From NCBI GenBank assembly GCA_030390025.1, contig CM059432.1, positions 39,000,001 to 39,064,000 of the forward strand: 64,000 nucleotides of DNA. The letters run 5' to 3'. The notes under the pieces were generated by a model. The model did not search any database. It was not told where the DNA came from and worked only from the letters and a program-made list of their open reading frames with translations. Shown here one piece after another: positions 1-64,000 of this stretch. Origin of the DNA: Squalus acanthias (lineage: Eukaryota). A program made the translations under genes and the position numbers. The first letter of the stretch is position 1; each line of letters starts with the position of its first letter.

Positions 1-252
1 CCGAAGTTCCTGCGGGGGCAAACAAGAACGGCAGACACGGTACGTGATATCGCGCGCGATCCTTACCCCCGCGGCAAGCCTCTGAATCGAATTTCTAGGC
101 CGCTAATTGGGTCATGGGTTCCCACATGCTGGAACTCAATTGCCCAATTAGGTGAAAATTGCATCAATCTCCCACATCCAATTGCAGTCGGGTGGATAAC
201 ACGAAAAGTGGATAACACGACCCCAACCCGCCCCAGTATCAAAATACAGCCC
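1..252 (-). mobile_element. End of a MITE of the same family as 6914-7691
   Basis: About 95-252 is the reverse complement of about 6914-7070; ends in AAAATACAGCCC. Confidence 0.7.
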
Positions 253-255
253 TTT

Positions 256-985
256 GGGCGTGATCTTGCCAGCCCTGGGGAGGCGGGTACGGAGGCGTGA
301 CTGCCGGGAAAATGGCAGAATTTGGGGGTGGGTGCCCAGCCATCTTCCCAGGAGGCAGGTAGCTGTCCCACGCCGGGTCCCATCTCCTTGGAGGCGGGAA
401 AGAATTAAAGCCTATTAACTGCCTGTTAACAGGTAGTTAACAGGCAGAAAATAGGATTATCCCCTTTTTGCCCTCACAAGTGCGGGCTTCCCGAAGGCTC
501 CGAAACCCACCAGGTCAGTGAGGCGAGTAGTGGGTCTGCGGGGGTCGGGGGGGTGCAAAAGTGCGCTGTGAAGGTAAGTGATGGGTGCAAGTGTGGAGAG
601 GTGAGTATCTGCGGTAAGTGCAAAGTGTTAGTAAAAGTGTACTTACCTTTGTTTCTTCCTGCAGGCTTCAATCGGTGGGTATTCAGAGAGTCTCGCACCT
701 CAACGGTAGAGATAACAGATGGCCGTTGCATTCTCCAATGCAACAACCATCTCATTTCTGCAAAAGAAAGATGTTTGATGAGGTCTTGAAATTTTTGACA
801 GATGAAACGTCATACGTTGATGTTCTCAGTAACCGGCTTTCCCTTAATTGGCATGCTAAGCTGGGCTTAACAAGGTCAATCAAGGGAAAATAGTGTGGGT
901 TGGCCAGAAGTTGTTGGGGGCCGAACTGAAACCCGACAAGTGGGAGTCCCACCTCCAAAAGCTCCCCATTGGCAAAATCACCCCC
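256..985. mobile_element. Non-autonomous Harbinger-type MITE
   Basis: TIRs GGGCGTGATCTTGCC / GGCAAAATCACCCCC; 3-bp TSD TTT; abuts CR1 RT sequence. Confidence 0.75.
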
Positions 986-2630
986 TTTGTGTTCTCCTCA
1001 CAGCTTACTGTCCCACCTAGCTTTGTATTGTCAGCAAACTTGGATACATTACACTCAGTCCCTTCATCTAGGTCATTAATATATATTGTAAATAGCTGAG
1101 GCCCCAACACTGATCCTTGCGGCACCCCACTAGTTACAGCCTGCCAACCTGAAAAAGACCCGTTTATCCCTACTCTCTGTTTTCTGTCCATTAGCCAATC
1201 CTCTATCCATGCTACTATACTACCCCCAACCCCATGAGCCCTTATCTTGTGTAATAACCTTTTATGTGGCACCTTATCAAATGCCTTTTGGAAATCCAAA
1301 TATATTACATCCACTGGTTCCCCTTTATCTACCCTGCTATTTACATCCTCAAAAAACTCTAATAAATTTGTCAAACAAAATTTCCCTTTCATAAAACCAT
1401 GTTGACTCTGCCTAATCATGTTATGATTTTCTAAGTGCCCTGATACCACTTCCTTAACAATGGATTCCAGCATTTTCCCGATGACTGATGTCAGGCTAAC
1501 TGGCCTGTAGTTCCCTGTTTTCTCTCTCCCTCCTTTCTTGAATAGCAGTGTTACATTTGCTACCTTCCAATCCGCTGGGACCGTTCTAGAATCTAGGGAA
1601 TTTTGGAAGATAAAAACCAATGCATTCACTATTTCTGCAGCCACCTCTTTTAGAACCCTAGGATGTAAGCCATCAGGTCCAGGGGATTTGTCGGCTTTTA
1701 GTCCCATTAGTTTCTCGAGTACTTTTTCTCTACTTATATTAATTCTTCTCTTCTTACTTCTTAAGCAGTCCCTCGGAACCGAGGATGACTTGCTTCCACA
1801 TTAAAAATGAGTTCTCAGGTGACTGATGAGTCCAATGCGGGACCTACAGTCTCTGTCACAGGTGGGGCAGACGCTGGTTGAAGGGGCGGGTGGGTGGGGT
1901 GCTTGGGTTGACGTACGCTCCTTCCGCTGCTTGCACTTGGCTTCCGCTTGCTCCCGGCGAAGAGACTCGAGGTATTCGGTGCCTTCCCGGATGCTTCTCC
2001 TCCACTTTGTGCGGTCTTGGGCCAGGGATTACCAGGTGTTGGTGGGGATGTTGCACTTTTTCAAGGAGGCTTTGAGGGTGTCCTTGAAGCTTTTCCTCTG
2101 CCCACCTGGGGCTCTCTTGCCACGTCGGAGCTCCGAGTAGAGCGCTTGTTTTGGGAGTCTCGTATCGGGCATGCGGACGATGTGACCCGTCCATCGGAGC
2201 TGATCGAGCGTGGTCAAAGCTTCGATGCTGGGGATGTTGGCCTGAGCGAGAATACTGACATTGGTGCGCCTATCCTGCCAATGGATTTGCAGGATCTTGC
2301 GGAGGCAGCGTTGGTGGTATCTCTCCAGTGCTTTGAGGTGCCTGCTGTACATGGTCCATGTCTCTGAGGCATACAGGAGAGCGGGTATTTCTACTGCTCT
2401 GTAGACCATGAGCTTGGTGCCGGGTTTGAGGTCCTGGTCTTCAAACACTCTCTTCCTCAGGTGACCGAAGGCTGCACTGGCACACTGAAGGCAGTGTTGG
2501 ACTTCATCATCGACGTCTGCCCTTGTTGACAGTAGGCTCCCGAGGTATATTAATTACGTTAAGTTCCTCACACTCATTAGACCCTTGGTTCCCCACCATT
2601 TTTGGTATGGTTTTTGCGTCTTCTACTGGC
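986..2630 (-). mobile_element. CR1 LINE ORF2 fragment (RT), interrupted by an RTE insertion
   Basis: ORF 880-1707: [47 protein letters not shown]. Confidence 0.92.
1745..2545 (-). mobile_element. 5'-truncated RTE-clade LINE (BovB/Expander-like)
   Basis: ORF 2029-2448 LLYASETW...LRWTGHIVRMPDTRLPKQALYSEL..GKR..GGQRK; 10-bp TSD TATATTAATT (1735-1744, 2546-2555); short (AAG)-rich tail. Confidence 0.88.
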
Positions 2631-2934
2631 CTCACATTCAAATCAGGCCCTGCCATTAAAGTTGGCAGGGCCTGTGGGAAACCCGGTCTCCCATGTTTCC
2701 CGCTTGCCTCGGAAGCCCCCTGCCCCCAACCCGCCTACCTGGGGAAAATTCCGGGCCTAGGTGTATTTCAAGTATAAGATGAAATTTAGCAACATCTTAG
2801 AAAGTTGGTTGATGAACAGGAAACAAAGTGCTCGGATAAATCAGTGTTGCTCAGACTGGAGAAGAGTTGGCAGTTATGTATCTCAGGAGTCATTGCTGGG
2901 TTGAATTTTGTTCTCTGTATATATAGATGATTGC

Positions 2935-3715
2935 CCTACTCCCTTCCAACTACACTTCCTTCTGCATTCACTTCTGGAAAAATCTTGCTCCCAAGTACTT
3001 ACAATTGCACTTTCAAGCTGTCAGCATCCTAAGCTTTGGCCTTCCATTCACCACAAACTTCTACAGCTGTTAATCTGCTCAACCATTTCCTCACGTCTAC
3101 CTTTTATGCCCCAGTAAAACATTTACTCTCTCCCATCCTGGTCATTCCCCTTGGTAGGGCCCCATTTTTGCTCCATCAAGTCCAAGGGACACAGAGTTGA
3201 GCATATCTAGCACACAACTGGTTTAGTGATCCATTATCAGATCTGACTGAACCACATCAAGTGCTACTGGGCCTTAGTCTCCTCTACTAAAGCTGTCCAC
3301 TACTCCATGATCAGCTGGAGAACAAAGATAACCTCCAGCTAATTTTCTCCACTACCGACCCTCTTGCAACTTTGGTGTCCTATTTGACCCCGAACTGAGC
3401 TTCTGACCTTAAATCCTCTTCATCAATAAGACTGCCTACTTCCACCTCTGTAATCTTGCCCTCCTCTGCCCCTGCCTCAGCCCATCTGCTGCTGAAACCC
3501 TCAGCCATTCCTTTACCACCTCGAGACTCAAGTATTGAAATGCTCTCCTGGCCCTCCTCCCGTCCTCCATGCTGTATAAACTTCAGCTCATTTAAAACTC
3601 TGCTGTTTGTATCCTATCTCAAACTAATTCCCACTCACCCATCACTTCTGTCCTTACTGACTTACATTGGCTCCCAGTCCCCCAATGCCTCTAATTTAAA
3701 ATTATTTTCCCCATG
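2935..3715 (+). mobile_element. Degenerate L2-like LINE fragment
   Basis: C/T-rich; ctgctgaaaccctc...ctcgagactc...tacattggctccc resembles the L2 RT C-terminus. Confidence 0.55.
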
Positions 3716-3812
3716 TTCAGGGACAGATTAACAGACAGGCCTATGGGACTTTTATCCAGGAACCCCAGCCAAATATGGGGCCTCCAGTAAAACTCACCAT
3801 AACACAGGGGAG

Positions 3813-6165
3813 GTGTTGTGTAATGAGGAAGGACTAATCAGCAATCTTGTGGTACGAGGCCCCCTGGGGAAGAGTGACCATAGTATGGTGGAGTTCTACA
3901 TTAGGATGGAGAAGGAAACAGTTAAGTCAGAGACCATGGTCCAGAACTTAAATAAGGGCAACTTTGATGGTATGAGGCGTGAATTGGCGAGGTTAAATTG
4001 GCAAGCGATATTTAAGGGGCTATCAGTGGAAGGGCAATGGCAGACATTTAGAGATCGCATGGATGAACTACAACAATTGTACATCCCGGTCTAGCGTAAA
4101 AATAAAAAAGGGAAGGTGGCTCAACCATGGCTAACAAGGGAAATCAGGGATAGTATTAAAACCAAGGAAGTTGCATACAAATTGGCCAGAAGTAGCAGCA
4201 AACCCGGGGACTGGGAGAACTTCAAAACTCAGCAAAGGAGGACGAAGGGTTTGATTAGGGCAGGGAAAATAAAATATGAAAGGAAGCTTGCAGAGAACAT
4301 TAAAATGGACTGCAAAAGCTTCTATAAATATGTAAAAAGAAAGAGGTTAGTAAAAACAAACGTAGGTCCTCTGCAGTCGGAAACAGGGCAAGTCGTAATG
4401 GGGAACAAGGAAATGTCAGATCAATTGAACAAGTACTTTGGTTCGGTGTTTACTGTGGAGGACACACACAACCTGCCGGAAATAAAAGGGGTCAGAGGAT
4501 CTGGTAAGAGGGAGGAGCTGAGGGAAATCCTTATTAGTCGGGAAAAGGTATTGGGGAAATTGATGGGACTGAAGGCTGAAAAATCCCCGGGGCCTGATGG
4601 TCTGCATCCCAGAGTACTTAAGGAGGTGGCCTTGGAAATAGTGGATGCATTGACGATCATTTTCCAACATTCCTTAGACTCTGGATCAGTTCCGATGGAG
4701 TGGAGGGTGGCCAATGTAACCCCTCTTTTTAAAAAAGGAGGGAGGGAGAAAGCAGGGAATTATAGACCGGTCAGCCTGACATCGGTCGTGGGTAAAATGA
4801 TGGAAGCAATTATTAAAGATGTCATAACAGACCATTTGGAAAGTGGCGACATGATAGGTCCAAGTCAGCATGGATTTGTGAAAGGGAAATCATGCTTGAC
4901 AAATCTTCTGGAATTTTTTGAGGATGTTTCCAATAGGGTGGACAGGGGGGAAACAGTAGATGTGGTGTATTTGGACTTTCAGAAGGCCTTCGACAAGGTC
5001 CCACACAAGAGATTGGTGAGCAAAGTTAAAGCACATGGGATTGGGGGTAATGTGTTGACGTGGATTGAGAACTGGTTGGCACACAGGAAACAAAGAGTAG
5101 GAGTAAATGGGTACTTTTCAGAATGGCAGGCAGTGACCAGCGGGGTACCGCAGGGTTCGGTGCTGGGACCCCAGCTGTTTACATTATATATTAATGATTT
5201 GGACGAAGGGATTAAATGTAATATCTCCAAATTTGCGGATGACACTAAATTGGGAGGCAGTGTGAACAATGAGGAGGATGCTAGGAGGCTACAGAGTGAC
5301 TTGGACAGGTTGGGTGAATGGGCAAATGTATGGCAGATGAAGTACAATGTGGATAAATGTGAGGTTATCCACTTTGGTGGTAAAAATAGAGAGGCGGACT
5401 ATTACCTGAATGGTGGCAGATTAGGGAAAGGGGAGGTGCAACGAGACCTGGGCGTCATGGTACATCAGTCACTGAAGGTGGGAATGCAAGTGCAGCAGGC
5501 AGTCAAGAAAGCAAACGGAATGATGGCCTTCATAGTAAGGGGATTTGAGTACAGGAGTAGGGAGGTGATGCTGCAGTTGTACAGGGCCTTGGTGAGGCCA
5601 CACCTGGAGTATTGTGCGCAGTTTTGGTCTCCTAACTTAAGGAAGGACATTCTTGCTATTGAGGGAGTGCAGCGAAGGTTCACTAGATTGATTCCTGGGA
5701 TGGCCGGACTGACATATCAAGAAAGATTGGGTCAACTGAACTTGTATCCTCTGGAGTTCAGAAGAATGAGGGGGGATCTTATAGAGACATTTAAAATCCT
5801 GACTGGTTTAGACAAATTAGATGCGGGCAGAATGTTCCCAATGTTAGGGAAAACTAGAACCAGGGGTCACAGTCTAAGGATTAAGGGGAAGCCATTTAAG
5901 ACTGAGCTGAGGAGGAACTTCTTCACCCAGAGAGTGGTGAATCTATGGAATTCTCTTCCACAGAAGGTTGTTGAGGCCAGTTCGCTAAATATATTCAAAA
6001 GGGAGTTAGATATAACACTCACAACTAGGGGGATCAAGGGGTATGGCGAGAAAGCAGGAATGGGGTACTGAGGTAGCATGTTCAGCCATGAACGCATTGA
6101 ATGGCGGTGCAGGCTCGAAGGACCGAATGGTCTACTCCTGTACCTATTTTCTATGTTTCTATGTG
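3813..6165 (+). mobile_element. CR1 LINE, 5'-truncated, with a long open ORF2 (4116-6071, 651 aa) covering the whole RT
   Basis: PLGKSDH endonuclease end, one in-frame stop at 4092-4094, complete RT motifs (FADDTK), C-terminus NFFTQRVVNLWNSLP, 3' UTR and (TTCTATGT) tail. Confidence 0.95.
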
Positions 6166-6184
6166 TGGGGGTTGCAGAGGGGTC

Positions 6185-6590
6185 CGAATTTTCTTGGTGC
6201 TCAGGATCCCAAGAATTCGTAATCCGGCTCTGCTCCTGTTTAAATCCCTTCATAGTTTGCCCCTCCCGATCTCTGTAACCTCCACCCACCCTACAACCTT
6301 CCACAGAACTTTTTGTTCCTCCGACTCTGGCCTCTTGTTCATCCTCTTCCCTTTGCCCCAGCATTGGTAGCCCTGCCTTCAACCATATAGCCCCACCCTC
6401 TAAAATTCTCTGTTTCTCTATCTCTCTCTTCCTTGTTGACCATCAATATCTTTGACAAAGCTTTTAGTCACCCCTTCTAATATCTACTTATTTGGCTCAG
6501 CATCTATTTTTGTCTGGTTTTGCCTCTGTAAAGTGTCTTGGGACATTTTTCTACATTAACAGCACTACATCAATGCAAGTTGTTGTTGTT
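6185..6590 (+). mobile_element. L2-like LINE 3' end
   Basis: Ends tgtaaagtgtcttgggacatt...aatgcaagttgttgttg, typical of L2-type tails. Confidence 0.55.
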
Positions 6591-6599
6591 CTTATTGAT

Positions 6600-7191
6600 T
6601 TGGATTTGGATGTAAGCAACACAATCTTGAAATTTGCTGACAAGACAATAGTGAGGAGGACTGTTAAAGATTTTAAAAAGACATAGGCCAGCTGAATGGG
6701 CAGAGAGGTGGCAGATACAACTTAATATGGATAAGTGTGAGGTAATACATTTTGAGAGAAAAGAAACAAGGGATAGGAGTGTACACAAATTGGAAAAACA
6801 CTGATGGGTGTGGATGAACTGAGAGAGAGACCTAAAGGTTCAAATACATATGAAAGCGTGAGTGCAGGTAGATGAAGTCATAAAAACGGTCAATTTTTAT
6901 AAATAGAGATACAGGGCTGGATTTTGTCTTGGGGTCGGGTTGGGGTCGTGTTACCCGCATTTCGTGTTGCCCCCCCGACTCCAGATTAATGTGGATGAAT
7001 GATGCAATTTTCACTTAATTGGGCAATTGAGTTCCAGCATGTGGGAATCCATGAACCAATTAATGGTTTCAGTCTGAAAGTCACCTCTGATGATATCATC
7101 ATTGCAGGGACCATCATTGCAGAGACTGCCTGGTCTCAGAGATTGCCTGGCCTTTGCTGTGAGAGGGACCTGGATGTAAAATGAGCAGCAT

Positions 7192-7227
<36 letters not shown>

Positions 7228-8265
7228 AATGTTTTTGCAACTAAGTCCTCCAAGGCAGTCTCTGAAGACATTCAATGCAGCAGCATCAGAGGGGACTTTC
7301 AGACCTAATACTAATACTACCTTCATCACAATACTACTACTACCTTCATCACATCTCCGTTGTAATAGTCGACCTGCAGCTGATAGTCAGCTATCCACTT
7401 GTGCTCCCGCCAGGTTTCACTGGCGTGTTTCACATCAGGCATACTTCACGTCGGAAAAGGGTTAAACTAGCTAAAACGTTTCAAAATGGCATTACAGAGC
7501 CAATTTAGGGCTTGTTAAGGGCTTTAATGGCCTCTCCCGCCTCTTGGAGGCGGGACGGAGTCGGGAACCCCGCGACCGATTTTGTCAAAATTGCGTGGAG
7601 GCGGAATGGAGTCGGGACCCCTGAATCTGCAACTTTAACCCCCCCCCCACGCCTCCAAACCCGACTCCACGGGTCATTGAAAATCCAGCCCACAGAGTAC
7701 AAAAGTAAAGAAGTAATGATAAACTTATGCAAAATATTGTTTAGGCCACAGAATACTGTGTACAGTTTTTGGCACCCCATGATAGAAAGGATAGTAAAGA
7801 CATAGAGAGCCTATCACATAGATTCACCAGGTTGAAGTTTGGGATGGGAAACTATTGTTTTGAGGAATGTCTTGAGATTTGGGACTATTTTCATTGGAGT
7901 AGAGCAGGTTAAGAGGTTATTTATTAGAGTTTTAAATTGATGAAGAATTTTGGTAGTGAATAGAAATGACTAATTCCTCTGGTTGAGAAGTTAGTGATAA
8001 GAGGTCATCAATTTAAAATTATCATTAGGAGAGTAAGGAGAGAGGTTAGGAGATATTTTTTTCAGACAGAGATTTATTGAAGCACGGGATGTTTTGCCAG
8101 AGGAAGTGGTTGAGACAAATGCCTTTGAAGCAGAGGAACATATAAGAGTATGGAGAGAGAGAGAGCAGGACAGTGGGAGTATTTTCAATTGTCCTAATAA
8201 AGAGCCAAGAGTGGGATGAAGGGTCTACTTCTGTGCTGTAAACTGATATAATTCTATGGTTCATA
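6600..8265 (+). mobile_element. Old CR1 fragment split by the MITE at 6914-7691
   Basis: aaatttgctgac, aagtgtgaggtaatacatttt, gagtacaaaagtaaagaag and the 3' tail. Confidence 0.7.
6914..7691 (+). mobile_element. Harbinger-type MITE
   Basis: TIRs GGGCTGGATTTT / AAAATCCAGCCC; TSD ACA; contains a (GA)n tract near 7193-7222. Confidence 0.85.
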
Positions 8266-8304
8266 CTGTGCAGTAGAATTGGCCTGCTAACCAGGAAGAG
8301 TTAT

Positions 8305-8790
8305 CTCATAAGACCATAAGAACATAAGAAATAGGAGCAGGAGTAGGCCATACGGCCCCTCGAGCCTGCTCCGCCATTCAATAAGATCATGGTAGAACTT
8401 CTACATCAACTCCACTTTCCCGTCCTACCCCCATATCCCATGATTCCCTTATGCCCAAAAATCTATCGATCTCAGCCTTGAATATACTCAACGACTGAGC
8501 ATCCACAGCCCTTTGGGGTAGAGAATTCTAAAGATTCACAACCCTCTGAGTGAAGAAATTTCTCTTCATCTCAGTGCTAAATGGCCGCCCCCTTATCCTG
8601 AGCCTATGCCCCCTAGTTCTAGACTCCCCAGCCAGGAGAACTAATATCTCAGCATCTACCCAGTCAAGCCCTCTAAGAATTTTATACATTTCAATGAGAT
8701 CACCTCTCATTCTTCTAAACTCCAGAGAATATAGGTCCATTCTACTCAATCTCTCCTCATAGGAAGCCCTCTCATCCCAGGAATCAATCA
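8305..8790 (-). mobile_element. CR1 3' fragment
   Basis: ORF 8528-8797 YEERL..LYSLEFRRMRGDLIE..NFFTQRVVNL; (CATAAGAA) tail on +. Confidence 0.9.
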
Positions 8791-10037
8791 ATCTCACAAC
8801 ATAATTCTACCGCCCTGCTTTTTGTGCCATTAGTATAACTGATATGACTTTAGATTAGAAAATTCTTGCATTTTGTTATCTTTAATTGTGCCTCAAATCT
8901 ACATTTGTGGACTACACTTGAATCTTAATTATTTGAGCTTACTGAATCAAAGGTTTTTACTCAGGGGGGAAATGAGATAATTGTCATCTCCATTTCAATT
9001 TCCAACGGCTAACATTGCTAGCTCAGTTAAACTATATCTTGTTACATGACCTCCTCTGTATGCTTTGTTTCACATAATGCACATAGAGATTTCAAGGCCC
9101 GGTGTTATCAGATTTTTTTTGCTTGCAAGGAAGAAAATCACATTTGTAAACAGTTCACTTTGACAACATCCTCAGCTATTCCAACAATTGTATTTGTATT
9201 GACTCCCCAAAGTGGTAGAGAGATGACTCAAGGCTATAGGATGTTTACCACCTTCTTTCCGTGATATGGTGATCAAATGTGTTAAAATGCAGATTCTTGA
9301 TAATAAGCATCTAAAACTTTTTAAGTGAATATTTCAGTTATGGAAATTTTTTCAAGTGATTTCTGAATGTTGTGTAAAGGTATTTTCTACTGCACAATCG
9401 TGGAAAGGATAAGGACCTTTCTCTTTATATTGAAATCAATTAAATACATTTTTTTTAGGAACTGAAGCATTTTAATCAGTAAATGGCAAATGCATTAGAC
9501 TCTATTTTCTTAGCTGAGCATAAAATGTGACTGGAAAAATTAAAGTCTGGAAATGATTATTGGTGATACTATTATAGAGGCACTTAAAGCACACATATTA
9601 AATTCCTCTCTGTGCTACTTTAGCAGAGGAGTATTCCACTTTGGGTGACACCCCTCCCCCTTAAAATTGAGCAGAGAGGAATTTGATACGAGTCTGTTAA
9701 GTGTGTGTTCGATAACATAGACAATAATAATTTTCAGCCTAATGTGTGAATTCATCATATTCTGCAGAACTGCATGGAAAGCTAATGAATATCGGACCTG
9801 GTCGAAGAATTTTGCCTCAGTACCAGAAGTATTAACCTGTCCTGCTGAGACTGAGTTAAATGGAATGTTACTAAAAACTTAAGAGATGATTTTAATCCGC
9901 TGTGCCAGATGAGAACAGGGCATGCGGGGGGGGGCTTAGATAGAGGCAGTGTTCTCCACTCTGGCTTGCTGCCGCACACACGCCGACCGCTATTTTAGCG
10001 CCCTAGTTTCGGGAGGCGTGTGAGGCTCTCGCTGTAG

Positions 10038-10738
10038 GCTGAAGGTAAGCATGCAGGTGCAGCAGGCAGTTAAGAAGGCAAATGGTATGTTGGCCTTCAT
10101 AGCGAGAGGATTCGAGTACAGGAGCAAGGATGTCTTGCTGCAGTTGTACAGGGTCTTGGTGAGACCACACCTTGAGTATTGTGTGCAGTTTTGGTCACCT
10201 TATCTGAGGAAGGATGTTCTTGCCATGGAGGGAGTGCAGCGAAGATTCACCAGACTGATACCTGGGATGGCAGGAATGACGTATGAAGAGAGATTGGGTC
10301 GAATAGGCTTATATTCGCCAGAGTTTAGAAGAATGAGAGGGGATCTCATTGAAACTTATAAAATTCTAACAGGACTAGACAGACTAGATGCAGGGAGGAT
10401 GTTCCCGATGGCGGGGGAGTCCAGAACCAGGGGTCAAAGTCTAAGGATAAGGGGTAAGCCATTTAGGACTGAGATGAGGAGGAATTTCTTCACCCAGAGA
10501 GTGGTGAACCTGTGGAATTCTCTACCACAGAAGGCAGTTGAGGCCAATTCATTAAATATATTCAAGAAGGAGTTAGATATATTTCTTAAGGCTAAAGGAA
10601 TCAAGGGATATGGGGAGAAAGCAGGGACAGGGTACTGAATTTGGATGATCAGCCATGATCTCATTAAATGGCGGAACAGGCTCGAGGGGCCGAATGGCCT
10701 ACTCCTGCTCCTATCTTCTCTGTTTCTATGTTTCTATG
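10038..10738 (+). mobile_element. CR1 3' fragment
   Basis: ORF 10051-10638 and TTCTATGT tail. Confidence 0.92.
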
Positions 10739-12077
10739 GCAGGCGAGGGCCTTATTAAAATACAAAAAGTCGGCGTCTGTTGACGTAATTCAGACCCCGA
10801 GGCCATTTTAATGCACAGTTGCATGTTCAGCACCTGATGCTGGTCTTGACAGGAACACAGGGCGCCAGCAGGCCCAGAAGAGGGCTGAGAAGTTAGGTTA
10901 ATTTAATTTTTTTATGGTTTCCTTGCGGGCCAGGAGGAGCAGGAGTGCGCGCTCCAATTTCTAGGCCATTATTTCTGCAGCTTTCAGCGTGCAGTTTTTC
11001 AAAAATTCTCCCTCAGAAAATAGATTTGACGACATTTCAGCTATTTAACAGGCAGTCACATAGCTCACCTTAGCAGCAGTATAACGTACATAGCGTGCAT
11101 CAGTAAACAGAGATTGCTGCTTTTCAACGATTGTGCTAATTCAGAAAATTTATCTTTCCATAACTTTCCTGTGTACTTACCATATTTCTCAACGCGTTTT
11201 GTTTCATAGTGTCTTCAAACATTATATTCTTTCACCACAGCTATCTGTGGCATACAAATCAAGCACGAGGGCTTTCCATTCATGTCCACAAAGAAATACA
11301 AAATGAATTTCATTATTCATGTAAATATTCTGGTAATTTTCCCAATTGGCACCAAATGTGTTCTGGGATACAAACTGCACAGTTTAAGGTGGGGGGGGGG
11401 GGGGGGGGGATACAAAAGTTAAAGCGATGACTATTGACACAGCTTCAATAACAATTATTTTTGTTTTTGGAAAGACCCTAGATTTTCTTTTGTAACAAAG
11501 GCACTGAAGCTGGTAGTAATTGTTTTTTTTTTGGTCTCCCTCTCCAATCCCATCTTTCAGCTGTTCCCCTTTGCCAGTCAGACCCTACACCACAGTCAAT
11601 GGAGTCACAATAATTGTGTAGTTGTAACACAATAACTGATAAATCAGCATTTTTTTTTTCAAGCTACAGAGTTCAACTCCAGCATTCTGTATATTAATTA
11701 TTTGTTGAGTTTCTGCTTCTATCTCTCTCTCTGGATTCTGTTTCAAAGAGTGGGCTTAATGGGCTACTAGGCCCAAGTCACTTTAGCTCAGCACATGGAT
11801 GGTCTTACTTTACCAACTCACCATTTCCTTATCTTATTCTTCCAAATCAAACAAAAAAGGGAAGTGTCTGGGAGTGTAGTGTGCTGCTACTCTTACATAC
11901 TGTACAACACCTTGCTACTTAACTCTACTGTGGGATCTAGATTTTTACCACCTACTCCAAAAGCAATTTACATCAGGAACTAACAGGACAACAATGCAGA
12001 ACCAAGGCTACTTTGACATTCTAAACAGGCAGATTGACATACGGAGGAGATAAAAATCAAATTTATTCACCACATTA

Positions 12078-12809
12078 GGGGGGAAAAATTCGGTTGCTTT
12101 GTGCCTCCAGTTAGCGCCCTAAGCGCTAACGGGGCGCAAAGCAACTAGCGCCCGGTGCGTGGTGCTGCCAACGCCTCCCGCGAAATTCAGCGGGAGGTTA
12201 GCGGCGGCACTAACCATTAGCGCCCCGTGGTGCTGTGCCGCCGGCGATGTGCCACTGGCGATGACGTTATCGCCGTGTGCAGTGCCCCGCTCGCGCCCCG
12301 GCCGCGATTTTCGGTAGCGCCCCCTGACTTATCGCCGGAATGCTATGCAGCCGGGGTGGCGCTATTTAAAGGCGAGGTGCCGGGCGGCCATTTTTGTTGC
12401 TGGCCGCCTGCCAGCACCTGCCTCCGCTCCCGTCTCTGGCCTCCTGACCCGCACCCCCGTGGAGTGCCGGCTGCACTCCATGAGTCCGGCACTTCTCTTG
12501 AGTGCAGGCTGTTTTGCCGGCACTCCAATCCCCGGTGGCCCAGCTGGGCCCTGGGTTGCGCTGTGCAAGGCCCCTCCTCTTTAAGAAGGGGAGGAAGGCC
12601 TGCAATACCGTGGCGCTGCGGCACGTAGCGCCGCAATATTCCCTCGCAGCGTCCCAAGAGGGAGGCGGGGCGCTTCCAATAGTGCCCCGCTTCCCTCTTG
12701 GGGCACTATCACTCAATTTCAGCCGCGGGGGTGCTAATTTTTCCGGGCGCTAAAAGTAGCGCCCCTGGCGAAGTTAGCGCCCCAAAGGGGGCGCGACTCA
12801 ATTTCTCCC
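12078..12809 (+). mobile_element. Harbinger MITE related to the 36176-49766 element
   Basis: Ends GGGGGAAAAATT / AATTTCTCCC; dense TAGCGCC/GGCGCTA subterminal motifs; gctatttaaagg core shared; TSD imperfect. Confidence 0.75.
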
Positions 12810-15384
12810 TACATTTTTAAAAGATTATAGCCAGAATTTGTGGTGGGTAATAACGGCGAACTAACACCGTTTGCTGTTATTACCCCTTTGAAGCTGACCA
12901 CAACTTCAGGATGTAGTGCGTACGCATCTAAACGCTGAAATCCTGAAGTTGCGGTCAGTCATTCGCTGTTCCGACACTTGCTGCACTGTGCCCCCCACCC
13001 CCCACCCATAGCTGGAAATCAATGAAATCAGTGAAAATGATGAAAACTTGGGCTTTTCCGTGGTAAGATCGCTGTGAAATACCCCATTAAATGTTAGGCA
13101 TTGTTGGATTAGGTGTAACTGGAGTTTTAACAGTGTGTTGACTGCTAAACAAATGTTATGGCCCTGAAAAACTAATTTTAATTTTGTGGAGTGTCAAATT
13201 TCTCCATTATGATAAAAATTACAATTTTTAAGAAACCTTAAAAAAATGTTTTTTAAAAGTTTGTTCATGAATTTTCAGGTTCTTCCTTATCCCCATGTGA
13301 GAGCCCCAATCTTTGTTTTACTTTCATTAACATTTTTAAAAAGTCTGGATAAAAGCAGCTTCTCATTTCCTGGTTCCCTGTCTGTGAGAATTCTGCAATG
13401 TGATTGGCTGCTTAGACAGCTTATTGACGTCACAGCAGCATCGCACTAGGGAATTCCCACTATATAGCGTTGAAATCACTTGAACGTTGAAAAAAGCAAA
13501 CTTCTTGCCACAGAGATTGCGCCCCTTTAAGGACCACTGGTTAGGCCGCATGTAGACTTGGTTATCCTGAAAGTAGCAGGCCCGGTGCCGGCAGTGTTCA
13601 GGGCAGTCCAATTTCAGAAAGGGGTCCTAACACCTATTACAGGTGCGGGCCCTGGACGCCTATACTTCAGCCTTTACCAATATGGCGCGTGTTTCACTTC
13701 TGGTGCAGAATAGGTATGCATGTGCATATCACCAGCCATATTGTATACTTAAGTGCTCGTTTTCCGCCTATAAAAAGGGCGTGCCATTGATGAATCTCTA
13801 GGCTACTGTCTCTCTAATTTTTGTCTTCCTCATTTGCACCAGCACCAGAGGGCGCTGCACAGTGGTTTGCAAAATAATTAGATTATTACAGAAATAATAG
13901 TTAAAAGACTTAATGACACATTAATAATACAGAGGTGCTTTAGCAAGCCATTCAGGTTTTGGCTGTTATAGAAACTGTCCCATCATATTTCAGAATGGAT
14001 TCCTCAGCAACTGGAAGATTAAGCTGACCATGTACTTGAACATGGGGCCTTTCCCGAAGATCCATATGGGCCTTTGAGCACAAAGCCATTTGATCGGCTT
14101 GTGTGCTCAGGCTCCTCACAACCAACTGCTTCTGCCAATGTTGGCAAGACAAATTCTGTTTGTAGTGCTATTAAGGATGGAAGTATTCACGAAAGCCAGC
14201 TCTTTAATGGTGTACATGGCCTCCAAGGACAGCACTATCTTGGCTGCTTTATCACACTGCAACCATTGGCACCAACACAGTTCAGTAAATGTGATATAAT
14301 ATTTGTTTGGAATTGTAAATCACAAGCCCCAGTGGGCTGAGGTTCTACAATCCACATCATGAAGTTAATTAATATGACGGAAGGTTGAAGCATGAGTGCA
14401 ATTTAAAAAAAGTGTATTAATAATCCTAATTAAGATCAATTATTATCAGTATAGCTTACCCTAATATTCAAAACTAGAACAGACATTCAAACACAGGGCA
14501 CAGTGACCATTAGCTTTCCTAGTAGTATTTATAAACCTACAAAGTAAAACATGGATCAGGAACAGTAAGAAAACCCTTCTTTTAAGTGCTACTTTCGCAG
14601 CCAATCTCATTCGAAACTTCATAAAAAATCCTAGGCCTCATCTTACTGTTAGCTCAAAAAATATAATTGGGTAAAAAACTGTTGAAAACTCTTTCACACA
14701 TGTTCCCTCAGCTTCTCCTACTTGGCTTTAAGCCAAATATTATACTTGTTATGTTAATGTTTCTGGGGAAGCAGACAGTGAAGAAGACGCAAAGAGCCTT
14801 CAGTTTAACTCAGCACACTACAACCTTTTTTCTCATTCCTGTCAGCTACATGGTCAAGCTACTCGATGCTGGTTGTGTTGAATGCTTTGTATCATAAATG
14901 CTTGTAATATTCACTGCTTTCCATCGGTGGATTCTGTTTTGATACTATCCTTAATATTAGGATTAGTACGTCACACAACTGACAGACATATTCCATCACA
15001 GGTCTTACAACCAATGCAAAATAACATGAAAGGTCTACCTTAGGAAGATGGGCCCTGAAAATCCATGCGCCATGATTCTGGTAGTTACGGTGCTCTGCAG
15101 TAGAGACCCTGACAGATTCTATGGGGTTAATTGGGGTCACTTCACTTACATGCCACATGCCCCACTACGGTGCCTGCCCGTTACTGGGAAATCTGGTTCC
15201 ATCTTCTCCCCAGTTTCCATCTGAAGATATTTACTCGTGCTGGAGTGAGGCTTCAAGTACCTTACCAATTGGCCATTCCACATGTGAGCACCTAGGGATA
15301 GGGTATTCACCTCATGAAAGGCAGCATCACTCTCAAGCATGATCATCTCCTCAGCTGACATCCACACATTTTTTTAAATCCTAA

Positions 15385-17002
15385 AATCATAGAATCATAG
15401 AAACTTAAAGCACAGAAGGAGGCTATTCAGCCCGTCGTGCCCGTGCTGGCTCTTTGAAAGAGCAGTCGTGCTTAGTCCCACATGCCTGCTTTTTGTCCAT
15501 TATCCTGTAAGTTCCTCATCCTCAAGCACCTGTCCAACTCCCTTTTAAAATTATTTATGGAATCAGCTTCCACCACATTTTCAGGTAGAGCGTTCCAGAT
15601 CCTGACAACTCTCTGAGTGAAAACATTTCTCCTCATCTTCCCTCTAGATCTTTCACCAATGATTTTAAATCTGTGACCTCTGATTATTGACCCACTCACC
15701 AGAGGGAATTGTTTTTCCCTATTGACTCTATCAAAACCTCTCATCATTTTGAAAACCTCTATTAGGTCACCTCTTAACCTTCTCTGTTCCAAGGAGAACA
15801 GTCCTAACTTTTCCAACTACTCCTCCGAACTGAAGTCCCTCATCCCTGGTAACATCCTGGTAAACCTCCTCAGTATCCTTTCTAGGGCCTTTAAATCTTT
15901 CTGAAGTGTGATGCCCAGAATTGCCCACAACACTCCAGCTGAGGCCTAACAAATGATTTATAAAGTTCTAGCATGATCTCTTTGCTTTTATATTCTATTC
16001 CTCTATTTATAAACCCATAGGCTTTTTTAACCACCTTATCAACTTGCCCTGCCACCTTTAAGGATTTGTGTATATGGACCCCAAGGTCTCTCTGCTCATC
16101 TACACTTTGCAGAATCGTGCCATTTATAGTTTTTCCATATTAGTCCTTCCAAAGTGCATCACTTCACACTTCTCCGCATTGAACTCTATCTGCCATGCTT
16201 CTGCCCATTTCACCATCCTGTCTATGTCATCCTGAAGCCTATAACCATCCTCACCACTACCTACTTCTTTGCCAAGTTTCATATCATCTGCAAACTTTAT
16301 AATGCTGCTCCCTACAACTGAGTCTACGTCGATTATAAAAATTGCAAAGAGTAATGGACCCAAAACTGACCCTTGGGGAACACCACTGCACACCCAGTCT
16401 GAAAAACATTCATCCACCACCACCCTTTGCTTCCTGTCACTGAGCCAATTTTGTATCCATACTGCCACTTTCCCCTTAATTCTATGGGCTTCCAGCTTCT
16501 TAATAAGCCTCCTGTGTGGCACTTTGTTGAATGCCTTCTGAAAGTCCATATATACAATATCTACTGCGCTACCTTGATCAACCTTCTCTGTTACCTCATC
16601 AAAGAATTCAATCAACCTAGTCAGACATGATTTGCCTTTAATAAATCCAAGCTGGCTCTCCTTGATTAACCCATGCCTTTCCAAATGGAAGTTTATTTTT
16701 TCCTTGATAATGGTTTCCAATAACTTCCCCACCACTGATGTTAGGCTGACTGATTTGTAGTTTCCTGGTTTATCCCTCTTCCCTTTCTTGAATAGTGGTA
16801 TAACATTAACAATCCTCCAGTCCTCCGCCACTACTCTTGTATCCAATGAGGATTGAAAGATTGTGACCAATGCCTCTGCTATTTCTACCTTTGCTTCTTT
16901 CAGCAACCTATGATGCATTCCATCTGGACCAGGTGACTTACCAACTTTCAGTAATGCTAATCTTCTCAGTACGACTTCTCTATCTATTAACATCCTGTCC
17001 AT
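15385..17002 (-). mobile_element. CR1 LINE fragment
   Basis: ORFs 16124-17002 (RT) and 15472-15816; (ATCATAGA) tail. Confidence 0.92.
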
Positions 17003-17229
17003 TATTATCCTATAATCCTTCTCAGGATGTGAGCATCCAAGTTGCCCTGAGAAGGTGGTGGGTATTCTTCTTGAACTGCTGGTAGTGTTTGATACAACTT
17101 GATTGGCTTTCTAAGCCACTTCAGGGGGCAGTTAAGAGTCAACCTCGCTGGCGTTGGACTAGGGTCATGTTTAAGACAGACAGCAGGTTACATTCCCTGA
17201 AATGAACCAGTTGGGTTTTTAAATCCAAT

Positions 17230-18545
17230 CCAGCCAATTATCGTCCCATCAGTCTACTCTCAATCATCAGTGATGTAAGGTGTCATGGACAGTGCTATCA
17301 AGTGACACTTATTCACCAATAACTTGCTCACCGATGCTCAGTTTGGGTTCCGCCAAGACCACTCGGCTCCAGACGTCATTACAGCCTTGTTCCAAACATG
17401 GACAAAAGAGCTGAATTCTAGAGGTGAGGTGAGAGTGATTACCCTTGTCATCAAGGCAGCATTTGACCGAGTGTGGCAACAAGGAGCCCAAGTAAAATTG
17501 AAGTCAATGGGAATCAGGGGGAAAACTCTCTACTGGCTGGATTCATACCCAGCACAAAGGAAGATGGTTGTGGTTGTTGGAGGTCAATCATCTCAGCCCC
17601 AGGACATCGCTGCAGGAGTTCATTAGGGCAGTGTCCTTGGCCCAACCATCTTTAGCTGCTTCATCAATGACCTTCCCTCCATCATAAGATCAGAAGTAGG
17701 GATGTTTGCTGATGATTGCAGTGTTCAGTTCCATTAGCAACTCCTCAGAAAATGAAGCAGTCCATCCCCACATGCAGCTAGACCTGGACGGCATTCAGGC
17801 TTGGGCTGATAAGTGGCAAGTAACATTTGCACCACACTCAACGGCATTACCATCACTGAATCCCCCACCATCAACATCCTGAGGGTCACCATTGACCAGA
17901 AACTTAACTGGACCAGCCACATAAATACTGTAGCTAGAGGAACAGGTCAGAGGCTGGGTATTCTGCATGGCGAGTGTCTCACCTCCTGACTCCCCAAAGC
18001 CTTGCTACCATCTACAAGGCAAAAGTCAGGAGTGTGATGGAATACTGCACTTGCTTGGATGAGTGCAGCTCCAACAACACTCAAGAAGCTCGACACCATC
18101 CAGGACAAAGCAGCCTGCTTGATTGGCACCCCATCTATCACCTTAAACATTCACTCCCTCCAGCACCAGTACACCGGGGCTGCAGTGTGTACCATCTACA
18201 AGATGCACTGCAGCAACTCGCCAAGGCTTCTTCGACAGCACCTCCCAAACCCTTGACCTCTATCACCTAGAAGGACAAGGACAGCAGGTGCATGGGAACA
18301 CCACCACCTCCAAGTTCCCCTCCAATGTCACACACCATCCTGACTTGGAAATATATCGCTGATCCTTCATCGTCGCTGGGTCAAAATCCCAGAACTCCAT
18401 CCCTAACAGCACCGTTGGAGTACCTTCACCACACGGACTGCAGCGGTTCAAGAAGGCGGCTGACCACCACCTTCTCAAAGGCAATTCGGGATAGGCAATA
18501 AATGCTGGCCTTGAGAGCGACGCCCACATCCCAAGAATGAATTTA
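17230..18545 (+). mobile_element. Degenerate non-LTR retrotransposon of the CR1/L2 group (a distinct family)
   Basis: QFGFRQDHSAPD, AAFDRVW, GSVLGP and FADD remnants; 3' end aataaatgctggcc...aagaatgaatttaaaaaaa. Confidence 0.75.
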
Positions 18546-20669
18546 AAAAAATCTTCCTCCTTCTCTCAAAGGGATGTCTACAACTAGTTTGGTAATAAAG
18601 AAATCTTCACATAATACAATTGTTGGGCATGCTCCAGAAATTTCCTTTGAGGAAAATTATTTCTTTTAAAAAATGCACTTTAGTAGCTTACTTCTTATAT
18701 ATAACTTGGGGACAAACCCTAAATAAACACTTGTAATTGCAACTCTCAGAAACCATCAGCTCATCAGAAAACATTTCTGCCTGACATTCGTGCAGAGCTA
18801 CCAGAGGAAGAAAGTAATGTCTGATTGATTGCTTCTAATAGCGCCCAGTCCCACCATCCAACCTATCTGATTGGTTGACACTGACACCCTCCAATTGCAG
18901 TGATAAAAGCTGTTTTTTTTCTTGTAAAACACTGACAAACTGATAAATGGGTTAAGAAGCTGATGGTTGACATGTATGCCTAAGATAAGGTGCAAAAGCA
19001 CAGGCTTTCTGCTCCCCAATAGTTAACAACCTGTCTAAGAAGACCATTGTTTTATTGATTAAGTGATGTTAGGATTCAAATACTCAAAAGCTTCAAAATC
19101 AGGTGGTGAAAAGTACAAAACAAAAACTTAAATGCTTTGTGAAAACTCAATCAATATCTTTTGTTCCAGATAGAATTTTCATGTACAAACAGCATTCCAA
19201 GACTTATGAATGCATACCACATTTAATAACCTGCAAATAAAAAGGGCCAAAAAGTCATTTTGCTTTTCACACAACTCACCTGTAAATATGTATGTGTTAG
19301 GGCTGAACTGCATTGTAACTATGAAGTAGTGATTTTAACGTAGGTGTCTTCTCTCATTTTTGACATACAATCCTACCTGTCAAGCACACCCTTAGCTAAT
19401 ATAAACTGAACTCACTTGTGTGGCATTATCAGGAATACAGGAAAATGTCCTTATAGCCAAGGACACCTAACTCCAGTTAGGAGAAGCATTGTTGCACCAT
19501 TCTTTTCACCAATAACACATTTTCTGCTGCAGTGTTAAAAATTAATTAAAATAATTACTTTTAAAAACATTTGTTTAAAAACACTTTTTGAAGCCGCATT
19601 TTAAATACATTGGTGAAATTTGAATGTGCAATAATTTGGGGTGCTAGCAGTAGTGCATTTTTATCCATGCTCCAAAAATTCCCCCTGGGAGCAAACTGGC
19701 TTAACACACAGGCCCAATGGTACCACACTTGTTAAAAGTTTGTTAAGCACCAATTAAAAGTGAACATGCAGATTTGCACATGCTTGTCTTCAGCCCACAC
19801 ATTGCACTAATACAGTGGTAAATGAATAACAGTCTGCCAATTGCACTCAACTTTTTTCCCATAGTCTCCTCCCATGCAAAGGCAGGAGACTTGTAAGACT
19901 CAGTCGGTTTGAAGTTCATCGCTGCATTACCCAAGTCGCAAATGCTTTGTTTTGACATGCAGGTGGTTACATTAAAATCAGGGCCGGGATTCAGCAGCAG
20001 CAAGAGCGGCTGAAAGGGTGTTCGGAAAGATGACAGAGAGAAAGTGTCACTGACTGCACTGACATTGTCCTTCAATACCTATACAACATCATATAGCATC
20101 CATCAATAGTAAATAACGTTACTCAATGAACATCAAAATGGTCTGCCACCACTGCCAAAGAATTATGCGTGTGGATGCCTGGTTTCTAGGGGATGCCTAT
20201 ACCTTAAGAGAGCCATGGATTCCTTAATTATACCATGTGACGGCTCTGTGCAGTTGTGAGTTACCTGCTCCAATGATGGTTTAGGACTCTACTGTGCAAC
20301 TCCTGTACCCCAACAGTAAACAGCACACAATGAAACACTCAAGAGAATGTGAGCCTTCGCACAATGTTGGAGTGTAGGGAAGAGTTCAGTTACATCTTGT
20401 ATGGCGTATTTGCACACTGCATGAAGTCATGGAGATGTGGTCAGCTATATGAACACAACAGCAGGGCTCACAGTGATGGAACCTCTGGTAACAGCTTTGA
20501 TGGAAGCTCAGACTGCTGTCATCTTGGCTCTGAGTTAGAAACATAGGAACAAAGGACCATAAGAACAGGAGTAGGGCATTCAGCCCACAAGCCTGTTTGA
20601 CCATTCTATTAGATCATGGCTGATCTGTACTTCAACTCCATTTACCCTCGCCTTTGATCCATATCCCTA

Positions 20670-22063
20670 AGCCTGACATCGGTAGTGGGGAAAATGCTAG
20701 AGTCCATTATAAAATATGTAATAGCAGAGCACTTGAAAAACAGTGACAGGATCGGACAAAGTCAACATGGATTTACAAAAGGTAAATCATGCTTGACTAA
20801 TCTACTGGAATTTTTTGAGGATGTAACTGGTAGAATGGATAAGGGAGAACCAGTGGATGTGGTGTATTTGTACTTTCAGAAGGCTTTCGATAAGGTCCTG
20901 CATAAGAGATTAGCGTGCAAAGTTAAAGCACATGGGATTGGGGGTAAGGTACTGACTTGCATAGAAAACTGGTTGGCAGACAGGAAGCAAAGAGTTGGAA
21001 TAAACGGGTCTTTTTCCGAGTGGTAGGCAGTGACTAGTGGGGTACCGCAGGGATCGGTGCTAGGACCCCAGTTATTCACAATATATATAAATGATCTAGA
21101 CGAGGGAACTAGATGTAATATCTCCAAGTTTGCAGACGACACAAAGCTGGGTGGGCGTGTGTGCTGTGAGGAGGATGCAGAGAAACTCCAGTATGATTTG
21201 GACAGGTTGGGTGATTGGGCAGATGCATGGTAGATGCAGTATAATGTGGATAAATGCGAGGTTATCCACTTTGGTGGCAAAAACAGGAAGGCAGATTATT
21301 ATCTGAACGGCAATAGATTGGGAAAAGGGGAAGTGCAACGAGACCTGGGTGCCCTTGTGCACCAGTCGCTGAAGGTAAGCATGCAGGTGCAGCAGGCGGT
21401 TAAGAAGGCAAATGGTATGTTGGCCTTCATAGCGAGAGGATTCGAGTACAGGAGCAAGGATGTCTTGTTGCAGTTGTACAAGGCCTTGGTGAGACCACAC
21501 CTTGAGTATTGTGTGCAGTTTTTGTCGCCTTATCTGAGGAAGGATGTTCTTGCCATGGAGGGAGTGCAGCGAAGATTCACCAGACTGAAAACTGGGATGG
21601 CAGGAATGACGTATGAGGAGAGATTGGGTCGATTGGGCTTGTATTCGCTAGAGTTTAGAAGAATGAAAGGGGATCTCATTGAAACTTATAAAATTCTAAC
21701 AGGACTAGACAAACTAGATGCAGGAAGGGTGTTCCCGATGGCGGGGGAGTCCAGATAGGGGTCACAGTCTAAAGATAAGGGGTAAGCCATTTAGGACTGA
21801 GATGAGAAGAATTTCTTCACCCAGAGAGTGGTGAACCTGTGGAATTCTCTACCACAGAAGACAGTTGAGTCCAATTCATTAAATATATTCAAGAAGGAGT
21901 TAGATATATTTCTTAAGGCTAAGGGGATCAAGGGATATGGGGAGAAAGCAGGGACAGGGTACTGAATTTGGATGATCAGCCATGATCGCATTGAATGGCG
22001 GAGCAGGCTCGAGGGGCCGAATGGTCTACTCCTGCTCCTATCTTCTATGTTTCTATGTTTCTA
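20670..22063 (+). mobile_element. CR1 LINE inserted in an older minus-strand CR1
   Basis: ORFs 20685-21758 with in-frame stops; tail at about 22045-22063; CTAA at both junctions. Confidence 0.9.
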
Positions 22064-23050
22064 AAAATCTGTCGTTCTCAATCTTGAGAATTTCATTTGA
22101 CCCAGCATCCGCAGCCTTTTGAAGGAGAGAGTTCCAGATTTCCACTATGCTTTGTGTGAAAAAGTGCTTCCTGATTTTACTCCTGAAGGCCAAGTTCTAA
22201 TTTTAAGATTATGCCCCCTTGTTTTGATCCCTCCACCAGAGGAAATAGTTTCTCTGTATCTGCCCTATCTAATTCTATTATCATTTTAAACACTTCAATT
22301 AGATTACCCCTCAACCTTCTAAACTCAAAGGAATACAAGCTAAGTTTATGCAACCTATCCTCATAATTTAACCCTTTAAGTCCTGGTATCATTCTGGTGA
22401 ATCTGCGCTGTTCTCCCTCCAAGGCCAATATATCTTTCCTGAGGTGCGGTGCCCAGAACTGAGCACAATACTCCAGCTTGGATCTGACCAAGACTTTGTA
22501 CAACTGAAGCATCACTTCCTTCCCTTTGTATTCCAGCCCCCTTGAGATAAAGGCCAACATTCCATTAGCCTTTTTGATTATTTGTTGTACCTGTGCACTA
22601 GCTTTTAGTGAGTTGCGTACCTGGACACTCAAATACTTTTGTTCCTCCATAATTCTTAGTCTCTCGGCATTAAGAAAATATTCTGATTTTCTTTCTTAGA
22701 TCCACAGTGGATGACCTCACACTTCCCCACATTGAACTATTTCTGCCACAGTTTTGTCCACTCACTTAATCTGTCTATGTCCCTTTGTCACTTCCTACTC
22801 CCATCTGCACAACTTACTGTGCCTCTTAACTTAGTGTCACCTGTAAACTTTGGTATACAACTCTGTATTCCTTCATCTGTCATTGATATATATGGTGAAA
22901 AGCCGAGGCTCCAGTACAGATCCCTGGGGAACACCACTTGTTACATTCTGCCAAGCAGAGAATGTTCCCTCTATCCTTTCTCCCTGTCTTCTATTTCCCA
23001 ACCAATTACCGAGCCATGTCCCAAGGTTATCCCCAATTCTGTAAGATTTA

Positions 23051-23155
23051 AGCAAAAAACTGCGGATGCTGGAAATCTAAAATAAAAACAGAAAATGCTG
23101 GAAATACTCAGCAGGTCGGGCTGCTGAGTATTTCCAGCATTTTCTGTTTTTATTT
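23051..23155. repeat. About 100-bp insertion with a 35-bp perfect inverted repeat
   Basis: Arms 23080-23114 and 23121-23155, 6-nt loop; flanked by a 14-bp duplication TTCTGTAAGATTTA. Confidence 0.85.
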
Positions 23156-23464
23156 CTGTAAGATTTATATTTTTGTTAATAATTTCTTGTGTGAAACCTT
23201 ATCCAATGCCTTCTGGAAGTCCATGTAGACAACATCCATAGGCACTCCCCTATCCACCATGTTAGTGATCTACTTAAAAAAAATCAACTAGATAAGTCAG
23301 ACATGACCCTTAACAAATCCATGTTGACTCTCTTTGATAAGCTCATAATTCCAGCATCTCCAGTGCTGATCCTCATTGCAGTGAATGAGGCAACTCTGGG
23401 GTCACATTGCCTCTAACTGTAACTTACGAACTATAGGTATACTCACCAAAGCTATACATGTTGG

Positions 23465-23650
23465 TTTGGCTCAGTTGGCACCATTCTTGCTTGTTAGTCA
23501 GAATGCCGTGCTTTAAGCCACCCTGTAGACTTGAAAACATAAACTAGACTGATATTTCAGTGCAGTACTGATGGAGTGCTGCTCTGTTAGAGGTGCTGTC
23601 TTTCAGATGAGATGTTAAACTGAAACCTTGTTTGCCCTAGCTGAGTTTCC
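23465..23650 (+). mobile_element. tRNA-derived SINE, DeuSINE (SacSINE1/AmnSINE-like) remnant
   Basis: tggctcagttgg A-box-like head; cagtgcagtactga..gagtgctgc..gaggtgctgtctttcagatgagatgttaaac core. Confidence 0.55.
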
Positions 23651-25059
23651 CTTTCTTTACCCAGGGAATGAGTGTCCCAACTGAGATCAGCTAACTCAGT
23701 GCAGAGTGGTGATGAAATGTGGGATGTTCCTGGCTTGTTGGGCTCAACTAAACACTGTGCTCTGTGAGGTAACAAATATATGTTACCATATTTTATTTCA
23801 GAGTCTGGGGAGTACTCTGAACTGAAAGTACTCCCTAGACTTTCCTTCCTCTTTAACTGTTAGCTTTTCAACTGACTTCTGCTAAATCATAAAGCATGGT
23901 GATCTTCTAGGCTTTTAGTTTTCCCTTTTCAAAGCGCGGCAAAGGAGTAAACAGTGAAAAAGGTGAATTCTATCCATTGTAAATTTTGTTTGTTTGAGAA
24001 GTAATTCGAACTCAAGAATATATTGCCAGGTGTGGTGAAGACAGCAAAGCCATTCCAGTGCAAAATTACTTTCCCTTCATTCAGCTTCTGTCAATAAAAC
24101 GCTTATTTACTGACATGTCAATTAAGTGATTCATAAGCCAGATGACCAACTCGTTCCATTTACGATAGCTCAGCTGGGTTAAATGGCTTAAGTGTTTACC
24201 ATTTATGGCCAGTGGCATGTATCTGTTCTTAGTCAAACTGTGGTGAACATGACATGTTTGCCCGTAGGATTTTGCATGAGGTAAGGAGACTACTATTATC
24301 AGACCTTAAGAAGTGGAAAAAAAAGCTAGCACATCAGAATAGTGGTTTCAATGACAGCAGTGGATTAGTGTTGTTTCATGATCATCTTACATCAATAATG
24401 CACTATGGTGCTCTCACTCATAATTAAGACGACCCAATTCAATTGCAGAACAGTGAGATCACAGTTTATTCTTTACTTAAACTTCTAAGAAGTTGTTTAT
24501 TCACCTGAAAAGCTAATTAGTGTTTAAAATCACATTAGTTTGTGGTTAATGAGATTTACAGATACCTTTATTTGAATGTGTCAAAAGACTGATGCACGAA
24601 TTAATTCAAATTGTTTTCTTTTAATAATTCTCATGTGGTTTGTAAACTGTAAGCTTTGAACTTTATGTCCATACATCTTTCATTTCTTCAACCTGAAATT
24701 GTCCCTTTAATATCTGTGGTTATTATAATGGATATGGAGCAAGTAAAATAAAGAATGTTGTCGTTTTAATGGCTACACTGTGATTAGCACTTGACAATTA
24801 TATGGCCCTTTCCTGTTAGAAAATATTAAACTGGCCTGCATTTGAAGAAAGATTATGTGAATCTGAATCCATAACTCTTGTGGCTTGCAGCACCAAATTT
24901 GAACTTTGGATTTTGATTTATTGTTCCTGTGATTGTTTTTCTAGTATAGCTTTCACATTTGAGTTCTACCATCTGTGTTCAAAATCTTAAAATTATATTT
25001 ACTTTACAAACCAATTAGAAAAGTGGTTTTCACGTTTTTCAATCTGTGGGACCCACTGC

Positions 25060-25565
25060 AACGATTGACCACTCTCATGGACCACCTTCAAAAACTGATA
25101 TAATCTCAGCGATCTTTTCAAATATTGACTCACTCCCACGGATCCCAACAAATATTGACACGCTCCAACGATTCCCTTCAAACTTTGACACACTCCCAAC
25201 AATTCCTTGCAAATATTGACACACTCCCAACGTTTCCCTGCAAATATTGTCACAATCCCGTGGATCCCTACCAATATTGACACACTCCCGACAATTCCTT
25301 GCAAATATTGACACACTCCCAGAGGCCACCTATAAAATTGATGCAATCTCGGAGGCCCCTGTAAATATTGACACATTCTCAGGGATCACCTGCAAATACT
25401 AGCACAATCTTGATATCCTGATACACTCCTGGGGAGTGTACACGATCTTAGAGGGGAAATGACACAATCTCAGAGATCTTCTGCAGATATTAACACAATC
25501 CTCAGAATCCACCCACTAGTATTGACACATTTCGAGGATCCCCCTGCAAACATTAACGCAATCCT
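25060..25565. repeat. Diverged minisatellite with a unit of about 30 bp
   Basis: Recurring caaatattgacacactccc...(tt)cc(tt)g, roughly 15 copies. Confidence 0.85.
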
Positions 25566-26589
25566 GAAACCCTCTGTCCTGGCTTCTGAAAAATAGTGTT
25601 GTCTACCCAGCGGAAAGTAGTGCAATCAATGAAGAATGCATTATTTTATTAGTAAACAGCAGAAATAAATTGTTCTTAGGGCAACAAATACAGAAATGTG
25701 AGGGGTGCAATACAATTTCATGAGAGCCGCAAAATGGGCGGTAGTGGTTCGTCCGCTTGTTATACCTCACACCTAATTTCACTTTTCATTGTCTTCATTG
25801 GACAGGAAAATCAGGCAGGGTGTATAACAGGTGAATTCCAGCCCTCCCACCCACCCCGCCACCCGCACTGTTAAATGGACAGATATTTGTTGAACTCGAG
25901 GACCCTTGGCGTCTGGGGAACCTGGTTTGAAACCTATGGTTTAGACCCTGCATACTTTTTTCAAGGACATAAATTCCTTAGTTTTCTCCCAATATCTGAA
26001 GCCTTTCTTATCTGAACTGAATATTTGGTTGAACCTCAATGTATGAAAGTGAGCCTAATCTGTGTTGATTCAAACCAATTTGTATTAATTTTGGAAGTGA
26101 CCTTGGAGCTCATCCCCAACTGTAGGTCTCTTTTGTCAGGAACTAAACTTTAACAATAATGGTGTGGTGTAAACAATAGCACGCAAAACACAATCAACAT
26201 TATATGAATTTCATTGAAATACTGCCATAAACATGCTAAAAGCGAGTGAATACTTGAGTTCTAATGATTACTGTATAGGTCAAATTGATATTATAGTTAA
26301 GATCTATAACTAACACAATACAGTTATACAAGATAATAGAGGATAAATATTATGGTAAATTCAGTGACCCTGTGCTCCCAGCAGGAAGCTGCACTCAAAG
26401 GGCTCACAGGTCAGAGACACGGCTACAAAACTGTCACACCGATGCTCCGACCTGTATTCTTTAACCGTGGCTCCCTATTGAGAACTGGGAATTGCTAAAT
26501 TTAAACAGTGTTCTATTCAACCCCACACCTTTGTGAAATGCTTTGAGATTTTGTTTTCTGTGTTAAATGCAAGTTGTTGTTGGAAGCAA

Positions 26590-27480
26590 ATGGAAAAAAG
26601 TTCAGAGTGGAGATAATAACCTGTGGAGTCCTGCAGGGTTGTAGTTCTGGGTCCCCTCCTATTCACACTATTAATAAATGATGTGGAGGGGAGTGTTTCT
26701 TGTATCTAATATAACATTTGCTGAATAACAGCCAGGTATATGGTTAGATGAGGAGTACAAACAAAACTGATAGTATTCAAAGGCATTTGGATCAAGTCCC
26801 TATCCAGACAAGAAATGGCAGATGGATTTTAATGTGGAGAAAATTAAGCTTATTCACAATAGAAGAAAAAATATGAAACTTGTGAAGATGATGAAGAGAC
26901 ATGCAAAATTGAAAGAAAAAGCAAATTGATTATGGACCGTTCACGGAAAGTATCCAGTCAATTTGAAAGTGTTATCTAATTGTATACTGTGAAGCAGCTC
27001 AAGTTGACTAGATTGTAAATCAAAGTAAGTTACCCTAATCTTGTGAAGAGCATTGAGTCACATTTGGAATACTGTGTACCATGTTAGGAATACTAACTTC
27101 AACAAGACAATGATGCATTGGGGATTGTTCAGAGAAGAATGAGTTAGAGAGAAGGAAATATTGAGCAAGGACATGATCCAGCTTTTTAAAATGCTGAGAG
27201 AAATGAACAATATAGATTGGGATGTGGCTGTAGAGCTGGAGGAAATGACTATAAAAGTCAAAAGAAAGACTTGAGATTAGAAGCAATTTTTTCCTCACGG
27301 AGCAGAATGCTGGTAAAATAGACTCCCAGCTAAAGCGGTTAATGTTGTTTTGATTAACACCTTTGAAAAAGAACTGGAAAAATATCTGATTGAGAGAAGA
27401 TTGAGCATTATAACAATATATACAGATAAAGGTGAATGTGGAATAGGAATGGCTGATGCCATGGAAAATGCTGTGCCAGG
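26590..27480 (+). mobile_element. Very old CR1-like remnant
   Basis: ggagtcctgcaggg..ctgggtcc, tggcagatggattttaatgtg and tttttcctcacggagcag fragments. Confidence 0.5.
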
Positions 27481-30400
27481 GGAAAAAAGTCAACAAAAAC
27501 AACCTCCTTTAGATAGTGACTTTTATGTAGAGAACTTCTGAAGGCACTTCCAAAAGATTAAGGGAATATACTCTGAGCCACGGAGAGATTAGGAGGGGTG
27601 TCTGAAAGCTCGTTTGAAGAGATGGATTTTGAGAAGATTTTTAAAGGTAGAGAGAGAAATGCAAAGGCAGAGAAGTTTGGGGAGGGAGTTCAGGGCCAGG
27701 GGAATGTAAAAAAGGCCAGAGTCGGAAGTCTACAGGATGTAAGATAAGCCATGATCTTATTGAATGGTGGAGCAGGCTCGAGGGGCCGTATGGCCTAGTC
27801 CTGCTCCTAATGCTAATGTTCTTATGTAAGAGGGGAAATAAGGCTGGAGGAAGTTGAAGAGATAGGATAGAGCAAGGCCATGGAGAGATTTGAAGACAAT
27901 GATGAGGATTTTAAATTTAATGAATTGGGAGACAGAGAGCCAATGTAAGTTAGCAAGGAAGGGGGAAATGAGCAAGCAGGATGGATTGAAGGTTAAATGG
28001 ATATTCTACAGTTTTGTTAAATTTACCTTTAAGGAACAGGGAGGACCTGCCCTCATGTGATTAAATGCCCCCGTGCATGCCTAAATGGGTCGGGGCTGGG
28101 CCGGGGTAGACACAGAATGGCTGGCATAATACCGCCCTGACAAAACTCTGCCCTGAGGGATTTTTCTTGTTTATAAAGAGCTGGGCCTTAGGTCTAAGCT
28201 GGGGAGCTCAGAAATCGCTTTCATTTTAGTGGATTACTTGCAGTGAAAATTTTATTGTACAATACAATATTGTTACAGTAAAAATAATGTTAAAATGACA
28301 TCCCCTTCGAAATGTAACCACCGTGGAATAGGAAGGGCATCTGTCTAGACAAACATGGCTGTAAAATAACAGCTGGGATGAAATTTGAGCAAAGTGATAA
28401 AACATAAATGGCTGTCTTGAAGGCTGAGAAACAAGAAAACATTCAAAATCATAAAAAATGCTGCAAAAGGCACTATTCATGAAATGTAATTGATTAAAAT
28501 TTGAATTTATAAGTAGTCCATGAAGGAAATATTAGAAAAAAACAGGAACTCAGTCATGTTACTAAAACCATTGGTTTATTTACATTAACTGAAATGCTCA
28601 TTCGCAGATTTGCAAAAAATATTAATAACCAAATCATATCATAACATGTAGCTCTAAATTTTGTGAAGTAAAATATAACCGTTGCTTCATGAGATTCTGC
28701 TCATTCTTCTGCCTGAGGCAGACAACAGGGGGCCTTAACCTAACTTTCTTTAAAAAATTACTTCCACATTCTAAGTTCCAATTAATCTTGAAGGCATACC
28801 CAAGATCCCAATAAAATCATTCTAAGCTATACCAATTTCCTGATTAAAGACTGCACATGTTTCTGTTTCGAAACATTACCTTTTTTTTGAGCTCTCACTG
28901 CTTACCTCTTCCACCTACCCCTGAACTGCAAATGCCTTTTTGTCATTGGGTTACTGCAGGTGTAGAACCTTTACTAAAAATTTGTGAAGCCCTTATCTAC
29001 AGGATCAGCAAAGACTAAAAGCCACACTGTACGTCCATGCTTCATTTCCGTTCTTCCCTCAGTGTTGCTAAAGAAACCGAACCTTCTCACCACAGTTGGA
29101 GCAACTGGGTAGTCAGGTCTCACACATAGCTGTCTGTCTGGGGCCCATTGCCTTGATCATTAAAAGTCACAGGCTTCTCTGAGCTCAAAGTACAGCACAA
29201 GGTGATATGTCCTAATGGTTCTGAGGAACTTCAAAGACGGTGTGATACTAATACCCAGGAGCAACTGACAGGCAGGGTCATCACATATGAGCTTTTACAG
29301 AGCAATAGCTATTAAAGTGGTGAATGCTTGGATTGTAGAGAGATATTCATCACTAAGCTCAGTTTATCAAAATTCCGTCCATTATTGATATATAAAAATG
29401 TCTGTGAGAAAAAACTATTAATCATAATATTAATGACCAACAATATTTATTTATTGTATTCTTTCTTCTGTGAGAGATGTAAAAAAGCTAATATATTTGA
29501 ATTACATTTTATGAATATTGCCTTTTACAGCATTTTTTTTGTTTTTGAACATTTTCTTGTTTCTCAGCCTTCAATGAGTATTAGATTACATAAAATTTAA
29601 AGCACCTATTTTAAGTGTATCTGAAATAATTTTGACATTTAAACACCGATTTAACTAGATTATTAAAAATACAATTTACCATGATTTTAAATAATAATTA
29701 ACTTGCATTATTTCACTAAAAGCACTCTTTGTTACCTTTTAACAAAATGAATCAGGTTCTATGCTGTTATATCCTGGGGAGGAATTTTCACTTTCACCAC
29801 CTGGATGGTAACCTGGCAGAATGGATCGCCCGCTTATTGTAGAACTCGCCCAATTGTCACCCCATTGAGTCTCGGCAGTGAAGTGAGAATTAGCCGTGTT
29901 GTTTTTGCCACTTTTTATTTTAAGCTTACTGCAAAAAAAGAGTGTAATAACAGTGTATCACTCTTACATCTCGAGGATGGCTACTACATCTTTTTAATAG
30001 CCATAAATGCATTATACATACATAAAAGTATTTGCGTGTGTATAGATACTGAAAGCTAGCGAGAGGGTTACAATTTCTGCCGGGGTCTCCCAATCTCCCA
30101 CCGTATCTTTGTTAGACGATCGGCAGAAGCCCCAGAGAAATACTGTAAGCGGCTGTTTGCCTTGTTTAGTCCGGGGTTTCATCCAATTTCTGCCGAAGTT
30201 ATGGCGGGAGATCGGGACAGCCCCACGGAAACTCTACTTCAAGGCAGTAATACATCCAGAGGTTCAGATGATATCAGAAATCCAAAGAGGAAAGCTTGAA
30301 TGGTTTATTCAAGTCATCTGAACCCTGAGATGCATTGTGGCCCTGAAACACACCCCTGTGTTATTCTGTATGGGACACACATGTGGAGTTTACAGGGGCA

Positions 30401-33400
30401 GCATCATTCCATTTTTGGTGAGTTCCGTGGTGAACAGCAGCTCCTGTAATCAAATCGGGTGGTTTGAATCACAGTGATAGTTGGTTTTCTTTTGCTACTA
30501 TAACAGGAGAGTAGCAGATACTGTAGATATTGTCACACAGTAACTCAACTTCAAGACCGTGTTGCTCTTTATTGGGTAGGTTCTTTAATGCTAGGGACGT
30601 TTGTTGCTATATATTCTTCAGAAAATGTGTTATGTTTTAAATGCATCTAGCTTAATGATTAGAGCCGGGCTTTTAATCTTCAGACTTGGTACATTGACAT
30701 ATGAACATTGTTCTATTTTCCTGCTGCATTGTAGCATCATTTGATTGCAGGAGTTTAATACAGTGTCATACAGATTGTATTTTGTTTTAAAACTGAATGA
30801 AACTTCAATTTAAAAACAACTGACACAACTGCACAGTACCATGTGCTACATGCTAAAGAAAAACAATGCTGCATTTTAAAATTGTAATAGCTGTTACTCT
30901 GCTTCTGTCCCTTTGTAAACTCTGCAATCTGACGAAATACAGTACCTCCAGATTCAAGACTTGACATCGGTGGCAGTTAACTAATGGGTCTGTTTCACAA
31001 GTGTGAAAGCCCATTATTCATGGTGCTGTAGTCAAGAGTGAGTTATGGAACACTTTCTCACCAGTGAAATAAACTCAGTAACTAAGCATGAGCAATGTGA
31101 CGCTCTTTTAATTATATCGTCATTAATGTTTAGGGTGTCAAAAAGTGCATATGAAAAATATATTTATATTTTAAAACATTAACACTTCATCTGAGTAGGA
31201 GATTTAGAGCTAGAAAATTTAGAATGACAGCTTGATTAAGTGCTGAGTATTTGAACTGTGTGGTGACTGTGAGGGTACTGATAAAAAAACATGTGTGTGG
31301 GCCTCTTAAATCTTTCTCCTTAGCAGTTTTATATGACTCTAGTTCACTCTGTGTGGTAAGAATTAATCCTCAATATTTTCATTAACCATGGTAATAATAT
31401 TAATGATCACTTAAGAAATGTATTAAATGTTGAAAAAACATCTAAGTTTCAATTTTCAAGAATTGCTAAATGCCACTGGACAATTGAAATAGTGATACAC
31501 TATAGAAACTGGCAGGCACAGTGAGTTATTATACTGTGAGTTTGGGCAGTCTCAGCCCTGTTGCTGATGAAACCATCCCAAATTTGGGAATAAATTGGTA
31601 ATCTCACTCAGAGATGCTACGAGGATGACTGATGTGGGAATGGCCATGTCATGTCTTGCAGTTAGGGGTGTTCTGAAGTTGAGTCTGAAGGACATTGCTG
31701 GGAGAGAGTAGAAATAACATAAGTCTGCATCTAATCGTGCTATACCTGACCTGGAAGTGGTTGATGCTGTGTATGCAAAATTGGAACGCTTTGCCTATTA
31801 TTACACGAAAATGGTACTGGGGTCCTACAATTAAACATAAGATCCTGATTTAAATACTGAAATAAGGCTCCCGCTTGTTTCGAGCAGGAATACTGACCAC
31901 CTATTTGAAGGCCTGTTTGAGAATCGAGTTGGGTGAGCCTCAGGTGGCCAATGGGCATGAAATTTGACGACATTTTTTGTTTGCCGACTGCCCCAATTTT
32001 CAATGTACATGTGGCGGTGAGCAGACAAAGATCGTCCCAGGATGTTTCTGGTGTGAAACAATGTCTCAAGTATATGGGTCATGACTGATAATTGCACAGC
32101 TGAGATTTGGACAGTGTTGACAGCCCTGGCTTTGTGACAAATTACAATGAGACATAGGCCTGGAATTTCCTCGGAGCTGCTCCTGCTCTCCTGCTTACAG
32201 TGAAGTTATGGCCGCAGAGTGGGAGCTGTTCTGAGGAAATTCCCAGCTTAAATCTTTCAGCTGTCCCAAACTATACAATTCAATGATACTGTACAACAAA
32301 AACTTATAAGATCCTGTACCATATCTGGTAGGTGATGGGAAATTATTAAATGACTATATATAATCTTATTAAAATTAAGGTATCTCCTGTGGTAAACAAT
32401 GATTCCATTTGCAGTGTCGTTCCTATTTCCCCCATTCTCTCCATCCAATTCTCTGTGTAGTATTTTTATTTTATAACTTTAGTTTTAGCAGAGGAAGGTA
32501 TAAGACTATGAGGAGAAAGCAGGGTAGCAAAGAGCTAGCACAGACACATTTGGTCTATTGGACTCCTTCTGCATTGTAAGCTTCTGTGGTTCTATCGAGT
32601 ACATCAGTCCTGAGACTTGTGCTGCTACGTGCGATCTGTATCATTTCTGACACTTATGCAGGCATGAGAGGGGGCTGGTGGGCGCGTTCACAGGTGCTGC
32701 AAACCTGAGAGACAACACTATCATCTGTGGCTATCCCTACCATCCATCTAGTACTCATCACTGGCCCATGGTCAATGATCTGCAGGAAAGCAAATCTAAT
32801 GGTCCCAACGAGATTAGTGAGTGCTCATATGATGCTTGTCTGTAACCCCTCTCCAATCCTTTTGAGGCCAGAAGATAGAGTCCTCTCCAATCTCACACAC
32901 TAGGCCTTTATGACAGAAGCCAGAACAGCTATGAAAGATAGAAAGACTTACATTTATACAGCGCCTTTCACGACCACCGGATGTCCCAAAGCGCTTTACA
33001 GCCAATGAAGTACTTTTTTTTAAAGTGTAGTCACTGTTGTAATGTAGGAAAGTTGTAATGAAAGAAGGAGAGTGCTCTTAATGCCTTTGTCATGGGAGCC
33101 TCTGCTGTGGATGTCCTTGGAAGTGTCATGGTGGCTCCAATGTTGTTAATCTGTCCTCCAATGTACTTTGCATATCACCGCCGTCTGCAGCACATTGTCT
33201 GATTCAAACCCAATGACTGCAGTTAGTGTTTCATCTGTTCTTTTAAAAACAGTGACCTGTGAAATCGAGATCCCAAGGATGTTCTGCTGAGAGATGACAC
33301 ATCCAGGCTTTCTGGCCAGCAGTAACTCTTAATTACACCACCACCAGCTGTTCCTGCTCACTTTGCTATGGCTCACTCTCTAATTACCCCCAAATTAATT

Positions 33401-33484
33401 GACCAGAAGAGGTAGGTAAAGGGGATAAGGGAATGGAGTTCCTACAACATGTACAGGACTCCTTTCTAACTCAGTATTTAAGAA

Positions 33485-34110
33485 GAATGGAGTATAAAAG
33501 TAGGGAGGTCTTGCTACAACTGTACAGGGCACTGGTGAGACCACACCTGGAGTACTGCGTACAGTTTTGATCTCCTTATTTAAGGAAGGATATATTTGCA
33601 TTGGAGGCAGTTCAGGGAAGGTTCACGAGGTTGATTCCGGAGATGAAGGGGTTGTCTTATGAAGAAAGGTTGAGCAGGTTGGGCCTATACTCATTGGAGT
33701 TTAGAAGAATGAGAGGTGATCTTATTGAAACATATAAGATACTGAAGGGGCTTGACAGGGTAGACGCAGAGAGGATGTTTCACCTCGTGGAGGAATCTAG
33801 AACTACGGGGCATAATTTCTAAATAAGGGGGCACCCATTTAAAATGGAAATGAGGAGGAATTTCTTCTCTCAGAGGGTCATGAATCTGTGGAATTCTCTG
33901 CCCCAGAGAGCTGTGGAGGCTGGGTTATTGAATATATTTAAGGTGGAGATAAACAGATTTTTGAATGGTAAGGGAGTCAAGGGTTATGGGGAGTGGGCAG
34001 GGAAGTGGAGCTGAGGCCAAGATCAGATCAGCCATGATCTTATTGAATGGCGGAGCAGGCTCGAGGGGCCAAATGACCTACTCCTGCTCCTACGTCTTAT
34101 GTTCTTATGT
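33485..34110 (+). mobile_element. CR1 3' fragment
   Basis: ORF 33601-33822 and CTTATGTT tail. Confidence 0.9.
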
Positions 34111-35696
34111 AAGCCCAACAAGCGATTATTTGCTACTAGATCTAGTAATAGGGAATGAACCAGAGCAAATAAGAGAATTAAAAGTAGGGGAACATCTAGG
34201 CAATAATGACCATAATATAATACGCTTTAAGAAATAATTGAAAAGGACATAGGCATGAAAAAGACCAGGGTAATAGATTGTAGAAAAGACAATTTGAGGG
34301 GCTGAGAATAGAACTTGGGAAAATAAAATGGACAATAATATTGGCAAACAATGATGTAGAACAGCAATGGGAAACATTTAAAACGGTGTTCAACAGAGTC
34401 CAGGAAAAATATATTCTGTTAAAAAACAAGAGCAAACTAAATACTAATGAGATACCATGGTGAATAAAGACATTAGTAAAAAATTGAGGATAAGGAAAGA
34501 GGCATACACTAAGCACATGGACTGCAGGGGAGAACATGACAAGAGAGAATACGAAGAGATTAGGAGAGAAGTTAAAAAAAACAATTCAGAAGTCAAAGAA
34601 GAACTATGAAATTAAATTATCAAGGAACATGAAACAAAATAGTAAAATATTGTACAGGCACATGAATAAAAAAAGGAAAACCGGGATGGGAAAGGGGCAC
34701 TAAGGGATAGGCAGGATAAAATTACAGGCAGCAATAGAGAAGACTGATCAGGTGGACATGACATTTGAAGATGAGTTTAGAAATGATATAACCACATTTA
34801 AAATAAAAAGAGGAAAAATATTAAATAAACTAATCAAACTCAAAGAGGATAAAACCCCAGGTCCGGATGGATTGCATCCGTGCATTTTAAAAGAATCTAG
34901 AGAAGAGACAGCAGAGGCACTATTACGCATATTTAATAATTTGTTAGAAAAAGGTGTAGTTGCAGAGGACTGGTGGATAGCTAATGATATACCTATATTT
35001 ACGGAGGGAGATAGAACATGTCCAGGGAACTATAGACCAGTCAGCTTAATATCAGAGGTAGGAAAAATAATGGAATCCCTACTAAAGGAGAAAATAGAAA
35101 AACATCCAGTAACCAAAAATATAATAATGAATAGTGAGCATGGATTTCAAAAGGGAAAGTCTTGCTTGACCAATCTCATTGAATTCTTTGAAGAGGTAAC
35201 AGAGAGAGTAGACGAGGGTAATGCAGGAGATGAAATTTACCTAGATTTACAAAAGGCCCCTTTGATAAGGTGCCACATAATAGACTAATGAATAAGGTCC
35301 GAGCTTGCAGAGTCAGGGACAAGTAGCAGAATGGATAGCTAACTGGCTGCAAGATAGGAAGTAGAGAGTGACATGAATCTGTCATTCATGACTTATGAAA
35401 TAATACTGAGTGGCCTGCAGGTGGCGCTGTCCAGGGAGAGTATAAATACTCGGGCACGGGCCCAGCTTGCGCAGGACATTCTTAACAGGAACTACAGAAG
35501 GACACAACTAGACCTCCATGTTGTAAAACAGTTGATTAAAGCTTTGTTTAACGCTTAGACCAAGTGCCTAGTATGGGTAAAGGGTAGCTATTCAGAGTGG
35601 CAGAAGGTGGACAGTGGGGTCCCACAAGGATCAGTGCTGGGACCACTGTTGTTCACAATTTATATTAATGATTTAGACTTTGGAATCAAAAACACA

Positions 35697-35967
35697 GGCT
35701 GGGATTTTGCTCACCTCGGTGGGTCCAGTGCGGGTGATGTCGCCGGTGGGTTGCGGCCCCGCTGCTGGCTCCATCCTGCTGTCTAAAATGAATTTACGTT
35801 GATAGGGCTTGTTAAGCCCGCCCAACGCGTTTCCTGGTCCAATTAGAGGAAGCGGGTCTGGTGACCCGTGGGTTGACAGCAGGATCCCGACCCATTGTCA
35901 AAAAAAAACACTTTCCCACCCGACCCGCCACCGACCCTGCCCGCTGACACCCCGGAAAATTCTGGCC
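35697..35967 (-). mobile_element. 271-bp Harbinger-type MITE (family of 50150-51229)
   Basis: TIRs GGCTGGGATTTT / AAAATTCTGGCC; TSD ACA; both halves are reverse complements of the 50150-51229 ends. Confidence 0.85.
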
Positions 35968-37374
35968 ACAATTTCTAAATTTGCAGATGACACCAAATTT
36001 GGGGGGCGGGTTCATCAATACTGAGGAGAACAGTAACAAATTACAAGAAGACATTAATAAACATGCAGAATGGACATATAATTTCAAATGATTTTCAAAA
36101 CAGATTACTGTGAGGTATTACATTTTGGGAAGAAAAATAAGGATATCATATATTACTTGGAAAATAAGAATCTAAGGGGTAAAAATTCACTTGGTTGCGC
36201 CTCCCGTTAGCACCTTAAGAGGGCGCTAATGGGGCGTTAAGCCGCTAACGCCCGGGCGCAGCGCTGTTTGCGCCGCTCGAGAACTTAACTTGAGATTGTG
36301 CGGCGGCGCTAAAACTTACCGCTGCGACCACCTGCGCGCGCAGATTGTGACGTCATTCCATGGTGCAACGCCCTTGGGGCGCCCCGGAGCGGAAATTGAG
36401 TGGCGCCCCCTGCCTTACCGCCTGGCGCTTCCAACGACCGGAAGACTGGAACGTTATCAATCGGTGTGGGGCTGGGGGGGGCGCTATTTAAAGGGGGCCT
36501 CTTCCTGTCTTTTTCTGTGGTCGACATTTATGCACCACTCGTTCTGAGAGAGAGAGAGAGATTCGGAGAGAGAGAGAGAGAGACTTCTACATTGACTCAA
36601 CGCTTTGTGAGGTAGTTTGGCCTAGTTCATCCTAACTTTGTTGCTACTTTAGTTGCTGTACCTCATTACTTTTCTGGCAAAGAGAATATGGGGGCTGCAA
36701 TGATTGGGGGCGTCGTCCTGCTCCAGCTGAATCGGAGGATAGTGAGACGCAGACAGAGAGTGGCAATGATGGCCAGACGGAGGAGGGCCATCAGGCGCAT
36801 GTACAGGAGAGCTTACCCTCCCAGGGTATATCGTGAACAGCTCTCCTACATCCATATGTCCGAGGAGCTGTGTTTGCGAAGGCTGCGATTCAGCAAGGAG
36901 GTGGTCACTGAGCTCTGCCACCTGCTGCAGCCAGATCTGCAGCCTCAGCTGAGGTCCAGGACGTCTCTGTCGGTGGCAGTGAAGGTCACAGTGGCTTTGA
37001 ACTTCTACGCCACTGGCTCATTCCAAGCTGCTGTTGGGGACCTCGCCAATATCTCCCAGTTTGCGGTGCATCGCTGCATCCGGCAGGTCACCAATGCCCT
37101 CTTCAGAAGGAGACGAGACTTCATCTCTTTCCCTATGACCCCAGACAAGCAGCGTGACCGTGCTATGGGCTTTGCGAGGGTAGCGGGCTTCCCCATGGTG
37201 CAGGGCGCCATTGACTGCACGCATGTGGCTTTGCGTGCTCCGCGAGAGAATGCAGAGGAATTCAGGAACAGAAAGGGGTTCCATTCCTTGAATGTGCAGT
37301 TGGTCTGTGACCACAGACAGGTGATTCTCGCTGTCAATGCCCACTATCCGGGCAGCTGCCACGATGCTTTCATC

Positions 37375-39021
37375 TGTAAGGGATTTGACCGTGCGTGTCT
37401 CGCAGCCTGTGAGATTCACGCGGCTCTGTGCAGCCTGTATGTCAGTGCGGGTCTAGGCCTTGTTGCCTGTTCTGGTCTCCAGCCAGTCTGGGAGCACTAG
37501 ACACACCTGTGAGTGGTTCGAATCACTCGCCCTTACGGTTCTAGACACTGGACTTAGATGCGAGAGCAGTAATGGAGATGAAACTCATGTAGACTCGGTT
37601 GAATGGTACGAAATGGAAAATCTTTATTGCATGATATTTAAGATTATGAAATACATGTCATAAGCACAGATTAATGACAGTACAATCTTACAAGCAGTTA
37701 TATAGCTAATCCTAGGGAAACGAGGAACGAACGACACACCGTAAATAGGGGCACACATTACAAGTATCCTTAATACTTAAACCCTCCCCTATCAATATCT
37801 GTCCTAGCTAGATTCGTAGGATTTCGAGACTCATGCTCACCACTCGTGATAACTCGGAGAAATTCCGAATAGCTGATCGGATGTTTTTCACCGCAGCACC
37901 CACGTGTCGATCAGGAGATCTCCTGGTCCCACTTGTTTACTTGCTTCTGCTCCGGCTAGCAGGCTGGACCGTCTGCTGTGATGAAGATCTGTGTTGGTTG
38001 GTTTAACTGGCACAGTCCGAATGGGTTTCACAGACCAGTCAATATTATCTTGGAGGATCTTCCAAGGTCTATTCTTGCAAGTTCAAAGAAGTCTCCCTAG
38101 CAAGGAAAACTTGGCTATTCGACCTACAGGCGCGGTCGGGATCTACTGACCGTGGCGATGAGTATGGTCTTCCTCTCTTCTCATCTCATCTCATCTCATC
38201 TCGGGCCTTTGGTTCCGATGCCAGTTACCAACATAGGTCTTCGTTACGCGACACGAGGTAGATCCTGAACGGATCAGAAAGTTCAACAGCCTTTTTCAAA
38301 GAGGCACCAGGCAAGCAGGCACAAGACTACGAGTCAAAACACAGGAGCAGCCACGAGGTTACGAGTCGATCGGATAAGAGAATAAGAGAAAGATGGACGG
38401 TTGGAGCTTGTAATTATAGTACAAAATCTTCCGTTTCCCGCCCAACCTTAATGTCCTTTCTTTTGTTAGGGTTTGGCGCTCAAATGTCTTGTATGGGTGA
38501 TCTCCGTTCTTAATGGGTTTCGGGGCTACTCGTAAATGTCTGAGTACCTGTTAATATTTCTCCCATTGTTAAATCGGTCGGTGTTCTCCCTGGAGGGGTT
38601 TTGGGGCTTCCAAGTGTTTTGAAAAACTACCCGCTAACGGCTCTCTCATCGTAGAGTCGTTGGGATTTTACATATTAATGTCTTTGGATGGGCCCTTGAT
38701 TACTTGGTACAATAGCTTTCATTCGTACCTTGGGAGACCGATTTCAGTATTTATGTGTATACTGTAAACCCATAATGTCTCGTGTATTATCTTCAATGTG
38801 CTGAATCTTAATCGATCTTGCACAAATGTTTATTGGAACGCCATCTTGTCTGCCTGTCGGAAAGTCTAGAATGTTCTGTCACGAGGTGCGGCGGCCATTT
38901 TACAGGCTGCTTGTGTCCACTTTGAGAAACCTGACAGCATTCTGCTGAAATAAAAGCTGTTTGAACGAAACTCTGTGTTTTCTCCTTATTAATAAAATCG
39001 CGATATATTGCGAATTCTACA
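37375..39021 (-). repeat. 3' LTR (1647 bp)
   Basis: Near-identical to 45078-46724 (5 transitions seen by eye); minus-strand AATAAA at 37623-37628; preceded on the minus strand by a purine-rich tract. Confidence 0.97.
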
Positions 39022-39033
39022 GTCCCTCCTGTT
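39022..39033 (-). promoter_or_regulatory. Polypurine tract (short, imperfect)
   Basis: Minus strand AACAGGAGGGAC directly abuts the TGTA start of the 3' LTR. Confidence 0.65.
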
Positions 39034-39471
39034 GATGCGAATAACTCCGCTTATCGTATCAAAAATCATAGTGGTGAGCAATATTATCTCGATTTCTCTC
39101 CGAATCCAGCAAATTAATCCCATAACTTTAACCTAAATAGGGTCTCTGTGTCGTCCTTATTTCCCAAGAAAATTACATTTTATATCACCGTGGGCCTTTA
39201 TTTGCCCTTAAACTTACACCACTTGTTTTCCTTCCCGGCGTAACCAGGCCGATGCCTCTCGTATCACCTGTATATTCATCTTTTATTCAGGGAAAGGAAA
39301 AACAAAACCCAAAACCAAACAATCATTTTTAACTATAACACCATCACCAAAAATAATCAACACCAACTCTTAACATGTCGAGTTCCAAACGTATTTACAG
39401 TCTTTGAAAATCATGATCGAGTACAAACTTCCGCGGCGCACGTGGCGAGCGGGAATGACGCCATTTTCCGA

Positions 39472-41823
39472 TTACACGGTGCTTTCATCGTGCACGCGCA
39501 CGTAACGTTCTCGCCACTCTCCCGTGTTTTCATGCTTGGTGAGGCGTTTGTCTCTTTTACAATGTACGACCAATAGGTACACTACAATAAACACTTGACA
39601 TACGACTAAAATGTGGGAGGCTATTCTGATCCATGAAGGCACTTCAATATTGGTGAACAGATTCCACCACGGTGGAACTACTATATCCAGAATGTCTGTT
39701 CCTATTTCGACAGTTTTCTGTTCTAATGTGTAAAAATGTTTCTGTGACACCGCGACGGCTTTTAAAAGCTTGGTGAGGTGTTCAGGGAGAGGGGGAATGA
39801 GGTATCCGAAATGCGCGAAAAATCGCTGCAAGTCGGTGAAATTCTCTTTTACTGTGAGATGAACAGTGGATGGTTCAGGGATTGGGATAATTCGCTGTTG
39901 TGCTACTTGAACTTCCGCCCTGGGTTTGAAACAGAAACTGCTGTCACTCACCGGACACCGGCTACGGTTTCCATGCTGGTAGTGTTGCGCTGCAGTGGTA
40001 ACACAATATGTTCCACCCCCGATGTATGCTACCTGCGGAGGCACATGATCTTGTGCCATTGCCTCCATGGTGCAATTCATGGACTTGGCGCCAGTCGTTC
40101 TGAACCCGCACTGTGGTGTTAAAAAGGCATTCAAGTGCTGGGGGCACAGTATTATGTGTGCTCCCCTGCCACGACAACCAGAGAGATCTGTACCTGTCAT
40201 CATTTGCTCCCAGCGGATGACGTAAGGTGGAACCGCTGCATAACGAATGTGGGCTCCCCCCTGAATGACACCAATGTTCTCTACCCGATACACCGGGGCG
40301 GGCTTTGCTGTGTCGCCCAAAACCGGCATGCGTAAAACTATACCCATAATGGTATGGTTTGATCGTCCGCAGTCCACGGGGACTGGGTATGCTTCTGAAG
40401 CTAGCCTGAGCTGGCACGGGCTCAATGCGTTCTGAAAAGGGTGGAGCGCCCGCAGGTGTTTGTTACTTATCCAGGACAGGACCAAACCTTGTTTTAAATC
40501 CTCCAAATTACTGCGGCCCTCGCCCAGTAACCACGCCCCGTAAAGCACGCACACCTCGTTCTGCGCAGCTTGATCGGATGTATTCCGATCTTCCCTAATC
40601 AGGGCATTTACCGTCTTTGCATGTTTCTCCAACTCTGCTATAATTTCCTTTAAATGGAGAGTCATGGCTTGGTCCTCGTGTAGACCAGACCCTACCACTT
40701 TATTCTCATCTGTTAGAATGTCTTTTAATTGTGTCTTTAAACCATTAATCTGGGTCTGCAGCTCCACACTGTCTAGAGCGTTGACCACAGATGTACCCGT
40801 GTTAAAAGCAGTGAACGCGTCGTTCACTACACCCCTTCTTTGCCTCCCTACTTGATCCAAAACTTCCTGTGGTGCGGTGTACAAACTTGTTTTATCAATT
40901 TCCGCGAAATCGAATTCGTAAAATTGTCTGAACATCTTGGTCAACAGGACCTGATACAACTGTTGCGTCTTTTTGGGGCACCACTCTGGTAACCGTACCT
41001 CAGTGAGATTTAAAATCACCGAGGCCACCGCGTAATGTACCCCCTGAAATAGTATCTGGTCAGTGGGGACCAGTACCAAACCATTCCCGGGTCCCTTACT
41101 AGTTTTAGGGCACCCTTCCTCTTCAGCTAGAACCACCGGAATCGTGGGCGGGGCTTTGCGTGGGCGCGTAATGAGCTCAGTGGCATTTACCGGGATCGAA
41201 GAGTATGGGGCTCCGCACCCCCTGGTGCTCGCATCCCACCTCATCCCCTGTCCGTTATCCTGCCACTGATTAATGAAAAATATGGATATGCCTTTGGGGC
41301 AAGGGTATTTTGACCCCCACATGCATACATAAATTCCCTCGTCCGGTTCCCACCATTTGTCCCAACAGACTTTCACTTGTCCGTTTGTCCCCGTAATTGT
41401 CCGATGGGTATTATTATCCAGTCGCTCCCACTCGACCGAAGAGTTCCTCATAGTTTTGCTCAGCTTTCGCAGCCACCACCATCGGCTCAATGGGACATTC
41501 CCACTACAAGTCAAACAAATCCGTTTGCCGACGGTGACGCTGATCCTGGGTGCGATGATCCTTACTTTGGGGCACATTAAAGAAGTCTCTTGGTAGGCAA
41601 ACCCCGATGTGCTGGAATACTCCGTCGAGTTCGTTCCCAGCCATCCTGGCCACCTTCCCTTGTGGAAATAGGTGCTGGTCTCCTCTGCCTCCCGTCTTCC
41701 GGTCCCATCCACCGCGATGGGGGCCGTGTCCCCGGAGCATCCAAACACCACGACATCCTTGGTGCGGCCTCGATAGGCCAATCCACATCCGATTGCCGCG
41801 AGCAATACTAGAATTCGTTCCAT
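39472..41823 (-). CDS. env: Envelope glycoprotein, class I fusion (F-like), about 783 aa, with putative Ig-like domain
   Basis: Signal peptide MERILVLLAAIGCGLA; furin site RQRR (40834-40845) followed by fusion-peptide-like GVVNDAFTAFNTGTSVVNAL and a heptad repeat; Cys-rich ectodomain; TM ASHILVVCQVFIVVYLLVV; short tail. ORF is open from 41982, but a splice acceptor lies just upstream of ATG 41823. Confidence 0.9.
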   Translation of the reverse strand: MERILVLLAAIGCGLAYRGRTKDVVVFGCSGDTAPIAVDGTGRREAEETSTYFHKGRWPGWLGTNSTEYSSTSGFAYQETSLMCPKVRIIAPRISVTVGKRICLTCSGNVPLSRWWWLRKLSKTMRNSSVEWERLDNNTHRTITGTNGQVKVCWDKWWEPDEGIYVCMWGSKYPCPKGISIFFINQWQDNGQGMRWDASTRGCGAPYSSIPVNATELITRPRKAPPTIPVVLAEEEGCPKTSKGPGNGLVLVPTDQILFQGVHYAVASVILNLTEVRLPEWCPKKTQQLYQVLLTKMFRQFYEFDFAEIDKTSLYTAPQEVLDQVGRQRRGVVNDAFTAFNTGTSVVNALDSVELQTQINGLKTQLKDILTDENKVVGSGLHEDQAMTLHLKEIIAELEKHAKTVNALIREDRNTSDQAAQNEVCVLYGAWLLGEGRSNLEDLKQGLVLSWISNKHLRALHPFQNALSPCQLRLASEAYPVPVDCGRSNHTIMGIVLRMPVLGDTAKPAPVYRVENIGVIQGGAHIRYAAVPPYVIRWEQMMTGTDLSGCRGRGAHIILCPQHLNAFLTPQCGFRTTGAKSMNCTMEAMAQDHVPPQVAYIGGGTYCVTTAAQHYQHGNRSRCPVSDSSFCFKPRAEVQVAQQRIIPIPEPSTVHLTVKENFTDLQRFFAHFGYLIPPLPEHLTKLLKAVAVSQKHFYTLEQKTVEIGTDILDIVVPPWWNLFTNIEVPSWIRIASHILVVCQVFIVVYLLVVHCKRDKRLTKHENTGEWRERYVRVHDESTV

Positions 41824-42139
41824 CCTTCCTTGGTTCCTGTGATCAGATAGAATGAGGTAGCCAGCCTCGCAAGAGTCTCTGGCTTTTGTGAAGGGTGAGC
41901 GGGTCCCCTGACCTCGCCTCACGTAAACTTCAATGTTCGCTGAATAAACTTTAACTAAACCTATCTCTAAAGCTCCCATCATTTTGCCATTTTTTGTTAA
42001 AATTAAACTACAAACTTAACCTTATTTAATACTGTGAACTTCTACTTGACCTTGAACTATAAACTTAGAAACTTAAACTAATGAACTTAAACTTAAAACT
42101 TATTACTGTACAGCGCCGCCCGTTCTCAGGGCGGCCCCT

Positions 42140-43264
42140 TTAAATTCTGAGAAAACTGCTGCGAGCTCTTACCGACTTTGGGAGGGCTCTGACCTTTTCC
42201 TCTGATCTGCCGCAGCCTGTTTCTGCGCTGACCCCTCCCTCTGATCTGCCGCAGCCTGTTGCTGCTGCGATGGGGCCGGGCTGTACCTGGGCTGCCTTAA
42301 CCTTGAGTCTGCGCCTTGGGACAGACTGGGGCAATACCCATATCTTCTTGGGCTGGGGTTCTCTACCTGACCTACGGGGAGTTGTCATGGGCGGGGGTTC
42401 CGTGACTGACGGACCGGGTTCCGAGACTTCCATCGGGACGACCTGTGGTTCCACCACAGTCGCTGGCTCCGCCTCCGCTGACTCCGCCTCCCTAACCTCG
42501 GGGCTCGCAGTTTGTGGCTCCGCCCTGCTCGGCCCAGCAGGCGGCCCTTCACTCGCGATCTCTGCCTCCCCCGAGGGCGGGACGTTCAAAGCGGGCGGCT
42601 CTGTCTCTGGGGTCCTCACCGTCACCCCCTGTGCTCCCACAGCGGCTGGCTCCGCCTCCCCTAGCTCCTCCCTCCTGTCTTCGGGACCTGCAGCTTGTGT
42701 GTCCACCCTGTGTGGATCTCTATCTGCAGCCCGTATCCTCCCTATACCTAAAATGGGAACGTTCCTTAGGTTCCCCAAAAACCACTCGCCTTCCTCACCA
42801 TCCTCATCTGACTCCCATCCCCACAAAAATGCTTCGTGAACTTCCAGGATGTCTCCTCCCCTGATGCAAGCTGCTTTGCCTGCCTGTGTGCCTTGTGGTC
42901 CTACCTGGGGCTGCGCGTCCCCACTCGCGGGGTTTACCCCTGTGGTTTTCCCTTGCGCACCTGGCTTGTACAGTTTGCACTGGTTTACATCCTCATACTC
43001 CCGGCTTTTGGCTACCCTGTAGGCTGCTTTTATCTCACTAAGCTGCGCTTCTAGCCTGAGCACGTCTAACTTTCCCATTGATCGGGCGTTCTCCTCCCGC
43101 AGGGCCTGCTCTCTAAGCTGCCCTTCCAGCCCATCTATTTTCCCTATTAAGCGGGCGTTCTCCTCCCGCAAGGCCTGCTCTTTTAACCTGGCCTCCTCAC
43201 CGCAGACCCCCTCCTGTGCGTGTCTTTTAAAAGGACACAGGTAGGCAGGCTGCGTGGGCTCTAG
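42140..43264 (-). CDS. ORF2, in frame with gag and occupying the pol position; coiled coil plus acidic/Pro-rich low-complexity protein of unknown function
   Basis: Open from the codon after TGA 43265-43267 to the stop at 42140; same frame as gag; duplicated EQALREENAR and TGCGRSE units; no protease, RT, RNase H or integrase motifs visible. Confidence 0.7.
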   Translation of the reverse strand, partial: LEPTQPAYLCPFKRHAQEGVCGEEARLKEQALREENARLIGKIDGLEGQLREQALREENARSMGKLDVLRLEAQLSEIKAAYRVAKSREYEDVNQCKLYKPGAQGKTTGVNPASGDAQPQVGPQGTQAGKAACIRGGDILEVHEAFLWGWESDEDGEEGEWFLGNLRNVPILGIGRIRAADRDPHRVDTQAAGPEDRREELGEAEPAAVGAQGVTVRTPETEPPALNVPPSGEAEIASEGPPAGPSRAEPQTASPEVREAESAEAEPATVVEPQVVPMEVSEPGPSVTEPPPMTTPRRSGREPQPKKIWVLPQSVPRRRLKVKAAQVQPGPIAAATGCGRSEGGVSAETGCGRSEEKVRALPKSVRARSSFLRI

Positions 43265-43459
43265 TCATTGGGTACTATTAGACGGTCCTGCGGCACCTAC
43301 GGGGCCGGTTGCAACCGCCACCTTTCCATGTGCACTCAATAAACTGCGCATGGCTCCCAACACTACTTCGAGGTCGTCGGGAGGGGTGGGTGCACCAGCT
43401 TCCCTAGCAGGGACAGGCGTCTGGGCTCGGGCTGCGGGATTTTTATCCTTGGAATCCTT

Positions 43460-45073
43460 TCAAGGGTTCCTGCAATGCTTGCGCCAGTGCCCTGTCTTCC
43501 CACACCCGTAACAAGCATTACTTGCCTGTGGGGCGCGATTACCCTCCTGATGCCACTCCCTTTGATACGGGGCTGCGGGTCGTACCTCATGTACTTTTCC
43601 CTTAAGGGGACGTGTTCCCATACCCCTTATATTGCGATATCCTAACGTGAGTCGATTCAAGACCGACTCTTCCGTAATGTTGGGGTCATTGGGATCAAAC
43701 CATGCCTTTGCCTGCTCTCTGACGGCTGGTAAACTGTTGGCTATTATGCACCTAAGCCAATGAGCTAAACCGGCGCCTTCCACATCTTCGCGCTCTGGCG
43801 CACCTAGACAGCTGCGCTGATATACTGGCCACAGCCTATCGGCAAAAACCTTCGGGGGTTCTCCCTCCATCTGCACTGTCTGTCCCACTCTAGCAAACGG
43901 ACCTTCATCGTCCGCCCCCAACACTTCCAGGACCTCATTCTTTAATGCCTCATAAGTCTTGGTTCCCCTCTTGCTCTCGCCCGAGAGACACTGAAGGATT
44001 GTACTGCCTAACGAAAACAACAGCATTTTTGCTGTTTCCCCATCATCGCAGCCGTTAATGGCTGCGGTTTGCTCAACTTCTCTGAAATGTACGGAAGGGT
44101 CGTCTGCCTCGGTTAGCTTCCGTACGTGATTTATCATAACTCTCAGCTGATGTGAACTGTGAGGCAATACAAGCTGTCCGAGGAGATCCCCTGATCCCTC
44201 CCCACCGTTTCTGTTTGGGCCCCTTTTTATACCCGTTACTGGATACAACGGTCCCTTTTCCACCTCTTTCTCAATGGGCTCTTTCGTTTCTTCCATTGCT
44301 TCCTCCCTTACCCAGGTTTCCGAATAGCTGGGTGGCGCGGAGGGCGCAGTGGCTACTACTTCCTCTGCTTTACTTGGTGGGGATTTATTAAACTCCTCAC
44401 TTACTAGCGGCTGGTGTGCTGACGGACTGATAAGGCACACCATGCCGTGCGCTTTGTTCACGGCCTTTTTGAGGTGCTCTATCTCCCTTTTGCAAGCGCT
44501 ATGATCAGCTCCCTGAAACTTATCCTCAAGGGCCAACTTATATGCCGCCCTAACCCCCGTTAAGCTCTCTTCCTGAGTTCTTATCTGGGCAGCTTGGCGG
44601 GCACATCGTTCCTTTAACCTGCTCTCATTTAACTTTGCCTCAGTGACCTGGCACTCGAGGTAATCTATCCTTGTTTTATGGTGACTGGAGATTTCCTGGC
44701 GTTCTTGGTGCAACGCACTTAAATTCCTAATGAGCATTTCCCCTCCAGAAACCTTCTCATCCATTTCTCCCTCTAAATGACTGATTCGAGCTGTTAGCGC
44801 TGTAATGGTCTGGTTTGAAATCTGGACCTGCCTTTTGTAACACATTAGCCAGACTGCTTTCTCAAGTGTCTTTTTATGTTCTTTACTATCTGTCCACCTT
44901 TCGGCTGCCTCTAGCGGGCTTTTATCCGCTAACAATTCACTTATCCATTTCTTAGTTAGATTAACCTTTCCAAACACATAATCTGCTATCTTTTCCTGCA
45001 TAACATTTCGTACAGTCATTCCAAAGTCTAACACACTACCCTCTCGCTGCCAGTGTCCTGCCGCGGTCGCCAT
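43460..45073 (-). CDS. gag: Gag polyprotein (537 aa to first TGA; frame stays open a further 64 codons to TGA at 43265-43267)
   Basis: N-terminal coiled-coil region, PSAPPSY late-domain motif, Ty3/gypsy-like capsid segment (DDPSVHFREVEQTAAINGCDD...), C-terminal CX2CX4HX4C knuckle CYGCGKTGHWRKHC; starts at the PBS. Confidence 0.9.
   Translation of the reverse strand: MATAAGHWQREGSVLDFGMTVRNVMQEKIADYVFGKVNLTKKWISELLADKSPLEAAERWTDSKEHKKTLEKAVWLMCYKRQVQISNQTITALTARISHLEGEMDEKVSGGEMLIRNLSALHQERQEISSHHKTRIDYLECQVTEAKLNESRLKERCARQAAQIRTQEESLTGVRAAYKLALEDKFQGADHSACKREIEHLKKAVNKAHGMVCLISPSAHQPLVSEEFNKSPPSKAEEVVATAPSAPPSYSETWVREEAMEETKEPIEKEVEKGPLYPVTGIKRGPNRNGGEGSGDLLGQLVLPHSSHQLRVMINHVRKLTEADDPSVHFREVEQTAAINGCDDGETAKMLLFSLGSTILQCLSGESKRGTKTYEALKNEVLEVLGADDEGPFARVGQTVQMEGEPPKVFADRLWPVYQRSCLGAPEREDVEGAGLAHWLRCIIANSLPAVREQAKAWFDPNDPNITEESVLNRLTLGYRNIRGMGTRPLKGKVHEVRPAAPYQREWHQEGNRAPQASNACYGCGKTGHWRKHCRNP
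45055..45072 (-). promoter_or_regulatory. Primer-binding site, tRNA-Arg type
   Basis: Minus strand TGGCGACCGCGGCAGGAC, 5 nt after the 5' LTR; complementary to the 3' end GTCCTGCCGCGGTCG-CCA that I recall for vertebrate tRNA-Arg(TCG). Confidence 0.85.
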
Positions 45074-45077
45074 TTTC

Positions 45078-46724
45078 TGTAAGGGATTTGACCGTGCGTG
45101 TCTCGCAGCCTGTGAGATTCACGCGGCTCTGTGCAGCCTGTATGTCAGTGCAGGTTTAGGCCTTGTTGCCTGTTCTGGTCTCCAGCCAGTCTGGGAGCAC
45201 TGGACACACCTGTGAGTGGTTCGAATCACTCGCCCTTACGGTTCTAGACACTGGACTTAGATGCGAGAGCAGTAATGGAGATGAAACTCATGTAGACTCG
45301 GTTGAATGGTACGAAATGGAAAATCTTTATTGCATGATATTTAAGATTATGAAATACATGTCATAAGCACAGATTAATGACAGTACAATCTTACAAGCAG
45401 TTATATAGCTAATCCTAGGGAAACGAGGAACGAACGACACACTGTAAATAGGGGCACACATTACAAGTATCCTTAATACTTAAACCCTCCCCTATCAATA
45501 TCTGTCCTAGCTAGATTCGTAGGATTTCGAGACTCATGCTCACCACTCGTGATAACTCGGAGAAATTCCGAATAGCTGATCGGATGTTTTTCACCGCAGC
45601 ACCCACGTGTCGATCAGGAGATCTCCTGGTCCCACTTGTTTACTTGCTTCTGCTCCGGCTAGCAGGCTGGACCGTCTGCTGTGATGAAGATCTGTGTTGG
45701 TTGGTTTAACTGGCACAGTCCGAATGGGTTTCACAGACCAGTCAATATTATCTTGGAGGATCTTCCAAGGTCTATTCTTGCAAGTTCAAAGAAGTCTCCC
45801 TAGCAAGGAAAACTTGGCTATTCGACCTACAGGCGCGGTCGGGATCTACTGACCGTGGCGATGAGTATGGTCTTCCTCTCTTCTCATCTCATCTCATCTC
45901 ATCTCGGGCCTTTGGTTCCGATGCCAGTTACCAACATAGGTCTTCGTTACGCGACACGAGGTAGATCCTGAACGGATCAGAAAGTTCAACAGCCTTTTTC
46001 AAAGAGGCACCAGGCAAGCAGGCACAAGACTACGAGTCAAAACACAGGAGCAGCCACGAGGTTACGAGTCGATCGGATAAGAGAATAAGAGAAAGATGGA
46101 CGGTTGGAGCTTGTAATTATAGTACAAAATCTTCCGTTTCCCGCCCAACCTTAATGTCCTTTCTTTTGTTAGGGTTTGGCGCTCAAATGCCTTGTATGGG
46201 TGATCTCCGTTCTTAATGGGTTTCGGGGCTACTCGTAAATGTCTGAGTACCTGTTAATATTTCTCCCATTGTTAAATCGGTCGGTGTTCTCCCTGGAGGG
46301 GTTTTGGGGCTTCCAAGTGTTTTGAAAAACTACCCGCTAACGGCTCTCTCATCGTAGAGTCGTTGGGATTTTACATATTAATGTCTTTGGATGGGCCCTT
46401 GATTACTTGGTACAATAGCTTTCATTCGTACCTTGGGAGACCGATTTCAGTATTTATGTGTATACTGTAAACCCATAATGTCTCGTGTATTATCTTCAAT
46501 GTGCTGAATCTTAATCGATCTTGCACAAATGTTTATTGGAACGCCATCTTGTCTGCCTGTCGGAAAGTCTAGAATGTTCTGTCACGAGGTGCGGCGGCCA
46601 TTTTACAGGCTGCTTGTGTCCACTTTGAGAAACCTGACAGCATTCTGCTGAAATAAAAGCTGTTTGAACGAAACTCTGTGTTTTCTCCTTATTAATAAAA
46701 TCGCGATATATTGCGAATTCTACA
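45078..46724 (-). repeat. 5' LTR (1647 bp)
   Basis: Direct repeat of 37375-39021; on + begins tgtaagggatt and ends gaattctaca; followed on the minus strand by the PBS. Confidence 0.97.
46114..46146 (-). promoter_or_regulatory. Candidate LTR promoter (GC box plus TATA-like)
   Basis: Minus strand GGGCGG (46141-46146) about 20 nt upstream of CTATAATTA (46114-46122). Confidence 0.45.
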
Positions 46725-47496
46725 CATCCTGCGCCAGACTACTGTGGCAGAACTTTTCGAGGCACCGCATCAGCCAGTTGGTTGGCTTCTGGGGGACAAG
46801 GGGTACGCATTGAGCACCTGGCTGATGACACCGCTCCGTACGCCAAACACCCCTGCTGAGCTGCGGTACCAGGAAAGCCATCAAGCAACCAGGAACATTA
46901 TTGAGCGCACAATCGGCGTGCTGAAACAACGGTTCCGCTGTCTGGACCATTCCGGAGGAGCCCTGCAGTACTCGCCTGAGCAAGTTTCGAACTTCGTAGT
47001 CGTGTGCTGCATGTTGCACAACATGGCAATCCTCAGGACCCAGCCAATGCCACCAGGCCTTGTAGCACCACCAGAGGAGGAGGAGGAAGAGGAGGAACAG
47101 GACGAGGACGATGATCATCAGCAGCACCAAGGCAGGAGGGCGGCCCACAATGGTCAAACTGCAAGGGCCGTCCGTCAACGACTAATAGCAAGCCGCTTCT
47201 AGGGCCCCTGCCATTGCTACAAACACTAATCAACCCAGCACGCAACCCCTAAGCCGGCCAAGGCACCAATAATTCCAACCACCAGCCATGTATATTTTGA
47301 ATACAGAAACTTATTTATTTTACAAACTCTGTGTGTGTCAATTCCTCATGACAAACTCATAGAAATAAACACAAAAAAACAGTCAATAACATAACTGGTT
47401 CTCACAACCTGGAGATAATGTCCAAAACACTAAACAAAAGTTGGACCATGAACCTCGGCCTTTAATAAAAAAATGACCAGCATTTTGGCACACCTC

Positions 47497-49408
47497 CTAC
47501 TTTTTGCCCTTCGAGGGTGATCTCCTTCCCTTGCGCACTTCCCCCCTTCTAACCCTACTGCTCCTCCGTAATGGGACCTCAGTGGCTGCAGCAAGGCTGG
47601 TGGAAGGCTGCTGCTCGTCAGACCCTGACACTGCAGATGCCCCTGAAGGACGGCCTCGACCACTTCTGGGCCTGGAGGGCCCGGCTGCAGACTGCACCAA
47701 CTCTGCATGGGCGGCAGCAGTCTGTCCTACAGGCGGTGGCAAGTGCAGTGGAGAAGTGACAGTGTTGGCAGCAGGAATGCTGTCATCGTGAGAGAGGACA
47801 GCAACTCCCTGCTCGCCCGACACACTGGCACTCCCACGGGGCAGCACTTCAGCATCCGGAGCAATTTGCCGGAGAACAGATTGCTGGCCTGCTGCGGCGC
47901 GGTGACAGCCCCGGGGACATGTGCACGAACCATCGAGGATGGCAGCAGTCAGTGCTCGCGTGGCCTCAATCTGAGTCTGCATGAGAGCAGTCTCAGATGG
48001 GTTCCTGGCAGCCAGTGACTGAATTGCAGCACTAAGCTTTAGTGTGGCATCCGCCTGTGCTACAGCGAAGTGCTCCACACTCCTTGCCAGTGCCTCAATG
48101 CATTCGGGCACCCTTCCCACTGCACCCATGAGCTCAGTGTGCATGCCCACCGCCTGGCTGTTCATTTCTGCAATCAGCCGCTCCTCCTCTGCGTCCATTG
48201 CAGTAGGAGTGTCTGGCATACTCTCCCTCTGGGGAGAAGGCTCCCGTTCTTCCCTCCCCCCCCCATGGCGTTGCTGCAGCCCGCTGGGTCCTGGAGCTTC
48301 ACCATCATCAGCCCCTTCCCCCCTGCTCCCCTCCGGGGAAGGCGTGTTCCCAGTGTGGGCATGGGCTTCCTCGGGAGAGGGTGGCACTGATGCTCCGGCT
48401 TCCTCTTCCTCCTCAGCTGCAGCATCACTCCCAGTGGCAGCTTCAGGGCCCGTCTCCTCAGCTGGTGAATCACCATCTGAAAGCAGGGAGGTACAAGAGT
48501 GGCTTTAGCGTGAGGACAGGGTGGCAGTAAGGGAGGAATAAGTGCAGCGAGTTAGCAAGTTGGATTGAAAGTGTCAAAGGCTGGTATTGTGAGGGACAAA
48601 AAGGTGATGACCTTACCATTGCTGTCCACAACGGGGTCGGCGTCCCCAGTGGCGACGGGACCGATCACCCGGCTTGCCACAATCCTGTGGACGCGCTCCT
48701 CCAGATCGCTGAGGGGTTGCAGCTGAAGCCGCCCTCCACCCGTCCGTTGCTGCTGTCTCCGATTATGAGCCAGCTTAGCCTGCAAGAAAAAGGACAGCAT
48801 CTGAGTAAATATACAGCCATGGTCTTGCCTGATGTGCCTCCCATAGGTGAATAGCCCTTACAATATGCAGCCATGGTCTTGCCTGATGTGCCTCCCATAG
48901 GTGAATAGCCCTTACAATATGCAGCCATGGTCTTGCCTGATGTGCCTCCCATAGGTGAATAGCCCTTACAATATGCAGCCATGGTCTTGCCTGATGTGCC
49001 TCCCATAGGTGAATAGCCCTTACTGTATGCAAAGTGTGGAATGTGTGTGTGTGTTTGATGAAAGGGCCATAGGTGTTGCATGAGTGTTGTGCATTGGGGT
49101 TTTAAGACCCTCTGGCCATAGAGTGAGGTTGAGATGGAGGGATGGAGAGGTATTGAGAAAAAGCCACTCACCCTGACGACCCGAGTGAGGTCGTTGAACT
49201 TTTTGCGGCACTGAACATGGGTCCTGGGCACCATGCTCCTGGAGGAGACGCTCTGAGCCACCTCCCTCCACACTCTTCTGAACTCGCGTGGCAAAGGCCT
49301 CCTGCCACTCTCCGGGAACAGCATGCATCGTCTGCGCTCCACTGCGTCAACCAGAGCATCCAAGGCCCGCTCGGTGAAGCGATGAGCGCGTTCTCTCACC
49401 CTCTCCAT
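47497..49408 (-). CDS. Harbinger Myb/SANT-like DNA-binding protein; exons 49408-49172, 48779-48617, 48476-47497; 459 aa
   Basis: Exon 1 RFTERALDALV...WREVA...QCRKKFNDL; canonical donors GTGAGT and GTAAGG and pyrimidine-rich CAG acceptors; phases 0 and 1 splice into one open frame ending ...SKGKK*. Confidence 0.85.
48814..49029. repeat. 54-bp tandem repeat x4 in intron 1 of the Myb/SANT gene
   Basis: Unit cagccatggtcttgcctgatgtgcctcccataggtgaatagcccttacaatatg starts at 48814, 48868, 48922 and 48976. Confidence 0.95.
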
Positions 49409-50149
49409 GCTTGGCAGCAAAATGGATTCACAGGTCTCTCCAGGCCGAGATTCAAGGCTGCAATGAGCAGGGTGTGGCTGGGGAGCAAGTGGCCCCCCCC
49501 GCTTTAAGAAGTGTCCGGCGCCAGTGTGTCTGTGTTCCCTCGCTAACTGGCAGCAGCTGCGCTGCGCTCGTGCGCTGAGGTAGCGCCTCACTCCTAGGCC
49601 TTTGCGCCTTAAGAGAGGTGTGCAGCGCCTAATTTAGCGCTCCACTCACCTCCCGGGGCGGTAAAAGTGAAGTTTCCTGTCAGTGCCGATAATTAGCGCC
49701 AGGCGCTAATATTTGCGCTCGGACGATATTTGCGCCCCAAATGGGGCGCGACCTAATTTCTACCCCTAAATGTGGTACAGCAACAAAGGCATCTGAGAGT
49801 ACAAATGCACAAACCACTAAAAGTAGCAGCGCAGGTTAACAAGGCCACAAAAAAAGCAAACCAAGCACTAGGGTATATTTCTAGAGGGATAGAATTGAAA
49901 AGTAGAGAAGTTATGCTGAACTTGTATCAAACCTTGGTCAGACCACACTTGGAGTAAGAAGGATATAGAGGCACTGGTGAGGGTGCAAAAAAGATTTACA
50001 AGGATGATACCAGAAATGTGAGGTTATACCCATCAGGAAAGAATGAACAGGCTGGGTCTCTTTTCTCTTTAAAAGAGAAGGCTGAGGGGTGACCTCATTG
50101 AGGTCTTTAAAATTATGAAAGGTTTTGATACAGTAGGCACAGAGAGAAT

Positions 50150-51229
50150 GGCCGAGATTTTCCAGGGTGTCAGTGGGTGGGATCGGTGGTGGGTTGGGTG
50201 GGAAAATGTTTTTTTGACAGTGGGTCGGGAACCCACTGTCAACCCGCCGCAACGCGCCTTTTCCAATGTCGGGTCTGTCAGCGCTGAGCTGACCCGACAG
50301 ACAGCGGCGGGTGACCCAATTAAACTTATTAGCATCTAGTTGACAGATGATTAACAGACTTTTTTAACTTACCTTTTGACTTTAACTGCATTTTCGGGGA
50401 CCACGGCTGTCAACCTGAGGTAGGAGTTCAGTGGCCATTGTACCAGCTGATTAGTTGACAGCATCAATGTGCAGTACAAGCTCCCACCTGACAGATCATC
50501 ACTTTCCTCAGCCACAAGCTGTTTCTCAGTCCATTTCCAGCACAGATTCTGCAGGCTTTCCACTCTCTATCCACTCTCATCTCATTGGAAGAATTCTCTC
50601 ACCATTGACATAATGCTTCTGTCATCTCTACTTCACCTGCCATCTATTCCATCAACATGGGTGCCCTTTATACTGTCTCACCTTGATCCTCAGAATCCGA
50701 CCACGATCAGCCCCAACACCAGCAGCACCAGGCACACCAATAGCACCAACAACACCAACCTTCTCCGCAATCACCTGATGCTGCACAGGACAGAGGGCAT
50801 CAGCACCTGAGCACATTGCTGCCCGGGAGGCCAGGGATGGCCTCACCATGGCCAGATTTACTTCACTTGATGCTGTACACCCTGGCTGCCACATGATGCG
50901 CCAGGTTGGCACCAACCCACACCAACACCATAAAGCATCCCTACAATGTCCAAGCCATTCCTTTCACACTCACCACCATTGCGGGGGGTACCGTTATGCT
51001 TCACCATTCGCTGCAACTCACTAAGTCACTTCCAAAGGTGCACACAAATCTGTCCAAGAATGCAAAGTGTTGAAAATAAAGGTTTCAATGTTTGACACCG
51101 GCTGGGTGGGCTTAACAAGCCCTATCAACGGAAATTCATTTTCCAGAGCGGGATGGAGCTAGTAGCGGGGTCGCGACCCGCCACCGACCCCGGACGGACG
51201 GACAAGCCGAGGTAAGGAAAATCCCAGCC
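50150..51229 (+). mobile_element. Non-autonomous Harbinger deletion derivative (1080 bp)
   Basis: TIRs GGCCGAGATTTTCC / GGAAAATCCCAGCC; TSD AAT; keeps the fused 5' and 3' ends of the transposase seen at 55936-59008. Confidence 0.85.
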
Positions 51230-51489
51230 AATATTTCCACTTGTGGTGAAGAACAAAACTAGAGGCCATCAATATAAGATAGTTAGCAAGAACTCAAATA
51301 GGGAATTCAGAAGAAATTTCTTTATCCAAAGTGAGGTGAGAATGTGGAACTTGGTATCGCAGCGAGTGGTTGAAGCTTCCACTGGCACGTCTAGAGGAGG
51401 AAAAGAGAAAGAAAGGTTGAAATGGTTTGAAGCGGAGCAGAGCTCATACGCCATTTTCAGTAGGAGTGGCAGAAGTGCTTCGTGATATG

Positions 51490-52330
51490 GTTCACTGACA
51501 TTTAATGCAGGGTACAGTAGGATGAGATGGAATATGTTATCCTGCAGATCCTACATCCCCTCCTACTTCTCCACCACCAACACCCTGTATGGTCTTCATC
51601 CCCAAGACGGAGTGATTCCTCCTCATAGAGGATGAGAGGTCAGACATTTGGAGGGAGCTCCCCTTCTGCCGGCTGTTATGGACTGTTTTGTCCTTTAAAA
51701 AGATAGTAAAAAGTGGCCAAGTTAACTTTTGTTACCATGACCTGCAGTGATATGTAGTTATCACCGTGAGACCCATCATGATGTGATGACATGTGCATGC
51801 AACAGGCAGTTAAATAGCATGCAAGGCTTTTTGTGGGGTGAAAGCATGTAAAGATGTGAGTGAAGGAAGACTTGTAGGTGAAGGTTGGGGGTACAAAGGG
51901 CACCACGTTACCATATGGGCATTGATGGTCATCAACTATAAACTTTAAACGTGTGAGGGGGATCTCATTGTAAGTGACAGGCATGCTTAATACAGTGCAT
52001 TCTTGGATGTTGCAGCTGGCTCCTCTTACCTTACCTGGCCTGGTAATATTATTAAACTTTTCCCTGCACTGACTAGCTGTGTGTGGGCTCGCAGTCATGG
52101 CTCTGGCTACCTCCTTTCATTGTTCCTGGATAGCTCTCATTGGGGACCTGAGTCACTCAGTGCTAAATACGGCTTCCCTCCTCTGTCTGACATCCTCCAA
52201 ACATCACTTCCACAACTTTCTACTTTCCCGCTGACCGTTTTTAAAATAAATTTCTTCAGTCCACCAAAATGGTTCTGATGATGCCTACCCTTTAAGCTGG
52301 TACTGGCCTTAAACTCCTGCAGCAGCACAC
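51490..52330 (-). pseudogene. Degenerate Harbinger Myb/SANT gene remnant
   Basis: TASQCREKFNNITRPGK followed by a GTAAG donor. Confidence 0.5.
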
Positions 52331-52779
52331 TATTTCCCGCCCCCAACAGGCAAGCTCCCAATCAGATGCTTTACTACTGCCTCCTGGAGTTTACCCAAAA
52401 TATTAATATGACGCTGACCATGGAAATTATGACAAGTTCAAAAATCATGGCGGTAGAAATTCAGGCGTGCTCATTTTTGTGTGCATGGGGGGGTGGTGGG
52501 GGGGGGGTGGGGTGCACAGGGTATGACCCCTGCACCTGAATGGCAAGGTCTAAGATGACCCTGATTTTGTGCCTTGGACCTTTTCTCCATCCACTCGGCA
52601 AAGCGTGAAGATCGGGCCACTGCTAGCGTCGTAGCAGCCATCAGGTAAATGATGACTGGGCCAGAGGCCGGGAAGAGATTGAAGATTGAAGGCTGGTGGG
52701 GAACGGAGATCAGAAGCCGGGGAAGTGGGGGGGTGGGGGGGGAGGGGGGGGTGGTGTGAGGGAAGGGGAATTTGAGGCT

Positions 52780-55745
52780 GGGGGTCAGCGGGCGAGATCG
52801 GTGGCGGGTCGGGCGGGAAAGTGTTTTTTTTTGACAGTGGGATGGAATCCCGCTGTCAACCCGCTGCCACGCGCCTTTCCCAATGTCGGGTCTGTCAGCG
52901 CTGAGCGGACCCAACAGGCAGCGGCAGGACACTCAATTAATCTCATTAATATCTAGTTGACAGATCATTAACAGGCTTTTTTAACTTACCTTTTCATTTA
53001 ACTTCATGGCCACGGGAACCACGCTGTTCTGGGACCATGGCTGTCAACCTGAAACATAGAAACATAGAAGATAGGAGCAGGAGTAGGCCATTCGGCCCCT
53101 CGAGCCTGCTCCGCCATTCGATGAGATCATGGCTGATCATCTAAACTCAGTACCCTGTACCTGCCTTCTCCCCATATCCCTTGATACCTTTAGCTTTAAG
53201 AAATATATCTAACTCATTCTTGAATATATTTAATGACTTCGCCTCAACTACCTTCTGTGGTAGAGAATTCCACAGGTTCACCACTCTCTGGGTGAAGAAA
53301 TTCTTCCTCATTTCTGTCCTAAATGGTTTACCCGTTATCCGTAGATTATGACCCCTGGTTCTGGACTCTCCGACCATCGGGAACATTCTTCCTGCATCTA
53401 GTTTGTCCAGACCTGTCAGAATTTTATATGTTTCGATGAGATCCCCTCTCATTCTTCTATACTCCAGTGAGTATAAGCCCAATCGACCCAATCTCTCCTC
53501 ATATGTCATTCCTGCCATCCCAGGTAGCAGCCTTGTGAATCTTCGCTGAACTCCTTCCATGGCAAGAACATCCTTCCTCAGATAAGGCGACCAAAACTGC
53601 ACACAGTACTCAAGGTGTGGTCTCACCAAGGCCCTGTACAACTGCAGCAGGACATCCCTGTTCCTATACTCAAACCCTTTCGCTATGAAGGCCAACATAT
53701 CATTTGCCTTCTTCACCGCCTGCTGCACCTGCATGCTTACTTTCAGCGACTGGTGCACAAGGACACCCAGGTCTCGTTGCACTTCCCCTTCTCCCAATCT
53801 ATTGCCATTCAGATAATAGTCTGCCTTTCTGTTTTTGACACCAAAGTGGATAACCTCGCACTTATCCACGTTATATTGCATCTGCCACGCTTCTGCCCAC
53901 TCACCCAACCTGTCCAGATCATCCTGGAGTTTCTCGGTATCCTCCTCGCAGCACACACTCCCACCCAGCTTTGTGTCATCTGCAAACTTGGAGATATTAC
54001 ATTTAATTCCCTTATCTAGATCATTAATGTATATTGTGAATAGCTGGGGTCCAAGGACCGCTCCCTGCGGTACCCCACTAGTCACTGCTTGCCACTCGGA
54101 AAAAGACCCATTAATTCTTACTCTTTGCTTTCTGTCTGCCAACCAGTTCTCTATCCAAGTCAATACCTTGCCCCCAATCCCATGTGCCTTAACTTTACAC
54201 GCTAATCTCTTATGCGGGACCTTATCGAAAGCCTTTTGAAAGTCCAAATACACCACATCTACTGGTTCTCCCTTATCTATTTTCCCAGTTACTTCCTCAA
54301 AAAATTCCAGTAGATTAGTCAAGCACGATTTACCTTTTGTAAATCCATGTTGACTTTGTCCGATCCTGTCACTGTTTTTCAAGTGCTCAGCTATTACATC
54401 CTTTATAATGGACTCTAGCATTTTCCCCACTACCGATGTCAGGCTTACCGGTCTGTAATTCCCCGCTTTCTCTCTACCACCCTGTTTGAATAGTGGGGTA
54501 ACATTAGTTACCCTCCAATCCATGGGTACAGTTCCAGATTCCATCCTGAGGTGGGAGTTCAGTGGCCATTGCTCCAGCTGATTACTTGACAGCTTCAAAT
54601 GTACAGTAAAAGCTCCCACCTTACAGATCATCACTTTCCTCAGCCAGAAGCTGTTTCTCAGGCCATTTCCAGCACAGATTCTGCAGGCTTTCCACTTTCC
54701 ACTCTCTATCCAGTATCATCTCATTGGAAGAACTCTCTCACCATTGGTACAATGCTTCTGTCATCTCTACTTCACCTGCTATCTATTCCATCAACATGGG
54801 TGCCCTTTATACTGTCTCACCTTAGTCCTCAGAATCCCATCACGATCAGCCCCAACACCAGCAGCACCAGGCACACCAGCAGCACCAACAACAACACCAA
54901 CCTTCTCCACAATCACCTGATGCTGCACAGGACAGAGAGCATCAGCACCCGAGCACACTGCTGCCCTGGAGGCCAGGGATGGCCTCACCATGGCCAGATT
55001 TACTTCACTTGACGCTGTAAACCCTGGCTGCCACATGATGTGCCAGGTTGGCACCATCCCACACCAGCACTGTAACGCATCCCTTTAATGTCCAAGCCGT
55101 TCCATGCACACTCATCACTATAGCGGGGGGTGGGGTGTGTGGGGGGGGGGCGGAGGCGGGTGGTGGGGGCGGGGAGGGAAGTTATGTCTCAACATTCACT
55201 GGAACTCAGTAAGACACTTCTCAAGGTGCGCACAGATATGTCCAATAAGGGTCAGTGTTAAAAATATAAATTTCACTGAATGACAACACATTACCAGAAA
55301 CTTCACATGACCATTGGCTAAACCTCTCAAGTGCCTACCCTTATGTGTTGTTAGTTGGTAGGATTGCAGTAGGATGAGGGTGAGTGTGAGGGGTGGCTAG
55401 TGAGATGGACATGTGATAATGTAGATAGAGAGGGATGGGTGGAGGTGCAAGGTAAGTTGGTGTGAGTAAGGATGTGCAGGAGAAGGGTATGGAAGGCAGA
55501 GTGATGGGGCTGTGATGAGAGGCACAGCAGGATGAAGGTGAGTGTGGATTTGTCCTAAGTTTCGTGATCTAATGAGATCATTGAAATGTTTGCGGCACTG
55601 CACCCAGGTCCTCCTGATGACCTCCCTGCCTGTGACCTCCTCTGCAATGTGCAACCAGGCTGTCTTGGCCTCCTGGGGAGGTCTCTTCCGCCCATCGGAA
55701 GGGAAGAGGACCTCCCTGCATTCTGTGACTCCCTCCATAAGCATA
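52780..55745 (+). mobile_element. Second, truncated copy of the 50150-type Harbinger with a Myb exon 1 remnant (about 55560-55740, minus), split by CR1
   Basis: 52780-53052 and 54545-55270 match 50165-51090; REVLFPSDG..AWLHIAEEV..TWVQCRKHFNDL. Confidence 0.75.
53053..54544 (-). mobile_element. Young 5'-truncated CR1 with an uninterrupted ORF2 C-terminal part
   Basis: ORF 53147-54634 with full RT; CCTGA duplicated at the junctions; (AACATAGA) tail. Confidence 0.93.
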
Positions 55746-55749
55746 TTTT

Positions 55750-58700
55750 CACCAGTCATGCCCAATTTTGTTAGCTACTTTGGAAGTGGCTTTGTGAGTT
55801 GGAGTGAATGGTGTGAATGGAATAGCTTGGTCGTTGCTTTATGGTGTTGTTGTGGGGGTGGTGGGGGGGGGGGCGGTGGAGGGGGAGGAATCTGGCACAG
55901 CATGTGGCAGCCATATGGGTGTAATACATGAAGTTAAGTAAATCTGGCCATAATGAGTCCATCCCTGGCCTCCCGGGCAGCAATGTGCTCGGGTGCTGGT
56001 GGCATTTGGACCTCAGGTTCCCCGTGCTCCTTCATTCCTCATCTTCCAGCTGATGCTCCTCCTCCTCCTCCTCCTCTGAAGAGGCTGTGTGCTCAGAGCC
56101 TTGCACCTCATGCAGCGCTAATCCTCACTGCTGCGCTATGTTGTGCAGGGCGCAGCAGATGACGACGATTCTGGAGACCCTGGCTGGTGCGTACTGAAGG
56201 GCTCCTCCAGATCTGTCAAGGCATCTGAAGCGCATTTTCAGCATGCCTATTGTCTGCTCTATGACACATCTGGTGGAAATGTGGCTTTCATTATATCGCT
56301 CCTTGGCCTCAGTACTTGGCCTCCTCAAGGGTGTCATGAGCCACGTCGTCAGTGGATAGCCCTTGTCCCCAAGCAACCAGCCGGAAAGTCTGTTTGGAGG
56401 AGGGAAGAGTTGAGGGATTGTGGACTGGCGCAGGACGTAAGAGTCATGGCAGCTGCCAGGGAATTTGGCGCACACATGCCCGATGATCTTCCTATGGTTG
56501 TCGATGAGCTGCACATTGAGGGAGTGGAAGCCCTTGCGGTTCACAAACACTCCTGGGTGATGATGGGGTGCCCTGATGGTCACATGTGTGCAGTCGATGA
56601 TGCCCTGCACCCGTGGGAAGCCAGCCAGAGCGCAAAGCCGAGCGCCCGCTCAGTAACACTGGCTTCATCAGTGGCAAAATTGATGTAATTGGCAGACTTG
56701 TCAAACAGGGTATCGGTGACCTGTGTGATGCATCTTTGGGTGGCCGACTGCAAGATGCCACAAATGTCTGCTGCAAATCCCTGGAAGGAGCCTGAGGCGA
56801 AGAAGTTGAGGGCACTGGTGACTTTGACAGCCACTGATAAGGAGTGTCCACCAGGTCCTCTGGGCTGCAGGTCTTGCTTCAGCAAGCTGCAAATGTTTGC
56901 AATGACCTGGCGCGATAGCCTGAGCCTCCTTTGGCACTGCTGCTCAGTCATGTTGAGGAAGCTCATCCTTTGCCTGTATTCACTGTGTTGGGGGTATCGC
57001 CTCTGGCGTGGTGAAGCCCTACACTGATGCCCTCTGTCCAGTGGAGCATCAGCTCGTTGAGGAGAAGGTTGGTGGTGTTGTTGTTGCTGCTACTGGTGTA
57101 CCTGCTGCTGCTGGTGTTGGGGCTCATCCTGGTCCGATTCTGAGGACCAAGGTGAGACATAGAAAATAGAAACATAGAAAAATAGGAGCAGGCGTATGGC
57201 CATTCGGCCCTTTGAGCCTGCTCCGCCATTCAATATGATCATGGCTGATCCTCTATCTCAATACCATATTCCCGCTCTCTCCCCATACCCCTTGATGCCT
57301 TTTGTGTCTAGAAATCCATCTATCTCCTTCTTAAATATATTCAGTGACTTGGCCTCCACAGCCTTCTGTGGTAGAGAATTACACAGGTTCAGCACCCTCT
57401 GAGTGAATAAATTTCTCCTCATCTCAGTCCTAAATGTCCTACCCCATATCCTGAGACTGTGACCCCTCGTTCTAGACCCTCCCTGCATCCAGTCTGTCTA
57501 GCCCTGTCAGAATTTTATACGTTTCAATGAGATCCCCTCTCATTCTTCTAAACTCTAGTGAATACAGGCCTTGTCGACCCAATCTCTCCTCATACGACAG
57601 TCCTGCCATCCCAGGAATCAGTCTGGTGAACCTTCGCTGCACTCCCTCTATGGCAAGTATATCCTTTCTTAGGTAAGGAGACCGAAACTGCACTCAATAC
57701 TCCAGGTGTGGTCTCACCAAGGCCCTGTATAACTGTAGTAAGACACCCTTGCTCCTGTACTCAAATCCTCTTGCAATGAAGGGAAACATACCATTTGCCT
57801 TCCTAACTGCTTGCTGCACCTGCATGTTTGCTTTCAGTGACTGGTGTACAAGGACACCCAGGTCCCTTTGTACATCAACATTTCCCAATCTATCACCATT
57901 TAAATAATACTCTGCCTTTCTGTTTTTCCTACTGAAGTGGATAACTTCACATTTATCCACGTTATACTGCATCTGCCATGTATTTGCCCACTCACTCAAC
58001 TTGTCTAAATCGCCTTGAAGCCTCTTTGCATCCTCCTCACAACTCACAATCCCACCTAGTTTCGTGTCGTCAGCAAACTTGGAAATATTACATTTGGTTC
58101 CCTCATCCAAATCATTGATATATATTGTGAATAGTTGGGGCCCAAGCACTGATCCCGGCAGTACCCCACTAGTCAACCCTGCCACCCCGAAAAAGACCCA
58201 TTTATTCCTACTCTCTGCTTCCTGTCTGTTAACCAATTTTCAATCGATGCCAGTATATTACCCCCAATCCCATGTGCTTTAATTTTGCACACTACCCTCT
58301 TATGTGGGACTTTATCAAAGGCCTTCTGAAAATCCAAATACACCACATCCACTGGTTCTCCCTTATCTATTCTACCAATTATATCCTCAAAAAACTCCAG
58401 TAGGTTTGTCAAACACGATTTCCCTTTCATAAATCCATGTTGACTTTGTCTAATCCCGTTGATATTTTCTAAGTGTCCTGTTATCACATCCTTTATAATA
58501 GACTCTAGCATTTTCCCTACTATTGATGTTAGGCTAACCGATCTGTAGTTCCCTGTTTTCTCTCTCCCTCCTTTTTTAAATAGCAGGGTTACATTTGCCA
58601 CCCTCCAATCTGCAGGAACTGTTCCATAATCTATAGAATTTTGGAAGATGACAACCAATGCATCCATTATTTCCATGGCTACCTCTTTTAGTACTCTGGA

Positions 58701-59546
58701 ATGCAGATTATCAGGCCCTGGAGATTTATCAGCTTTCAGTCCCATTAATTTCTCCAGCACTATTTTTTTACCAATACTAATTTCCTTTAATTCCTCCTTC
58801 TCACTAGACCCTTGGTTCCCTAGCATTTCTGGGAAGTTATTTGTGTCCTCTTCCATGAAGACAGAACCAAAGTATTTGTTTAATTGCTCTGCCATTTCCT
58901 TGTTCCTCATTATAAATTCTCCCGTTTCTGACTGTAAGGGACCTACATTTGTCTTCACTAATCTTTTTCTTTTTAAATACTTGTAGACAGTATAAACGGC
59001 ACCCAAGCTGATGTAATAAATGGCAGCTCAAGTAGAGATCGGAGAAGCAATCTGTCAATGGTGTAACAATGAGGTGACAGTGGTTTCTGAATTTGCAAAA
59101 AAGACTTGCAAACTCTAGAGACCTAAATCTGTGCTGAAAATGTGCTCAGCAACAGCATTTCCCTTAGGAAAGTAAGCAGGTGGCAGGTGGCAGTATTTAT
59201 TGTGCGTTCCATGCTCTGCAGTAATGACTCCGATCAATGGCCAATGAACTTCCGCCTCAGCTTGATAGACATGGTTCCCGAGCTGCGTGATTCCCATGGT
59301 CATGCAGTGAAATTCAAAAGGTCTGGGCAAAAAGATGGTTACGGGTCTGACAACAAGCTGATAATGATCCAAATGAGGTCTCCTGCCTCAGCCGTTTGGA
59401 TCGCTGCTGTGCTGGCAAACACGCCTGAGTTAAAGGCGCGAGGAAGCGGGATGATGGCGAATTCCCGACCCGCTCCGAATTATTTCCACTTTCACTCCCG
59501 ACCCGCCTCCAATCCTGCGTGCATGGACGAATGAAAATTCCGGCCC
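55750..59546 (-). mobile_element. Degenerate Harbinger copy with a frameshifted transposase (about 59008-55936), split by CR1
   Basis: ORFs 56580-56966 and 56125-56610 ([25 protein letters not shown]); terminal GAAAATTCCGGCCC at 59533-59546. Confidence 0.85.
57160..58985 (-). mobile_element. CR1 LINE inside the Harbinger transposase 5' end
   Basis: ORFs 58173-59006, 57694-58236, 57472-57693, 57258-57488; AGACA duplicated at the junctions. Confidence 0.92.
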
Positions 59547-60144
59547 TTCTGTTTCCTGATTGGAGTACCGCCCCATGTGGTCACAGGTACACTCATGCAC
59601 ACGTGTGGGGCCTTGCACCATGTAAGTGCAAATTCCTTTCGGAGATCGGCGGCGAATGCCATAGCTATGTCACCAACCGCAATTTCTTGGCCATTGTGTA
59701 TACACATCAGTGTTCTTCTGTAGGCCGCCCCATCGAAGTCTTCACCTGAGTCTTGTGCAGCAGAACTCGTGTGCTACCTTGTCCTCCGGGGAGCTGACAC
59801 CTGCGCTACCCTTTCCCCCTGCCCTGCCTGTAGCCCACTCATGCCCGGTGTCTCACCACCTGTGTCTAACCTATCCTCTAAAGTACGTGGTGGCTGGCCG
59901 TGTGAAATCGAGTGACAGTGTTACTTCTTCATCTTCACTCTGCTCTCCCTCTTGTTCAACCACTGGCTGGGCGGGCTGGACTTCTTGGGTCTCTGAAATG
60001 ATAAAGGCACAAGGGTAGGGTTGTGGTGAGGGGAGGGGGGGAAAGCAAGACATGCATGCTTACACCATGCGCACCTTGTAAATCAGAAGAGATTGTGGGA
60101 TGAGGGGGAAGTGTAACGTGAGAAAGAGGATAGCGTATGAGGAT

Positions 60145-60309
60145 CAACGTTCCCGCCAAGCTGTGTGGCCGTGTGGCGGTCTGAAGGTCCAGCGCAGGCC
60201 ACTCACCGGCTTTTAAGTGGGAGAAACCGCGCATGCGCAAAAATTTGAATAGGCCGCGCAGCCACTTAAAGGGACCGTACACCCAAAAAAAAATTAGAGG
60301 GAACATTGA
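60145..60309. mobile_element. Small MITE
   Basis: TIRs CAACGTTCCC / GGGAACATTG. Confidence 0.6.
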
Positions 60310-61890
60310 TTCTACCGATATTGACAAGTCACCTGGTCCAGATGGCTTGCATCCCAGGTTGCGAAGGAAATTGGGGGAGGAAATAACGGAAGGGCTTGCC
60401 ATAATTTTCCAATCTTCCCTAAATGTGTGGGAGGTGCCTGAGGATTGGAAAGTGGCAAATGTGACACCATTGTTCAAGAAAGGGTGTAAGGACAATCCTA
60501 GTAACTACAGGCCGGTCAGTTTAACATCAGTGGTGGGTAAAGTTTTAGAAACAATAATCAAGGAAAAAATTAACGAGCATTTGGAGAAGTTTAAGCTAAT
60601 TAAGGAGAGCCAACACGGGTTTGTAAAAGGCAGATCGTGTTTGACTAATCTAATTGAATTTTTTGATGAAGTAACAGAGAGGATTGATGAAGGGAATGCA
60701 ATGGATGTTGTCTACATGGATTTTAGGAATGCGTTTGACAAAGTACCACATAGAAGGCTGGTTAACAAAATTGAGGCTTATGGAATAGGTGGGTCAGTGG
60801 CAGCTTGGATAAGGAATTGGCTTAAGGACAGAAAACAGCGAGTTGTGGTAAATGGCTGTTTTTCAGAATGGAGGATGGTAGACAGTGGTGTTCCCCAAGG
60901 GTCAGTGCTGGGGCCACTGCTTTTTTTGATATGTATAAATGACCTGGATATTGGAATACAAAGTAGAATTTCTAAATTTGCCGATGACACCAAACTTGGG
61001 GGTGTGGCAAACAGTGATGATGATATCAATCGACTGCAACAGGACATAGAAAGGCTAGCAGAATGGGCAGACAAGTGGCAGATGGAATTTAATATAGAGA
61101 AGTGTGAGGTGATGCATTTTGGCAGAAGGAACAGGGAGAGGCAATATACACTTAATGGCACAGTTTTAAAGAGTGTGCAGGGACAGAGGGATCTGGGAGT
61201 TAATGTGCATAGGTCCCTGAAGGTGGCAGGACATATTGAGAGAGTGGTTAACAAAGCATATGGGATCTTGGGCTTCATAAATAGAGGTATTGAGTACAAA
61301 AGTAGAGAAGTTATGCTGAACCTTTATAAAGCGCTGGTTAGGCCACAACTGGAGTATTGCATCCAGTTCTGGTCACCACACTTTAGGATGGATGTGAAGG
61401 CCCTTGAGAGGGTGCAGAGGAGATTTACCAGAATGGTTCCGGGGATGGGGGATCTTTGCTACAAGGACAGGTTGGAGGAGCTGGATTTATTTTCATTAGA
61501 GCAAGGGAGGTTGAGGGGTGATTTGATAGAGGTGTACAAGATTATGACGGGTTTGGATAGGCTAGACGGGGAAAGACTGTTCCCACTAGTTGATGGTACA
61601 AGGACTAGGAGACACAGATTTAAGGTTTTGGGCAAGAGATACAGGGGGGATGTGAGGAAAAACTTTTTTACGCAGTGAGTGGTGATGACCTGGAATTCGC
61701 TGCCGACGGAAGTGGTGGAAGCGGAGACACTCAATGTTTTCAAGGGGAGACTGGATAGGCACTTGAGGGAAATAAACTTGCAGGGCTACGGGGATAGAGC
61801 GGGGGAATGGGACTGACTGGATTGCTCCACAGAGAGCCGGCAGGGACTTGATGGGCCGAATGGCCTCCTTCTGTGATGTTATTACTCTAT
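60310..61890 (+). mobile_element. CR1 LINE fragment
   Basis: ORF 60233-61678 with RT motifs; (ACTCTAT) tail. Confidence 0.92.
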
Positions 61891-62783
61891 GGGGGAGAAA
61901 TTCAGTATCGCCCCATTTGGGGCGCAATTATCGGCCTGGCGCAAAGATTAGCACCTGGCGCTAATTATCGCCACCGACTGCAAACTTGACTTTTATCGCC
62001 CCTGGAGGTGATTGCAGCGCTAAATCAGGCGCTTCACACCTGTCTTAAGGCTCAAAGGCCGAGGAGCGAGGCGCTACCTCAGAGCGCTGGCGAAGCTCAT
62101 GTAATGTCAGTCAGCAATGGAACACACACACAATGGCACGGGCCAGTTCTTAAAGGGAATGGTTAATCTTGCTTTCCATCCACATCCTGCTCATTGCAGC
62201 CTTGAATCTCTGCCTGGAGAGACCTGCACATCAAATGTGCTGGAAAGAACAATGGAGAGTACCAGGCAAAGAGCTCAGAGTGCAGCCCCCACAGTCTCTG
62301 CTAAATCGATACAAGGAATGGCAAATCAAAATGAACCTGCAAAGTGCTGCTCAGTACCCAAAACTCCTTCACACAACGTTGAATCTCTCCAGAAGTCTCT
62401 CCCTCTCTCTCTCAGAATGCGTAGTTCAAAAATGGCACCAACAATAAAAGGCAGGAAGCGGTCACCTTTAAATAGCGCTCCCCCTTTCCCTTCATGACTG
62501 CAGAACGCTCCCCTCAACCTGTCGTTGCTAGCGTCAGGCGGTAAGGCAGGGGGCGCCACTCAATATCCGCTCCGGGGCGATACCGGGGCGTTGCGCACTC
62601 GAGTGACGTCATGATCTGCCGGCTCAGGAGATCGTGGCGGTAGTGTTTAGCGCCGCCGCAAAATGTCTAGTTAATTTCGCGAGCAGCGCAAACTTTGCCG
62701 CGCCTGGGCGCTAGATGCTTTGCACCCCATTAGCGCCCTCTTAAGGCGCTAACGGGAGGCGCAACCAACTGAATTTTTCCCCC
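61891..62783 (-). mobile_element. 893-bp internal-deletion derivative of the 36176-49766 Harbinger family
   Basis: TIRs GGGGGAGAAATTCAG / CTGAATTTTTCCCCC; TSD TAT; ends are reverse complements of the full element's ends; keeps the Myb leader (HPAHCSLES.PGETC). Confidence 0.88.
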
Positions 62784-64000
62784 TATGACTCTATGTTGAG
62801 GATACCGACATCTTGTATTCTTTCAGCCACATCGCTGGCCAAGTATGGCCAGCACCGTCTCCTCCATGGGGGTGAGGTGATGCAGGTGAGCCTGTCCCCC
62901 TCCGGTTATGTTCTGCTGGCGCTTGTTATGCGCCACCTTGGCCTGCAAGAGAAGCGGAAGTGTGTCAGTGAGTGTGATGTAATGTGTTTGGGTGATGTGG
63001 CTTCCATGGTTGATTAGCTGACAGTGTGTTCAAGCTGTGAGATGTGGGTTTGAGTGGTAAGTGTGTGCGGGTGAGATGAAGCTATGAATGTAAAGGTGTG
63101 AGTCGTTTTTGGTAGCGATTGTTGGTAGGTGAGTGATGGGGGTGTGCTGCAATGAGCATTGTGTGAAGCTAGTGGTGCAGATGGAGGGACAGGGCATTTG
63201 AAGATGAATTCACTGATCTTGACCACTCGTGTGAGGTCATTAAACTTTTTCCTGCACTGTTCAGGTCCTCGGGGCTACGCTGCTGGCATTTACCACAGTG
63301 GCTATCTGCTCCCACTGCACTCTTGTCTGTTGCCTGGAGGGCCTCTTGGCCTCCTGTGGAAAGAGGACCTCTCTCCTGGAACTGACCTCCTGGACAAAGG
63401 CCTCCGGTGCAGCATCAGAAAACCTTGGTGCACGCTCTCTCCCCTGTTGTGCCATCATTGGCCCAAAAATTAGTGCCGCTACGCGAGAGTACGCAGTGCG
63501 TACTCTCGCGTATTCTGTCTCCAATTGCCGGTTTTCTGCTTGCACTGCGCATGCGCTGAAAACCGGCACTTGGTGAATGGAAAAGGGGGCGGGTCCTAGG
63601 TGAACCGCGTGCGCGCTACAGGCTGTGCGCACGCTGTGCACTTAGTGGTTTCAACGCGCAGGTAAGTACGGAAGATTCTACACATAAAAAAAGGAGGAGT
63701 AAGACCCACTTTTAACAAGGTAAGTAGTGAATTAAGTATTATTTTGAATTTTTTTTAACAGGTGTATCTTTTTTAGAGACTTTAAAGACAGGTAAGTTTA
63801 TTTTTATAACTTTTTAAAAGATTTTTAATTTTTTCAAAAATTTAATTTTTTATTTAAAATGGTTAATTTATTTAACTATACTTATTTTATTAATGTGATG
63901 GTTTTTAAAAAAAATTTAATTGAGGTTTAGCGGTTCTTTTGGGGGGCTATAGTATTCATAACTTTCACAGCACTTATGTGAAAGTTATGAATGGAAGATG

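Follow-up and report, generated by a model that had tools for sequence, protein, structure and literature searches.

env is the gene that endogenous retroviruses discard first. A provirus in the genome of Squalus acanthias nevertheless holds gag and an open env between its long terminal repeats (LTRs) and lacks pol, and we asked whether it is a single damaged copy, a family in its own right or one member of a lineage that depends on a pol-bearing relative. It lies in a 64,000-nucleotide stretch of DNA, here called the window (assembly GCA_030390025.1, contig CM059432.1, positions 39,000,001 to 39,064,000). An earlier note, made from the letters alone, had proposed a helper-dependent and perhaps undescribed family that supplies its own capsid and envelope. 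We conclude, with a probability of roughly 85%, that the element is a young member of a high-copy endogenous retrovirus (ERV) family and belongs to a non-autonomous sub-lineage of it from which pol was deleted.

Structure of the provirus in the window

The element is a retrovirus-like provirus by its LTRs, target-site duplication (TSD), primer-binding site (PBS) and purine tract (Table 1). The earlier note had listed a complete set of cis elements, and LTR alignment, the CATC repeats, the reading frame of the empty site and a tRNA-Arg(TCG) match all agree with it. The two LTRs differ at 5 of 1,647 nt, all transitions, with zero gaps. Removal of the provirus and one TSD copy in silico restored a 386-aa Harbinger/PIF frame of the DDE_Tnp_4 type, which fixes the provirus boundaries to a single base. 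The tRNA-Arg(TCG) genes that match the PBS form tandem arrays on contig 26 of the host genome. When places complementary to the PBS were fetched, none of the first six contained a tRNA gene, and two of four fetched later did (those in the contig 26 arrays, and not those on contigs 12 and 14). The tract AACAGGAGGGAC stands directly before the 3' LTR in every family copy checked. At the other end, the gag ATG shares 2 nt with the PBS, so there is no leader between PBS and gag.

Table 1. Features of the provirus and its insertion site, in window coordinates.
Feature	Position	Strand	Basis or remark
Provirus, 9,350 bp	37375..46724	-	LTR-gag-[delta-pol]-env-LTR
3' LTR, 1,647 nt, TG...CA ends	37375..39021	-	LTR-LTR alignment
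5' LTR, 1,647 nt, TG...CA ends	45078..46724	-	LTR-LTR alignment
TSD CATC, left copy	37371..37374		matches right copy; empty site restores transposase frame
TSD CATC, right copy	46725..46728		4-bp direct repeat of left copy
Host transposase gene of Harbinger/PIF type (DDE_Tnp_4), interrupted by provirus	36688..47202	+	halves 36688-37374 and 46729-47202
PBS, 18 nt	45055..45072	-	5 nt past 5' LTR; complement of host tRNA-Arg(TCG) 3' end plus CCA
Polypurine-like tract AACAGGAGGGAC, 12 nt	39022..39033	-	adjoins 3' LTR
gag, window copy, 537 aa	43460..45073	-	ORF; stop at 43460-43462
Natural gag stop, TGA then CTAG	43265..43267	-	same context in full-length copies, pol next in frame
delta-pol frame, 374 codons	42140..43264	-	gag frame, behind TGA at 43265-43267
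ORF2 of the earlier note, 312 aa	42140..43078	-	ATG-initiated part of delta-pol frame
244-bp insert	42989..43232	-	occupies the place of 3,619 bp of pol in full-length copies
env, 836 aa	39472..41982	-	ORF, no internal stop
env aa 298-836, F-like module	39475..41091	-	predicted fold matches paramyxovirus/pneumovirus F

Read directly, the gag translation shows a coiled-coil region at the N terminus, the motifs PSAP and PPSY, and a zinc knuckle of the form CX2CX4HX4C. A Pfam search of the window gag gave zero hits at E 0.1 or better. Its look-alikes in a protein atlas were Retrotrans_gag, Ty3_capsid and zf-CCHC clusters at 0.94-0.95, but with only 135-157 shared features, and a single-sequence fold prediction of the capsid reached a pLDDT of 35, too low to use. 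In the window copy gag is cut by a premature stop at codon 538, 64 codons short of the family-typical end, and this stop is private to the window copy among six copies compared. The statement that the element supplies its own capsid and envelope goes too far: it assigns functions by inference to a copy whose gag is truncated.

Pol is lacking in the strict sense. When the 1,499-aa Pol of the partner element described below was compared with the window by tblastn, the match was limited to the last ~300 Pol residues. Protease (PR), reverse transcriptase (RT), RNase H and integrase (IN) are thus truly absent from this copy, as had been claimed, and the uninterrupted env also stands. By contrast, the supposed ORF2 is not a gene in its own right. 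It is a pol remnant, an insert fused to the C-terminal tail of pol in frame behind the gag stop, and at E 0.1 or better Pfam returned no hit for it. The whole delta-pol frame runs from the first 11 codons of pol through the 81 codons of the insert into the pol tail; three of four young pol-less copies have it open.

A pol-bearing partner and the recurrence of the breakpoint

The earlier note had suggested looking for a pol-containing partner that shares LTR and PBS, and such an element is present in the same genome. A 32-mer across the intact gag/pol junction has 1,878 genome matches (<=2 mismatches). The full-length form is ~12.7 kb and reads LTR, PBS(Arg-TCG), gag, UGA, in-frame pol, env, polypurine tract (PPT), LTR. 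Its pol lies in frame with gag behind a TGA-CTAG stop and is open for 1,499 aa, in the order PR-RT-tether-RNase H-IN followed by a long tail, with Pfam matches to RVT_1, RT_RNaseH_2, RNase_H, Integrase_H2C2 and rve. Among 40 scored LTR matches, several pairs are spaced at 11.1 kb, compared with 7.7 kb in the window.

Four full-length copies contain a 3,619-bp segment that is absent from the window and align to the window element on either side of it. Three of them align in long stretches, with 97.8-99.1% identity both before and after the replaced segment; in the fourth, a piece of 184 nt next to the breakpoint has 94.6% identity. The window element thus has its LTR, its PBS and the coding sequence around the replacement in common with an autonomous element in this genome. 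The exchange of 3,619 bp for 244 bp changes the length by -3,375 nt and keeps the frame.

Full-length copies with the same LTRs outnumber the deleted form, which would suit a case that the earlier note had itself raised: that all other copies carry pol and that a single provirus lost it after insertion. This is next to impossible, however, because the breakpoint recurs. The left-junction 32-mer has 1,102 genome matches (<=2 mismatches), and reversed-pattern controls for the junction 32-mers gave 0 matches, with the caveat that tandem arrays and unplaced contigs may inflate junction counts. When a 431-bp stretch over the junction was searched, all 40 scored hits, distributed over many contigs, ran from end to end of it (1-431, 1-430 or 3-431) with identities of 99-100%. 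We also took every 10th row of the 32-mer match list, eight left-junction copies in all, and env stood at the distance expected of the pol-less form in each of them. Three pol-less loci have different TSDs (CATC, TATG and GACC), so that copies of the same layout with distinct TSDs do exist. The right-junction 32-mer has 376 matches only (<=2 mismatches); this stretch is polymorphic, and some left-junction copies may therefore differ downstream. The family as a whole has ~3,000 internal copies.

Could the copies have been multiplied by segmental or tandem DNA duplication and not by reverse transcription? Tandem LTR-internal-LTR-internal-LTR arrays exist, one TSD encloses a pol-less array on contig 9, and junction matches on contig 1 recur at a spacing of 7.72 kb. 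As an account of the lineage this is nonetheless very improbable, given that left-junction matches are spread over all large contigs, that separate loci have distinct 4-bp TSDs, and that the LTRs of one copy differ by 0.1-0.3%, less than the ~1-9% found between copies.

LTR-LTR divergence is 0.12-0.31% in pol-less copies and 0.06-0.55% in full-length copies, whose TSDs are GGCT, AGAA, GGTG and CACA. The env genes of the sampled pol-less copies differ from the window env by 0.9-9.2%, and beside such low LTR divergence this indicates that the pol-less lineage is old yet recently active. Together, the breakpoint matches, the three TSDs and the LTR divergence bear out the proposal of recent, repeated integration. 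Among the sequencing runs listed, none of which is recorded as RNA, contigs from two public runs span the left breakpoint (X2 record 23, X9 record 29), and one run also has the full-length continuation, seen as a loose end at position 43233. Other public data sets therefore contain both forms.

Recombination between the two forms and a possible life cycle

We compared 3-4 pol-less with 3-4 full-length copies and found seven fixed differences between the forms, six at element positions 3412-3480 and one at 3745, all beside the breakpoints. Neither env (2,495 nt compared) nor the 454 nt behind it contained any. Because fixed differences are confined to ~80 bp from the breakpoint, we conclude that the two forms recombine. 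The pol-less form is accordingly no independent family, as had been entertained, and is instead an internal deletion/substitution derivative of a pol-bearing family, recombining freely with its partner.

The earlier note had also proposed dN/dS among copies as a check. Pooled Nei-Gojobori estimates for env were 0.20 in pol-less pairs, 0.16 in full-length pairs and 0.17 in mixed pairs; those for gag were 0.27, 0.18 and 0.19, and those for the pol tail 0.65, 0.66 and 0.52, respectively. The gag and env sequence pool is under purifying selection. Since the forms recombine, the low values of the pol-less copies are not assignable to selection on the pol-less form itself.

This bears on whether the pol-less genome uses its genes at all. 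It could be a pure RNA passenger, comparable to ETn or VL30, whose own gag and env are unused and are kept intact-looking by recombination with full-length genomes. The lack of fixed differences in and past env fits this idea, as do the equal dN/dS of both forms and the truncated gag of the window copy. Moreover, among the eight sampled copies env is fully open in one, open from Met54 in one more, and broken in six. The deletion, on the other hand, spares gag and env precisely and preserves the frame, and the delta-pol frame has stayed open in most young copies, but neither point is decisive. We regard the passenger reading as a serious possibility with somewhat less than an even chance.

Within the 244-bp insert a stretch of ~24 codons is repeated, and the encoded peptide is coiled-coil-like. 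The insert might be a captured fragment of a host gene, making the element a transducing defective retrovirus like the acutely transforming viruses. In favor of capture, the insert resembles nothing elsewhere in the full-length element, is in frame, and its peptide has a sub-threshold Pfam match to a Rab11-FIP3-like coiled coil (E 4.5e-4; 20.9 bits, where the cut-off is 31.9). Yet coiled-coil matches are frequently compositional, a homologue search among longer proteins found none, and BLASTP against gag gave only E 0.22. Capture of host sequence is on balance quite unlikely.

Returning to the pol-deleted sub-lineage, we propose that one ancestral event replaced 3,619 bp of pol with the 244-bp in-frame insert and gave rise to the 9.35-kb form. 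We infer a helper-dependent deletion lineage, mobilized in trans by the Pol of the partner, from the absence of pol, the recombination with the partner and the recent integrations. Pol-less RNA would be transcribed from the 5' LTR and co-packaged with full-length genomes. tRNA-Arg would then prime reverse transcription, with the RT and RNase H of the partner doing the copying, and the partner integrase would insert the DNA to generate 4-bp target duplications. Trans-complementation and co-packaging are probable steps of this scheme, and the element's own Gag, Env or a Gag-delta-Pol readthrough product may contribute to spread.

A more ambitious version sees a long-lived "satellite retrovirus" that has coexisted with its helper for millions of years and uses its own gag and F-type env, either in cis or for particle building and targeting. 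Its in-frame coiled-coil module, taken on in exchange for pol, would be reached by UGA readthrough, and the resulting Gag-X fusion would bias packaging or assembly to its own advantage. The whole would belong to an F-envelope, lokiretrovirus-like family unreported from cartilaginous fishes, and may still be active. We consider this version doubtful.

The predicted F-type Env and relatives of the family

The claim of an F-type envelope is borne out at the level of predicted fold. In an AF2 model of Env, residues 290-360 and 470-700 are predicted with confidence. The 50 top matches listed by Foldseek are all F proteins, the best being F of hPIV3 (E 1.1e-10). VIA-align against F gave Z-scores of 12.7-8.8 with 270-380 aligned residues, spanning the Env model from residue 298 to ~705 or 789 and F from residue 26 to ~430 or 493. 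The C-terminal ~540 residues of Env are thus predicted to adopt the fold of an F-type class I fusion glycoprotein. The protein also has a probable signal peptide after Met54, a weak Ig V-like stretch at aa 146-230, an RQRR furin-type site at aa 392-395 and a C-terminal membrane anchor.

Sequence comparison gave much less. PF00523 (fusion glycoprotein F0) had no Pfam hit at E 0.1 or better in the window Env or ten relatives, one of which had a sub-threshold hit to Baculo_F. For the window env, Pfam gave nothing at E 0.1 or better besides a sub-threshold DUF6360 row. Compared with solved structures, the Env sequence gave no fusion protein, its only rows being weak, Ig V-like ones (E 0.14-1) at aa 146-230; a profile of 38 Env relatives yielded coiled-coil noise only.

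In a tree of Pol search hits, the family groups with Pol of Latimeria and anurans (SH-aLRT 99), apart from gamma-like Pol. The partner integrase matched that of PFV best among solved integrases (118 bits).

Defective retroviral genomes that parasitize competent relatives include ETn/MusD, IAP I-delta-1 and the bovine ERVK D-type, and coding capacity is usually lost in them. In mouse IAP I-delta-1, a gag-pol fusion product arises through an in-frame deletion inside the element, which is non-autonomous, very active and in need of full-length elements in trans. The window element resembles it in its in-frame internal deletion and in having full-length relatives as putative helpers. IAP, however, has no env, and the I-delta-1 deletion takes part of gag and pol where nearly all of pol is gone here. 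Chicken EAV-HP proviruses are endogenous, related to alpharetroviruses and low in copy number, with an LTR-gag-env-LTR layout without pol and a conventional retroviral Env. They share the layout of the window element, which differs in its predicted F-type Env and high copy number.

A close parallel is bovine ERVK[2-1-LTR]. According to the passages of PMC10924933 drawn on here, which also mention IAP I-delta-1, its defective D-type shares LTRs and flanking gag and env with a competent C-type, and in place of the central segment it has a shorter sequence that cannot be aligned. The C and D forms recombine, with C/D linkage holding only beside the boundaries, and the D-type is numerous and thought to be trans-complemented, a "parasite of a parasite" (PMC10924933). 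Shared LTRs and flanks, central replacement, recombining forms and numerous defective copies are all found here too. In those same passages, the bovine D-type copies all lack intact ORFs and number in the hundreds. In the present family, many pol-less copies still have complete gag and env frames, the copy number is ~1,100, the replacement is in frame, and neither the host nor the retroviral clade is related to the bovine one.

A relationship to lokiretroviruses is plausible. In the excerpts of PMC7947760 used here, these are lower-vertebrate elements with a retrovirus-like gag-pol-env organization, a tether and RNase H, and an Env that is related to F of Mononegavirales and has a furin-type site. 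Lokiretroviruses were reported there in groups including Latimeria and anurans, the sources of the nearest named Pol relatives of our family; in the genome table, the three cartilaginous-fish genomes that our search terms matched are without the asterisk that we take to mean "found" (PMC7947760). Unlike lokiretroviruses, the window Env lacks a PF00523 hit at the threshold above, and no smc-like gene was seen. Like paramyxovirus and pneumovirus F and foamy-virus Env, as treated in the consulted parts of PMC11468914, the window Env would be a class I fusion protein with F2-like and F1-like parts split by a furin site. Unlike F, it is extended at the N terminus by ~300 residues, which may include an Ig V-like domain. 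Foamy-virus Env was absent among the Foldseek and VIA-align matches listed, an absence compatible with kinship. In a search confined to published literature on lokiretroviruses, cartilaginous-fish ERVs and pol-deleted ERVs with env, we found neither this family nor this layout.

A lineage of ~1,100 copies that lacks only the enzymes and has kept its gag and env frames is unusual among defective forms. For genome annotation, it accounts for thousands of gag, env and "ORF2" frames that would otherwise be called host genes. Relatives in other elasmobranch genomes are already annotated under chimeric names, for example "Niban 1-like" and "zinc finger protein ZFP2-like"; the nearest protein relatives point to an elasmobranch host. 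The family offers a natural system for asking what a defective genome needs in cis, how a helper and a satellite share one recombining gene pool, and how far retroviruses with F-type envelopes reach among vertebrates.

The provirus and its full-length partner

The earlier note described a young pol-less element with LTRs, a target-site duplication (TSD), a primer-binding site (PBS), a purine tract and viral frames, and the LTR, flank, PBS and ORF evidence shows that this description is correct. All viral frames lie on the minus strand. The two LTRs, which start with TG and end with CA, differ by five transitions and no gaps over 1,647 nt, and CATC is found on each flank. The tract AACAGGAGGGAC lies just upstream of the 3' LTR in the window and in all other copies checked. 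The provirus breaks a host gene encoding a Harbinger/PIF-type transposase (DDE_Tnp_4). Removal of the provirus and one CATC in silico makes the 386-aa transposase frame unbroken again, and therefore the boundaries are exact. This frame is open apart from the provirus, so the transposon copy is itself young.

Features of the window provirus and its surroundings
Feature	Position	Strand	Basis or remark
3' LTR	37375-39021	-	direct-repeat search and BLAST of the two ends; 1,647 nt
5' LTR	45078-46724	-	direct-repeat search and BLAST of the two ends; 1,647 nt
PBS	45055-45072	-	18 nt, 5 nt past 5' LTR; exact complement of host tRNA-Arg(TCG) 3' end plus CCA
gag, window copy	45073..43460	-	ORF reading
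ORF2 of the earlier note	43078..42140	-	ORF reading
env	41982..39472	-	ORF reading
Direct repeat in pol tail	42454-42527, 42637-42710		imperfect, 74 nt; 76% identity, spacing 183
Weak Ig V matches	41293-41547	-	Env aa 146-230
Transposase halves	36688-37374, 46729-47202	+	386-aa DDE_Tnp_4 frame
ORF beside transposase	47497-48219	-	240 aa; might be the second (Myb-like) gene of the same transposon
Tandem repeat just past transposon	48808-49000		54-nt unit, at least 3 overlapping copies, 99% identity

The tRNA-Arg(TCG) genes that match the PBS form tandem arrays on a contig other than the window's, and the array tRNA on contig 26 is the primer used by this ERV family. These long arrays (~40.46-40.89 Mb) have a 1,623-bp period, and ARAGORN reads their genes as 92 nt, a length suggestive of an intron downstream of the anticodon. 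The gag ATG (45071-45073) shares 2 nt with the PBS and its frame extends upstream into the LTR without a stop; therefore, no untranslated leader separates PBS and gag. The true gag start may be a Met further downstream, and the packaging signal must be located somewhere other than in such a leader.

We searched the assembly (3.7 Gb, 3,882 contigs) with the LTR. Near-identical LTRs were plentiful (40 scored matches out of 3,217 candidates), and several pairs were spaced 11.1 kb apart, compared to 7.7 kb in the window element. Seven loci were fetched from these matches, and four proved to be full-length elements. All four match the window element at element positions 1-3492 and 3737 to the end, numbered from 46724 along the minus strand, and have 3,619 bp in place of its 244 bp. 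Full-length gag encodes 602 aa from the ATG and stops at TGA followed by CTAG, and a 1,499-aa frame continues from there without a change of phase. The UGA-CUAG sequence is well known as a context that promotes readthrough. Pfam analysis of the 1,499-aa frame identified RVT_1 (E 1.9e-34), RT_RNaseH_2 ("tether"), RNase_H, Integrase_H2C2 and rve, as well as weak protease and SH3 rows, and a low-complexity tail of ~280 aa lies C-terminal to the Pol domains. The pol-bearing partner with the same LTR and PBS that the earlier note proposed to look for is abundant, with an open pol and the same TGA-CTAG signal.

The frame after the gag stop in the window, here called delta-pol, consists of 11 pol codons, 81 insert codons and the pol tail; the reading frame is kept across the replacement because the net change of -3,375 nt is a multiple of three. 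Frame reading against the full-length copies showed that ORF2 is not a gene of its own and instead corresponds to delta-pol from an internal ATG onward. The peptide encoded by the 244-bp insert is coiled-coil-like and has a ~24-codon repeat (EQALREENAR... twice). The insert has no match in the rest of the element, and homology searches traced no source for it. The pol tail carries a direct repeat and differs in length among copies by a 13-codon unit (GCGRSEEGVS...) near its end.

Envelope and retroviral affinity

Pfam analysis of Env found nothing, unlike Loki-Str Env, for which PMC7947760 reports a PF00523 sequence match. Sequence comparison with solved structures gave only weak Ig V-like matches over aa 146-230 (E 0.14-1), where the fold model is not confident; one shark Env relative is titled "Ig-like domain-containing" in UniRef and another matches V-set (E 0.045). 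Only 48 relatives turned up when 1.84 billion representatives were searched exhaustively; those with names come from sharks, from two frogs and from one skate, whose protein is 75% identical across 47% of the query. A language-model look-alike search with aa 396-836 returned Baculo_F (0.94) and Fusion_gly F0 (0.93) clusters. We then turned to an AlphaFold2 model built from 38 relatives (mean pLDDT 60; confident blocks 290-360 and 470-700). The top 50 Foldseek matches listed from the PDB were, without exception, F proteins of paramyxoviruses or pneumoviruses, with hPIV3 F ranking first (E 1.1e-10). VIA-align placed residues 298 to ~705-789 on F residues 26 to ~430-493 (Z 12.7 to 8.8), including post-fusion Langya F (Z 12.5, rmsd 6.1 Å, 337 residues). 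Env also has RQRR at aa 392-395 followed by a long helix, and a C-terminal membrane anchor. Because of these fold matches, the RQRR site, the helix and the anchor, we assign the C-terminal ~540 residues to a predicted F-type fusion machine, and the F-type Env claimed in the earlier note is borne out by the predicted fold. The first ~300 residues form an added head of uncertain fold.

Pol matches Ty3 (237 bits), XMRV/MLV RT (221) and foamy PR-RT (204) about equally among solved structures, and the best integrase match is PFV integrase (118 bits). Among named Pol proteins, the nearest belong to the coelacanth and three anurans and are 43-44% identical across RT-RNase H. In a quick tree of search hits, these proteins and the S. 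acanthias family form a group (SH-aLRT 99) that excludes gamma-like Pol and Ty3/gypsy. Lokiretroviruses have been reported from coelacanth and anurans; the genome table of PMC7947760 has an asterisk, which we read as "found", at Xenopus tropicalis, Rana catesbeiana and Latimeria and none at Callorhinchus and two Chiloscyllium, the three cartilaginous-fish genomes retrieved. A lokiretrovirus-like affinity fits these data but is not proven: the tree comprised search hits only, and Env does not share the PF00523 match of Loki-Str.

Abundance and exchange of the two forms

The earlier note would have been contradicted by a one-off pol deletion. All 40 scored places, spread over many contigs, match the 431-bp stretch spanning the replacement in full (1-431, 1-430 or 3-431), with identities of 99-100%. 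A 32-nt left-breakpoint pattern occurred at 1,102 places (≤2 mismatches) and the intact gag/pol-junction pattern at 1,878, with no matches for either reversed-pattern control; the fusion-peptide region of env, probed with a 32-nt pattern, gave 2,267 occurrences. The right-breakpoint pattern had 376 matches in a stretch with at least two common polymorphisms, and therefore we take 376 as a floor for copies identical at both junctions, with ~1,100 for the left junction. Taking every tenth left-junction place and fetching the expected env position (n=8), we found env at the pol-less distance (within ~90 bp) in all eight. Pol-less copies have 4-bp TSDs of CATC (window), TATG (contig 9 tandem pair) and GACC (contig 3430), and the four full-length copies have GGCT, AGAA, GGTG and CACA; these differing TSDs indicate separate integrase-made insertions. 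The junction matches, left-breakpoint places and three pol-less TSDs exclude a one-off deletion, and the shared layout with distinct TSDs is present as anticipated.

Head-to-tail arrays with common LTRs (LTR-internal-LTR-internal-LTR) are frequent in both forms, for example on contigs 9 and 3289, and junction matches occur in series on contig 1 (143657915/143665638/143673356) and contig 3 (117795018/117806093/117817116). A single TSD (TATG) surrounds the whole contig 9 array, whose two units differ by 9 env substitutions. The delta-pol tail of the contig 3430 copy contains a nested solo LTR in opposite orientation (positions 5477-7172 of fetched locus L039); this LTR belongs to the same family and is flanked by a separate TSD (TGCC), so the family inserts into itself. 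One contig 3289 locus (L041) has a different pol deletion, joining Pol residue 562 to 994, with gag and env rearranged; therefore, other deletion forms coexist with the abundant one.

Region-by-region alignment of 3-4 pol-less with 3-4 full-length copies, a small sample, found seven fixed differences, six within element positions 3412-3480 and one at 3745, all adjoining the breakpoints; the 2,495 nt of env and the next 454 nt had none. Identity between the window element and one full-length copy is 93.5-94.7% over the 93-94 nt on each side of the replacement, compared to ~98.7% elsewhere. From these few aligned copies, we read the replacement as probably a single, ancient event, with the forms recombining since, as co-packaged retroviral RNAs do. 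Similarly, for bovine ERVK[2-1-LTR] elements of C and D type, PMC10924933 describes linkage confined to the boundaries and pervasive recombination elsewhere; the S. acanthias forms likewise show fixed differences only beside the boundaries.

Age, selection and probable mode of spread

LTR-LTR divergence is 0.30% in the window provirus, 0.12-0.31% in other pol-less copies and 0.06-0.55% in the four full-length copies. At 2.2e-9 substitutions per site per year, the rate applied in PMC7947760, a divergence of 0.30% gives an age of about 0.7 million years, or more if the cartilaginous-fish rate is slower. Young pol-less copies, which were reached through the LTR search, have open env in 4/4 and open delta-pol in 3/4. 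Of the three copies with gag in one piece, two have it open; in the third, the window copy, it is cut short at codon 538 by a stop that none of the other five copies compared shares. In a fourth copy, gag spans two sequence pieces with no stop in the aligned parts. All three frames are open in two full-length copies; of the other two, one has a stop in env and the other a stop in pol. Env in the systematic sample is fully open in 1/8, open from Met54 in 1/8 and broken by stops or frameshifts in 6/8. These copies differ from window env by 0.9-9.2% of nucleotides, which together with the young LTR pairs indicates a long lineage history with recent activity at the tip.

Pooled Nei-Gojobori dN/dS for pol-less, full-length and mixed pairs, respectively, was 0.20, 0.16 and 0.17 in env; 0.27, 0.18 and 0.19 in gag; and 0.65, 0.66 and 0.52 in the pol tail. 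Differences between copies greatly exceed LTR-LTR differences; therefore, most arose in replication, and purifying selection acted on gag and env within the replicating pool. Because both forms share one pool, low dN/dS cannot show that pol-less genomes need their own gag or env. The comparison proposed in the earlier note thus supports purifying selection in the joint pool and does not assign it to the pol-less form.

The window element has all cis elements for reverse transcription and integration and lacks the enzymes. Pol-less copies were integrating until recently, and the two forms exchange sequence. We infer that pol-less RNA would be packaged along with helper genomes, and that helper Pol would copy and integrate it. 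In the papers searched, we found no description of F-envelope retroviruses in this host group. Defective ERV lineages carried along by competent relatives are already known. This variant is unusual in that it has lost nothing but the pol enzymatic core, an in-frame segment stands in its place, the gag and env frames persist, and the pol-less lineage makes up about one third of ~3,000 internal copies in a family with an F-fold envelope.

Follow-up and report, generated by a model that had tools for sequence, protein, structure and literature searches.

A window of 64,000 nt of Squalus acanthias DNA, the whole stretch analysed here, contains an env gene that is very probably the unbroken gene of a young, pol-less LTR provirus. 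Its product, a class Ib fusogen by structure prediction, would likely serve the virus in entry and not the host. The provirus is LTR-bounded, spans 9.35 kb on the minus strand (37375–46724) and sits inside a Harbinger transposase. Outside env, the following features were assigned.

36616–37374, plus strand: front part of a Harbinger-type transposase ORF, broken by the provirus (Pfam DDE_Tnp_4 positions 1–58 of 158, E 8.4e-12)
37371–37374, no strand: left copy of the target-site duplication CATC, from the sequence
37375–39021, minus strand: 3' LTR, 1647 nt, with TG...CA ends, from LTR comparison
39022–39030, minus strand: short run rich in purines, preceding the 3' LTR, a likely PPT judging from its sequence
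42140–43264, minus strand: ORF2, in the pol slot and in frame with gag; coiled coil, then low complexity, with no enzyme domain
43460–45073, minus strand: gag, 537 aa, with an N-terminal coiled coil, a capsid-like middle and one CCHC knuckle
45055–45072, minus strand: primer-binding site, likely for tRNA-Arg (tRNA 3'-end motif), overlapping the gag ATG
45078–46724, minus strand: 5' LTR, 1647 nt, from LTR comparison
46725–47202, plus strand: right copy of CATC and remainder of the Harbinger transposase (Pfam DDE_Tnp_4 positions 57–158, E 1.3e-20)

An uninterrupted form of the insertion site is present in one contig of run X11, which could be another copy of the transposon. The two LTRs are 99.7% identical, with 5 differences over 1647 sites, and the provirus is young, with the caveat that gene conversion between LTRs could lower the apparent age of a copy. 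No Pfam match to a protease, RT, RNase H or integrase came from the ORFs that the LTRs enclose, and ORF2 comprises 374 codons. The gag frame ends at an in-frame stop (43460–43462) about 65 codons short of the point where Gag ends in relatives; its product has its closest named relative in a skate protein, at 54% identity. Assignment of the primer-binding site to tRNA-Arg is based on tRNAs called at the matching 3'-end motif, 25 of 28 of which were Arg (11 of them TCG), in a comparison of 58 metagenome loci (30 without a tRNA call) that are mostly microbial and make the evidence indirect.

The env frame is open from stop to stop over 847 codons (42015–39472, minus strand). The ATG at 41823 is the likeliest start, and a second in-frame ATG lies 52 codons earlier. 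Within this frame, the following parts were recognized.

39472–41823, minus strand: env ORF, 783 aa, without internal stop, from ORF translation
41770–41823, minus strand: signal-peptide-like stretch, aa 1–18 (mean KD 2.73 over aa 4–16)
41323–41562, minus strand: probable Ig-like domain, about aa 88–167 (several lines of evidence, each weak)
40846–41112, minus strand: F2-like pre-cleavage segment, aa 238–326, from VIA alignments
40834–40845, minus strand: furin-type site RQRR, aa 327–330, a sequence motif
40774–40833, minus strand: putative fusion peptide, aa 331–350, its function suggested by its position after RQRR
40492–40773, minus strand: HRA-like heptad region and central helix, about aa 351–444 (model helices 99–145 and 152–213)
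39889–40395, minus strand: beta/Cys-rich block resembling F domains I/II, about aa 477–645 (pLDDT 70–95 per 10-residue blocks; aligns with F and foamy Env)
39688–39783, minus strand: membrane-proximal, HRB-like heptad helix, about aa 681–712 (heptad phase 0.71 hydrophobic at a/d; low model confidence)
39559–39624, minus strand: transmembrane helix, aa 734–755 (Kyte-Doolittle hydropathy up to 2.55)
39475–39558, minus strand: cytoplasmic tail, 28 aa, from the sequence

The first-pass annotation of this DNA had placed the env core at 39472–41090. The core motifs do lie inside that span, but the ORF starts well upstream and about 240 N-terminal residues were left out; because the span begins near aa 245, the N-terminal third of env, including the probable Ig-like domain, was missed. 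Its account of the remainder largely stands: the frame is free of stops, RQRR is followed by 453 aa (about 450 had been given), and the heptad repeat, Cys-rich block, second helix and transmembrane segment are each found where expected. The heptad motifs lie at 40761–40714 (LQTQ...KDIL) and 40653–40621 (LKEI...EKH), the Cys-rich motifs span 40188 to 39928, and the second helix is near 39777. The tail is short as described, although 28 rather than about 26 aa long, and the proposed small-residue fusion peptide has 9 small residues among its 20 but no more than mild hydrophobicity (mean KD 0.7). As had also been noted, a CX6CC motif is absent, both from the env protein and from 19 of 19 relatives examined; the single CXXC of env (aa 103–106) lies within the Ig-like part and has no CX6CC partner. 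In beta- and lenti-type Envs the TM ectodomain is short, and its two helices flank a small Cys loop. The env ectodomain after RQRR, at about 400 aa with a beta block between its two helices, does not match that type. Gamma-type Envs, which include the known syncytins, are characterized in the available text of PMC9967133 by an ISD and a CX6CC between HR1 and HR2, and env, having no CX6CC, does not carry this signature. A further trait of gamma-type Env is a CXXC in SU that is bonded to TM.

The fold of the product was predicted with AlphaFold for aa 232–728, as a monomer and from a 31-row alignment. The model has a mean pLDDT of 71, with 80–95 in the core, low values in the first half of the HRA-like region, and values below 50 around the cleavage site and fusion peptide and at the end of HRB. 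With this model, Foldseek matched hPIV3 F (E 1.5e-10), RSV F (6.2e-9) and foamy Env (1.2e-6) in the PDB, and 40 of the 40 matches listed were paramyxovirus or pneumovirus F (including NDV, henipavirus and hMPV) or foamy Env. A Foldseek-free search with VIA over 48,161 chains likewise returned only F or foamy Env in its top 13 rows, coiled coils coming next at Z ≤7.1. In this wide search the model places foamy Env (8rm0; Z 9.7, rmsd 5.8, 304 aligned) level with NDV F (Z 10.7, rmsd 18.5, 326 aligned); a second VIA comparison gave Z 11.8 for post-fusion Nipah F (rmsd 6.3, 288 aligned). The rmsd is high where long helices enter the comparison, and the ranking leans to post-fusion chains because the helices of the model are extended. 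Identity to solved F is 7–16%, and TM-scores are modest (0.26–0.43 by query).

The VIA alignments cover model positions 12–471 and begin at positions 12–14 (aa 243–245), opposite F residues 23–38. Strands that precede the cleavage site would consequently belong to the core, which PMC11468914 treats as a mark of class Ib. Given that the match takes in about 90 F2-like residues before RQRR, the model argues for a class Ib fusogen and not for a gamma- or beta-type SU-TM. The order of parts along env is also that of class Ib, with a basic cleavage site, a putative fusion peptide, HRA, and then an HRB-like helix before the transmembrane segment, and in the predicted model both subunits contribute to the core. 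Overall, we predict that the product of env is a class Ib fusion protein of the F or foamy-Env type.

A model-free check was made with a sequence profile of the env family, whose best solved match was foamy Env (E 0.0027, over the beta block), followed by paramyxovirus-type F0 (E 0.6). A single-sequence search of solved structures with env found no fusogen. The Pfam check suggested by the first-pass annotation came back empty, with neither Fusion_gly (PF00523) nor Baculo_F found in the env protein; Pfam searches of 37 relatives gave one weak Baculo_F match (E 0.0011, below the cut-off). In BFVD, the matches listed included lispivirus and fish-filovirus glycoproteins, paramyxovirus F and the predicted structure of baculovirus F (E 1.1e-9), and walleye epsilonretrovirus Env matched as well (WEHV-1, E 6.3e-8; WDSV, E 7.2e-4). 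The F-class assignment made at first reading is therefore upheld by Foldseek, VIA and the family profile, and the structural comparison it had called for, with RSV and parainfluenza-type F, was positive; a best match to an orthoretroviral TM or to a non-fusogen did not arise among the listed PDB matches. The likeness it drew to paramyxovirus and baculovirus F holds in that both match, but it is not specific, since foamy Env was tied in VIA and came first in the sequence profile. Likewise, the statement that orthoretroviral TM subunits are much shorter has an exception in the walleye Env.

Ahead of this core, aa 88–167 are probably Ig-like, as suggested by four weak lines. Pfam Ig_3 matches at E 0.15, and antibody V chains match at E 0.14–1.2 in the single-sequence search of solved structures. 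The ESM Atlas returned Ig clusters at 0.88–0.90 for this part and one unnamed chordate cluster at 0.84 for the whole protein. Foldseek with a model of the N-terminus found Ig V chains only (best E 3e-3), and the best VIA score was Z 5.7; because this model is poor (mean pLDDT 37), we grade the domain as probable only. Two relatives have an Ig label or a weak V-set match at their N-terminus, and the Ig part of env matches the Ig-labelled part of a bamboo-shark relative at only E 0.016. Ig-like receptor-binding domains have been described for gamma-type Env, according to the part of bioRxiv 2024.03.17.585361 available to us. We found no description of an Ig-like domain on an F-type Env in a literature search that reached few subscription papers.

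The post-cleavage chain has 38 matches among 1.84 billion representatives. Thirty-one were looked up and 25 are named, comprising 21 from cartilaginous fish, three from frogs and one from a coelacanth, with no teleost or lamprey among the 25; on these sequence matches, the env family appears to be mainly one of cartilaginous fish. The closest named relative is from a skate (75% identity), and identity falls to about 20% in frogs. An R-X-K/R-R motif is found at the corresponding place in 13 of the 19 relatives examined, the other six having no strict furin motif, and two complete relatives keep 451 and 465 aa after the cleavage site. A tree built from 21 of the 25 rows (three dropped as short matches, one without a match) groups env with sawshark-type sequences (100/99) and, having no outgroup, shows only that grouping. 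One phmmer match, to a bacterial-type repeat protein (P0031), was judged spurious and kept out of all alignments.

Of the sampled words, 31–45% were present in 14 public runs, which come from five coded organisms. Four of these runs, from four coded organisms, yielded 321–1157 contigs each at 88–100% identity and with 29–30 of 30 bins covered, and the family is accordingly one of many variants. Six joints are listed in contigs of 4 of the 14 runs, which are not on record as RNA; none is leader-to-env, and they are uninformative on expression. Viral contigs held no loci related to env or gag, and metagenome contigs held none related to gag.

We consider it fairly probable that the element derives from a true fish retrovirus lineage (snakehead-like/class III, foamy-like or epsilon-like) with a class Ib env of its own, a reading that refines the explanation given at the outset and is not opposed to it. 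The rank of foamy Env in the family profile and the match of both walleye Envs to the model are in keeping with such an origin. A whale-shark gene model fuses RNase H to a piece 53% identical to env, and that RNase H has weak matches to MLV RT/RNase H (E 0.47–0.9). The RTs of cartilaginous-fish ERVs belong mostly to clade III, according to the available text of bioRxiv 2023.10.17.562709. The Arg-type primer-binding site fits less well, given the Lys/Asn primers of foamy-like ERVs (PMC5512871) and the His primer of the walleye viruses (PMC3185748), and the 50 BFVD matches listed do not include the Env of snakehead retrovirus.

Foamy Gag is not known to have a CCHC knuckle, whereas the Gag here has one, and the primer-binding site, on its indirect evidence, is of Arg rather than foamy type. 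Foamy-virus Env has been solved as a class Ib fusogen (PDB 8RM0, 8RM1, 8OZH; PMC11468914, available in part) and shares the F-type core with the env model (Z 9.0–9.7). As described there, it differs by a long membrane-spanning leader and by its own receptor-binding domain between the subunits. We find no such inserted domain in env: about 93 aa separate the start of its core from RQRR, so that the core ahead of the cleavage site amounts to only about 90 aa, and its extra module is N-terminal, the arrangement that the same text describes for the coronavirus spike. The walleye Envs, similar in predicted structure, are far longer (1159–1317 aa) and have no sequence-level match to env.

A more tentative proposal, possible but in our estimate not probable, is that a third lineage of class Ib retroviral Env, so far undescribed and neither lokiretrovirus nor foamy, is common to sharks, rays, frogs and the coelacanth, with an Ig-like attachment head at the N-terminus of an F-type fusogen. 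In the literature search described above, we found no paper on this env family of sharks, nor one that reports an F fold in the Env of walleye viruses.

We regard it as rather unlikely that the element is a lokiretrovirus derivative, which would extend that group to cartilaginous fish and make the F-like env its known trait; a fish lineage within Retroviridae is favoured. Going by the available text of PMC7947760, an F-like Env is a described hallmark of lokiretroviruses, which are themselves defined by an RT in a clade sister to Retroviridae and by a tether and RNase H. Both are LTR elements with gag and env and a coiled coil ahead of the capsid (a supplement header of PMC7947760 reads 'smc-gag-pol'), and both Envs have a signal peptide, a basic cleavage site (RXKR in that source), a fusion peptide, a coiled coil, a transmembrane segment and a likeness to paramyxovirus and pneumovirus F, the Envs being compared by description. 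Frogs and the coelacanth, which are hosts of lokiretroviruses, also have distant env relatives. Membership, however, rests on RT, which the element here does not have. Moreover, the screen reported in PMC7947760 saw lokiretroviral RT in 0 of 6 chondrichthyan genomes, among them those of whale shark, of cloudy catshark and of the order of the bamboo sharks, in all of which the env family has members. Teleosts and lampreys, missing from the 25 named matches, account for most lokiretroviruses. The Gag here has a CCHC knuckle, while the published description of Bik-1 Gag mentions an end rich in glycine, and 'immunoglobulin' gave 0 matches in the part of the PMC7947760 supplement that was searched, where no Ig domain is mentioned.

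Host co-option of this env copy as a syncytin-like fusogen, raised as a candidate in the first-pass annotation, did not hold up and strikes us as highly improbable. The env frame is open whereas gag is cut short by a stop and there is no pol, and young multi-copy ERVs can serve their hosts, as with the zebrafish Bik Gag in the available part of bioRxiv 2024.03.25.586437. In addition, among the 5 variant sites listed for env, 4 are synonymous, in a comparison of family members and not of orthologues. In gag, 7 of 10 are likewise synonymous, which fits selection on the virus, and both sets are small, pre-selected samples. The locus is, on the other hand, a whole provirus within another transposon, with near-identical LTRs and many variants per run, rather than an old, fixed, single- or low-copy locus that keeps env while the rest decays. 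An intact frame is also expected under neutrality. At the LTR divergence of 0.30%, env would have gained about 3.6 substitutions after the provirus inserted, and 4.5% of single env changes would give a stop. The neutral probability of an intact frame is 0.85 (0.69 at the upper bound), or 0.60 and 0.30 if indels occur at a tenth of the substitution frequency. The open frame can be explained by the provirus being a very young member of a many-copy family, and we find nothing that points to host adoption, which we grade as unlikely. Substitution rates are slower in sharks, and a slower rate would make the insertion older while leaving the neutral-intactness calculation unchanged. At the mammalian rate given in PMC7947760 (available in part), the provirus would be about 0.7 million years old.

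Least credible of all is recent capture of a paramyxovirus or baculovirus F gene by an LTR element: the best Foldseek E-values do go to paramyxovirus F and other Mononegavirales glycoproteins, but that ranking leans to post-fusion chains for the reason given above, identity is low with no Pfam F match, and the env family is deep, from skate to frogs, and forms its own tree. With paramyxovirus and pneumovirus F (hPIV3, NDV, Nipah, RSV, hMPV), env shares the F2/F1 layout, a post-cleavage chain of about 450 aa, a short tail and a beta/Cys block between two heptad regions. It differs in sequence, in its weaker fusion peptide and in about 235 extra N-terminal residues, and those F proteins rely on a separate attachment protein.

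For env as a viral entry gene, a plausible working can be outlined. The signal peptide would direct the product into the secretory path, where furin may cut it at RQRR, leaving the approximately 90 aa ahead of the cut in the core as an F2-like part. The likeliest attachment module is the probable Ig-like head. Upon triggering, the HRA helix would extend and the fusion peptide insert, and fold-back onto the HRB-like helix would then draw the membranes together. Since the element has gag and env and no pol, the enzymes for copying may be supplied by a pol-bearing relative.

An F-like fold is already known for retroviral envelopes, those of fish retroviruses among them, and our finding on the fold is mostly a rediscovery. 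Many gypsy elements of invertebrates also carry an F-type env (errantiviruses; bioRxiv 2023.10.26.564294, in the available text), and a survey of class I fusogens, as far as its text is available, expects more of them in Retroviridae (PMC12583693). What the locus adds is an env that is both intact and recent, with a probable N-terminal Ig-like module, and that belongs to a family found mainly in cartilaginous fish, a group in which the published screen, in the text available, saw no lokiretrovirus (PMC7947760). It offers a natural, unbroken case for the modular model of class Ib proteins, in which the attachment module is either N-terminal or inserted, and it bears on what kind of envelope the earliest retroviruses carried. 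If the third lineage proposed above is real, then together with the walleye Env match it would mean that several deep branches of retroviruses, one orthoretroviral genus among them, have the F fold, and would make this fold a candidate for the ancestral retroviral envelope.

The provirus is inserted in the transposase of a Harbinger-type transposon, the two transposase halves of which are open. A second, related Harbinger copy lies inverted near 62.4 kb (79% identity over 395 nt). The features considered here are:

36167–47200: Harbinger-type transposon, target of the provirus
62398–62792: second, inverted Harbinger copy
37375–39021 and 45078–46724: LTRs
45073–45055, minus strand: gag ATG and overlapping primer-binding site
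43267–43261, minus strand: TGA followed by CTAG, the stop codon at the position where Gag of relatives terminates
42140–43264: ORF2, in the pol slot

At 1647 nt, the LTRs are of unusual length. They carry a TATA-like box at position 1318 and AATAAA at 1394, and their sense strand holds no ORF longer than 70 aa. The gag ATG lies 5 nt past the LTR and overlaps the start of the primer-binding site, which therefore encodes the N-terminus of Gag. A similar peptide is present at the start of Gag in two relatives.

At the other end of gag, TGA followed by CTAG is a leaky-stop context. ORF2 continues in the gag frame beyond this stop, and is likely expressed from gag by readthrough. ORF2 contains the coiled-coil unit EQALREENAR in duplicate and a tail rich in Pro, Glu and Ala, and no homologue was present among the proteins compared. 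Its depth was lower than that of env or gag in all four sequencing runs examined.

Three shark gene models join env-family pieces to Niban-like, cadherin-related and Fbxo15 genes (P0005, P0010 and P0030); these fusions are either errors of annotation or env fragments that have become exons. The skate gene model P0004 is missing ~260 residues from the middle of env, from the end of HRA through the beta block, and keeps both ends in frame, reflecting either a splice-prediction artefact or an env with an internal deletion. Two full-length relatives with open frames, P0038 and P0039, lack a furin motif at the position where it normally lies, and one of them is missing the N-terminal head entirely.

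The F-type model of env was compared by Foldseek with predicted viral structures in BFVD. The matches listed include:

Q9WHI8 and A4GTG3: Env of the walleye epsilonretroviruses WEHV-1 and WDSV, predicted structures

E-values were 6.3e-8 for WEHV-1 and 7.2e-4 for WDSV. A review terms walleye epsilonretrovirus Env "distinct" from the gamma-type (PMC9967133), and no paper naming an F fold for these proteins was found in the literature searched. A class Ib envelope may be present in an orthoretroviral genus.

Follow-up and report, generated by a model that had tools for sequence, protein, structure and literature searches.

A UGA-CUAG stop ends gag in an env-bearing LTR element family of cartilaginous fishes and is probably an inherited gag-pol readthrough signal

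The DNA analysed here (the window) is a stretch of 64,000 nucleotides from the dogfish Squalus acanthias (assembly GCA_030390025.1, contig CM059432.1, positions 39,000,001 to 39,064,000). It contains an LTR element on the minus strand that codes for gag, ORF2, and env, and in which no pol was detected; all features described below lie on the minus strand unless marked otherwise. The 5' LTR (45078–46724) and the 3' LTR (37375–39021) are each 1647 nt long, begin with TG, end with CA, and differ from each other by five mismatches. The element is flanked by copies of the 4-nt target-site duplication GATG, upstream at 46725–46728 and downstream at 37371–37374. Since the LTRs differ at only 5 of 1647 nt, the insertion is very young, and the TG...CA LTR pair, the target-site duplication, and the absence of pol together are those of a young non-autonomous LTR element. 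A purine-rich tract (39022–39034) lies ahead of the 3' LTR, and a TGG motif resembling a primer-binding site (45056–45072) directly follows the 5' LTR. The first gag ATG overlaps this primer-binding-site position, 5 nt past the LTR (45077–45056). Homologous Gags begin with similar residues, so gag may start either at this first ATG or at a methionine about 24 codons further on.

The open part of gag (43460–45073) encodes 537 aa and was delimited by ORF, domain search, and structure model. It consists of a long N-terminal coiled coil, a capsid-like helical domain (approximately aa 303–486), and a CCHC knuckle (aa 520–535), the last with a weak Pfam zf-CCHC match (E 0.23). An AlphaFold (AF2) model built from four sequences gave the long coiled coil, with a helix at residues 68–183, plus the helical domain. 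The Foldseek matches listed for this model were all retroviral (HTLV-1, MLV, HIV) or Arc capsids with E values of 0.005–0.13, none reaching 0.001. Three residues after the knuckle, the gag frame meets an in-frame TGA (43460–43462) that is followed by AAGG. It is located 65 codons upstream of a second TGA, in the context TGA-CTAG, and the 64 open codons between both stops (43268–43459) align as a C-terminal gag tail, which is homologous to the terminal part of the other Gags in the family.

Downstream of TGA-CTAG, in the gag frame, is ORF2 (42140–43264), which has 374 codons and whose first ATG is codon 63 (43078). It begins with a junction leader, followed by a gag-like coiled coil (aa 27–128), an acidic stretch, a region rich in Pro, Glu, and Ala, and a basic tail. 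According to the family gag profile (E 6e-7), the segment 43186–42881 repeats the coiled-coil region of gag in diverged form, whereas a direct pairwise comparison of ORF2 with the window's own Gag was insignificant (E 0.3). A homologue search with ORF2 found none, and an Atlas search gave leads that all scored below 0.9. The coiled-coil copy carries an internal repeat of about 10 codons, and another short repeat lies near the end of ORF2. An open frame of 231 codons runs antisense to the 3' part of ORF2 (42144–42839, plus strand) and is probably a by-product of composition.

The env-like ORF (39472–41823) encodes 783 aa and was recognised from the open frame, domain searches, and sequence features. 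It contains an Ig-like stretch, an RQRR site at aa 327, heptad helices, and a transmembrane segment at approximately aa 728–758, and a candidate splice acceptor (41837) lies 14 nt before its ATG. The Ig-like stretch (approximately aa 90–180), ahead of the fusion part, matched Pfam Ig_3 at E 0.15, and the best PDB sequence matches of env were antibody light chains at E 0.13 and weaker; the two weak searches agree. There was no match to Pfam PF00523 (paramyxo/pneumovirus F) at E up to 1 and no F protein among the 17 PDB sequence matches, and the single-sequence structure model of env was poor (pLDDT 34). A search with env gave one chordate cluster, at 0.84. Pieces homologous to gag and env are joined in three sequences, P0020 and P0023 (Rhincodon gene models; whale shark) and P0032.

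The stop at the center of this study is the TGA of CAA-TGA-CTAG (43261–43270), with the TGA itself at 43265–43267. A reading made from the sequence alone (the sequence-only reading) had reported ACC CAA TGA CTA GAG at 43273–43259 and an open frame of 374 codons after the TGA, and both were borne out when the sequence was re-read, the frame ending at a TAA (42140–42142). No stop-free frame arose in 20,000 shuffles of the ORF2 frame in composition-preserving blocks (mean 13.1 stops), which argues that an open frame of 374 codons is not due to chance; over the same stretch, the other two frames are interrupted by 21 and 14 stops. Of the 133 TGA trinucleotides in the element, just one is part of a TGACTAG, and the element's own composition gives a probability of about 0.004 for CTAG after a given stop. 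Both strands of the 64-kb window together contain seven TGACTAG, and therefore the motif matters solely as a gag terminator. The site has the type II (UGA-CUA) context as described in the accessible text of PMC13517186, with UGA followed by CUA(G) and a long in-frame ORF downstream. A type II stop also ends a translated upstream ORF, which is the case for the family and not for this copy, where the TGA at 43462–43460 comes first. The claim of the sequence-only reading that the stop links gag to ORF2 accordingly does not hold in this copy, the gag frame of which has already ended. A -1 frameshift at the TTTTAAAA run (43232–43225) was rejected as a candidate, as the register of the gag frame, judged by eye, does not fit X XXY YYZ.

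Which of the two stops ends gag in the family was assessed from other copies and from homologous proteins. Contigs from 4 of 22 public runs (X1, X2, X6, and X10; DNA or unspecified kind) were aligned on positions 42900–43800; these contigs are short, and cross-mapping between copies is possible. The codon at 43462–43460 differed from a stop in 99.98%, 99.87%, 100%, and 100% of the depth in X1, X2, X6, and X10, respectively (20, 34, 14, and 1 contigs), that is, in 99.87–100% of the summed contig depth in four of four runs. Since nearly all of the family depth reads otherwise at this codon, the upstream TGA is a rare lesion. Rhinoraja, Scyliorhinus, Heterodontus, and Rhincodon supplied the closest named homologues of Gag; a distant homologue is from Xenopus. 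All seven homologous Gags with a complete knuckle, which belong to three clusters and show 34–53% identity, extend 58–68 residues beyond the knuckle. In the window, Gag runs 68 residues beyond the knuckle to TGA-CTAG versus three to the upstream stop, and the best Gag alignments stop within 4–13 residues of TGA-CTAG. Left out of this count were P0004 and P0006, which end before the knuckle, and the fragment P0012, which lacks the first cysteine of the knuckle and ends seven residues past it. That the upstream stop is so rare, and that the seven homologous Gags end where they do, identifies TGA-CTAG as the normal gag terminator; it is the true gag stop of a high-copy, env-bearing LTR family of cartilaginous fishes.

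These results bear directly on the further claim of the sequence-only reading that the element now makes a minor Gag-ORF2 fusion, which for this copy is contradicted by the upstream in-frame TGA: with that stop in place, this copy is unable to make Gag-ORF2 by one readthrough event. Both stops are UGA and share one frame, so a double readthrough is formally possible, but the two low efficiencies would multiply to a negligible yield. Moreover, the upstream UGA has an AAGG context, is followed by unstructured sequence (z +0.4), and is absent from at least 99.8% of the depth, and for these reasons we regard it as a lesion rather than a signal and rejected it as a second programmed site. It is thus highly improbable that this copy produces the fusion, and the literal version of the claim has hardly any standing left. 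The locus is a broken copy, and this limits the finding as it was first stated.

The junction itself was then compared among copies. None of the variants on the 901 nt covered by the contigs fell on 43268–43261, as judged from 40 of the 48 variant rows; 48 variants in 901 nt spare seven given bases about two times in three, so this invariance says little. The middle base of the CAA codon before the TGA varies in 17–61% of the depth. Loose ends of contigs, judged by eye from 21 of 100 rows, were more informative. A contig from X6 that aligned from 43260 upward differed at 6 of the 17 letters beyond this point, with no stop (by eye), four of the six differences being at third codon positions; this pattern fits constraint at the protein level, as expected if the frame after the stop were translated. 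At 43233, 32 nt past the stop, at least seven contigs of X1 and at least two of X10 leave ORF2 for another sequence. This alternative continuation is open in the gag frame for all 10 codons visible; its X1 and X10 versions differ by a single synonymous change, and a 7-nt stretch of it is complementary to positions +8 to +14 (by eye). The 32 nt after the stop (43233–43264) are common to the copies that switch sequence and may represent the start of a pol leader, and the 30 letters of the alternative continuation suggest that it is the pol leader of autonomous partners. It may resemble a protease leader. In one X1 contig, a further loose end, located at 43267, leads into sequence unlike the window upstream.

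Searches for pol-bearing relatives gave little. A scan of viral contigs with Gag alignments found no true relative, and metagenome scans with Gag alignments found no true relative as DNA, one of them giving 30 loci that were chiefly zinc-knuckle matches. A junction-motif scan of viral contigs returned one match, inside a phage peptidase-like ORF, which was taken as chance. A further search, for longer Gag-Pol fusions, came back empty, a negative that carries little weight.

The closest parallel was found in the lokiretroviruses (Wang and Han 2021, PMC7947760). Their Gag likewise joins a coiled coil to a capsid, and the coiled-coil (smc-like) region that is predicted ahead of the retroviral-type capsid in the window is of this type, a feature that is not diagnostic alone. 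Their env is also alike in having a basic cleavage site, heptads, and a transmembrane segment, a likeness of layout. We read the lokiretrovirus junctions by eye in the visible text of the supplement (dataset S1), in which line breaks may hide motifs. There, 24 records have a pol entry, namely 10 with fused gag-pol, seven with pol only, and seven with a separate gag. In six of the seven separate-gag records, gag ends with an in-frame TGA before pol, followed by CTAG in Ofa, Pyo, and Sau and by CTAA in Bsp, Dcl, and Lro; the junction of the seventh, Tfu, falls outside the visible text. The TGA is in frame with the protease motif LLD(S/T)GS in Ofa, Pyo, and Sau, with the annotated Pol start in Dcl and Lro, and with a conserved leader in Bsp, whose record shifts frame before the catalytic motif. 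Loki-Cne, a pol-only record, also has an in-frame TGA-CTAG, and Loki-Sau carries a CAA-TGA-CTAG identical to that of the window. In the visible supplement, 13 of the 17 TGACTAG matches fall elsewhere than at these junctions. With 10 of the 24 records annotated as fused gag-pol, lokiretroviruses do not all carry the signal. The lokiretrovirus group is defined by RT phylogeny, in which its RT is sister to that of retroviruses, and further marks of it are a tether domain and an Env similar to PF00523. The element described here has ORF2 in the place of pol, its env gave no PF00523 match, as stated above, and its Gag further differs in having a CCHC knuckle. None of the three chondrichthyan genomes in the accessible table of PMC7947760 had lokiretroviruses.

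The zebrafish element BHIKHARI (Bik-1) is a pol-less relative of lokiretroviruses and, according to the accessible text of 10.1101/2024.03.25.586437, is also a young LTR element with a coiled-coil plus capsid Gag. Unlike the element in the window, which adds the CCHC knuckle, ORF2, and env, Bik-1 has just one ORF, with a glycine-rich patch.

One could suppose that TGA-CTAG arose without any recoding history and that ORF2 is a captured gag-like segment that came to lie in frame by luck. The prior of about 0.004 for CTAG after a stop is not negligible genome-wide, the conservation seen in close copies does not reach significance by itself, and no pol-bearing relative was found as DNA in viral contigs or metagenomes. 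Against such an origin by chance, the divergent contigs continue in frame with synonymous changes, and the same in-frame context stands at seven published lokiretrovirus gag-pol junctions in the visible text; we therefore consider it quite improbable. The proposal of the sequence-only reading that an ancestral gag-pol recoding signal has been retained gains support from the ends of the homologous Gags, the in-frame alternative continuation, and the lokiretrovirus junctions. Judged from these comparisons, it is very probable that TGA-CTAG was inherited from a gag-pol junction with readthrough.

The same context is used outside retroelements. The alphavirus nsP3/nsP4 junction (in Sindbis, UGA-CUA with a 3' stem-loop) and human UGA-CUAG genes share it, with a similar spacer to the predicted stem in the accessible descriptions; unlike these cases, the candidate site here sits in a retroelement. 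A stem-loop, the candidate stimulator (43201–43258; folding z -2.5), is predicted from 7–11 nt after the stop to about +64. Its z ranged from -1.0 to -2.8 depending on fold length, and it ranked eighth lowest of 84 windows, which is modest support. The spacer resembles the 7–9-nt spacers reported in the accessible part of PMC3159437. The 3' arm consists of ORF2-specific sequence, and two basal pairs of the stem vary in approximately 11–28% of the depth in three runs. According to the accessible texts, UGACUAG alone gives at least about 1.3% readthrough in human genes (PMC13517186), 3' stems lift readthrough 3- to 14-fold (PMC13517186; PMC3159437), and distal context affects readthrough gene by gene (10.64898/2026.07.14.738498).

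The sequence-only reading had also drawn a parallel to gamma- and epsilonretroviruses. It stands as far as MoMLV, WDSV, SSSV, and ZFERV likewise have an in-frame stop past the zinc knuckle at the end of gag, in the sources as far as accessible, but it is loose otherwise, as their contexts are of the UAG type or other UGA contexts: the accessible text of the 2026 review PMC13517186 gives UAGGGA, UAGGGC, UGAAGA, UGACGA, and UGAAGU as retroviral contexts, and no UGACUA. In contrast to these viruses, the downstream frame in the window is not pol. An in-frame UGA at the end of gag is also found in Tca2 of Candida albicans, which belongs to a different superfamily (Ty1/copia). The gag-UGA-pol junction of Tca2 alone gave no readthrough in yeast reporters in the accessible text of PMC2194720, a warning that such an arrangement of gag and pol does not guarantee readthrough in a reporter.

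Taken together, we favour, with moderate confidence, an explanation in which the family inherited a gag-pol readthrough stop, pol was replaced by an in-frame ORF2, and this copy was broken upstream of the signal. In pol-bearing relatives, ribosomes would pass UGA-CUAG a few percent of the time to yield Gag-Pol, probably aided by a stem-loop 7–11 nt downstream. In the non-autonomous subfamily, all sequence from 32 nt past the stop would have been replaced by ORF2 in the same frame. As ORF2 is in frame after a retained signal, intact copies would be expected to produce Gag-ORF2 at a level of a few percent, and it is fairly likely that they make some of this fusion. In the copy studied here, ribosomes would end at the upstream stop, before reaching the signal, and essentially no fusion would be made.

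Alternatively, the context may be an inherited vestige only, with ORF2, if made at all, being translated from a spliced RNA (acceptor at about 43224) or by an internal route from the ATG at 43078, and any readthrough product being incidental. A weak candidate acceptor (43224–43245; 14 of 20 pyrimidines before AAG) does lie upstream of this first ATG, which has a G at +4, and the acceptor ahead of the env ATG is similar. The 43224 acceptor is a weak AAG, however, and two similar sites that are equally pyrimidine-rich fall within the gag tail, which indicates that acceptor-like sites are common here. In addition, the gag-like coiled coil begins at codon 27, before the first ATG at codon 63, and the 62 codons ahead of this ATG form an open frame in which the copies show neither a stop nor an indel row.

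The variants within ORF2 speak for the vestige. ORF2-type sequence was covered in all four runs without an indel row, and none of its 12 listed variants makes a stop. Only 2 of these 12 variants were synonymous, as under neutrality (neutral share 0.26, p = 0.86), versus 10 of 18 in the gag core (p = 0.005), a difference of borderline significance (p = 0.058, Fisher's test) in a small sample that spans the first 365 nt of ORF2. There was thus no sign of purifying selection on this 5' part of ORF2, and it is doubtful that the Gag-ORF2 fusion is under selection. On the whole we hold the vestige to be unlikely, although it is the most serious of the alternatives, and retain the inherited signal with some fusion from intact copies as the preferred explanation.

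Stop-codon readthrough between gag and pol and the UGA-CUAG context are each already known separately, but PMC13517186 gives no retroviral UGACUA site in its accessible text, which also has no mention of loki, gypsy, or shark. The main text of PMC7947760 does not mention stop codon, readthrough, or frameshift. We came across no mention of readthrough for lokiretroviruses or for LTR elements of sharks in the openly accessible literature, and the same holds for the accessible parts of PMC9040795, PMC8922424, 10.1101/2023.10.26.564294, and 10.1101/2024.03.25.586437.

More speculatively, and with clearly lower confidence than for the inherited junction itself, a high-copy, pol-less, env-bearing element of sharks and rays may have re-purposed the readthrough signal to place a minor extended Gag in its particles. 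The element would then belong to a chondrichthyan, lokiretrovirus-like branch, and UGA-CUA would be an unreported route to Pol. In this scenario the extension would bring Gag another coiled coil together with a tail that is acidic and rich in proline, and would be comparable to the readthrough domains on the coat proteins of certain plant viruses. If the inherited junction itself is confirmed, part of the sister lineage of retroviruses would have a testable mechanism of Pol expression, together with a shark element family, and the element would illustrate the fate of a readthrough signal once pol is replaced.

The surroundings of the element are themselves rich in repeats. The insertion splits an ORF for a PIF/Harbinger-type transposase on the plus strand into 36616–37370 and 46729–47202, with positions 1–59 of Pfam DDE_Tnp_4 before the element and 57–158 after it. 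A Myb/SANT-like partner ORF (48665–49633) lies near the split transposase, and its region holds a 54-nt tandem repeat (48754–49077) of about five copies that are up to 99–100% identical. Numerous dispersed, related repeats in both orientations, some with long ORFs, occur at 880–6200, 10000–10740, 16100–17100, 20660–22600, 33400–34100, and 53000–61700; they are presumably fragments of CR1-type LINEs.
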